Positions 1 through 64,000 are shown, counted from the first letter of the stretch. The stretch: DNA of 64,000 nucleotides from Eledone cirrhosa (GCA_964016885.1 OZ024740.1:251906001-251970000); one strand, 5' to 3'. The notes: generated by a model from the letters alone, not told the origin. Program-made: numbers and translations.

Positions 1-2557
1 ATAGCCCCTTGGAGGGCTGGAAATTATCTTCCCTTGGACGGCTGGAAATTATCTCCCCTTAATTTTTTTTACAAATTATCTCCCCCTGATTTTTTTTTAC
101 AAATTATCTCCCCCTGATTTTTTTTTACAAATTATCTCCCCCTGATTTTTTTTTTTACAAATTATCTCCGCCTGATTTTTAAAAAAAAATTATCTCCCCT
201 TGGACGGCTGGAAATTATCTCCCCTTGGACGGCTGGAAATTATCTCCCCTTGGACGGCTAGAAATTACCTCTCCTTGGACGGCTGAAAATTATCTCCCCT
301 TGGACGGCTGCAAATTATCTCCCCTTGATTTTTTTTACAAATTATCTCCCCCTGATTTTTTTTACAAATTATCTCCCCCTGATTTTTTTTACAAATTATC
401 TCCCCCTGATTTTTTTTTACAAATTATCTCCCCCTGATTTTTTTTTACAAATTATCTCCCCCTGATTTTTTTTACAAATTATCTCCCCCTGATTTTTTTT
501 ACAAATTATCTCCCCCTGATTTTTTTTTACAAATTATCTCCCCTTGATTTTTTTTTACAAATTATCTGCCCCTGATTTTTTTTTTACAAATTATCTCCCC
601 CTGATTTTTTTACAAATTATCTCCCCCTGATTTTTTTTACAAATTATCTCCCGCTGATTTTTTTTACAAATTATCTCCCCTTGATTTTTTTTTACAAATT
701 ATCTCCCCTTGATTTTTTTTTACAAATTATCTCCCCCTGATTTTTTTTTTACAAATTATCTCCCCCTGATTTTTTTAAAAATTATCTTCCCTTGGCTGGC
801 GGGAAATTATCTCCCCTTGGACGGCTGGAAATTATCTCCCCTTGGAAGGATGTAAATTATCTCCCCTTGGACGGCTGGAAATTATCTCCCCTTGCACGGC
901 TGGAAATTATCTCCCCTTGATTTTTTTTAGAAATTATCTCCCCCTGATTTTTTTTTACAAAATATCTCCCCCTGATTTTTTTTTACAAATTATCTCCCCC
1001 TGATTTTTTTTACAAATTATCTCCCCCTGATTTTTAAAAAAAAAATTATCTCCCCTTCGCTGGCTGGAAATTATCTCCCCTTGGACGCTGGAAATTATAG
1101 CCCCTTGGAGGGCTGGAAATTATCTTCCCTTGGACGGCTGGAAATTATCTTCCCTTGGACGGCTGGAAATTATCTCCCCTTGATTTTTTTTACAAATTAT
1201 CTCCCCCTGATTTTTTTTTACAAATTATCTCCCCCTGATTTTTTTTAAAAATTATCTACCCCTGATTTTTTTTACAAATTATCTCCCCCTGATTTTTTTT
1301 TACAAATTATCTCCCTCTGATTTTTTTTTACAAATTATCTCCCCCTGATTTTTTTTTTACAAATTATCTCCCCCTGATTTTTTTACAAATTATCTCCCCC
1401 TGATTTTTTTTACAATCTCCGCCTGATTTTTTAAAAAATTATCTTCCCTTGGCTGGCGGGAAATTATCTCCCCTTGGACGGCTGGAAATTATCTCCCCTT
1501 GGACGGCTAGAAATTATCTCTCTTTGGACGGCTGGAAATTATCTCCCCTTGATTTTTTTTACAAATTATCTCCCCCTGATTTTTTTTACAAATTATCCCC
1601 GCATGATTTTTAAAAAAAAAATTATCTCCCCTTCGCTGGCTGGAAATTATCTCCCCTTGGACGCTGGAAATTATAGCCCCTTGGAGGGCTGGAAATTATC
1701 TCCCCTTGGACGGCTGGAAATTATCTCCCCTTGCACTGCTGGAAATTATCTCCCCTTGGACGGCTGGAAATTATCTGCCCTTGATTTTGTTTTTACAAAT
1801 TATCTTCCCCTGATTATTTTTACAAATTATCTCCACCTGATTTTTTAAAAAATTATCTCCCCTTGGACGGCTGGAAATTATCTCCCCTTGGCTGGAAATT
1901 ATCTCCCCTTGGACGGCTAGAAATTATCTCTCTTTGGACGGCTGGAAATTATCTCCCCTTGATTTTTTTTACAAATTATCTCCCCCTGATTTTTTTTACA
2001 AATTATCCCCCCATGATTTTTAAAAAAAAAATTATCTCCCCTTCGCTGGCTGGAAATTATCTCCCCTTGGACGCTGGAAATTATAGCCCCTTGGAGGGCT
2101 GGAAATTATCTTCCCTTGGACGGCTGGAAATTATCTCCCCTTGATTTTTTTTACAAATTATCTCCCCCTGATTTTTTTTTACAAATTATCTCCCCCTGAT
2201 TTTTTTTTTACAAATTATCTCCGCCTGATTTTTTTAAAAAAATTATCTCCCCTTGGACGGCTGGAAATTATCTCCCCTTGGACGGCTGGAAATTATCTCC
2301 CGTTGGACGGCTAGAAATTACCTCTCCTTGGACGGCTGAAAATTATCTCCCCTTGGACGGCTGCAAATTATCTCCCCTTGATTTTTTTTACAAATTATCC
2401 CCCCATGATTTTTAAAAAAAAAATTATCTCCCCTTCGCTGGCTGGAAATTATCTCCCCTTGGACGCTGGAAATTATAGCCCCTTGGAGGGCTGGAAATTA
2501 TCTTCCCTTGGACGGCTGGAAATTATCTCCCCTTGATTTTTTTTACAAATTATCTCC
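1..2557 (+). repeat. Higher-order duplicate of 8579-11135 (offset 8578)
   Basis: Identical pseudo-ORFs at 225/8803, 1474/10052 and 1863/10441 all have offset 8578. The block order is the same. Confidence 0.85.
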
Positions 2558-5500
2558 CCCTGATTTTTTTTTACAAATTATCTCCCCCTGATTTTTTTTT
2601 ACAAATTATCTCCCCCTGATTTTTTTTTTTACAAATTATCTCCGCCTGATTTAAAAAAAAAAATTATCTCCCCTTGGACGGCTGGAAATTATCTCCCCTT
2701 GGACGGCTGGAAATTATCTCCCCTTGGACGGCTAGAAATTACCTCTCCTTGGACGGCTGAAAATTATCTCCCATTGGACGGCTGCAAATTATCTCCCCTT
2801 GATTTTTTTTACAAATTATCTCCCCCTGATTTTTTTTACAAATTATCTCCCCCTGATTTTTTTTTACAAATTATCTCCCCCTGATTTTTTTTTACAAATT
2901 ATCTCCCCCTGATTTTTTTTACAAATTATCTCCCCCTGATTTTTTTTACAAATTATCTCCCCCTGATTTTTTTTTACAAATTATCTCCCCTTGATTTTTT
3001 TTACAAATTATCTCCCCCTGATTTTTTTTTTACAAATTATCTCCCCCTGATTTTTTTACAAATTATCTCCCCCTGATTTTTTTTACAAATTATCTCCCCC
3101 TGATTTTTTTTACAAATTATCTCCCCTTGATTTTTTTTTACAAATTATCTCCCCCTGATTTTTTTTTTACAAATTATCTCCCCCTGATTTTTTTTAAAAT
3201 TATCTTCCCTTGGCTGGCGGGAAATTATCTCCCCTTGGACGGCTGGAAATTATCTCCCCTTGGAAGGATGTAAATTATCTCCCCTTGGACGGCTGGAAAT
3301 TATCTCCCCTTGCACGGCTGGAAATTATCTCCCCTTGATTTTTTTTACAAATTATCTCCCCCTGATTTTTTTTTACAAATTATCTCCCCCTGATTTTTTT
3401 TTACAAATTATCTCCCCCTGATTTTTTTTACAAATTATCTCCCCCTGATTTAAAAAAAAAAAATTATCTCCTCTTCGCTGGCTGGAAATTATCTCCCCTT
3501 GGACGCTGGAAATTATAGCCCCTTGGAGGGCTGGAAATTATCTTCCCTTGGACGGCTGGAAATTATCTTCCCTTGGACGGCTGGAAATTATCTCCCCTTG
3601 ATTTTTTTTACAAATTATCTCCCCCTGATTTTTTTTTACAAATTATCTCCCCCTGATTTTTTTTTACAAATTATCTCCCCCTGATTTTTTTTTTACAAAT
3701 TATCTCCGCTTGATTTTTAAAAAAAAATTATCTCCCCTTGGACGGCTGGAAATTATCTCCCCTTGGACGGCTGGAAATTATCTCCCCTTGGACGGCTAGA
3801 AATTATCTCTCCTTGGACGGCTGAAAATTATCTCCCCTTGGACGGCTGCAAATTATCTCCCCTTGATTTATTTTACAAATTATCTCCCCCTGATTTTTTT
3901 TTACAAATTATCTCCCCCTCATTTTTTTTACAAATTATCTACCCCTGATTTTTTTTACAAATTATCTCCCCCTGATTTTGTTTTACAAATTATCTCCCTC
4001 TGATTTTTTTTTACAAATTATCTCCCCCTGATTTTTTTTTTACAAATTATCTCCCCCTGATTTTTTTAAAAATTATCTCCCCCTGATTTTTTTACAATCT
4101 CCGCCTGATTTTTTTAAAAATTATCTTGCCTTGGCTGGCGGGAAATTATCTTCCCTTGGACGGCTGGAAATTATCTCCCCTTGGAAGGATGGAAATTATC
4201 TCCCCTTGGACGGCTGGAAATTATCTCCCCTTGCACGGCTGGAAATTATCTCCCCTTGGCTGGAAATTATCTCCCCTTGGACGGCTAGAAATTATCTCTC
4301 TTTGGACGGCTGGAAATTATGTCCCTTTGATTTTTTTTATAAATTATCTACCTCTGATATTTTTTACAAATCTCCCCCTGATTTTTTAAAAAAAATTATC
4401 TCCCCTTCGCTGGCTGGAAATTATCTCCCCTTGGACACTGGAAATTATAGCCCCTTGGAGGGCTGGAAATTATCTTCCCTTGGACGGCTGGAAATTATCT
4501 CCCCTTGATTTTTTTTACAAATTATCTCCGCCTGATTTTTTTTAAAAATTATCTCTCCTTGGACGGCTGGAAATTATCTCCCCTTGATTTTTTTTACAAA
4601 TTATCTCCCCCTGATTTTTTTTTACAAATTATCTCCCCCTAATTTTTTTTTACAAATTATCTACCCCTGATTTTTTTTACAAATTATCTCCCCCTGATTT
4701 TTTTTACAAATTATCTCCCCCTGATTTTTCTTTTACAAATTATCTCCCCCTGATTTTTTTACAAATTATCTCCCCCTGATTTTTTTTACAAATTATCTCC
4801 GCCTGATTTTTTTAAATATTATCTTCCCTTGGCTGGCGGGAAATTATCTCCCCTTGGACGGCTGGAAATTATCTGCCCTTGATTTTGTTTTTACAAATTA
4901 TCTTCCACTGATTTTTTTTACAAATTATCTCCACCTGATTTTTTAAAAAAATTATCTCCCCTTGGAAGGTTGGAAATTATCTCCCCTTGGACGGCTAGAA
5001 ATTATCTCTCTTTGGACGGCTGGAAATTATCTCCCCTTGATTTTTTTTACAAATTATCTCCCCCTGATTTTTTTTACAAATATCCCAGTGATTTTTTTTA
5101 AAAAATTATCTCCCCTTCGCTGGCTGGAAATTATCTCCCCTTGGACGCTGGAAATTATAGCCCCTTGGAGGGCTGGAAATTATCTTCCCTTGGACGGCTG
5201 GAAATTATCTCCCCTTGATTTTTTTTACAAATTATCTCCCCCTGATTTTTTTTTCAAATTGTCTCCCCCTGATTTTTTTTTACAAATTATCTCCCCCTGA
5301 TTTTTTTTTACAACTTATCTCCGCCTGATTTTTTTTAAAAAATCATCTCCCCTTGGACGGCTGGAAATTATCTCCCCTTGGACGGCTGGAAATTATCTCT
5401 CCTTGGACGGCTAGAAATTACCTCTCCTTGGACAATTGAAAATTATCTCCCCTTGGACGGCTGGAAATTATCTCCCCTTGATTTATTTTACAAATTATCT

Positions 5501-8500
5501 CCCCCTGATTTTTTTTACAAATTATCTCCCCTGATTTTTTTTTACAAATTATCTCCCCCTGATTTTTTTTTACAAATTATCTCCCCCTGATTTTTTTTAC
5601 AAATTATCTCCCCCTGATTTTTTTACAAATTATCTCCCCTTGGCTGGCTGGAAATTATCTCCCCTTGGAGGCAGGAATTTATCTCCCCTTGGACGGGTAG
5701 AAATTACCTCTCCTTGGACGGCTGGAAAATATGTCTCCTTGGACGGCTGGAAATTATCTCCCCTTGGACGGCTGGAAATTATCTCCCCTTGGACGGCTGG
5801 AAATTATCTCCCCTTGGACGGCTAGAAATTACTTCTCCTTGGACGGCTGAAAATTATCTCCCCTTGGACGGCTGGAAATTATCTCCCCTTGATTTTTTTA
5901 CAAATTATCTCCCCCTGATTTTTTTTACAAATTATCTCCCCCTGATTTTTTTTACAAATTATCTCCCCCTGATTTTTTTTACAAATTATCTCCCCCTGAT
6001 TTTTTTTACAAATTATCTCCGCCTGATTTTTTTAAATATTATCTCTCCTTGGCTGGCGGGAAATTATCTCCCCTTGGACGGCTGCAAATTATCTCCGCTT
6101 GATTTTTTTTACAAATTATCTCCCCCTGATTTTTTTTTAAAAATTATCTCCCCCTGATTTTTTTTACAAATTATCTCCCCTGATTTTTTTTTACAAATTA
6201 TCTCCCCCTGATTTTTTTTTACAAATTATCTCCCCCTGATTTTTTTTTTACAAATTATCTCCCCCTGATTTTTTTACAAATTATCTCCCCCTGATTTTTT
6301 TTACAATCTCCGCCTGATTTTTTTAAAAATTATCTTCCCTTGGCTGGCGGGAAATTATCTCCCCTTGGACGGCTGGAAATTATCTCCCCTTGGAAGGATG
6401 GAAATTATCTCCCCTTGGACGGCTGGAAATTATCTCCCCTTGCACGGCTGGAAATTATCTCCCCTTGGCTGGAAATTATCTCCCCTTGGACGGCTAGAAA
6501 TTATCTCTCTTTGGATGGCTGGAAATTATCTCCCTTTGATTTTTTTTACAAATTATCTCCCTCTGATTTTTTTTACAAATCTCCCCCTGATTTTTTTTTA
6601 CAAATTATCTCCCCCTGATTTTTTTTACAAACTATCTCCCCCTGATTTTTTTACAAATTATCTCCCCTTGGCTGGCTGGAAATTATCTCCCCTTGGAGGC
6701 TGGAATTTATCTCCCCTTGGACGGCTAGAAATTACCTCTCCTTGGACGGCTGGAAAATATGTCTCCTTGGACGGCTGGAAATTATCTCCCCTTGGACGGC
6801 TGGAAATTACCTCTCCTTGGACGGCTGAAAATTATCTCCCCTTGGACGGCTGGAAATTATCTCCCCTTGATTTTTTTACAAATTATCTCCCCCTGATTTT
6901 TTTTTTACAAATTATCTCCCCCTGATTTTTTTTACAAATTATCTACGCCTGATTTTTTTAAATATTATCTCTCCTTGGCTGGCGGGAAATTATCTCCCCT
7001 TGGACGGCTGGAAATTATCTCCCCTTGGAAGGATGGAAATTATCTCCCCTTGGACGGCTGGAAATTATCTCCCCTTGCACTGCTGGAAATTATCTCCCCT
7101 TGGACGGCTGGAAATTATCTGCCCTTGATTTTGTTTTTACAAATTATCTTCCCCTGATTATTTTTACAAATTATCTCCACCTGATTTTTTAAAAAATTAT
7201 CTCCCCTTGGACGGCTGGAAATTATCTCCCCTTGGCTGGAAATTATCTCCCCTTGGACGGCTAGAAATTATCTCTCTTTGGACGGCTGGAAATTATCTCC
7301 CCTTGATTTTTTTTACAAATTATCTCCCCCTGATTTTTTTTACAAATTATCCCCCCATGATTTAAAAAAAAAAAATTATCTCCCCTTCGCTGGCTGGAAA
7401 TTATCTCCCCTTGGACGCTGGAAATTATAGCCCCTTGGAGGGCTGGAAATTATCTTCCCTTGGACGGCTGGAAATTATCTCCCCTTGATTTTTTTTACAA
7501 ATTATCTCCCCCTGATTTTTTTTTACAAATTATCTCCCCCTGATTTTTTTTTTACAAATTATCTCCGCCTGATTTTTTTAAAAAAATTATCTCCCCTTGG
7601 ACGGCTGGAAATTATCTCCCCTTGGACGGCTGGAAATTATCTCCCGTTGGACGGCTAGAAATTACCTCTCCTTGGACGGCTGAAAATTATCTCCCCTTGG
7701 ACGGCTGCAAATTATCTCCCCTTGATTTTTTTTACAAATTATCCCCCCATGATTTTTAAAAAAAAAATTATCTCCCCTTCGCTGGCTGGAAATTATCTCC
7801 CCTTGGACGCTGGAAATTATAGCCCCTTGGAGGGCTGGAAATTATCTTCCCTTGGACGGCTGGAAATTATCTCCCCTTGATTTTTTTTACAAATTATCTC
7901 CCTCTGATTTTTTTTTACAAATTATCTCCCACTGATTTTTTTTTACAAATTATCTCCCCCTGATTTTTTTTTTACAAATTATCTCCGCGTGATTTTTTTA
8001 AAAAAATTATCTCCCCTTGGACGGCTGGAAATTATCTCCCCTTGGACGGCTGGAAATTATCTCGCCTTGGACGGCTAGAAATTACCTCTCCTTGGACGGC
8101 TGAAAATTATCTCCCCTTGGACGGCTGCAAATTATCTCCCCTTGATTTTTTTTACAAATTATCTCCCCCTGATTTTTTTTACAAATTATCTCCCCCTGAT
8201 TTTTTTTACAAATTATCTCCCCCTGATTTTTTTTTACAAATTATCTCCCCCTGATTTTTTTTCCAAATTATCTCCCCCTGATTTTTTTTACAAATTATCT
8301 CCCCCTGATTTTTTTTACAAATTATCTCCCCCTGATTTTTTTTACAATCTCCGCCTGATTTTTTAAAAAATTATCTTCCCTTGGCTGGCGGGAAATTATC
8401 TCCCCTTGGACGGCTAGAAATTATCTCTCTTTGGACGGCTGGAAATTATCTCCCCTTGATTTTTTTTACAAATTATCTCCCCCTGATTTTTTTTACAAAT

Positions 8501-11500
8501 TATCCCCGCATGATTTTTAAAAAAAAATTATCTCCCCTTCGCTGGCTGGAAATTATCTCCCCTTGGACGCTGGAAATTATAGCCCCTTGGAGGGCTGGAA
8601 ATTATCTTCCCTTGGACGGCTGGAAATTATCTCCCCTTAATTTTTTTTACAAATTATCTCCCCCTGATTTTTTTTTACAAATTATCTCCCCCTGATTTTT
8701 TTTTACAAATTATCTCCCCCTGATTTTTTTTTTTACAAATTATCTCCGCCTGATTTTTAAAAAAAAATTATCTCCCCTTGGACGGCTGGAAATTATCTCC
8801 CCTTGGACGGCTGGAAATTATCTCCCCTTGGACGGCTAGAAATTACCTCTCCTTGGACGGCTGAAAATTATCTCCCCTTGGACGGCTGCAAATTATCTCC
8901 CCTTGATTTTTTTTACAAATTATCTCCCCCTGATTTTTTTTACAAATTATCTCCCCCTGATTTTTTTTACAAATTATCTCCCCCTGATTTTTTTTTACAA
9001 ATTATCTCCCCCTGATTTTTTTTTACAAATTATCTCCCCCTGATTTTTTTTACAAATTATCTCCCCCTGATTTTTTTTACAAATTATCTCCCCCTGATTT
9101 TTTTTTACAAATTATCTCCCCTTGATTTTTTTTTACAAATTATCTGCCCCTGATTTTTTTTTTACAAATTATCTCCCCCTGATTTTTTTACAAATTATCT
9201 CCCCCTGATTTTTTTTACAAATTATCTCCCGCTGATTTTTTTTACAAATTATCTCCCCTTGATTTTTTTTTACAAATTATCTCCCCTTGATTTTTTTTTA
9301 CAAATTATCTCCCCCTGATTTTTTTTTTACAAATTATCTCCCCCTGATTTTTTTAAAAATTATCTTCCCTTGGCTGGCGGGAAATTATCTCCCCTTGGAC
9401 GGCTGGAAATTATCTCCCCTTGGAAGGATGTAAATTATCTCCCCTTGGACGGCTGGAAATTATCTCCCCTTGCACGGCTGGAAATTATCTCCCCTTGATT
9501 TTTTTTAGAAATTATCTCCCCCTGATTTTTTTTTACAAATTATCTCCCCCTGATTTTTTTTTACAAATTATCTCCCCCTGATTTTTTTTACAAATTATCT
9601 CCCCCTGATTTTTAAAAAAAAAATTATCTCCCCTTCGCTGGCTGGAAATTATCTCCCCTTGGACGCTGGAAATTATAGCCCCTTGGAGGGCTGGAAATTA
9701 TCTTCCCTTGGACGGCTGGAAATTATCTTCCCTTGGACGGCTGGAAATTATCTCCCCTTGATTTTTTTTACAAATTATCTCCCCCTGATTTTTTTTTACA
9801 AATTATCTCCCCCTGATTTTTTTTAAAAATTATCTACCCCTGATTTTTTTTACAAATTATCTCCCCCTGATTTTTTTTTACAAATTATCTCCCCTTGATT
9901 TTTTTTTACAAATTATCTCCCCCTGATTTTTTTTTTACAAATTATCTCCCCCTGATTTTTTTACAAATTATCTCCCCCTGATTTTTTTTACAATCTCCGC
10001 CTGATTTTTTAAAAAATTATCTTCCCTTGGCTGGCGGGAAATTATCTCCCCTTGGACGGCTGGAAATTATCTCCCCTTGGACGGCTAGAAATTATCTCTC
10101 TTTGGACGGCTGGAAATTATCTCCCCTTGATTTTTTTTACAAATTATCTCCCCCTGATTTTTTTTACAAATTATCCCCGCATGATTTTTAAAAAAAAAAT
10201 TATCTCCCCTTCGCTGGCTGGAAATTATCTCCCCTTGGACGCTGGAAATTATAGCCCCTTGGAGGGCTGGAAATTATCTCCCCTTGGACGGCTGGAAATT
10301 ATCTCCCCTTGCACTGCTGGAAATTATCTCCCCTTGGACGGCTGGAAATTATCTGCCCTTGATTTTGTTTTTACAAATTATCTTCCCCTGATTATTTTTA
10401 CAAATTATCTCCACCTGATTTTTTAAAAAATTATCTCCCCTTGGACGGCTGGAAATTATCTCCCCTTGGCTGGAAATTATCTCCCCTTGGACGGCTAGAA
10501 ATTATCTCTCTTTGGACGGCTGGAAATTATCTCCCCTTGATTTTTTTTACAAATTATCTCCCCCTGATTTTTTTTACAAATTATCCCCCCATGATTTTTA
10601 AAAAAAAAATTATCTCCCCTTCGCTGGCTGGAAATTATCTCCCCTTGGACGCTGGAAATTATAGCCCCTTGGAGGGCTGGAAATTATCTTCCCTTGGACG
10701 GCTGGAAATTATCTCCCCTTGATTTTTTTTACAAATTATCTCCCCCTGATTTTTTTTTACAAATTATCTCCCCCTGATTTTTTTTTTACAAATTATCTCC
10801 GCCTGATTTTTTTAAAAAAATTATCTCCCCTTGGACGGCTGGAAATTATCTCCCCTTGGACGGCTGGAAATTATCTCCCGTTGGACGGCTAGAAATTACC
10901 TCTCCTTGGACGGCTGAAAATTATCTCCCCTTGGACGGCTGCAAATTATCTCCCCTTGATTTTTTTTACAAATTATCCCCCCATGATTTTTAAAAAAAAA
11001 ATTATCTCCCCTTCGCTGGCTGGAAATTATCTCCCCTTGGACGCTGGAAATTATAGCCCCTTGGAGGGCTGGAAATTATCTTCCCTTGGACGGCTGGAAA
11101 TTATCTCCCCTTGATTTTTTTTACAAATTATCTCCCTCTGATTTTTTTTTACAAATTATCTCCCACTGATTTTTTTTTACAAATTATCTCCCCCTGATTT
11201 TTTTTTTACAAATTATCTCCGCGTGATTTTTTTAAAAAAATTATCTCCCCTTGGACGGCTGGAAATTATCTCCCCTTGGACGGCTGGAAATTATCTCGCC
11301 TTGGACGGCTAGAAATTACCTCTCCTTGGACGGCTGAAAATTATCTCCCCTTGGACGGCTGCAAATTATCTCCCCTTGATTTTTTTTACAAATTATCTCC
11401 CCCTGATTTTTTTTACAAATTATCTCCCCCTGATTTTTTTTACAAATTATCTCCCCCTGATTTTTTTTTACAAATTATCTCCCCCTGATTTTTTTTCCAA

Positions 11501-12602
11501 ATTATCTCCCCCTGATTTTTTTTACAAATTATCTCCCCCTGATTTTTTTTACAAATTATCTCCCCCTGATTTTTTTTACAATCTCCGCCTGATTTTTTAA
11601 AAAATTATCTTCCCTTGGCTGGCGGGAAATTATCTCCCCTTGGACGGCTGGAAATTATCTCCCCTTGGACGGCTAGAAATTATCTCTCTTTGGACGGCTG
11701 GAAATTATCTCCCCTTGATTTTTTTTACAAATTATCTCCCCCTGATTTTTTTTACAAATTATCCCCGCATGATTTTTAAAAAAAAATTATCTCCCCTTCG
11801 CTGGCTGGAAATTATCTCCCCTTGGACGCTGGAAATTATAGCCCCTTGGAGGGCTGGAAATTATCTTCCCTTGGACGGCTGGAAATTATCTCCCCTTAAT
11901 TTTTTTTACAAATTATCTCCCCCTGATTTTTTTTTACAAATTATCTCCCCCTGATTTTTTTTTACAAATTATCTCCCCCTGATTTTTTTTTTTACAAATT
12001 ATCTCCGCCTGATTTTTAAAAAAAAATTATCTCCCCTTGGACGGCTGGAAATTATCTCCCCTTGGACGGCTGGAAATTATCTCCCCTTGGACGGCTAGAA
12101 ATTACCTCTCCTTGGACGGCTGAAAATTATCTCCCCTTGGACGGCTGCAAATTATCTCCCCTTGATTTTTTTTACAAATTATCTCCCCCTGATTTTTTTT
12201 ACAAATTATCTCCCCCTGATTTTTTTTACAAATTATCTCCCCCTGATTTTTTTTTACAAATTATCTCCCCCTGATTTTTTTTTACAAATTATCTCCCCCT
12301 GATTTTTTTTACAAATTATCTCCCCCTGATTTTTTTTACAAATTATCTCCCCCTGATTTTTTTTTACAAATTATCTACCCTTGATTTTTTTTTACAAATT
12401 ATCTGCCCCTGATTTTTTTTTTACAAATTATCTCCCCCTGATTTTTTTACAAATTATCTCCCCCTGATTTTTTTTACAAATTATCTCCCGCTGATTTTTT
12501 TTACAAATTATCTCCCCTTGATTTTTTTTTACAAATTATCTCCCCTTGATTTTTTTTTACAAATTATCTCCCCCTGATTTTTTTTTTACAAATTATCTCC
12601 CC
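2404..12602 (+). repeat. ~10.2-kb segment duplicated at ~17079-27277 (offset 14673-14675)
   Basis: About 15 pseudo-ORF pairs share this offset (3499/18172 through 12062/26737). Shared rare variants include CTCCCATTGG, CTCCTCTTCG, CTTGCCTTGG, GAAGGTTGG and ACGGGTAG. Confidence 0.92.
7040..12602 (+). repeat. Near-tandem ~3.25-kb higher-order unit (offset 3234, then 3259 after one extra A monomer); second copy cut by the island
   Basis: GCACTGCTGG at 7077/10311; pseudo-ORFs 8042/11276 (3234) and 8803/12062 (3259). Confidence 0.82.
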
Positions 12603-12752
12603 TTGGCCGGCTGGAAATTATCTCCTCTTGGCCGGCTGGATATTATCTCCCCTTGGCTGCTGGATATTATCTCCCCTTGGCCAGCTGGAAATTATCTCCA
12701 CTTGGCCGGCTGCAAATTATCTCCTTTTGGCCAGCTGGAAATTATCTCCCCT

Positions 12753-13044
12753 AAATTAAATTAAATTAAATCAAATTAATTAAATTAATTAATTAATTGA
12801 TTATATTTTTTTTATTTTATTTATTTTAATTTTTTTTTTAATTACGTTATTAATTAATTAATTAATTATGTAAATTGATTTTATTTTAATTTAATGTAAT
12901 TTAATTTAATTTAATTTACTTTAATTCAATTTAATTTAATTTTATTTAATTTTATTTTATTTTATTTAAAAAACAAAACGAAACCGGGGCACCTAAAAAA
13001 ACAAACGAAAAGAAACCGGGGAACCTAAAAAATCGAACGAAATG
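12753..13044. repeat. AT-rich spacer, copy 1 (292 bp): (AAATT)n/(AATT)n/(AATTT)n low-complexity tract followed by A-rich direct repeats
   Basis: About 9 G/C bases in 12753-12970. It is clearly homologous to 13634-13937. Confidence 0.93.
12968..13044 (+). repeat. About 2.5 copies of a ~32-bp degenerate direct repeat (A6-7 CAAA..GAAACCGGGGNACCT)
   Basis: GAAACCGGGG occurs at 12980 and 13012, followed by CACCT or AACCT and then an A-run. A third partial copy is AAAAAATCGAACGAAATG. The same structure is at 13861-13937. Confidence 0.85.
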
Positions 13045-13633
13045 AAATTATCTCCCCTTGGCTTGCTGGAAATTATCTCAACTCGACCGGCTGGATACTA
13101 TCTCCCCTTGGCCGGCTGGAAATTATCTCCCCTTAGCCGGCTGGAAATTATCTCCCATTGGCCGGCTGGATATTATCTCCCCTTGGCCGGCTGGATGTTA
13201 TCTCCCCTTGGCCAGCTAGAAATTATCTCCACTTGGCCGGCTGGAAATTATCTTCTCTTGGCCGGCTGGAAATTATCTCCCTTTGGCCGGCTGCATATTA
13301 TCTCCCCTTGGCCGGCTGGATATGATCTCCCCTTGGCCGGCTGGAAATTATCTCCCCTTGGCAGGTTGGAAATTATCTCCCCTTGGCCGGCTGGAAATTA
13401 TCTCCCCTTGGCCGGCTGGAAATAATCTCCCCTTGGCCGGCCGGAAATTATCTTCCTTTGGCCGGCTGGATATTATCTCCGCTTGGCCGGCTGGAAATTA
13501 TCTCCCCTTGGCCAGCTGGATATTATCTCCCCTCGGCCGGCTGGAAATTATCTCCCCTTGGCCGGCTGGAATTTATCTCCCCTTGGCCGGCTGGAATTTA
13601 TATCCCCTTGCCCGGCTCGAAAATATCTCCCCT
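13045..13633 (+). repeat. Pure type C array: 23 monomers of exactly 25 bp plus a terminal partial core
   Basis: 13045 + 23x25 = 13620, where the last core (AAAATATCTCCCCT) begins, so there is no net indel. Most monomers carry 1-3 substitutions. Confidence 0.93.
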
Positions 13634-13937
13634 AATTAAAATTAAATTAAATTAAATTAAATCAAATAAATTAAATTAATTAATTAATTAATTATATTTT
13701 TTTTATTTTATTTATTTTTATTTTTTTTTATTAATTACGTTATTAATTAATTAATTAATTATGTAAATTGATTTCATTTCAATTTAATGTAATTTAATTT
13801 AATTTAATTTACTTTAATTCAATTCAATTTAATTTAATTTAATTTAATTTAATTTTATTTAAAAAACGAAACGAAACCGGGGTACCTAAAAAAACAAACG
13901 AAAAGAAACCGGGGAACCTAAAAAATCGAACGAAATG
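13634..13937. repeat. AT-rich spacer, copy 2 (304 bp)
   Basis: It has the same landmarks as copy 1 (ATCAAA, AATTACGTTATT, ATGTAAATTGATTT, TTTACTTTAATTC, GAAACCGGGG x2), with microsatellite length changes and several substitutions (e.g. GGCACC vs GGTACC). Confidence 0.93.
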
Positions 13938-16900
13938 AAATTATCTCCCCTTGGCTTGCTGGAAATTATCTCAACTCGACCGGCTGGATACTATCTCCCC
14001 TTGGCCGGCTGGAAATTATCTCCCCTTAGCCGGCTGGAAATTATCTCCCCTTGGACGGCTGGAAATTATCTCCCCTTGATTTTTTTTACAAATTATCTCC
14101 CCCTGATTTTTTTTTACAAATTATCTCCCCCTGATTTTTTTTTACAACTTATCTCCGCCTGATTTTTTTAAAAAAATCATCTCCCCTTGGACGGCTGGAA
14201 ATTATCTCCCCTGGGACGGCTGGAAATTATCTCTCCTTGGACGGCTAGAAATTACCTCTCCTTGGACAATTGAAAATTATCTCCCCTTGGACGGCTGGAA
14301 ATTATCTCCCCTTGATTTTTTTTACAAATTATCTCCCCCTGATTTTTTTTACAAATTATCTCCCCTGATTTTTTTTTACAAATTATCTCCCCCTGATTTT
14401 TTTTTACAAATTATCTCCCCCTGATTTTTTTTACAAATTATCTCCCCCTGATTTTTTTACAAATTATCTCCCCTTGGCTGGCTGGAAATTATCTCCCCTT
14501 GGAGGCAGGAATTTATCTCCCCTTGGACGGCTAGAAATTACCTCTCCTTGGACGGCTGGAAAATATGGTTCCTTGGACGGCTGGAAATTATCTCCCCTTG
14601 GACGGCTGGAAATTATCTCCCCTTGGACGGCTGGAAATTATCTCCCCTTGGACGGCTAGAAATGACCTCTCCTTGGCTGGCGGGAAATTATCTCCCCTTG
14701 GACGGCTGCAAATTATCTCCGCTTGATTTTTTTTACAAATTATCTCCCCCTGATTTTTTTTTACAAATTATCTCCCCCTGATTTTTTTTACAAATTATCT
14801 CCCCTGATTTTTTTTTACAAATTATCTCCCCCTGATTTTTTTTTACAAATTATCTCCCCCTGATTTTTTTTTTACAAATTATCTCCCCCTGATTTTTTTA
14901 CAAATTATCTCCCCCTGATTTTTTTTACAATCTCCGCCTGATTTTTTTAAAAATTATCTTCCCTTGGCTGGCGGGAAATTATCTCCCCTTGGACGGCTGG
15001 AAATTATCTCCCCTTGGAAGGATGGAAATTATCTCCCCTTGGACGGCTGGAAATTATCTCCCCTTGCACGGCTGGAAATTATCTCCCCTTGGCTGGAAAT
15101 TATCTCCCCTTGGACGGCTAGAAATTATCTCTCTTTGGATGGCTGGAAATTATCTCCCTTTGATTTTTTTTACAAATTATCTCCCTCTGATTTTTTTTAC
15201 AAATCTCCCCCTGATTTTTTTTTACAAATTATCTCCCCCTGATTTTTTTTACAAACTATCTCCCCCTGATTTTTTTACAAATTATCTCCCCTTGGCTGGC
15301 TGGAAATTATCTCCCCTTGGAGGCTGGAATTTATCTCCCCTTGGACGGCTAGAAATTACCTCTCCTTGGACGGCTGGAAAATATGTCTCCTTGGACGGCT
15401 GGAAATTATCTCCCCTTGGACGGCTGGAAATTACCTCTCCTTGGACGGCTGAAAATTATCTCCCCTTGGACGGCTGGAAATTATCTCCCCTTGATTTTTT
15501 TACAAATTATCTCCCCCTGATTTTTTTTTTACAAATTATCTCCCCCTGATTTTTTTTTACAAATTATCTACGCCTGATTTTTTTAAATATTATCTCTCCT
15601 TGGCTGGCGGGAAATTATCTCCCCTTGGAAGGATGGAAATTATCTCCCCTTGGACGGCTGGAAATTATCTCCCCTTGCACTGCTGGAAATTATCTCCCCT
15701 TGGACGGCTGGAAATTATCTGCCCTTGATTTTGTTTTTACAAATTATCTTCCCCTGATTATTTTTACAAATTATCTCCACCTGATTTTTTAAAAAATTAT
15801 CTCCCCTTGGACGGCTGGAAATTATCTCCCCTTGGCTGGAAATTATCTCCCCTTGGACGGCTAGAAATTATCTCTCTTTGGACGGCTGGAAATTATCTCC
15901 CCTTGATTTTTTTTACAAATTATCTCCCCCTGATTTTTTTTACAAATTATCCCCCCATGATTTTTTAAAAAAAAATTATCTCCCCTTCGCTGGCTGGAAA
16001 TTATCTCCCCTTGGACGCTGGAAATTATAGCCCCTTGGAGGGCTGGAAATTATCTTCCCTTGGACGGCTGGAAATTATCTCCCCTTGATTTTTTTTACAA
16101 ATTATCTCCCCCTGATTTTTTTTTACAAATTATCTCCCCCTAATTTTTTTAAAAAAATTATCTCCCCTTGGACGGCTGGAAATTATCTCCCCTTGGACGG
16201 CTGGAAATTATCTCCCCTTGGACGGCTAGAAATTACCTCTCCTTGGACGGCTGAAAATTATCTCCCCTTGGACGGCTGCAAATTATCTCCCCTTGATTTT
16301 TTTTACAAATTATCCCCCCATGATTTTTAAAAAAAAAATTATCTCCCCTTCGCTGGCTGGAAATTATCTCCCCTTGGACGCTGGAAATTATAGCCCCTTG
16401 GAGGGCTGGAAATTATCTTCCCTTCGACGGCTGGAAATTATCTCCCCTTGATTTTTTTTACAAATTATCTCCCCCTGATTTTTTTTTACAAATTATCTCC
16501 CACTGATTTTTTTTTACAAATTATCTCCCCCTGATTTTTTTTTTACAAATTATCTCCGCCTGATTTTTTAAAAAAAATTATCTCCCCTTGGACGGCTGGA
16601 AATTATCTCCCCTTGGACGGCTGGAAATTATCTCCCCTTGGACGGCTAGAAATTACCTCTCCTTGGACGGCTGAAAATTATCTCCCCTTGGACGGCTGCA
16701 AATTATCTCCCCTTGATTTTTTTTACAAATTATCTCCCCCTGATTTTTTTTACAAATTATCTCCCCCTGATTTTTTTTACAAATTATCTCCCCCTGATTT
16801 TTTTTTACAAATTATCTCCCCCTGATTTTTTTTTACAAATTATCTCCCCCTGATTTTTTTTACAAATTATCTCCCCCTGATTTTTTTTACAATCTCCGCC

Positions 16901-19900
16901 TGATTTTTTAAAAAATTATCTCCCCTTGGACGGCTGGAAATTATCTCCCCTTGGACGGCTGGAAATTATCTCCCCTTGGACGGCTAGAAATTATCTCTCT
17001 TTGGACGGCTGGAAATTATCTCCCCTTGATTTTTTTTACAAATTATCTCCCCCTGATTTTTTTTACAAATTATCCCCGCATGATTTTTAAAAAAAAAATT
17101 ATCTCCCCTTCGCTGGCTGGAAATTATCTCCCCTTGGACGCTGGAAATTATAGCCCCTTGGAGGGCTGGAAATTATCTTCCCTTGGACGGCTGGAAATTA
17201 TCTCCCCTTGATTTTTTTTACAAATTATCTCCCCCTGATTTTTTTTACAAATTATCTCCCCCTGATTTTTTTTTACAAATTATCTCCCCCTGATTTTTTT
17301 TTTTACAAATTATCTCCGCCTGATTTTAAAAAAAAAATTATCTCCCCTTGGACGGCTGGAAATTATCTCCCCTTGGACGGCTGGAAATTATCTCCCCTTG
17401 GACGGCTAGAAATTACCTCTCCTTGGACGGCTGAAAATTATCTCCCATTGGACGGCTGCAAATTATCTCCCCTTGATTTTTTTTACAAATTATCTCCCCC
17501 TGATTTTTTTTACAAATTATCTCCCCCTGATTTTTTTTTACAAATTATCTCCCCCTGATTTTTTTTTACAAATTATCTCCCCCTGATTTTTTTTACAAAT
17601 TATCTCCCCCTGATTTTTTTTACAAATTATCTCCCCCTGATTTTTTTTTACAAATTATCTCCCCTTGATTTTTTTTACAAATTATCTCCCCCTGATTTTT
17701 TTTTTACAAATTATCTCCCCCTGATTTTTTTACAAATTATCTCCCCCTGATTTTTTTTACAAATTATCTCCCCCTGATTTTTTTTACAAATTATCTCCCC
17801 TTGATTTTTTTTTACAAATTATCTCCCCCTGATTTTTTTTTACAAATTATCTCCCCCTGATTTTTTTTAAAATTATCTTCCCTTGGCTGGCGGGAAATTA
17901 TCTCCCCTTGGACGGCTGGAAATTATCTCCCCTTGGAAGGATGTAAATTATCTCCCCTTGGACGGCTGGAAATTATCTCCCCTTGCACGGCTGGAAATTA
18001 TCTCCCCTTGATTTTTTTTACAAATTATCTCCCCCTGATTTTTTTTTACAAATTATCTCCCCCTGATTTTTTTTTACAAATTATCTCCCCCTGATTTTTT
18101 TTACAAATTATCTCCCCCTGATTTAAAAAAAAAAAATTATCTCCTCTTCGCTGGCTGGAAATTATCTCCCCTTGGACGCTGGAAATTATAGCCCCTTGGA
18201 GGGCTGGAAATTATCTTCCCTTGGACGGCTGGAAATTATCTTCCCTTGGACGGCTGGAAATTATCTCCCCTTGATTTTTTTTACAAATTATCTCCCCCTG
18301 ATTTTTTTTTACAAATTATCTCCCCCTGATTTTTTTTTACAAATTATCTCCCCCTGATTTTTTTTTTACAAATTATCTCCGCTTGATTTTTAAAAAAAAA
18401 TTATCTCCCCTTGGACGGCTGGAAATTATCTCCCCTTGGACGGCTGGAAATTATCTCCCCTTGGACGGCTAGAAATTATCTCTCCTTGGACGGCTGAAAA
18501 TTATCTCCCCTTGGACGGCTGCAAATTATCTCCCCTTGATTTATTTTACAAATTATCTCCCCCTGATTTTTTTTTACAAATTATCTCCCCCTCATTTTTT
18601 TTACAAATTATCTACCCCTGATTTTTTTTACAAATTATCTCCCCCTGATTTTGTTTTACAAATTATCTCCCTCTGATTTTTTTTTACAAATTATCTCCCC
18701 CTGATTTTTTTTTTACAAATTATCTCCCCCTGATTTTTTTAAAAATTATCTCCCCCTGATTTTTTTACAATCTCCGCCTGATTTTTTTAAAAATTATCTT
18801 GCCTTGGCTGGCGGGAAATTATCTCCCCTTGGACGGCTGGAAATTATCTCCCCTTGGAAGGATGGAAATTATCTCCCCTTGGACGGCTGGAAATTATCTC
18901 CCCTTGCACGGCTGGAAATTATCTCCCCTTGGCTGGAAATTATCTCCCCTTGGACGGCTAGAAATTATCTCTCTTTGGACGGCTGGAAATTATGTCCCTT
19001 TGATTTTTTTTATAAATTATCTACCTCTGATATTTTTTACAAATCTCCCCCTGATTTTTTAAAAAAAATTATCTCCCCTTCGCTGGCTGGAAATTATCTC
19101 CCCTTGGACACTGGAAATTATAGCCCCTTGGAGGGCTGGAAATTATCTTCCCTTGGACGGCTGGAAATTATCTCCCCTTGATTTTTTTTACAAATTATCT
19201 CCGCCTGATTTTTTTTAAAAATTATCTCTCCTTGGACGGCTGGAAATTATCTCCCCTTGATTTTTTTTACAAATTATCTCCCCCTGATTTTTTTTTACAA
19301 ATTATCTCCCCCTAATTTTTTTTTACAAATTATCTACCCCTGATTTTTTTTACAAATTATCTCCCACTGATTTTTTTTACAAATTATCTCCCCCTGATTT
19401 TTCTTTTACAAATTATCTCCCCCTGATTTTTTTACAAATTATCTCCCCCTGATTTTTTTTACAAATTATCTCCGCCTGATTTTTTTAAATATTATCTTCC
19501 CTTGGCTGGCGGGAAATTATCTCCCCTTGGACGGCTGGAAATTATCTGCCCTTGATTTTGTTTTTACAAATTATCTTCCACTGATTTTTTTTACAAATTA
19601 TCTCCACCTGATTTTTTAAAAAAATTATCTCCCCTTGGAAGGTTGGAAATTATCTCCCCTTGGACGGCTAGAAATTATCTCTCTTTGGACGGCTGGAAAT
19701 TATCTCCCCTTGATTTTTTTTACAAATTATCTCCCCCTGATTTTTTTTACAAATATCCCAGTGATTTTTTTTAAAAAATTATCTCCCCTTCGCTGGCTGG
19801 AAATTATCTCCCCTTGGACGCTGGAAATTATAGCCCCTTGGAGGGCTGGAAATTATCTTCCCTTGGACGGCTGGAAATTATCTCCCCTTGATTTTTTTTA

Positions 19901-22052
19901 CAAATTATCTCCCCCTGATTTTTTTTTTCAAATTGTCTCCCCCTGATTTTTTTTTACAAATTATCTCCCCCTGATTTTTTTTTACAACTTATCTCCGCCT
20001 GATTTTTTTTAAAAAATCATCTCCCCTTGGACGGCTGGAAATTATCTCCCCTTGGACGGCTGGAAATTATCTCTCCTTGGACGGCTAGAAATTACCTCTC
20101 CTTGGACAATTGAAAATTATCTCCCCTTGGACGGCTGGAAATTATCTCCCCTTGATTTATTTTACAAATTATCTCCCCCTGATTTTTTTTACAAATTATC
20201 TCCCCTGATTTTTTTTTACAAATTATCTCCCCCTGATTTTTTTTTACAAATTATCTCCCCCTGATTTTTTTTACAAATTATCTCCCCCTGATTTTTTTAC
20301 AAATTATCTCCCCTTGGCTGGCTGGAAATTATCTCCCCTTGGAGGCAGGAATTTATCTCCCCTTGGACGGGTAGAAATTACCTCTCCTTGGACGGCTGGA
20401 AAATATGTCTCCTTGGACGGCTGGAAATTATCTCCCCTTGGACGGCTGGAAATTATCTCCCCTTGGACGGCTGGAAATTATCTCCCCTTGGACGGCTAGA
20501 AATTACTTCTCCTTGGACGGCTGAAAATTATCTCCCCTTGGACGGCTGGAAATTATCTCCCCTTGATTTTTTTACAAATTATCTCCCCCTGATTTTTTTT
20601 TACAAATTATCTCCCCCTGATTTTTTTTACAAATTATCTCCCCCTGATTTTTTTTACAAATTATCTCCCCCTGATTTTTTTTACAAATTATCTCCGCCTG
20701 ATTTTTTTAAATATTATCTCTCCTTGGCTGGCGGGAAATTATCTCCCCTTGGACGGCTGCAAATTATCTCCGCTTGATTTTTTTTACAAATTATCTCCCC
20801 CTGATTTTTTTTTAAAAATTATCTCCCCCTGATTTTTTTTACAAATTATCTCCCCTGATTTTTTTTTACAAATTATCTCCCCCTGATTTTTTTTTACAAA
20901 TTATCTCCCCCTGATTTTTTTTTTACAAATTATCTCCCCCTGATTTTTTTACAAATTATCTCCCCCTGATTTTTTTTACAATCTCCGCCTGATTTTTTTA
21001 AAAATTATCTTCCCTTGGCTGGCGGGAAATTATCTCCCCTTGGACGGCTGGAAATTATCTCCCCTTGGAAGGATGGAAATTATCTCCCCTTGGACGGCTG
21101 GAAATTATCTCCCCTTGCACGGCTGGAAATTATCTCCCCTTGGCTGGAAATTATCTCCCCTTGGACGGCTAGAAATTATCTCTCTTTGGATGGCTGGAAA
21201 TTATCTCCCTTTGATTTTTTTTACAAATTATCTCCCTCTGATTTTTTTTACAAATCTCCCCCTGATTTTTTTTTACAAATTATCTCCCCCTGATTTTTTT
21301 TACAAACTATCTCCCCCTGATTTTTTTACAAATTATCTCCCCTTGGCTGGCTGGAAATTATCTCCCCTTGGAGGCTGGAATTTATCTCCCCTTGGACGGC
21401 TAGAAATTACCTCTCCTTGGACGGCTGGAAAATATGTCTCCTTGGACGGCTGGAAATTATCTCCCCTTGGACGGCTGGAAATTACCTCTCCTTGGACGGC
21501 TGAAAATTATCTCCCCTTGGACGGCTGGAAATTATCTCCCCTTGATTTTTTTACAAATTATCTCCCCCTGATTTTTTTTTTACAAATTATCTCCCCCTGA
21601 TTTTTTTTACAAATTATCTACGCCTGATTTTTTTAAATATTATCTCTCCTTGGCTGGCGGGAAATTATCTCCCCTTGGACGGCTGGAAATTATCTCCCCT
21701 TGGAAGGATGGAAATTATCTCCCCTTGGACGGCTGGAAATTATCTCCCCTTGCACTGCTGGAAATTATCTCCCCTTGGACGGCTGGAAATTATCTGCCCT
21801 TGATTTTGTTTTTACAAATTATCTTCCCCTGATTATTTTTACAAATTATCTCCACCTGATTTTTTAAAAAATTATCTCCCCTTGGACGGCTGGAAATTAT
21901 CTCCCCTTGGCTGGAAATTATCTCCCCTTGGACGGCTAGAAATTATCTCTCTTTGGACGGCTGGAAATTATCTCCCCTTGATTTTTTTTACAAATTATCT
22001 CCCCCTGATTTTTTTTACAAATTATCCCCCCATGATTTTTAAAAAAAAAATG

Positions 22053-25000
22053 ATCTCCCCTTCGCTGGCTGGAAATTATCTCCCCTTGGACGCTGGAAAT
22101 TATAGCCCCTTGGAGGGCTGGAAATTATCTTCCCTTGGACGGCTGGAAATTATCTCCCCTTGATTTTTTTTACAAATTATCTCCCCCTGATTTTTTTTTA
22201 CAAATTATCTCCCCCTGATTTTTTTTTTACAAATTATCTCCGCCTGATTTTTTTAAAAAAATTATCTCCCCTTGGACGGCTGGAAATTATCTCCCCTTGG
22301 ACGGCTGGAAATTATCTCCCGTTGGACGGCTAGAAATTACCTCTCCTTGGACGGCTGAAAATTATCTCCCCTTGGACGGCTGCAAATTATCTCCCCTTGA
22401 TTTTTTTTACAAATTATCCCCCCATGATTTTTAAAAAAAAAATTATCTCCCCTTCGCTGGCTGGAAATTATCTCCCCTTGGACGCTGGAAATTATAGCCC
22501 CTTGGAGGGCTGGAAATTATCTTCCCTTGGACGGCTGGAAATTATCTCCCCTTGATTTTTTTTACAAATTATCTCCCTCTGATTTTTCTTTACAAATTAT
22601 CTCCCACTGATTTTTTTTTACAAATTATCTCCCCCTGATTTTTTTTTTACAAATTATCTCCGCGTGATTTTTTTAAAAAAATTATCTCCCCTTGGACGGC
22701 TGGAAATTATCTCCCCTTGGACGGCTGGAAATTATCTCGCCTTGGACGGCTAGAAATTACCTCTCCTTGGACGGCTGAAAATTATCTCCCCTTGGACGGC
22801 TGCAAATTATCTCCCCTTGATTTTTTTTACAAATTATCTCCCCCTGATTTTTTTTACAAATTATCTCCCCCTGATTTTTTTTACAAATTATCTCCCCCTG
22901 ATTTTTTTTTACAAATTATCTCCCCCTGATTTTTTTTCCAAATTATCTCCCCCTGATTTTTTTTACAAATTATCTCCCCCTGATTTTTTTTACAAATTAT
23001 CTCCCCCTGATTTTTTTTACAATCTCCGCCTGATTTTTTAAAAAATTATCTTCCCTTGGCTGGCGGGAAATTATCTCCCCTTGGACGGCTAGAAATTATC
23101 TCTCTTTGGACGGCTGGAAATTATCTCCCCTTGATTTTTTTTACAAATTATCTCCCCCTGATTTTTTTTACAAATTATCCCCGCATGATTTTTAAAAAAA
23201 AATTATCTCCCCTTCGCTGGCTGGAAATTATCTCCCCTTGGACGCTGGAAATTATAGCCCCTTGGAGGGCTGGAAATTATCTTCCCTTGGACGGCTGGAA
23301 ATTATCTCCCCTTAATTTTTTTTACAAATTATCTCCCCCTGATTTTTTTTTACAAATTATCTCCCCCTGATTTTTTTTTACAAATTATCTCCCCCTGATT
23401 TTTTTTTTTACAAATTATCTCCGCCTGATTTTTAAAAAAAAATTATCTCCCCTTGGACGGCTGGAAATTATCTCCCCTTGGACGGCTGGAAATTATCTCC
23501 CCTTGGACGGCTAGAAATTACCTCTCCTTGGACGGCTGAAAATTATCTCCCCTTGGACGGCTGCAAATTATCTCCCCTTGATTTTTTTTACAAATTATCT
23601 CCCCCTGATTTTTTTTACAAATTATCTCCCCCTGATTTTTTTTACAAATTATCTCCCCCTGATTTTTTTTTACAAATTATCTCCCCCTGATTTTTTTTTA
23701 CAAATTATCTCCCCCTGATTTTTTTTACAAATTATCTCCCCCTGATTTTTTTTACAAATTATCTCCCCCTGATTTTTTTTTACAAATTATCTCCCCTTGA
23801 TTTTTTTTTACAAATTATCTGCCCCTGATTTTTTTTTTACAAATTATCTCCCCCTGATTTTTTTACAAATTATCTCCCCCTGATTTTTTTTACAAATTAT
23901 CTCCCGCTGATTTTTTTTACAAATTATCTCCCCTTGATTTTTTTTTACAAATTATCTCCCCTTGATTTTTTTTTACAAATTATCTCCCCCTGATTTTTTT
24001 TTTACAAATTATCTCCCCCTGATTTTTTTAAAAATTATCTTCCCTTGGCTGGCGGGAAATTATCTCCCCTTGGACGGCTGGAAATTATCTCCCCTTGGAA
24101 GGATGTAAATTATCTCCCCTTGGACGGCTGGAAATTATCTCCCCTTGCACGGCTGGAAATTATCTCCCCTTGATTTTTTTTAGAAATTATCTCCCCCTGA
24201 TTTTTTTTTACAAATTATCTCCCCCTGATTTTTTTTTACAAATTATCTCCCCCTGATTTTTTTTACAAATTATCTCCCCCTGATTTTTAAAAAAAAAATT
24301 ATCTCCCCTTCGCTGGCTGGAAATTATCTCCCCTTGGACGCTGGAAATTATAGCCCCTTGGAGGGCTGGAAATTATCTTCCCTTGGACGGCTGGAAATTA
24401 TCTTCCCTTGGACGGCTGGAAATTATCTCCCCTTGATTTTTTTTACAAATTATCTCCCCCTGATTTTTTTTTACAAATTATCTCCCCCTGATTTTTTTTA
24501 AAAATTATCTACCCCTGATTTTTTTTACAAATTATCTCCCCCTGATTTTTTTTTACAAATTATCTCCCTCTGATTTTTTTTTACAAATTATCTCCCCCTG
24601 ATTTTTTTTTTACAAATTATCTCCCCCTGATTTTTTTACAAATTATCTCCCCCTGATTTTTTTTACAATCTCCGCCTGATTTTTTAAAAAATTATCTTCC
24701 CTTGGCTGGCGGGAAATTATCTCCCCTTGGACGGCTGGAAATTATCTCCCCTTGGACGGCTAGAAATTATCTCTCTTTGGACGGCTGGAAATTATCTCCC
24801 CTTGATTTTTTTTACAAATTATCTCCCCCTGATTTTTTTTACAAATTATCCCCGCATGATTTTTAAAAAAAAAATTATCTCCCCTTCGCTGGCTGGAAAT
24901 TATCTCCCCTTGGACGCTGGAAATTATAGCCCCTTGGAGGGCTGGAAATGATCTCCCCTTGGACGGCTGGAAATTATCTCCCCTTGCACTGCTGGAAATT

Positions 25001-28000
25001 ATCTCCCCTTGGACGGCTGTAAATTATCTGCCCTTAATTTTGTTTTTACAAATTATCTTCCCCTGATTATTTTTACAAATTATCTCCACCTGATTTTTTA
25101 AAAAATTATCTCCCCTTGGACGGCTGGAAATTATCTCCCCTTGGCTGGAAATTATCTCCCCTTGGACGGCTAGAAATTATCTCTCTTTGGACGGCTGGAA
25201 ATTATCTCCCCTTGATTTTTTTTACAAATTATCTCCCCCTGATTTTTTTTACAAATTATCCCCCCATGATTTTTAAAAAAAAAATTATCTCCCCTTCGCT
25301 GGCTGGAAATTATCTCCCCTTGGACGCTGGAAATTATAGCCCCTTGGAGGGCTGGAAATTATCTTCCCTTGGACGGCTGGAAATTATCTCCCCTTGATTT
25401 TTTTTACAAATTATCTCCCCCTGATTTTTTTTTACAAATTATCTCCCCCTGATTTTTTTTTTACAAATTATCTCCGCCTGATTTTTTTAAAAAAATTATC
25501 TCCCCTTGGACGGCTGGAAATTATCTCCCCTTGGACGGCTGGAAATTATCTCCCGTTGGACGGCTAGAAATTACCTCTCCTTGGACGGCTGAAAATTATC
25601 TCCCCTTGGACGGCTGCAAATTATCTCCCCTTGATTTTTTTTACAAATTATCCCCCCATGATTTTTAAAAAAAAAATTATCTCCCCTTCGCTGGCTGGAA
25701 ATTATCTCCCCTTGGACGCTGGAAATTATAGCCCCTTGGAGGGCTGGAAATTATCTTCCCTTGGACGGCTGGAAATTATCTCCCCTTGATTTTTTTTACA
25801 AATTATCTCCCTCTGATTTTTTTTTACAAATTATCTCCCACTGATTTTTTTTTACAAATTATCTCCCCCTGATTTTTTTTTTACAAATTATCTCCGCGTG
25901 ATTTTTTTAAAAAAATTATCTCCCCTTGGACGGCTGGAAATTATCTCCCCTTGGACGGCTGGAAATTATCTCGCCTTGGACGGCTAGAAATTACCTCTCC
26001 TTGGACGGCTGAAAATTATCTCCCCTTGGACGGCTGCAAATTATCTCCCCTTGATTTTTTTTACAAATTATCTCCCCCTGATTTTTTTTACAAATTATCT
26101 CCCCCTGATTTTTTTTACAAATTATCTCCCCCTGATTTTTTTTTACAAATTATCTCCCCCTGATTTTTTTTCCAAATTATCTCCCCCTGATTTTTTTTAC
26201 AAATTATCTCCCCCTGATTTTTTTTACAAATTATCTCCCCCTGATTTTTTTTACAATCTCCGCCTGATTTTTTAAAAAATTATCTTCCCTTGGCTGGCGG
26301 GAAATTATCTCCCCTTGGACGGCTGGAAATTATCTCCCCTTGGACGGCTAGAAATTATCTCTCTTTGGACGGCTGGAAATTATCTCCCCTTGATTTTTTT
26401 TACAAATTATCTCCCCCTGATTTTTTTTACAAATTATCCCCGCATGATTTTTAAAAAAAAATTATCTCCCCTTCGCTGGCTGGAAATTATCTCCCCTTGG
26501 ACGCTGGAAATTATAGCCCCTTGGAGGGCTGGAAATTATCTTCCCTTGGACGGCTGGAAATTATCTCCCCTTAATTTTTTTTACAAATTATCTCCCCCTG
26601 ATTTTTTTTTACAAATTATCTCCCCCTGATTTTTTTTTACAAATTATCTCCCCCTGATTTTTTTTTTTACAAATTATCTCCGCCTGATTTTTAAAAAAAA
26701 ATTATCTCCCCTTGGACGGCTGGAAATTATCTCCCCTTGGACGGCTGGAAATTATCTCCCCTTGGACGGCTAGAAATTACCTCTCCTTGGACGGCTGAAA
26801 ATTATCTCCCCTTGGACGGCTGCAAATTATCTCCCCTTGATTTTTTTTACAAATTATCTCCCCCTGATTTTTTTTACAAATTATCTCCCCCTGATTTTTT
26901 TTACAAATTATCTCCCCCTGATTTTTTTTTACAAATTATCTCCCCCTGATTTTTTTTTACAAATTATCTCCCCCTGATTTTTTTTACAAATTATCTCCCC
27001 CTGATTTTTTTTACAAATTATCTCCCCCTGATTTTTTTTTACAAATTATCTCCCCTTGATTTTTTTTTACAAATTATCTGCCCCTGATTTTTTTTTTACA
27101 AATTATCTCCCCCTGATTTTTTTACAAATTATCTCCCCCTGATTTTTTTTACAAATTATCTCCCGCTGATTTTTTTTACAAATTATCTCCCCTTGATTTT
27201 TTTTTACAAATTATCTCCCCTTGATTTTTTTTTACAAATTATCTCCCCCTGATTTTTTTTTTACAAATTATCTCCCCCTGATTTTTTTAAAAATTATCTT
27301 CCCTTGGCTGGCGGGAAATTATCTCCCCTTGGACGGCTGGAAATTATCTCCCCTTGGAAGGATGTAAATTATCTCCCCTTGGACGGCTGGAAATTATCTC
27401 CCCTTGCACGGCTGGAAATTATCTCCCCTTGATTTTTTTAGAAATTATCTCCCCCTGATTTTTTTTTACAAATTATCTCCCCCTGATTTTTTTTTACAAA
27501 TTATCTCCCCCTGATTTTTTTTACAAATTATCTCCCCCTGATTTTTAAAAAAAAAATTATCTCCCCTTCGCTGGCTGGAAATTATCTCCCCTTGGACGCT
27601 GGAAATTATAGCCCCTTGGAGGGCTGGAAATTATCTTCCCTTGGACGGCTGGAAATTATCTTCCCTTGGACGGCTGGAAATTATCTCCCCTTGATTTTTT
27701 TTACAAATTATCTCCCCCTGATTTTTTTTTACAAATTATCTCCCCCTGATTTTTTTTACAAATTATCTACCCCTGATTTTTTTTACAAATTATCTCCCCC
27801 TGATTTTTTTTTACAAATTATCTCCCTCTGATTTTTTTTTACAAATTATCTCCCCCTGATTTTTTTTTTACAAATTATCTCCCCCTGATTTTTTTACAAA
27901 TTATCTCCCCCTGATTTTTTTTACAATCTCCGCCTGATTTTTTAAAAAATTATCTTCCCTTGGCTGGCGGGAAATTATCTCCCCTTGGACGGCTGGAAAT

Positions 28001-31000
28001 TATCTCCCCTTGGACGGCTAGAAATTATCTCTCTTTGGACGGCTGGAAATTATCTCCCCTTGATTTTTTTTACAAATTATCTCCCCCTGATTTTTTTTAC
28101 AAATTATCCCCGCATGATTTTTAAAAAAAAAATTATCTCCCCTTCGCTGGCTGGAAATTATCTCCCCTTGGACGCTGGAAATTATAGCCCCTTGGAGGGC
28201 TGGAAATTATCTTCCCTTGGACGGCTGGAAATTATCTCCCCTTGATTTTTTTTACAAATTATCTCCCCCTGATTTTTTTTTACAAATTATCTCCCCCTGA
28301 TTTTTTTTTTACAAATTATCTCCGCCTGATTTTTTTAAAAAAATTATCTCCCCTTGGACGGCTGGAAATTATCTCCCCTTGGACGGCTGGAAATTATCTC
28401 CCGTTGGACGGCTAGAAATTACCTCTCCTTGGACGGCTGAAAATTATCTCCCCTTGGACGGCTGCAAATTATCTCCCCTTGATTTTTTTTACAAATTATC
28501 CCCCCATGATTTTTAAAAAAAAAATTATCTCCCCTTCGCTGGCTGGAAATTATCTCCCCTTGGACGCTGGAAATTATAGCCCCTTGGAGGGCTGGAAATT
28601 ATCTTCCCTTGGACGGCTGGAAATTATCTCCCCTTGATTTTTTTTACAAATTATCTCCCTCTGATTTTTCTTTACAAATTATCTCCCACTGATTTTTTTT
28701 TACAAATTATCTCCCCCTGATTTTTTTTTTACAAATTATCTCCGCGTGATTTTTTTAAAAAAATTATCTCCCCTTGGACGGCTGGAAATTATCTCCCCTT
28801 GGACGGCTGGAAATTATCTCGCCTTGGACGGCTAGAAATTACCTCTCCTTGGACGGCTGAAAATTATCTCCCCTTGGACGGCTGCAAATTATCTCCCCTT
28901 GATTTTTTTTACAAATTATCTCCCCCTGATTTTTTTTACAAATTATCTCCCCCTGATTTTTTTTACAAATTATCTCCCCCTGATTTTTTTTTACAAATTA
29001 TCTCCCCCTGATTTTTTTTCCAAATTATCTCCCCCTGATTTTTTTTACAAATTATCTCCCCCTGATTTTTTTTACAAATTATCTCCCCCTGATTTTTTTT
29101 ACAATCTCCGCCTGATTTTTTAAAAAATTATCTTCCCTTGGCTGGCGGGAAATTATCTCCCCTTGGACGGCTAGAAATTATCTCTCTTTGGACGGCTGGA
29201 AATTATCTCCCCTTGATTTTTTTTACAAATTATCTCCCCCTGATTTTTTTTACAAATTATCCCCGCATGATTTTTAAAAAAAAATTATCTCCCCTTCGCT
29301 GGCTGGAAATTATCTCCCCTTGGACGCTGGAAATTATAGCCCCTTGGAGGGCTGGAAATTATCTTCCCTTGGACGGCTGGAAATTATCTCCCCTTAATTT
29401 TTTTTACAAATTATCTCCCCCTGATTTTTTTTTACAAATTATCTCCCCCTGATTTTTTTTTACAAATTATCTCCCCCTGATTTTTTTTTTTACAAATTAT
29501 CTCCGCCTGATTTTTAAAAAAAAATTATCTCCCCTTGGACGGCTGGAAATTATCTCCCCTTGGACGGCTGGAAATTATCTCCCCTTGGACGGCTAGAAAT
29601 TACCTCTCCTTGGACGGCTGAAAATTATCTCCCCTTGGACGGCTGCAAATTATCTCCCCTTGATTTTTTTTACAAATTATCTCCCCCTGATTTTTTTTAC
29701 AAATTATCTCCCCCTGATTTTTTTTACAAATTATCTCCCCCTGATTTTTTTTTACAAATTATCTCCCCCTGATTTTTTTTTACAAATTATCTCCCCCTGA
29801 TTTTTTTTACAAATTATCTCCCCCTGATTTTTTTTACAAATTATCTCCCCCTGATTTTTTTTTACAAATTATCTCCCCTTGATTTTTTTTTACAAATTAT
29901 CTGCCCCTGATTTTTTTTTTACAAATTATCTCCCCCTGATTTTTTTACAAATTATCTCCCCCTGATTTTTTTTACAAATTATCTCCCGCTGATTTTTTTT
30001 ACAAATTATCTCCCCTTGATTTTTTTTTACAAATTATCTCCCCTTGATTTTTTTTTACAAATTATCTCCCCCTGATTTTTTTTTTACAAATTATCTCCCC
30101 CTGATTTTTTTAAAAATTATCTTCCCTTGGCTGGCGGGAAATTATCTCCCCTTGGACGGCTGGAAATTATCTCCCCTTGGAAGGATGTAAATTATCTCCC
30201 CTTGGACGGCTGGAAATTATCTCCCCTTGCACGGCTGGAAATTATCTCCCCTTGATTTTTTTTAGAAATTATCTCCCCCTGATTTTTTTTTACAAATTAT
30301 CTCCCCCTGATTTTTTTTTACAAATTATCTCCCCCTGATTTTTTTTACAAATTATCTCCCCCTGATTTTTAAAAAAAAAATTATCTCCCCTTCGCTGGCT
30401 GGAAATTATCTCCCCTTGGACGCTGGAAATTATAGCCCCTTGGAGGGCTGGAAATTATCTTCCCTTGGACGGCTGGAAATTATCTTCCCTTGGACGGCTG
30501 GAAATTATCTCCCCTTGATTTTTTTTACAAATTATCTCCCCCTGATTTTTTTTTACAAATTATCTCCCCCTGATTTTTTTTAAAAATTATCTACCCCTGA
30601 TTTTTTTTACAAATTATCTCCCCCTGATTTTTTTTTACAAATTATCTCCCTCTGATTTTTTTTTACAAATTATCTCCCCCTGATTTTTTTTTTACAAATT
30701 ATCTCCCCCTGATTTTTTTACAAATTATCTCCCCCTGATTTTTTTTACAATCTCCGCCTGATTTTTTAAAAAATTATCTTCCCTTGGCTGGCGGGAAATT
30801 ATCTCCCCTTGGACGGCTGGAAATTATCTCCCCTTGGACGGCTAGAAATTATCTCTCTTTGGACGGCTGGAAATTATCTCCCCTTGATTTTTTTTACAAA
30901 TTATCTCCCCCTGATTTTTTTTACAAATTATCCCCGCATGATTTTTAAAAAAAAAATTATCTCCCCTTCGCTGGCTGGAAATTATCTCCCCTTGGACGCT

Positions 31001-34000
31001 GGAAATTATAGCCCCTTGGAGGGCTGGAAATGATCTCCCCTTGGACGGCTGGAAATTATCTCCCCTTGCACTGCTGGAAATTATCTCCCCTTGGACGGCT
31101 GTAAATTATCTGCCCTTAATTTTGTTTTTACAAATTATCTTCCCCTGATTATTTTTACAAATTATCTCCACCTGATTTTTTAAAAAATTATCTCCCCTTG
31201 GACGGCTGGAAATTATCTCCCCTTGGCTGGAAATTATCTCCCCTTGGACGGCTAGAAATTATCTCTCTTTGGACGGCTGGAAATTATCTCCCCTTGATTT
31301 TTTTTACAAATTATCTCCCCCTGATTTTTTTTACAAATTATCCCCCCATGATTTTTAAAAAAAAAATTATCTCCCCTTCGCTGGCTGGAAATTATCTCCC
31401 CTTGGACGCTGGAAATTATAGCCCCTTGGAGGGCTGGAAATTATCTTCCCTTGGACGGCTGGAAATTATCTCCCCTTGATTTTTTTTACAAATTATCTCC
31501 CCCTGATTTTTTTTTACAAATTATCTCCCCCTGATTTTTTTTTTACAAATTATCTCCGCCTGATTTTTTTAAAAAAATTATCTCCCCTTGGACGGCTGGA
31601 AATTATCTCCCCTTGGACGGCTGGAAATTATCTCCCGTTGGACGGCTAGAAATTACCTCTCCTTGGACGGCTGAAAATTATCTCCCCTTGGACGGCTGCA
31701 AATTATCTCCCCTTGATTTTTTTTACAAATTATCCCCCCATGATTTTTAAAAAAAAAATTATCTCCCCTTCGCTGGCTGGAAATTATCTCCCCTTGGACG
31801 CTGGAAATTATAGCCCCTTGGAGGGCTGGAAATTATCTTCCCTTGGACGGCTGGAAATTATCTCCCCTTGATTTTTTTTACAAATTATCTCCCTCTGATT
31901 TTTTTTTACAAATTATCTCCCACTGATTTTTTTTTACAAATTATCTCCCCCTGATTTTTTTTTTACAAATTATCTCCGCGTGATTTTTTTAAAAAAATTA
32001 TCTCCCCTTGGACGGCTGGAAATTATCTCCCCTTGGACGGCTGGAAATTATCTCGCCTTGGACGGCTAGAAATTACCTCTCCTTGGACGGCTGAAAATTA
32101 TCTCCCCTTGGACGGCTGCAAATTATCTCCCCTTGATTTTTTTTACAAATTATCTCCCCCTGATTTTTTTTACAAATTATCTCCCCCTGATTTTTTTTAC
32201 AAATTATCTCCCCCTGATTTTTTTTTACAAATTATCTCCCCCTGATTTTTTTTCCAAATTATCTCCCCCTGATTTTTTTTACAAATTATCTCCCCCTGAT
32301 TTTTTTTACAAATTATCTCCCCCTGATTTTTTTTACAATCTCCGCCTGATTTTTTAAAAAATTATCTTCCCTTGGCTGGCGGGAAATTATCTCCCCTTGG
32401 ACGGCTGGAAATTATCTCCCCTTGGACGGCTAGAAATTATCTCTCTTTGGACGGCTGGAAATTATCTCCCCTTGATTTTTTTTACAAATTATCTCCCCCT
32501 GATTTTTTTTACAAATTATCCCCGCATGATTTTTAAAAAAAAATTATCTCCCCTTCGCTGGCTGGAAATTATCTCCCCTTGGACGCTGGAAATTATAGCC
32601 CCTTGGAGGGCTGGAAATTATCTTCCCTTGGACGGCTGGAAATTATCTCCCCTTAATTTTTTTTACAAATTATCTCCCCCTGATTTTTTTTTACAAATTA
32701 TCTCCCCCTGATTTTTTTTTACAAATTATCTCCCCCTGATTTTTTTTTTTACAAATTATCTCCGCCTGATTTTTAAAAAAAAATTATCTCCCCTTGGACG
32801 GCTGGAAATTATCTCCCCTTGGACGGCTGGAAATTATCTCCCCTTGGACGGCTAGAAATTACCTCTCCTTGGACGGCTGAAAATTATCTCCCCTTGGACG
32901 GCTGCAAATTATCTCCCCTTGATTTTTTTTACAAATTATCTCCCCCTGATTTTTTTTACAAATTATCTCCCCCTGATTTTTTTTACAAATTATCTCCCCC
33001 TGATTTTTTTTTACAAATTATCTCCCCCTGATTTTTTTTTACAAATTATCTCCCCCTGATTTTTTTTACAAATTATCTCCCCCTGATTTTTTTTACAAAT
33101 TATCTCCCCCTGATTTTTTTTTACAAATTATCTCCCCTTGATTTTTTTTTACAAATTATCTGCCCCTGATTTTTTTTTTACAAATTATCTCCCCCTGATT
33201 TTTTTACAAATTATCTCCCCCTGATTTTTTTTACAAATTATCTCCCGCTGATTTTTTTTACAAATTATCTCCCCTTGATTTTTTTTTACAAATTATCTCC
33301 CCTTGATTTTTTTTTACAAATTATCTCCCCCTGATTTTTTTTTTACAAATTATCTCCCCCTGATTTTTTTAAAAATTATCTTCCCTTGGCTGGCGGGAAA
33401 TTATCTCCCCTTGGACGGCTGGAAATTATCTCCCCTTGGAAGGATGTAAATTATCTCCCCTTGGACGGCTGGAAATTATCTCCCCTTGCACGGCTGGAAA
33501 TTATCTCCCCTTGATTTTTTTAGAAATTATCTCCCCCTGATTTTTTTTTACAAATTATCTCCCCCTGATTTTTTTTTACAAATTATCTCCCCCTGATTTT
33601 TTTTACAAATTATCTCCCCCTGATTTTTAAAAAAAAAATTATCTCCCCTTCGCTGGCTGGAAATTATCTCCCCTTGGACGCTGGAAATTATAGCCCCTTG
33701 GAGGGCTGGAAATTATCTTCCCTTGGACGGCTGGAAATTATCTTCCCTTGGACGGCTGGAAATTATCTCCCCTTGATTTTTTTTACAAATTATCTCCCCC
33801 TGATTTTTTTTTACAAATTATCTCCCCCTGATTTTTTTTACAAATTATCTACCCCTGATTTTTTTTACAAATTATCTCCCCCTGATTTTTTTTTACAAAT
33901 TATCTCCCTCTGATTTTTTTTTACAAATTATCTCCCCCTGATTTTTTTTTTACAAATTATCTCCCCCTGATTTTTTTACAAATTATCTCCCCCTGATTTT

Positions 34001-34390
34001 TTTTACAATCTCCGCCTGATTTTTTAAAAAATTATCTTCCCTTGGCTGGCGGGAAATTATCTCCCCTTGGACGGCTGGAAATTATCTCCCCTTGGACGGC
34101 TAGAAATTATCTCTCTTTGGACGGCTGGAAATTATCTCCCCTTGATTTTTTTTACAAATTATCTCCCCCTGATTTTTTTTACAAATTATCCCCGCATGAT
34201 TTTTAAAAAAAAAATTATCTCCCCTTCGCTGGCTGGAAATTATCTCCCCTTGGACGCTGGAAATTATAGCCCCTTGGAGGGCTGGAAATTATCTTCCCTT
34301 GGACGGCTGGAAATTATCTCCCCTTGATTTTTTTTACAAATTATCTCCCCCTGATTTTTTTTTACAAATTATCTCCCCCTGATTTTTTTT
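22053..34390 (+). repeat. Tandem duplication, 6082-bp unit, about 2 copies
   Basis: Ten or more pseudo-ORF pairs at exactly 6082 (22717/28799 through 27985/34067). Private variants: CCTCTGATTTTTCTTTAC (~22580/28660), GGAAATGATC (~24945/31027), GCTGTAAATTATCTGCCCTTAA (~25016/31098). Confidence 0.92.
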
Positions 34391-37300
34391 TACAAATTAT
34401 CTCCCCCTGATTTTTTTTTTTACAAATTATCTCCGCCTGATTTTTAAAAAAAAATTATCTCCCCTTGGACGGCTGGAAATTATCTCCCCTTGGACGGCTG
34501 GAAATTATCTCACCTTGGACGGCTAGAAATTACCTCTCCTTGGACGGCTGAAAATTATCTCCCCTTGGACGGCTGCAAATTATCTCCCCTTGATTTTTTT
34601 TACAAATTATCTCCCCCTGATTTTTTTTACAAATTATCTCCCCCTGATTTTTTTTACAAATTATCTCCCCCTGATTTTTTTTTACAAATTATCTCCCCCT
34701 GATTTTTTTTACAAATTATCTCCCCCTGATTTTTTTTACAAATTATCTCCCCCTGATTTTTTTTTACAAATTATCTCCCCCTGATTTTTTTTTACAAATT
34801 ATCTCCCCTTGATTTTTTTTTACAAATTATCTCCCCCTGATTTTTTTTTTACAAATTATCTCCCCCTGATTTTTTTACAAATTATCTCCCCCTGATTTTT
34901 TTTACAAATTATCTCCCCCTGATTTTTTTTACAAATTATCTCCCCTTGATTTTTTTTTACAAATTATCTCCCCCTGATTTTTTTTTTACAAATTATCTCC
35001 CCCTGATTTTTTTAAAAATTATCTTCCCTTGGCTGGCGGGAAATTATCTCCCCTTGGACGGCTGGAAATTATCTCCCCTTGGAAGGATGTAAATTATCTC
35101 CCCTTGGACGGCTGGAAATTATCTCCCCTTGCACGGCTGGAAATTATCTCCCCTTGATTTTTTTTACAAATTATCTCCCCCTGATTTTTTTTTACAAATT
35201 ATCTCCCCCTGATTTTTTTTTACAAATTATCTCCCCCTGATTTTTTTTACAAATTATCTCCCCCTGATTTAAAAAAAAAAAATTATCTCCCCTTCGCTGG
35301 CTGGAAATTATCTCCCCTTGGACGCTGGAAATTATAGCCCCTTGGAGGGCTGGAAATTATCTTCCCTTGGACGGCTGGAAATTATCTTCCCTTGGACGGC
35401 TGGAAATTATCTCCCCTTGATTTTTTTTACAAATTATCTCCCCCTGATTTTTTTTTACAAATTATCTCCCCCTGATTTTTTTTACAAATTATCTCCCCCT
35501 GATTTTTTTTACAATCTCCGCCTGATTTTTTAAAAAATTATCTTCCCTTGGCTGGCGGGAAATTATCTCCCCTTGGACGGCTGGAAATTATCTCCCCTTG
35601 GACGGCTAGAAATTATCTCTCTTTGGACGGCTGGAAATTATCTCCCCTTGATTTTTTTTACAAATTATCTCCCCCTGATTTTTTTTACAAATTATCCCCG
35701 CATGATTTTTAAAAAAAAAATTATCTCCCCTTCGCTGGCTGGAAATTATCTCCCCTTGGACGCTGGAAATTATAGCCCCTTGGAGGGCTGGAAATTATCT
35801 TCCCTTGGACGGCTGGAAATTATCTCCCCTTAATTTTTTTTACAAATTATCTCCCCCTGATTTTTTTTTACAAATTATCTCCCCCTGATTTTTTTTTACA
35901 AATTATCTCCCCCTGATTTTTTTTTTTACAAATTATCTCCGCCTGATTTTTAAAAAAAAATTATCTCCCCTTGGACGGCTGGAAATTATCTCCCCTTGGA
36001 CGGCTGGAAATTATCTCCCCTTGGACGGCTAGAAATTACCTCTCCTTGGACGGCTGAAAATTATCTCCCCTTGGACGGCTGCAAATTATCTCCCCTTGAT
36101 TTTTTTTACAAATTATCTCCCCCTGATTTTTTTTACAAATTATCTCCCCCTGATTTTTTTTACAAATTATCTCCCCCTGATTTTTTTTTACAAATTATCT
36201 CCCCCTGATTTTTTTTTACAAATTATCTCCCCCTGATTTTTTTTACAAATTATCTCCCCCTGATTTTTTTTACAAATTATCTCCCCCTGATTTTTTTTTA
36301 CAAATTATCTCCCCTTGATTTTTTTTTACAAATTATCTGCCCCTGATTTTTTTTTTACAAATTATCTCCCCCTGATTTTTTTACAAATTATCTCCCCCTG
36401 ATTTTTTTTACAAATTATCTCCCCCTGATTTTTTTTACAAATTATATCCCCTTGATTTTTTTTACAAATTATCTCCCCTTGATTTTTTTTTACAAATTAT
36501 CTCCCCCTGATTTTTTTTTTACAAATTATCTCCCCCTGATTTTTTTAAAAATTATCTTCCCTTGGCTGGCGGGAAATTATCTCCCCTTGGACGGCTGGAA
36601 ATTATCTCCCCTTGGAAGGATGTAAATTATCTCCCCTTGGACGGCTGGAAATTATCTCCCCTTGCACGGCTGGAAATTATCTCCCCTTGATTTTTTTTAC
36701 AAATTATCTCCCCCTGATTTTTTTTTACAAATTATCTCCCCCTGATTTTTTTTTACAAATTATCTCCCCCTGATTTTTTTTACAAATTATCTCCCCCTGA
36801 TTTTAAAAAAAAAAATGATCTCCCCTTCGCTGGCTGGAAATTATCTCCCCTTGGACGCTGGAAATTATAGCCCCTTGGAGGGCTGGAAATTATCTTCCCT
36901 TGGACGGCTGGAAATTATCTTCCCTTGGACGGCTGGAAATTATCTCCCCTTGATTTTTTTTACAAATTATCTCCCCCTGATTTTTTTTTACAAATTATCT
37001 CCCCCTGATTTTTTTTACAAATTATCTACCCCTGATTTTTTTACAAATTATCTCCCCCTGATTTTTTTTTACAAATTATCTCCCTCTGATTTTTTTTTAC
37101 AAATTATCTCCCCCTGATTTTTTTTTTACAAATTATCTCCCCCTGATTTTTTTACAAATTATCTCCCCCTGATTTTTTTTACAATCTCCGCCTGATTTTT
37201 TAAAAAATTATCTCCCCTTCGCTGGCTGGAAATTATCTCCCCTTGGACGCTGGAAATTATAGCCCCTTGGAGGGCTGGAAATTATCTTCCCTTGGACGGC

Positions 37301-37893
37301 TGGAAATTATCTCCCCTTGATTTTTTTTACAAATTATCTCCCCCTGATTTTTTTTTACAAATTATCTCCCCCTGATTTTTTTTTACAAATTATCTCCCCC
37401 TGATTTTTTTTTTTACAAATTATCTCCGCCTGATTTAAAAAAAAAAATTATCTCCCCTTGGACGGCTGGAAATTATCTCCCCTTGGACGGCTGGAAATTA
37501 TCTCCCCTTGGACGGCTAGAAATTACCTCTCCTTGGACGGCTGAAAATTATCTCCCCTTGGACGGCTGCAAATTATCTCCCCTTGATTTTTTTTACAAAT
37601 TATCTCCCCCTGATTTTTTTTACAAATTATCTCCCCCTGATTTTTTTTTACAAATTATCTCCCCCTGATTTTTTTTTTACAAATTATCTCCCCCTGATTT
37701 TTTTTACAAATTATCTCCCCCTGATTTTTTTTACAAATTATCTCCCCCTGATTTTTTTTTACAAATTATCTCCCCTTGATTTTTTTTTACAAATTATCTC
37801 CCCCTGATTTTTTTTTTACAAATTATCTCCCCCTGATTTTTTTACAAATTATCTCCCCCTGATTTTTTTTACAAATTATCTCCCCCTGATTTT
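31547..37893 (+). repeat. Segment of at least 6.3 kb duplicated at 57656-64000 (offset 26107-26110)
   Basis: Pseudo-ORF pairs 32033/58142 through 37483/63590. Private variants: TCTCACCTTGG (~34508/60617) and ATTATATCCCC (~36441/62549). Confidence 0.9.
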
Positions 37894-38362
37894 TTTTACA
37901 AATTATCTCCCCTTGATTTTTTTTTACAAATTATCTCCCCCTGATTTTTTTTTTACAAATTATCTCCCCCTGATTTTTTTAAAAATTATCTTCCCTTGGC
38001 TGGCGGGAAATTATCTCCCCTTGGACGGCTGGAAATTATCTCCCCTTGGAAGGATGTAAATTATCTCCCCTTGGACGGCTGGAAATTATCTCCCCTTGCA
38101 CGGCTGGAAATTATCTCCCCTTGATTTTTTTTACAAATTATCTCCCCCTGATTTTTTTTTACAAATTATCTCCCCCTGATTTTTTTTTACAAATTATCTC
38201 CCCCTGATTCTTTTTACAAATTATCTCCCCCTGATTTAAAAAAAAAAAATTATCTCCCCTTCGCTGGCTGGAAATTATCTCCCCTTGGACGCTGGAAATT
38301 ATAGCCCCTTGGAGGGCTGGAAATTATCTTCCCTTGGACGGCTGGAAATTATCTTCCCTTGG

Positions 38363-41300
38363 ACGGCTGGAAATTATCTCCCCTTGATTTTTTTTACAAA
38401 TTATCTCCCCCTGATTTTTTTTTACAAATTATCTCCCCCTGATTTTTTTTTACAAATTATCTCCCCCTGATTTTTTTTTTACAAATTATCTCCGCTTGAT
38501 TTTTTAAAAAAAATTATCTCCCCTTGGACGGCTGGAAATTATCTCCCCTTGGACGGCTGGAAATTATCTCCCCTTGGACGGCTAGAAATTATCTCTCCTT
38601 GGACGGCTGAAAATTATCTCCCCTTGGACGGCTGCAAATTATCTCCCCTTGATTTTTTTTACAAATTATCTCCCCCTGATTTTTTTTTACAAATTATCTC
38701 CCCCTGATTTTTTTTTACAAATTATCTCCCCTTGATTTTTTTTTACAAATTATCTCCCCCTGATTTTTTTTTTACAAATTATCTCCCCCTGATTTTTTTA
38801 CAAATTATCTCCCCCTGATTTTTTTTACAAATTATCTCCCCCTGATTTTTTTTACAAATTATCTCCCCTTGATTTTTTTTTACAAATTATCTCCCCCTGA
38901 TTTTTTTTTTACAAATTATCTCCCCCTGATTTTTTTAAAAATTATCTTCCCTTGGCTGGCGGGAAATTATCTCCCCTTGGACGGCTGGAAATTATCTCCC
39001 CTTGGAAGGATGTAAATTATCTCCCCTTGGACGGCTGGAAATTATCTCCCCTTGCACGGCTGGAAATTATCTCCCCTTGATTTTTTTTACAAATTATCTC
39101 CCCCTGATTTTTTTTTACAAATTATCTCCCCCTGATTTTTTTTTACAAATTATCTCCCCCTGATTTTTTTTACAAATTATCTCCCCCTGATTTTTAAAAA
39201 AAAAATTATCTCCCCTTCGCTGGCTGGAAATTATCTCCCCTTGGACGCTGGAAATTATAGCCCCTTGGAGGGCTGGAAATTATCTTCCCTTGGACGGCTG
39301 GAAATTATCTTCCCTTGGACGGCTGGAAATTATCTCCCCTTGATTTTTTTTACAAATTATCTCCCCCTGATTTTTTTTTACAAATTATCTCCCCCTGATT
39401 TTTTTTTACAAATTATCTCCCCCTGATTTTTTTTTTACAAATTATCTCCGCTTGATTTTTTAAAAAAAATTATCTCCCCTTGGACGGCTGGAAATTATCT
39501 CCCCTTGGACGGCTGGAAATTATCTCCCCTTGGACGGCTAGAAATTATCTCTCCTTGGACGGCTGAAAATTATCTCCCCTTGGACGGCTGCAAATTATCT
39601 CCCCTTTATTTTTTTTACAAATTATCTCCCCCTGATTTTTTTTTACAAATTATCTCCCCCTCATTTTTTTACAAATTATCTACCCCTGATTTTTTTTACA
39701 AATTATCTCCCCCTGATTTTTTTTTACAAATTATCTCCCTCTGATTTTTTTTACAAATTATCTCCCCCTGATTTTTTTTTTACAAATTATCTCCCCCTGA
39801 TTTTTTTAAAAATTATCTCCCCCTGATTTTTTTACAATCTCCGCCTGATTTTTTTAAAAATTATCTTCCCTTGGCTGGCGGGAAATTATCTCCCCTTGGA
39901 CGGCTGGAAATTATCTCCCCTTGGAAGGATGGAAATTATCTCCCCTTGGACGGCTGGATATTATCTCCCCTTGCACGGCTGGAAATTATCTCCCCTTGGC
40001 TGGAAATTATCTCCCCTTGGACGGCTAGAAATTATCTCTCTTTGGACGGCTGGAAATTATCTCCCTTTGATTTTTTTTACAAATTATCTCCCTCTGATAT
40101 TTTTTACAAATCTCCCCCTGATTTTTTAAAAAAAATTATCTCCCCTTCGCTGGCTGGAAATTATCTCCCCTTGGACACTGGAAATTATAGCCCCTTGGAG
40201 GGCTGGAAATTATCTTCCCTTGGACGGCTGGAAATTATCTCCCCTTGATTTTTTTTACAAATTATCTCCGCCTGATTTTTTTTAAAAATTATCTCTCCTT
40301 GGACGGCTGGAAATTATCTCCCCTTGATTTTTTTTACAAATTATCTCCCCCTGATTTTTTTTACAAATTATCTCCCCCTGATTTTTTTTTACAAATTATC
40401 TACCACTGATTTTTTTTACAAATTATCTCCCCCTGATTTTTTTTACAAATTATCTCCCCCTGATTTTTCTTTTACAAATTATCTCCCCCTGATTTTTTTA
40501 CAAATTATCTCCCCCTGATTTTTTTTACAAATTATCTCCGCCTGATTTTTTTAAATATTATCTTACCTTGGCTGGCGGGAAATTATCTCCCCTTGGACGG
40601 CTGGAAATTATCTGCCCTTGATTTTGTTTTTACAAATTATCTTCCACTGATTTTTTTTACAAATTATCTCCACCTGATTTTTTTAAAAATTATCTCCCCT
40701 TGGAAGGCTGGAAATTATCTCCCCTTGGACGGCTAGAAATTATCTCTCTTTGGACGGCTGGAAATTATCTCCCCTTGATTTTTTTTACAAATTATCTCCC
40801 CCTGATTTTTTTTACAAATATCCCAGTGATTTTTTTTAAAAAATTATCTCCCCTTCGCTGGCTGGAAATTATCTCCCCTTGGACGCTGGAAATTATAGCC
40901 CCTTGGAGGGCTGGAAATTATCTTCCCTTGGACGGCTGGAAATTATCTCCCCTTGATTTTTTTTACAAATTATCTCCCCCTGATTTTTTTTTACAAATTA
41001 TCTCCCCCTGATTTTTTTTTACAAATTATCTCCCCCTGATTTTTTTTACAACTTATCTCCGCCTGATTTTTTTTAAAAAATCATCTCCCCTTGGACGGCT
41101 GGAAATTATCTCCCCTTGGACGGCTGGAAATTATCTCTCCTTGGACGGCTAGAAATTACCTCTCCTTGGACAATTGAAAATTATCTCCCCTTGGACGGCT
41201 GGAAATTATCTCCCCTTGATTTTTTTTACAAATTATCTCCCCCTGATTTTTTTTACAAATTATCTCCCCTGATTTTTTTTTACAAATTATCTCCCCCTGA

Positions 41301-44300
41301 TTTTTTTTTACAAATTATCTCCCCCTGATTTTTTTTACAAATTATCTCCCCCTGATTTTTTTACAAATTATCTCCCCTTGGCTGGCTGGAAATTATCTCC
41401 CCTTGGAGGCAGGAATTTATCTCCCCTTGGACGGCTAGAAATTACCTCTCCTTGGACGGCTGGAAAATATGTCTCCTTGGACGGCTGGAAATTATCTCCC
41501 CTTGGACGGCTGGAAATTATCTCCCCTTGGACGGCTGGAAATTATCTCCCCTTGGACGGCTAGAAATTACCTCTCCTTGGACGTCTGAAAATTATCTCCC
41601 CTTGGACGGCTGGAAATTATCTCCCCTTGATTTTTTTACAAATTATCTCCCCCTGATTTTTTTTTACAAATTATCTCCCCCTGATTTTTTTTACAAATTA
41701 TCTCCCCCTGATTTTTTTTACAAATTATCTCCCCCTGATTTTTTTTACAAATTATCTCCGCCTGATTTTTTTAAATATTATCTCTCCTTGGCTGGCGGGA
41801 AATTATCTCCCCTTGGACGGCTGCAAATTATCTCCGCTTGATTTTTTTTACAAATTATCTCCCCCTGATTTTTTTTTACAAATTATCTCCCCCTGATTTT
41901 TTTTACAAATTATCTCCCCCTGATTTTTTTTACAAATTATCTCCCCCTGATTTTTTTTTACAAATTATCTCCCCTTGATTTTTTTTTACAAATTATCTCC
42001 CCCTGATTTTTTTTTTACAAATTATCTCCCCCTGATTTTTTTACAAATTATCTCCCCCTGATTTTTTTTACAAATTATCTCCCCCTGATTTTTTTTACAA
42101 ATTATCTCCCCTTGATTTTTTTTTACAAATTATCTCCCCCTGATTTTTTTTTTACAAATTATCTCCCCCTGATTTTTTTAAAAATTATCTTCCCTTGGCT
42201 GGCGGGAAATTATCTCCCCTTGGACGGCTGGAAATTATCTCCCCTTGGAAGGATGTAAATTATCTCCCCTTGGACGGCTGGAAATTATCTCCCCTTGCAC
42301 GGCTGGAAATTATCTCCCCTTGATTTTTTTTACAAATTATCTCCCCCTGATTTTTTTTTACAAATTATCTCCCCCTGATTTTTTTTTACAAATTATCTCC
42401 CCCTGATTTTTTTTACAAATTATCTCCCCCTGATTTTTAAAAAAAAAATTATCTCCCCTTCGCTGGCTGGAAATTATCTCCCCTTGGACGCTGGAAATTA
42501 TAGCCCCTTGGAGGGCTGGAAATTATCTTCCCTTGGACGGCTGGAAATTATCTTCCCTTGGACGGCTGGAAATTATCTCCCCTTGATTTTTTTTACAAAT
42601 TATCTCCCCCTGATTTTTTTTTACAAATTATCTCCCCCTGATTTTTTTTTACAAATTATCTCCCCCTGATTTTTTTTTTACAAATTATCTCCGCTTGATT
42701 TTTTAAAAAAAATTATCTCCCCTTGGACGGCTGGAAATTATCTCCCCGTGGACGGCTGGAAATTATCTCCCCTTGGACGGCTAGAAATTATCTCTCCTTG
42801 GACGGCTGAAAATTATCTCCCCTTGGACGGCTGCAAACTATCTCCCCTTGATTTTTTTTACAAATTATCTCCCCCTGATTTTTTTTTACAAATTATCTCC
42901 CCCTGATTTTTTTTACAAATTATCTACCCCTGATTTTTTTTACAAATTATCTCTCCCTGATTTTTTTTACAAATTATCTCCCTCTGATTTTTTTTTACAA
43001 ATTATCTCCCCCTGATTTTTTTTTTACAAATTATCTCCCCCTGATTTTTTTACAAATTATCTCCCCCTGATTTTTTTTACAATCTCCGCCTGATTTTTTA
43101 AAAAATTATCTTCCCTTGGCTGGCGGGAAATTATCTCCCCTTGGACGGCTGGAAATTATCTCCCCTTGGACGGCTAGAAATTATCTCTCTTTGGACGGCT
43201 GGAAATTATCTCCCCTTGATTTTTTTTACAAATTATCTCCCCCTGATTTTTTTTACAAATTATCCCCGCATGATTTAAAAAAAAAAAATTATCTCCCCTT
43301 CGCTGGCTGGAAATTATCTCCCCTTGGACGCTGGAAATTATAGCCCCTTGGAGGGCTGGAAATTATCTTCCCTTGGACGGCTGGAAATTATCTCCCCTTG
43401 ATTTTTTTTACAAATTATCTCCCCCTGATTTTTTTTTACAAATTATCTCCCCCTGATTTTTTTTTACAAATTATCTCCCCCTGATTTTTTTTTTACAAAT
43501 TATCTCCGCTTGATTTTTTAAAAAAAATTATCTCCCCTTGGACGGCTGGAAATTATCTCCCCTTGGACGGCTGGAAATTATCTCCCCTTGGACGGCTAGA
43601 AATTATCTCTCCTTGGACGGCTGAAAATTATCTCCCCTTGGACGGCTGCAAATTATCTCCCCTTGATTTTTTTTACAAATTATCTCCCCCTGATTTTTTT
43701 TTACAAATTATCTCCCCCTGATTTTTTTTTACAAATTATCTCCCCTTGATTTTTTTTTACAAATTATCTCCCCCTGATTTTTTTTTTACAAATTATCTCC
43801 CCCTGATTTTTTTACAAATTATCTCCCCCTGATTTTTTTTACAAATTATCTCCCCCTGATTTTTTTTACAAATTATCTCCCCTTGATTTTTTTTTACAAA
43901 TTATCTCCCCCTGATTTTTTTTTTACAAATTATCTCCCCCTGATTTTTTTAAAAATTATCTTCCCTTGGCTGGCGGGAAATTATCTCCCCTTGGACGGCT
44001 GGAAATTATCTCCCCTTGGAAGGATGTAAATTATCTCCCCTTGGAGGCTGGAAATTATCTCCCTTGCACGGCTGGAAATTATCTCCCCTTGATTTTTTTT
44101 ACAAATTATCTCCCCCTGATTTTTTTTTACAAATTATCTCCCCCTGATTTTTTTTTACAAATTATCTCCCCCTGATTTTTTTTTTACAAATTATCTCCGC
44201 TTGATTTTTTAAAAAAAATTATCTCCCCTTGGACGGCTGGAAATTATCTCCCCTTGGACGGCTGGAAATTATCTCCCCTTGGACGGCTAGAAATTATCTC

Positions 44301-47300
44301 TCCTTGGACGGCTGAAAATTATCTCCCCTTGGACGGCTGCAAATTATCTCCCCTTGATTTTTTTTACAAATTATCTCCCCCTGATTTTTTTTTACAAATT
44401 ATCTCCCCCTGATTTTTTTTTACAAATTATCTCCCCTTGATTTTTTTTTACAAATTATCTCCCCCTGATTTTTTTTTTACAAATTATCTCCCCCTGATTT
44501 TTTTACAAATTATCTCCCCCTGATTTTTTTTACAAATTATCTCCCCCTGATTTTTTTTACAAATTATCTCCCCTTGATTTTTTTTTACAAATTATCTCCC
44601 CCTGATTTTTTTTTTACAAATTATCTCCCCCTGATTTTTTTAAAAATTATCTTCCCTTGGCTGGCGGGAAATTATCTCCCCTTGGACGGCTGGAAATTAT
44701 CTCCCCTTGGAAGGATGTAAATTATCTCCCCTTGGACGGCTGGAAATTATCTCCCCTTGCACGGCTGGAAATTATCTCCCCTTGATTTTTTTTACAAATT
44801 ATCTCCCCCTGATTTTTTTTTACAAATTATCTCCCCCTGATTTTTTTTTACAAATTATCTCCCCCTGATTTTTTTTACAAATTATCTCCCCCTGATTTTA
44901 AAAAAAAAAATTATCTCCCCTTCGCTGGCTGGAAATTATCTCCCCTTGGACGCTGGAAATTATAGCCCCTTGGAGGGCTGGAAATTATCTTCCCTTGGAC
45001 GGCTGGAAATTATCTTCCCTTGGACGGCTGGAAATTATCTCCCCTTGATTTTTTTTACAAATTATCTCCCCCTGATTTTTTTTTACAAATTATCTCCCCC
45101 TGATTTTTTTTTACAAATTATCTCCCCCTGATTTTTTTTTTACAAATTATCTCCGCTTGATTTTTTAAAAAAAATTATCTCCCCTTGGACGGCTGGAAAT
45201 TATCTCCCCTTGGACGGCTGGAAATTATCTCCCCTTGGACGGCTAGAAATTATCTCTCCTTGGACGGCTGAAAATTATCTCCCCTTGGACGGCTGCAAAT
45301 TATCTCCCCTTTATTTTTTTTACAAATTATCTCCCCCTGATTTTTTTTTACAAATTATCTCCCCCTCATTTTTTTACAAATTATCTACCCCTGATTTTTT
45401 TTACAAATTATCTCCCCCTGATTTTTTTTTACAAATTATCTCCCTCTGATTTTTTTTACAAATTATCTCCCCCTGATTTTTTTTTTACAAATTATCTCCC
45501 CCTGATTTTTTTAAAAATTATCTCCCCCTGATTTTTTTACAATCTCCGCCTGATTTTTTTAAAAATTATCTTCCCTTGGCTGGCGGGAAATTATCTCCCC
45601 TTGGACGGCTGGAAATTATCTCCCCTTGGAAGGATGGAAATTATCTCCCCTTGGACGGCTGGATATTATCTCCCCTTGCACGGCTGGAAATTATCTCCCC
45701 TTGGCTGGAAATTATCTCCCCTTGGACGGCTAGAAATTATCTCTCTTTGGACGGCTGGAAATTATCTCCCTTTGATTTTTTTTACAAATTATCTCCCTCT
45801 GATATTTTTTACAAATCTCCCCCTGATTTTTTAAAAAAAATTATCTCCCCTTCGCTGGCTGGAAATTATCTCCCCTTGGACACTGGAAATTATAGCCCCT
45901 TGGAGGGCTGGAAATTATCTTCCCTTGGACGGCTGGAAATTATCTCCCCTTGATTTTTTTTACAAATTATCTCCGCCTGATTTTTTTTAAAAATTATCTC
46001 TCCTTGGACGGCTGGAAATTATCTCCCCTTGATTTTTTTTACAAATTATCTCCCCCTGATTTTTTTTACAAATTATCTCCCCCTGATTTTTTTTTACAAA
46101 TTATCTACCACTGATTTTTTTTACAAATTATCTCCCCCTGATTTTTTTTACAAATTATCTCCCCCTGATTTTTCTTTTACAAATTATCTCCCCCTGATTT
46201 TTTTACAAATTATCTCCCCCTGATTTTTTTTACAAATTATCTCCGCCTGATTTTTTTAAATATTATCTTCCCTTGGCTGGCGGGAAATTATCTCCCCTTG
46301 GACGGCTGGAAATTATCTGCCCTTGATTTTGTTTTTACAAATTATCTTCCACTGATTTTTTTTACAAATTATCTCCACCTGATTTTTTAAAAAATTATCT
46401 CCCCTTGGAAGGCTGGAAATTATCTCCCCTTGGACGGCTAGAAATTATCTCTCTTTGGACGGCTGGAAATTATCTCCCCTTGATTTTTTTTACAAATTAT
46501 CTCCCCCTGATTTTTTTTACAAATATCCCAGTGATTTTTTTTAAAAAATTATCTCCCCTTCGCTGGCTGGAAATTATCTCCCCTTGGACGCTGGAAATTA
46601 TAGCCCCTTGGAGGGCTGGAAATTATCTTCCCTTGGACGGCTGGAAATTATCTCCCCTTGATTTTTTTTACAAATTATCTCCCCCTGATTTTTTTTTACA
46701 AATTATCTCCCCCTGATTTTTTTTTACAAATTATCTCCCCCTGATTTTTTTTACAACTTATCTCCGCCTGATTTTTTTAAAAAAATCATCTCCCCTTGGA
46801 CGGCTGGAAATTATCTCCCCTTGGACGGCTGGAAATTATCTCTCCTTGGACGGCTAGAAATTACCTCTCCTTGGACAATTGAAAATTATCTCCCCTTGGA
46901 CGGCTGGAAATTATCTCCCCTTGATTTTTTTTACAAATTATCTCCCCCTGATTTTTTTTACAAATTATCTCCCCTGATTTTTTTTTACAAATTATCTCCC
47001 CCTGATTTTTTTTTACAAATTATCTCCCCCTGATTTTTTTTACAAATTATCTCCCCCTGATTTTTTTACAAATTATCTCCCCTTGGCTGGCTGGAAATTA
47101 TCTCCCCTTGGAGGCAGGAATTTATCTCCCCTTGGACGGCTAGAAATTACCTCTCCTTGGACGGCTGGAAAATATGTCTCCTTGGACGGCTGGAAATTAT
47201 CTCCCCTTGGACGGCTGGAAATTATCTTCCCTTGGACGGCTGGAAATTATCTCCCCTTGGACGGCTAGAAATTACCTCTCCTTGGACGGCTGAAAATTAT

Positions 47301-49889
47301 CTCCCCTTGGACGGCTGGAAATTATCTCCCCTTGATTTTTTTACAAATTATCTCCCCCTGATTTTTTTTTACAAATTATCTCCCCCTGATTTTTTTTACA
47401 AATTATCTCCCCCTGATTTTTTTTACAAATTATCTCCCCCTGATTTTTTTTACAAATTATCTCCGCCTGATTTTTTTAAATATTATCTCTCCTTGGCTGG
47501 CGGGAAATTATCTCCCCTTGGACGGCTGCAAATTATCTCCGCTTGATTTTTTTTACAAATTATCTCCCCCTGATTTTTTTTTACAAATTATCTCCCCCTG
47601 ATTTTTTTTACAAATTATCTCCCCCTGATTTTTTTTACAAATTATCTCCCCCTGATTTTTTTTTACAAATTATCTCCCCTTGATTTTTTTTTACAAATTA
47701 TCTCCCCCTGATTTTTTTTTTACAAATTATCTCCCCCTGATTTTTTTACAAATTATCTCCCCCTGATTTTTTTTACAAATTATCTCCCCCTGATTTTTTT
47801 TACAAATTATCTCCCCTTGATTTTTTTTTACAAATTATCTCCCCCTGATTTTTTTTTTACAAATTATCTCCCCCTGATTTTTTTAAAAATTATCTTCCCT
47901 TGGCTGGCGGGAAATTATCTCCCCTTGGACGGCTGGAAATTATCTCCCCTTGGAAGGATGTAAATTATCTCCCCTTGGACGGCTGGAAATTATCTCCCCT
48001 TGCACGGCTGGAAATTATCTCCCCTTGATTTTTTTTACAAATTATCTCCCCCTGATTTTTTTTTACAAATTATCTCCCCCTGATTTTTTTTTACAAATTA
48101 TCTCCCCCTGATTTTTTTTACAAATTATCTCCCCCTGATTTTAAAAAAAAAAATTATCTCCCCTTCGCTGGCTGGAAATTATCTCCCCTTGGACGCTGGA
48201 AATTATAGCCCCTTGGAGGGCTGGAAATTATCTTCCCTTGGACGGCTGGAAATTATCTTCCCTTGGACGGCTGGAAATTATCTCCCCTTGATTTTTTTTA
48301 CAAATTATCTCCCCCTGATTTTTTTTTACAAATTATCTCCCCCTGATTTTTTTTTACAAATTATCTCCCCCTGATTTTTTTTTTACAAATTATCTCCGCT
48401 TGATTTTTTAAAAAAAATTATCTCCCCTTGGACGGCTGGAAATTATCTCCCCGTGGACGGCTGGAAATTATCTCCCCTTGGACGGCTAGAAATTATCTCT
48501 CCTTGGACGGCTGAAAATTATCTCCCCTTGGACGGCTGCAAATTATCTCCCCTTGATTTTTTTTACAAATTATCTCCCCCTGATTTTTTTTTACAAATTA
48601 TCTCCCCCTGATTTTTTTTACAAATTATCTACCCCTGATTTTTTTTACAAATTATCTCTCCCTGATTTTTTTTACAAATTATCTCCCTCTGATTTTTTTT
48701 TACAAATTATCTCCCCCTGATTTTTTTTTTACAAATTATCTCCCCCTGATTTTTTTACAAATTATCTCCCCCTGATTTTTTTTACAATCTCCGCCTGATT
48801 TTTTAAAAAATTATCTTCCCTTGGCTGGCGGGAAATTATCTCCCCTTGGACGGCTTGAAATTATCTCCCCTTGGACGGCTAGAAATTATCTCTCTTTGGA
48901 CGGCTGGAAATTATCTCCCCTTGATTTTTTTTACAAATTATCTCCCCCTGATTTTTTTTACAAATTATCCCCGCATGATTTAAAAAAAAAAAATTATCTC
49001 CCCTTCGCTGGCTGGAAATTATCTCCCCTTGGACGCTGGAAATTATAGCCCCTTGGAGGGCTGGAAATTATCTTCCCTTGGACGGCTGGAAATTATCTCC
49101 CCTTGATTTTTTTTACAAATTATCTCCCCCTGATTTTTTTTTACAAATTATCTCCCCCTGATTTTTTTTTACAAATTATCTCCCCCTGATTTTTTTTTTA
49201 CAAATTATCTCCGCTTGATTTTTTAAAAAAAATTATCTCCCCTTGGACGGCTGGAAATTATCTCCCCTTGGACGGCTGGAAATTATCTCCCCTTGGACGG
49301 CTAGAAATTATCTCTCCTTGGACGGCTGAAAATTATCTCCCCTTGGACGGCTGCAAATTATCTCCCCTTGATTTTTTTTACAAATTATCTCCCCCTGATT
49401 TTTTTTTACAAATTATCTACCCCTGATTTTTTTTTACAAATTATCTCCCCTTGATTTTTTTTTACAAATTATCTCCCCCTGATTTTTTTTTTACAAATTA
49501 TCTCCCCCTGATTTTTTTACAAATTATCTCCCCCTGATTTTTTTTACAAATTATCTCCCCCTGATTTTTTTTACAAATTATCTCCCCTTGATTTTTTTTT
49601 ACAAATTATCTCCCCCTGATTTTTTTTTTACAAATTATCTCCCCCTGATTTTTTTAAAAATTATCTTCCCTTGGCTGGCGGGAAATTATCTCCCCTTGGA
49701 CGGCTGGAAATTATCTCCCCTTGGAAGGATGTAAATTATCTCCCCTTGGACGGCTGGAAATTATCTCCCTTGCACGGCTGGAAATTATCTCCCCTTGATT
49801 TTTTTTACAAATTATCTCCCCCTGATTTTTTTTTACAAATTATCTCCCCCTGATTTTTTTTTACAAATTATCTCCCCCTGATTTTTTTT
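38363..49889 (+). repeat. Tandem duplication, 5705-bp unit, about 2 copies
   Basis: Pseudo-ORF pairs at exactly 5705 (39241/44946 through 43966/49671). Private variants: CCCCTTTATTT, ACGGCTGGATATT, CCCCGTGGAC, CTCCCTTGCAC. Confidence 0.92.
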
Positions 49890-52800
49890 ACAAATTATCT
49901 CCCCCTGATTTTTAAAAAAAAAATTATCTCCCCTTCGCTGGCTGGAAATTATCTCCCCTTGGACGCTGGAAATTATAGCCCCTTGGAGGGCTGGAAATTA
50001 TCTTCCCTTGGACGGCTGGAAATTATCTTCCCTTGGACGGCTGGAAATTATCTCCCCTTGATTTTTTTTACAAATTATCTCCCCCTGATTTTTTTTTACA
50101 AATTATCTCCCCCTGATTTTTTTTTACAAATTATCTCCCCCTGATTTTTTTTTTACAAATTATCTCCGCTTGATTTTTTAAAAAAAATTATCTCCCCTTG
50201 GACGGCTGGAAATTATCTCCCCTTGGACGGCTGGAAATTATCTCCCCTTGGACGGCTAGAAATTATCTCTCCTTGGACGGCTGAAAATTATCTCCCCTTG
50301 GACGGCTGCAAATTATCTCCCCTTGATTTTTTTTACAAATTATCTCCCCCTGATTTTTTTTTACAAATTATCTCCCCCTGATTTTTTTTTACAAATTATC
50401 TACCCCTGATTTTTTTTACAAATTATCTCCCCCTGATTTTTTTTACAAATTATCTCCCCCTGATTTTTCTTTTACAAATTATCTCCCCCTGATTTTTTTA
50501 CAAATTATCTCCCCCTGATTTTTTTTACAAATTATCTCCGCCTGATTTTTTTAAATATTATCTTCCCTTGGCTGGCGGGAAATTATCTCCCCTTGGACGG
50601 CTGGAAATTATCTGCCCTTGATTTTGTTTTTACAAATTATCTTCCACTGATTTTTTTTACAAATTATCTCCACCTGATTTTTTAAAAAATTATCTCCCCT
50701 TGGAAGGCTGGAAATTATCTCCCCTTGGACGGCTAGAAATTATCTCTCTTTGGACGGCTGGAAATTATCTCCCCTTGATTTTTTTTACAAATTATCTCCC
50801 CCTGATTTTCTTTACAAATATCCCAGTGATTTTTTTTAAAAAATTATCTCCCCTTCGCTGGCTGGAAATTATCTCCCCTTGGACGCTGGAAATTATAGCC
50901 CCTTGGAGGGCTGGAAATTATCTTCCCTTGGACGGCTGGAAATTATCTCCCCTTGATTTTTTTACAAATTATCTCCCCCTGATTTTTTTTTACAAATTAT
51001 CTCCCCCTGATTTTTTTTTACAAATTATCTCCCCCTGATTTTTTTTTACAACTTATCTCCGCCTGATTTTTTTTAAAAAATCATCTCCCCTTGGACGGCT
51101 GGAAATTATCTCCCCTTGGACGGCTGGAAATTATCTCTCCTTGGACGGCTAGAAATTACCTCTCCTTGGACGGCTGAAAATTATCTCCCCTTGGATGGCT
51201 GGAAATTATCTCCCCTTGATTTTTTTTACAAATTATCTTCCCCTGATTTTTTTTACAAATTATCTCCCCTGATTTTTTTTTACAAATTATCTCCCCCTGA
51301 TTTTTTTTTACAAATTATCTCCCCCTGATTTTTTTTACAAATTATCTCCCCCTGATTTTTTTACAAATTATCTCCCCTTGGCTGGCTGGAAATTATCTCC
51401 CCTTGGAGGCAGGAATTTATCTCCCCTTGGACGGCTAGAAATTACCTCTCCTTGGACGGCTGGAAAATATGTCTCCTTGGACGGCTGGAAATTATCTCCC
51501 CTTGGACGGCTGGAAATTATCTCCCCTTGGACGGCTGGAAATTATCTCCCCTTGGACGGCTAGAAATTACCTCTCCTTGGACGGCTGAAAATTATCTCCC
51601 CTTGGACGGCTGGAAATTATCTCCCCTTGATTTTTTTACAAATTATCTCCCCCTGATTTTTTTTTACAAATTATCTCCCCCTGATTTTTTTTTACAAATT
51701 ATCTCCCACTGATTTTTTTTTACAAATTATCTCCCCCTGATTTTTTTTTTACAAATTATCTCCGCCTGATTTTTTTAAAAAAATTATCTCCCCTTGGACG
51801 GCTGGAAATTATCTCCCCTTGGACGGCTGGAAATTATCTCCCCTTGGACGGCTAGAAATTACCTCTCCTTGGACGGCTGAAAATTATCTCCCCTTGGACG
51901 GCTGCAAATTATCTCCCCTTGATTTTTTTTACAAATTATCTCCCCCTGATTTTTTTTACAAATTATCTCCCCCTGATTTTTTTTACAAATTATCTCCCCC
52001 TGATTTTAAAAAAAAAAATTATCTCCCCTTCGCTGGCTGGAAATTATCTCCCCTTGGACGCTGGAAATTATAGCCCCTTGGAGGGCTGGAAATTATCTTC
52101 CCTTGGACGGCTGGAAATTATCTTCCCTTGGACGGCTGGAAATTATCTCCCCTTGATTTTTTTTACAAATTATCTCCCCCTGATTTTTTTTTACAAATTA
52201 TCTCCCCCTGATTTTTTTTTACAAATCATCTCCCCCTGATTTTTTTTTTACAAATTATCTCCGCTTGATTTTTTAAAAAAAATTATCTCCCCTTGGACGG
52301 CTGGAAATTATCTCCCCTTGGACGGCTGGAAATTATCTCCCCTTGGACGGCTAGAAATTATCTCTCCTTGGACGGCTGAAAATTATCTCCCCTTGGACGG
52401 CTGCAAATTATCTCCCCTTGATTTTTTTTACAAATTATCTCCCCCTGATTTTTTTTTACAAATTATCTCCCCCTGATTTTTTTTTACAAATTATCTACCC
52501 CTGATTTTTTTTACAAATTATCTCCCCCTGATTTTTTTTACAAATTATCTCCCCCTGATTTTTCTTTTACAAATTATCTCCCCCTGATTTTTTTACAAAT
52601 TATCTCCCCCTGATTTTTTTTACAAATTATCTCCGCCTGATTTTTTTAAATATTATCTTCCCTTGGCTGGCGGGAAATTATCTCCCCTTGGACGGCTGGA
52701 AATTATCTGCCCTTGATTTTGTTTTTACAAATTATCTTCCACTGATTTTTTTTACAAATTATCTCCACCTGATTTTTTAAAAAATTATCTCCCCTTGGAA

Positions 52801-54100
52801 GGCTGGAAATTATCTCCCCTTGGACGGCTAGAAATTATCTCTCTTTGGACGGCTGGAAATTATCTCCCCTTGATTTTTTTTACAAATTATCTCCCCCTGA
52901 TTTTCTTTACAAATATCCCAGTGATTTTTTTTAAAAAATTATCTCCCCTTCGCTGGCTGGAAATTATCTCCCCTTGGACGCTGGAAATTATAGCCCCTTG
53001 GAGGGCTGGAAATTATCTTCCCTTGGACGGCTGGAAATTATCTCCCCTTGATTTTTTTTACAAATTATCTCCCCCTGATTTTTTTTTACAAATTATCTCC
53101 CCCTGATTTTTTTTACAAATTATCTCCCCCTTATTTTTTTTTACAACTTATCTCCGCCTGATTTTTTTTAAAAAATCATCTCCCCTTGGACGGCTGGAAA
53201 TTATCTCCCCTTGGACGGCTGGAAATTATCTCTCCTTGGACGGCTAGAAATTACCTCTCCTTGGACGGCTGAAAATTATCTCCCCTTGGACGGCTGGAAA
53301 TTATCTCCCCTTGATTTTTTTTACAAATTATCTTCCCCTGATTTTTTTTACAAATTATCTCCCCTGATTTTTTTTTACAAATTATCTCCCCCTGATTTTT
53401 TTTTACAAATTATCTCCCCCTGATTTTTTTTACAAATTATCTCCCCCTGATTTTTTTACAAATTATCTCCCCTTGGCTGGCTGGAAATTATCTCCCCTTG
53501 GAGGCAGGAATTTATCTCCCCTTGGACGGCTAGAAATTACCTCTCCTTGGACGGCTGGAAAATATGTCTCCTTGGGCGGCTGGAAATTATCTCCCCTTGG
53601 ACGGCTGGAAATTATCTCCCCTTGGACGGCTGGAAATTATCTCCCCTTGGACGGCTAGAAATTACCTCTCCTTGGACGGCTGAAAATTATCTCCCCTTGG
53701 ACGGCTGGAAATTATCTCCCCTTGATTTTTTTACAAATTATCTCCCCCTGATTTTTTTTTACAAATTATCTCCCCCTGATTTTTTTTTACAAATTATCTC
53801 CCACTGATTTTTTTTTACAAATTATCTCCCCCTGATTTTTTTTTTACAAATTATCTCCGCCTGATTTTTTTAAAAAAATTATCTCCCCTTGGACGGCTGG
53901 AAATTATCTCCCCTTGGACGGCTGGAAATTATCTCCCCTTGGACGGCTAGAAATTACCTCTCCTTGGACGGCTGAAAATTATCTCCCCTTGGACGGCTGC
54001 AAATTATCTCCCCTTGATTTTTTTTACAAATTATCTCCCCCTGATTTTTTTTACAAATTATCTCCCCCTGATTTTTTTTACAAATTATCTCCCCCTGATT
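49860..54100 (+). repeat. Tandem duplication, 2095-bp unit, about 2 copies
   Basis: Pseudo-ORF pairs 50700/52795, 51116/53211, 51378/53473 and 51819/53914. Private variant GATTTTCTTTACAAATATCCCAG at ~50804/52899. Confidence 0.9.
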
Positions 54101-57100
54101 TTTTTTTACAAATTATCTCCCCCTGATTTTTTTTACAAATTATCTCCCCCTGATTTTTTTTACAAATTATCTCCCCCTGATTTTTTTTACAAATTATCTC
54201 CCCCTGATTTTTTTTACAATCTCCGCCTGATTTTTTAAAAAATTATCTTCCCTTGGCTGGCGGGAAATTATCTCCCCTTGGACGGCTGGAAATTATCTCC
54301 CCTTGGACGGCTAGAAATTATCTCTCTTTGGACGGCTGGAAATTATCTCCCCTTGATTTTTTTTACAAATTATCTCCCCCTGATTTTTTTTACAAATTAT
54401 CCCCGCATGATTTTTAAAAAAAAAATTATCTCCCCTTCGCTGGCTGGAAATTATCTCCCCTTGGACGCTGGAAATTATAGCCCCTTGGAGGGCTGGAAAT
54501 TATCTTCCCTTGGACGGCTGGAAATTATCTCCCCTTAATTTTTTTTACAAATTATCTCCCCCTGATTTTTTTTTACAAATTATCTCCCCCTGATTTTTTT
54601 TTACAAATTATCTCCCCCTGATTTTTTTTTTTACAAATTATCTCCGCCTGATTTTAAAAAAAAAATTATCTCCCCTTGGACGGCTGGAAATTATCTCCTC
54701 TTGGACGGCTGGAAATTATCTCCCCTTGGACGGCTAGAAATTACCTCTCCTTGGACGGCTGAAAATTATCTCCCCTTGGACGGCTGCAAATTATCTCCCC
54801 TTGATTTTTTTTACAAATTATCTCCCCCTGATTTTTTTTACAAATTATCTCCCCCTGATTTTTTTTACAAATTATCTCCCCCTGATTTTTTTTTACAAAT
54901 TATCTCCCCCTGATTTTTTTTTACAAATTATCTCCCCCTGATTTTTTTTACAAATTATCTCCCCCTGATTTTTTTTTACAAATTATCTCCCCCTGATTTT
55001 TTTTTACAAATTATCTCCCCTTGATTTTTTTTACAAATTATCTCCCCCTGATTTTTTTTTTACAAATTATCTCCCCCTGATTTTTTTACAAATTATCTCC
55101 CCCTGATTTTTTTTACAAATTATCTCCCCCTGATTTTTTTTACAAATTATCTCCCCTTGATTTTTTTTTACAAATTATCTCCCCCTGATTTTTTTTTTAC
55201 AAATTATCTCCCCCTGATTTTTTTAAAAATTATCTTCCCTTGGCTGGCGGGAAATTATCTCCCCTTGGACGGCTGGAAATTATCTCCCCTTGGAAGGATG
55301 TAAATTATCTCCCCTTGGACGGCTGGAAATTATCTCCCCTTGCACGGCTGGAAATTATCTCCCCTTGCACGGCTGGAAATTATCTCCCCTTGATTTTTTT
55401 TACAAATTATCTCCCCCTGATTTTTTTTTACAAATTATCTCCCCCTGATTTTTTTTTACAAATTATCTCCCCCTGATTTTTTTTACAAATTATCTCCCCC
55501 TGAATTTTAAAAAAAAAATTATCTCCCCTTCGCTGGCTGGAAATTATCTCCCCTTGGACGCTGGAAATTATAGCCCCTTGGAGGGCTGGAAATTATCTTC
55601 CCTTGGACGGCTGGAAATTATCTTCCCTTGGACGGCTGGAAATTATCTCCCCTTGATTTTTTTTACAAATTATCTCCCCCTGATTTTTTTTTACAAATTA
55701 TCTCCCCCTGATTTTTTTTACAAATTATCTACCCCTGATTTTTTTTACAAATTATCTCCCCCTGATTTTTTTTTACAAATTATCTCCCTCTGATTTTTTT
55801 TTACAAATTATCTCCCCCTGATTTTTTTTTTACAAATTATCTCCCCCTGATTTTTTTACAAATTATCTCCCCCTGATTTTTTTTACAATCTCCGCCTGAT
55901 TTTTTAAAAAATTATCTTCCCTTGGCTGGCGGGAAATTATCTCCCCTTGGACGGCTGGAAATTATCTCCCCTTGGACTGCTAGAAATTATCTCTCTTTGG
56001 ACGGCTGGAAATTATCTCCCCTTGATTTTTTTTACAAATTATCTCCCCCTGATTTTTTTTACAAATTATCCCCGCATGATTTTTAAAAAAAAAATTATCT
56101 CCCCTTCGCTGGCTGGAAATTATCTCCCCTTGGACGCTGGAAATTATAGCCCCTTGGAGGGCTGGAAATTATCTTCCCTTGGACGGCTGGAAATTATCTC
56201 CCCTTGATTTTTTTTACAAATTATCTCCCCCTGATTTTTTTTTACAAATTATCTCCCCCTGATTTTTTTTTACAAATTATCTCCCCCTGATTTTTTTTTT
56301 TACAAATTATCTCCGCCTGATTTTTAAAAAAAAATTATCTCCCCTTGGACGGCTGGAAATTATCTCCCCTTGGACGGCTGGAAATTATCTCCCCTTGGAC
56401 GGCTAGAAATTACCTCTCCTTGGACGGCTGAAAATTATCTCCCCTTGGACGGCTGCAAATTATCTCCCCTTGATTTTTTTTACAAATTATCTCCCCCTGA
56501 TTTTTTTTACAAATTATCTCCCCCTGATTTTTTTTACAAATTATCTCCCCCTGATTTTTTTTTACAAATTATCTCCCCCTGATTTTTTTTTACAAATTAT
56601 CTCCCCCTGATTTTTTTTACAAATTATCTCCCCCTGATTTTTTTTACAAATTATCTCCCCCTGATTTTTTTTTACAAATTATCTCCCCTTGATTTTTTTT
56701 TACAAATTATCTCCCCCTGATTTTTTTTTTACAAATTATCTCCCCCTGATTTTTTTACAAATTATCTCCCCCTGATTTTTTTTACAAATTATCTCCCCCT
56801 GATTTTTTTTACAAATTATCTCCCCTTGATTTTTTTTTACAAATTATCTCCCCCTGATTTTTTTTTTACAAATTATCTCCCCCTGATTTTTTTAAAAATT
56901 ATCTTCCCTTGGCTGGCGGGAAATTATCTCCCCTTGGACGGCTGGAAATTATCTCCCCTTGGAAGGATGTAAATTATCTCCCCTTGGACGGCTGGAAATT
57001 ATCTCCCCTTGCAAGGCTGGAAATTATCTCCCCTTGATTTTTTTTACAAATTATCTCCCCCTGATTTTTTTTTACAAATTATCTCCCCCTGATTTTTTTT

Positions 57101-60100
57101 TACAAATTATCTCCCCCTGATTTTTTTTACAAATTATCTCCCCCTGATTTAAAAAAAAAAAATTATCTCCCCTTCGCTGGCTGGAAATTATCTCCCCTTG
57201 GACGCTGGAAATTATAGCCCCTTGGAGGGCTGGAAATTATCTTCCCTTGGACGGCTGGAAATTATCTTCCCTTGGACGGCTGGAAATTATCTCCCCTTGA
57301 TTTTTTTTACAAATTATCTCCCCCTGATTTTTTTTTACAAATTATCTCCCCTGATTTTTTTTTACAAATTATCTCCCCCTGATTTTTTTTTTACAAATTA
57401 TCTCCGCTTGATTTTTAAAAAAAAATTATCTCCCCTTGGACGGCTGGAAATTATCTCCCCTTGGACGGCTGGAAATTATCTCCCCTTGGACGGCTAGAAA
57501 TTATCTCTCCTTGGACGGCTGAAAATTATCTCCCCTTGGACGGCTGCAAATTATCTCCCCTTGATTTTTTTTACAAATTATCTCCCCCTGATTTTTTTTT
57601 ACAAATTATCTCCCCCTCATTTTTTTACAAATTATCTACCCCTGATTTTTTTTACAAATTATCTCCGCCTGATTTTTTTAAAAAAATTATCTCCCCTTGG
57701 ACGGCTGGAAATTATCTCCCCTTGGACGGCTGGAAATTATCTCCCGTTGGACGGCTAGAAATTACCTCTCCTTGGACGGCTGAAAATTATCTCCCCTTGG
57801 ACGGCTGCAAATTATCTCCCCTTGATTTTTTTTACAAATTATCCCCCCATGATTTTTAAAAAAAAAATTATCTCCCCTTCGCTGGCTGGAAATTATCTCC
57901 CCTTGGACGCTGGAAATTATAGCCCCTTGGAGGGCTGGAAATTATCTTCCCTTGGACGGCTGGAAATTATCTCCCCTTGATTTTTTTTACAAATTATCTC
58001 CCTCTGATTTTTTTTTACAAATTATCTCCCACTGATTTTTTTTTACAAATTATCTCCCCCTGATTTTTTTTTTACAAATTATCTCCGCGTGATTTTTTTA
58101 AAAAAATTATCTCCCCTTGGACGGCTGGAAATTATCTCCCCTTGGACGGCTGGAAATTATCTCGCCTTGGACGGCTAGAAATTACCTCTCCTTGGACGGC
58201 TGAAAATTATCTCCCCTTGGACGGCTGCAAATTATCTCCCCTTGATTTTTTTTACAAATTATCTCCCCCTGATTTTTTTTACAAATTATCTCCCCCTGAT
58301 TTTTTTTACAAATTATCTCCCCCTGATTTTTTTTTACAAATTATCTCCCCCTGATTTTTTTTCAAAATTATCTCCCCCTGATTTTTTTTACAAATTATCT
58401 CCCCCTGATTTTTTTTACAAATTATCTCCCCCTGATTTTTTTTACAATCTCCGCCTGATTTTTTAAAAAATTATCTTCCCTTGGCTGGCGGGAAATTATC
58501 TCCCCTTGGACGGCTGGAAATTATCTCCCCTTGGACGGCTAGAAATTATCTCTCTTTGGACGGCTGGAAATTATCTCCCCTTGATTTTTTTTACAAATTA
58601 TCTCCCCCTGATTTTTTTTACAAATTATCCCCGCATGATTTTTAAAAAAAAATTATCTCCCCTTCGCTGGCTGGAAATTATCTCCCCTTGGACGCTGGAA
58701 ATTATAGCCCCTTGGAGGGCTGGAAATTATCTTCCCTTGGACGGCTGGAAATTATCTCCCCTTAATTTTTTTTACAAATTATCTCCCCCTGATTTTTTTT
58801 TACAAATTATCTCCCCCTGATTTTTTTTTACAAATTATCTCCCCCTGATTTTTTTTTTTACAAATTATCTCCGCCTGATTTTTAAAAAAAAATTATCTCC
58901 CCTTGGACGGCTGGAAATTATCTCCCCTTGGACGGCTGGAAATTATCTCCCCTTGGACGGCTAGAAATTACCTCTCCTTGGACGGCTGAAAATTATCTCC
59001 CCTTGGACGGCTGCAAATTATCTCCCCTTGATTTTTTTTACAAATTATCTCCCCCTGATTTTTTTTACAAATTATCTCCCCCTGATTTTTTTTACAAATT
59101 ATCTCCCCCTGATTTTTTTTTACAAATTATCTCCCCCTGATTTTTTTTTACAAATTATCTCCCCCTGATTTTTTTTACAAATTATCTCCCCCTGATTTTT
59201 TTTACAAATTATCTCCCCCTGATTTTTTTTTACAAATTATCTCCCCTTGATTTTTTTTTACAAATTATCTGCCCCTGATTTTTTTTTTACAAATTATCTC
59301 CCCCTGATTTTTTTACAAATTATCTCCCCCTGATTTTTTTTACAAATTATCTCCCGCTGATTTTTTTTACAAATTATCTCCCCTTGATTTTTTTTTACAA
59401 ATTATCTCCCCTTGATTTTTTTTTACAAATTATCTCCCCCTGATTTTTTTTTTACAAATTATCTCCCCCTGATTTTTTTAAAAATTATCTTCCCTTGGCT
59501 GGCGGGAAATTATCTCCCCTTGGACGGCTGGAAATTATCTCCCCTTGGAAGGATGTAAATTATCTCCCCTTGGACGGCTGGAAATTATCTCCCCTTGCAC
59601 GGCTGGAAATTATCTCCCCTTGATTTTTTTAGAAATTATCTCCCCCTGATTTTTTTTTACAAATTATCTCCCCCTGATTTTTTTTTACAAATTATCTCCC
59701 CCTGATTTTTTTTACAAATTATCTCCCCCTGATTTTTAAAAAAAAAATTATCTCCCCTTCGCTGGCTGGAAATTATCTCCCCTTGGACGCTGGAAATTAT
59801 AGCCCCTTGGAGGGCTGGAAATTATCTTCCCTTGGACGGCTGGAAATTATCTTCCCTTGGACGGCTGGAAATTATCTCCCCTTGATTTTTTTTACAAATT
59901 ATCTCCCCCTGATTTTTTTTTACAAATTATCTCCCCCTGATTTTTTTTACAAATTATCTACCCCTGATTTTTTTTACAAATTATCTCCCCCTGATTTTTT
60001 TTTACAAATTATCTCCCTCTGATTTTTTTTTACAAATTATCTCCCCCTGATTTTTTTTTTACAAATTATCTCCCCCTGATTTTTTTACAAATTATCTCCC

Positions 60101-63100
60101 CCTGATTTTTTTTACAATCTCCGCCTGATTTTTTAAAAAATTATCTTCCCTTGGCTGGCGGGAAATTATCTCCCCTTGGACGGCTGGAAATTATCTCCCC
60201 TTGGACGGCTAGAAATTATCTCTCTTTGGACGGCTGGAAATTATCTCCCCTTGATTTTTTTTACAAATTATCTCCCCCTGATTTTTTTTACAAATTATCC
60301 CCGCATGATTTTTAAAAAAAAAATTATCTCCCCTTCGCTGGCTGGAAATTATCTCCCCTTGGACGCTGGAAATTATAGCCCCTTGGAGGGCTGGAAATTA
60401 TCTTCCCTTGGACGGCTGGAAATTATCTCCCCTTGATTTTTTTTACAAATTATCTCCCCCTGATTTTTTTTTACAAATTATCTCCCCCTGATTTTTTTTT
60501 ACAAATTATCTCCCCCTGATTTTTTTTTTTACAAATTATCTCCGCCTGATTTTTAAAAAAAAATTATCTCCCCTTGGACGGCTGGAAATTATCTCCCCTT
60601 GGACGGCTGGAAATTATCTCACCTTGGACGGCTAGAAATTACCTCTCCTTGGACGGCTGAAAATTATCTCCCCTTGGACGGCTGCAAATTATCTCCCCTT
60701 GATTTTTTTTACAAATTATCTCCCCCTGATTTTTTTTACAAATTATCTCCCCCTGATTTTTTTTACAAATTATCTCCCCCTGATTTTTTTTTACAAATTA
60801 TCTCCCCCTGATTTTTTTTTACAAATTATCTCCCCCTGATTTTTTTTACAAATTATCTCCCCCTGATTTTTTTTTACAAATTATCTCCCCCTGATTTTTT
60901 TTTACAAATTATCTCCCCTTGATTTTTTTTTACAAATTATCTCCCCCTGATTTTTTTTTTACAAATTATCTCCCCCTGATTTTTTTACAAATTATCTCCC
61001 CCTGATTTTTTTTACAAATTATCTCCCCCTGATTTTTTTTACAAATTATCTCCCCTTGATTTTTTTTTACAAATTATCTCCCCCTGATTTTTTTTTTACA
61101 AATTATCTCCCCCTGATTTTTTTAAAAATTATCTTCCCTTGGCTGGCGGGAAATTATCTCCCCTTGGACGGCTGGAAATTATCTCCCCTTGGAAGGATGT
61201 AAATTATCTCCCCTTGGACGGCTGGAAATTATCTCCCCTTGCACGGCTGGAAATTATCTCCCCTTGATTTTTTTTACAAATTATCTCCCCCTGATTTTTT
61301 TTTACAAATTATCTCCCCCTGATTTTTTTTTACAAATTATCTCCCCCTGATTTTTTTTACAAATTATCTCCCCCTGATTTAAAAAAAAAAAATTATCTCC
61401 CCTTCGCTGGCTGGAAATTATCTCCCCTTGGACGCTGGAAATTATAGCCCCTTGGAGGGCTGGAAATTATCTTCCCTTGGACGGCTGGAAATTATCTTCC
61501 CTTGGACGGCTGGAAATTATCTCCCCTTGATTTTTTTTACAAATTATCTCCCCCTGATTTTTTTTTACAAATTATCTCCCCCTGATTTTTTTTACAAATT
61601 ATCTCCCCCTGATTTTTTTTACAATCTCCGCCTGATTTTTTAAAAAATTATCTTCCCTTGGCTGGCGGGAAATTATCTCCCCTTGGACGGCTGGAAATTA
61701 TCTCCCCTTGGACGGCTAGAAATTATCTCTCTTTGGACGGCTGGAAATTATCTCCCCTTGATTTTTTTTACAAATTATCTCCCCCTGATTTTTTTTACAA
61801 ATTATCCCCGCATGATTTTTAAAAAAAAAATTATCTCCCCTTCGCTGGCTGGAAATTATCTCCCCTTGGACGCTGGAAATTATAGCCCCTTGGAGGGCTG
61901 GAAATTATCTTCCCTTGGACGGCTGGAAATTATCTCCCCTTAATTTTTTTTACAAATTATCTCCCCCTGATTTTTTTTTACAAATTATCTCCCCCTGATT
62001 TTTTTTTACAAATTATCCCCCTGATTTTTTTTTTTACAAATTATCTCCGCCTGATTTTTAAAAAAAAATTATCTCCCCTTGGACGGCTGGAAATTATCTC
62101 CCCTTGGACGGCTGGAAATTATCTCCCCTTGGACGGCTAGAAATTACCTCTCCTTGGACGGCTGAAAATTATCTCCCCTTGGACGGCTGCAAATTATCTC
62201 CCCTTGATTTTTTTTACAAATTATCTCCCCCTGATTTTTTTTACAAATTATCTCCCCCTGATTTTTTTTACAAATTATCTCCCCCTGATTTTTTTTTACA
62301 AATTATCTCCCCCTGATTTTTTTTTACAAATTATCTCCCCCTGATTTTTTTTACAAATTATCTCCCCCTGATTTTTTTTACAAATTATCTCCCCCTGATT
62401 TTTTTTTACAAATTATCTCCCCTTGATTTTTTTTTACAAATTATCTGCCCCTGATTTTTTTTTTACAAATTATCTCCCCCTGATTTTTTTACAAATTATC
62501 TCCCCCTGATTTTTTTTACAAATTATCTCCCCCTGATTTTTTTTACAAATTATATCCCCTTGATTTTTTTTACAAATTATCTCCCCTTGATTTTTTTTTA
62601 CAAATTATCTCCCCCTGATTTTTTTTTTACAAATTATCTCCCCCTGATTTTTTTAAAAATTATCTTCCCTTGGCTGGCGGGAAATTATCTCCCCTTGGAC
62701 GGCTGGAAATTATCTCCCCTTGGAAGGATGTAAATTATCTCCCCTTGGACGGCTGGAAATTATCTCCCCTTGCACGGCTGGAAATTATCTCCCCTTGATT
62801 TTTTTTACAAATTATCTCCCCCTGATTTTTTTTTACAAATTATCTCCCCCTGATTTTTTTTACAAATTATCTCCCCCTGATTTTTTTTACAAATTATCTC
62901 CCCCTGATTTTAAAAAAAAAAATTATCTCCCCTTCGCTGGCTGGAAATTATCTCCCCTTGGACGCTGGAAATTATAGTCCCTTGGAGGGCTGGAAATTAT
63001 CTTCCCTTGGACGGCTGGAAATTATCTTCCCTTGGACGGCTGGAAATTATCTCCCCTTGATTTTTTTTACAAATTATCTCCCCCTGATTTTTTTTTACAA

Positions 63101-64000
63101 ATTATCTCCCCCTGATTTTTTTTACAAATTATCTACCCCTGATTTTTTTACAAATTATCTCCCCCTGATTTTTTTTTACAAATTATCTCCCTCTGATTTT
63201 TTTTTACAAATTATCTCCCCCTGATTTTTTTTTTACAAATTATCTCCCCCTGATTTTTTTACAAATTATCTCCCCCTGATTTTTTTTACAATCTCCGCCT
63301 GATTTTTTAAAAAATTATCTCCCCTTCGCTGGCTGGAAATTATCTCCCCTTGGACGCTGGAAATTATAGCCCCTTGGAGGGCTGGAAATTATCTTCCCTT
63401 GGACGGCTGGAAATTATCTCCCCTTGATTTTTTTTACAAATTATCTCCCCCTGATTTTTTTTTACAAATTATCTCCCCCTGATTTTTTTTTACAAATTAT
63501 CTCCCCCTGATTTTTTTTTTTACAAATTATCTCCGCCTGATTTAAAAAAAAAAATTATCTCCCCTTGGACGGCTGGAAATTATCTCCCCTTGGACGGCTG
63601 GAAATTATCTCCCCTTGGACGGCTAGAAATTACCTCTCCTTGGACGGCTGAAAATTATCTCCCCTTGGACGGCTGCAAATTATCTCCCCTTGATTTTTTT
63701 TACAAATTATCTCCCCCTGATTTTTTTTACAAATTATCTCCCCCTGATTTTTTTTTACAAATTATCTCCCCCTGATTTTTTTTTTACAAATTATCTCCCC
63801 CTGATTTTTTTTACAAATTATCTCCCCCTGATTTTTTTTACAAATTATCTCCCCCTGATTTTTTTTTACAAATTATCTCCCCTTGATTTTTTTTTACAAA
63901 TTATCTCCCCCTGATTTTTTTTTTACAAATTATCTCCCCCTGATTTTTTTACAAATTATCTCCCCCTGATTTTTTTTACAAATTATCTCCCCCTGATTTT

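What the first reader, a model, noticed from the sequence alone, without database searches (positions are those of the whole stretch)
12590..14037. Foreign sister-satellite island spliced into the array through the shared 13-17 bp core
Seen: a 1448-bp block with its own monomer (GGCCGG instead of GGACGG), its own ~893-bp period and a spacer found nowhere else in the window. Both junctions fall inside the common AAATTATCTCCCC core, in register, with no distinguishable target-site duplication or terminal inverted repeats. The duplicate copy of the left flank (offset 14675) continues uninterrupted at 27265, giving an in-window empty site. The right flank resumes at a different higher-order position (matching ~5200 onward). 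Inference: this was an ectopic template switch, gene conversion or eccDNA integration from a separate array of the same family, using the core as microhomology, and not transposition.
Basis: partly seen in the sequence, partly recalled or inferred. Interest (0 to 1): 0.8.

Follow-up and report, generated by a model that had tools for sequence, protein, structure and literature searches.

The report
Satellite island made by local duplication
The 1.4-kb patch of a sister repeat inside this megabase satellite array is a near-exact copy of an older patch 27.7 kb upstream in the same array, likely left by an ordinary in-register tandem duplication rather than imported from another locus.

Summary
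The block is real as described: GGCCGG-type (C) monomers plus two AT-rich spacers at 12590-14037, in register with the A/B array. It is not foreign. In the 664 kb fetched, the array (at least 1.01 Mb) holds six same-strand C/spacer blocks, 212 kb in all. Past its first 7 bases the island differs by one substitution from the tail of a 2.2-kb island (I1) 27,682 bp upstream and from the end of a 43-kb block (B1). Its right junction and the next 10.5 kb are shared with I1 (5 substitutions), so only the left junction is new. That junction has 6 bp of exact homology, not 13-17. Best model: a recent in-register tandem duplication with one breakpoint inside I1. The island is the head of the 14,675-bp second copy, and the 'empty site' at 27265 is the original continuation. 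I1 probably arose from B1 the same way. The outside arrays examined match at only about 80-91%. A read test found no junction-spanning piece in one sample, so misassembly is not excluded. This is a known mechanism in an apparently undescribed satellite family; low interest.

The parts
12597..14049 (+).
   Evidence: 1 substitution (12975) plus the chimeric first monomer versus offsets -27,682 and -105,915
12597..12602 (+). New left breakpoint: 6-bp exact overlap inside an in-register, 10/13-identical core
   Evidence: 13 of 13 A/B parent occurrences stop matching at 12602; 4 of 4 C parent occurrences start matching at 12597
14048..14049 (+). Inherited right junction, shared with I1; equals the B1 right junction minus 335 bp; 2-bp exact overlap in monomers that differ at 3 of 25 bases
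   Evidence: 120-base junction string occurs at I1 and I2 only; monomer lists
12753..13044 (+). AT-rich spacer 1, ending in a 32-bp subrepeat; carries the island's private substitution at 12975
13634..13937 (+). AT-rich spacer 2
   Evidence: spacer plus 4 monomers differs from the first by 11 substitutions and 12 gap bases
12597..27271 (+). Second copy (U2, 14,675 bp) of the inferred tandem duplication, headed by the island
   Evidence: 12603-23140 matches the I1 copy with 5 substitutions and 3 one-base indels; tail matches offset -14,675
27265..27290 (+).
2405..12596 (+). Tail of the first copy (U1), homologous to about 17080-27271; start approximate
   Evidence: 13 substitutions over about 10.2 kb from 17327 on
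1..64000 (+). Host A/B satellite (25-bp A and 26-29-bp B monomers sharing a 13-bp core) with irregular kilobase-scale duplications

Best explanation
The island is likely the head of a recent in-register tandem duplication inside one satellite array, in which a repair or replication strand likely switched from a B monomer back to a C monomer within the older island I1 upstream and re-copied I1's last 1.45 kb plus the A/B sequence after it. Shown by sequence: the copy relationships, the shared right junction, the single new left junction with 6 bp of exact homology, and the lengths (27,682 = 14,675 + 4,428 + 8,579, the last two being internal duplications of the first copy). Inferred: the order B1 (43 kb) to I1 (2.2 kb) to I2 (1.45 kb), each step an unequal sister exchange or break-induced-replication switch that clipped the C block shorter, plus a 335-bp deletion across the right junction on the way to I1. 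Unequal exchange, BIR and in-place reintegration of a circle give the same product and cannot be told apart here. Whether the original unit was 14.7 or 23.3 kb is unresolved.
For: Six same-strand C blocks totalling 212,491 bp lie in the 664 kb fetched. All 96 exact spacer-motif hits in the 3.0-Gb assembly lie there. The island is 1 substitution from I1 and B1, 4-6 substitutions from the next copies in blocks B4 and B6, and about 80-91% identical to the five outside loci examined. The right junction string occurs at I1 and I2 only, and the left junction is single-copy in the region. U2's head matches U1's head over 10,540 columns with 5 substitutions. Eight sites group the I1/I2 flank with the B1 flank against two pure A/B copies, and one site conflicts. 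The 76-kb stretch from B1 to I1 has homologues running broadly in order through the 132-kb stretch from I1 to B4, and I1's left flank matches the flanks of B1, B4, B5 and B6. All 8 distinct A/B-C boundary types seen keep register. In Arabidopsis mutation-accumulation lines all 56 large centromeric indels kept periodicity, insertions were tandem duplications, and many breakpoints made chimeric units (10.1101/2025.06.02.657473, passages).
Against: No read support for the new junction. None of the 24 listed exact pieces (301 more not shown) from three contig sets of one sample and one RAD run spans both 12589 and 12608. At 97% the bridging pieces each had one mismatch. That sample holds only 40-47% of the sampled words, may be another individual, and the tool warns that a hole proves nothing. 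U1 and U2 are not a clean pair: they differ by 13 kb, and the tail copies differ more (13 substitutions in about 10 kb) than the head copies (5 in 10.5 kb). I1's C part is closer to B1 (2 substitutions plus a 10-base spacer-length difference in 2.2 kb) than its flank is to B1's flank (14 sites in 4.8 kb), which leaves room for later conversion. I1's left junction has an extra monomer and needs two switches.
Confidence: 0.8

Rival explanations
1. A two-switch conversion or BIR tract: a pre-formed C/A-B hybrid (I1's tail plus at least 10.5 kb of flank) was copied 27.7 kb downstream and rejoined in homologous A/B sequence, skipping part of the first copy. It is local, but a complex rather than simple duplication.
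For: U2 lacks 13 kb that U1 has. One site (17327) groups U2 with U1's first internal copy against the third, suggesting the 8,579-bp repeat is older than U2. Hybrid-repeat hitchhiking is proposed for Rsp-like/1.688 (PMC7403614, passages).
Against: The 4,428-bp repeat has 0 differences in 4,241 columns and its two copies share a variant absent from U2, so at least that part of the length difference postdates the split. A simple duplication needs fewer events.
Confidence: 0.1
2. Assembly artefact: the left junction comes from a chimeric read or a false duplication, and the 14.7-kb copy does not exist in the organism.
For: The junction is single-copy in the region, lies in a megabase satellite, and no junction-specific exact piece was listed in the public runs tested.
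Against: U2 carries four private substitutions (12975, 19366, 22052, 22588) and U1 one, as diverged real copies would. Overlap assemblers join on long overlaps, not 6 bp (established knowledge, not tested here). The junction has the in-register form of the seven other boundary types.
Confidence: 0.07
3. One reading: ectopic template switch, conversion or circle integration from a separate C array, making both junctions at once.
For: C arrays do exist elsewhere: C1 231.58 Mb, C3 165.86-165.87 and 179.47 Mb, C21 17.7 Mb, C25 17.48 Mb. 168 of 760 exact C monomers lie outside the fetched region and were not all located.
Against: The best outside match to the whole island is 82.4% and to the spacer 79-85%, against one substitution for local copies. 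The right junction pre-exists at I1. None of the 96 exact spacer-motif hits lies outside this array.
Confidence: 0.02
4. A non-autonomous transposon with internal tandem repeats inserted here.
For: Short dispersed C clusters exist, two ending at the start of the spacer.
Against: No terminal inverted repeat. The block ends differ between blocks. The flanks of the dispersed clusters look unrelated by eye. The three ORFs are translated repeats.
Confidence: 0.01

Closest known systems
Period-preserving tandem and complex tandem duplications in Arabidopsis CEN178 arrays (bioRxiv 10.1101/2025.06.02.657473; passages read)
   Same: In-register insertions copied from nearby sequence, with chimeric units at many breakpoints.
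   Different: There the insertions are 1-31 units (mean 1.9 kb) within one monomer family. Here the unit is 14.7 kb or more (about 550 monomers), the breakpoint joins two subfamilies, and centromere status is untested.
[quoted passage not shown]
   Same: A rarer satellite sits in a commoner one, junctions show short microhomology (4-7 bp there, 2-6 bp here), and one junction is reused between clusters.
   Different: Those satellites are unrelated and spread between distant loci. Here A and C differ by one consensus base and the source is in the same array.
Box 1/Box 2 junctions between Meloidogyne satellite families (PMC3694981; passages read)
   Same: Switches between related satellites fall in a shared conserved box of similar length.
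   Different: That work describes monomer-size replacement and proposes cut-and-paste or illegitimate recombination. Here a long segment is duplicated and the exact homology is much shorter than the core.
Tribolium castaneum Cast2' mixed repeat (PMC11610590; passages read)
   Same: Satellite monomers plus a captured spacer form a longer repeat unit, as C monomers plus spacer do here.
   Different: Unit about 1270 bp there and 363-1495 bp, variable, here. No sequence comparison was made.

Membership tests
Intra-array in-register tandem duplication | Source copy lies in the same array, same strand | tested here: met
   Offsets -27,682 and -105,915, + strand, 1 substitution
Intra-array in-register tandem duplication | Only one new junction; the other end runs into the original continuation | tested here: met
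   Right junction shared with I1, left single-copy; continuation at 27265
Intra-array in-register tandem duplication | Monomer period kept, chimeric monomer at breakpoint | tested here: met
Intra-array in-register tandem duplication | Two adjacent copies of equal length | tested here: inconclusive
   27,682 vs 14,675 bp; difference equals two internal duplications of 4,428 and 8,579 bp
Intra-array in-register tandem duplication | Junction present in raw reads | tested here: inconclusive
   No spanning exact piece among 24 listed; sample may be another individual
Ectopic satellite insertion (Rsp-like/1.688 type) | Donor at a separate locus is the closest relative | tested here: not met
   Outside loci about 80-91%; not every outside monomer was located
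Ectopic satellite insertion (Rsp-like/1.688 type) | Left and right flanks are the two halves of one target site | tested here: not met
   Left flank continues at 27265; right flank is I1's flank
Ectopic satellite insertion (Rsp-like/1.688 type) | Short microhomology at junctions | tested here: met
   6 bp and 2 bp exact
DNA transposon / MITE | Terminal inverted repeats and fixed ends | tested here: not met
Centromeric satellite | CENH3/CENP-A occupancy | not testable with these tools
   No chromatin data

The most novel reading that the evidence does not exclude
The nested series 43 kb to 2.2 kb to 1.45 kb is a natural marker record showing that repair between diverged sister monomers can resolve on only 2-6 exact bases while still keeping monomer register. 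It would also show that a mixed A/B-C satellite repeatedly rebuilds its own boundaries in this genome (8 distinct boundary types on three contigs), making it a tractable place to separate unequal exchange from break-induced replication across individuals.
Probability: 0.3. Interest if true: 0.3.

Novelty: new member of a known kind. Interest (0 to 1): 0.14.

Why it matters
A foreign array spliced in at both ends would have been direct evidence for long-range satellite exchange. It is instead a clear local example of how kilobase-scale in-register duplications intersperse two subfamilies in one array. It also warns that a window-limited 'empty site' and two apparent junctions can be produced by one breakpoint. 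The satellite's core motifs were not found in the paper library (three motifs, 0 papers), so the family may be undescribed; that search cannot see sequences held only in figures or supplements.

Tried and rejected
Rfam at gathering threshold over 12400-14300: 0 matches. ORFs of 60 aa or more: 3, all translated monomer repeats, rejected as genes.

Earlier scan findings: none by place or by sequence.

Three contig sets of one sample (shares 0.40-0.47) and two RAD runs were laid on the left junction. The only exact pieces reaching back into the B tail stop at 12607 and fit a B monomer followed by a GGCT-type monomer. The private base at 12975 was not tested in reads (cap reached).

A breakpoint survey found 62 candidate rearrangement points in about 600 kb, median exact overlap 27.5 bp. 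It works in monomer units, so it cannot test register; it shows only that breakpoints are common. The output was cut and only its visible rows were seen.

Paper searches. Passages were read in PMC7403614, PMC3694981, 10.1101/2025.06.02.657473, PMC11610590 and PMC13011684; the rest were seen as listings only, and no supplements were read. The array between 251.20 and 251.61 Mb was only sampled (11 stretches of 2 kb). The organism was not determined.

Full report
Observation. The whole window is one satellite built on a 13-bp core, with 25-bp A monomers and 26-29-bp T-tailed B monomers. At 12590-14037 these are replaced by 25-bp C monomers and two AT-rich spacers. GGCCGG occurs 21 times, all inside; GGACGG occurs 631 times, none inside. 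A and C consensus monomers differ at one base.

Context outside the window. The window is G000:C1:251906001-251970000. I fetched 664 kb around it. The array runs from about 251.19 Mb, next to a run of N, to 252.207 Mb, at least 1.01 Mb. C/spacer sequence forms six blocks on the same strand: B1 43,452 bp, I1 2,232 bp, the island I2 1,448 bp, B4 36,241 bp, B5 23,996 bp and B6 105,122 bp at the array's right end. They hold 281 spacer-bearing units spaced 363-1495 bp apart, so 893 bp is one spacing among many. A 46-base spacer-end motif has 96 exact hits in the assembly, all within these blocks. B1, B4, B5 and B6 share one left junction type, and B4 and B5 share a right junction, so C blocks have been duplicated with their flanks repeatedly.

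Source of the island. Apart from its first monomer, the island differs from I1's tail (offset -27,682) and B1's end (offset -105,915) by one substitution, at 12975. The next copies, in B4 and B6, differ by 4-6 substitutions. The exact C monomer has 760 hits genome-wide, 592 of them in the fetched region. I examined five outside loci. The best matches the whole island at 82.4% and the spacer at 79-85%, and monomer-only stretches reach about 90-94% over 250-600 bp. The other outside monomers were not all located.

Junctions. The 120-base right-junction string occurs at I1 and I2 only, and the match between them runs 10,540 columns with 5 substitutions and 3 one-base indels. This junction equals B1's right junction with 335 bp removed. 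Eight sites group the I1/I2 flank with B1's flank against two pure A/B copies, and one conflicts. The left junction is single-copy. All 13 A/B parent occurrences stop matching at 12602 and all 4 C parent occurrences start at 12597, because the donor monomer has a variant core: 6 bp exact. The right junction has 2 bp exact. Random in-register A/B-C monomer pairs share a median longest exact run of 10-11 bp, so these breakpoints did not seek out perfect cores; register was kept regardless. All 8 distinct boundary types seen, six here and one each on C3 and C21, have normal-length monomers at the join.

Mechanism. One new junction plus a long shared downstream segment is the signature of a tandem duplication (inference). 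The first copy is 27,682 bp and contains internal duplications of 4,428 and 8,579 bp, which account exactly for the difference. The 4,428-bp pair has 0 differences in 4,241 columns and shares a variant absent from the second copy, so it is younger than the split. The age of the 8,579-bp pair is unresolved, and one site suggests it is older. The same logic applies one step earlier: I1's C part matches B1's end, its left flank matches the flanks of B1, B4, B5 and B6, and the B1-I1 interval has homologues broadly in order through the I1-B4 interval. Unequal sister exchange, break-induced replication and in-place circle reintegration would all give this product.

Results against. The public runs gave no junction-specific exact piece: none of 24 listed, 301 not shown. 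The sample may not be the assembled individual, so this neither confirms nor refutes. The tail copies are more diverged than the head copies, I1's C part is closer to B1 than its flank is, and I1's left junction is complex. Against misassembly, the second copy has four private substitutions and the first has one.

Comparison with known systems. The event works like the period-preserving tandem duplications reported in Arabidopsis CEN178 arrays (10.1101/2025.06.02.657473, passages), at larger scale. Unequal crossover and BIR are both discussed as sources of such patterns in maize arrays (PMC13011684, passages). Junction reuse and short microhomology resemble Rsp-like/1.688 (PMC7403614, passages), but the separate-donor feature was tested and not met. 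Switching at a shared box resembles Meloidogyne Box 1 (PMC3694981, passages). The family's core motifs returned no papers.

Verdict. This is ordinary intra-array turnover in a possibly undescribed satellite family. Interest 0.14.

Noticed in passing
L093-L095 (G000:C3:165.863-165.885 Mb, minus strand): A second mixed array: A/B followed by about 10 kb of C/spacer at its end, the same order as the main array, with a different in-register junction and 79-85% spacer identity.
   Followed up: partly
L097 (G000:C21:17.711-17.717 Mb, minus strand): A third mixed locus with C monomers and one spacer first, then A/B.
   Followed up: partly
L098 (G000:C25, about 17.4776-17.479 Mb): An inversion within the family: C monomers on the minus strand abut shorter, about 21-bp variants on the plus strand.
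   Followed up: no
L096 (G000:C3, about 179.4735-179.4742 Mb): A short C cluster preceded by a half spacer and an array of about 20-bp units resembling the spacer's 32-bp subrepeat; a possible origin of the spacer as a captured neighbouring repeat.
   Followed up: no
L091-L092 (G000:C1, about 231.5798-231.5805 Mb, minus strand): An isolated cluster of about 0.7 kb of C monomers in non-satellite DNA, ending at the first bases of the spacer.
   Followed up: partly
window 21787-34865: A 6,082-6,085-bp near-identical duplication (98% by BLAST) overlapping the end of U2, giving a second equivalent continuation site near 33347.
   Followed up: partly
G000:C1:252,024,414-252,101,849: Blocks B4, B5 and B6 begin 44.8 and 32.6 kb apart with the same left junction type, i.e. 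large duplications across the A/B-C boundary.
   Followed up: partly
L100-L107 (G000:C1:251.11-251.19 Mb): About 80 kb at 16-22% GC left of the array; the part read near 251.191 Mb is AT-dinucleotide-rich simple sequence.
   Followed up: no
L054:6970-8700: Directly after the array's right end, a roughly 490-bp sequence is repeated in tandem, followed by further short duplicated segments.
   Followed up: no
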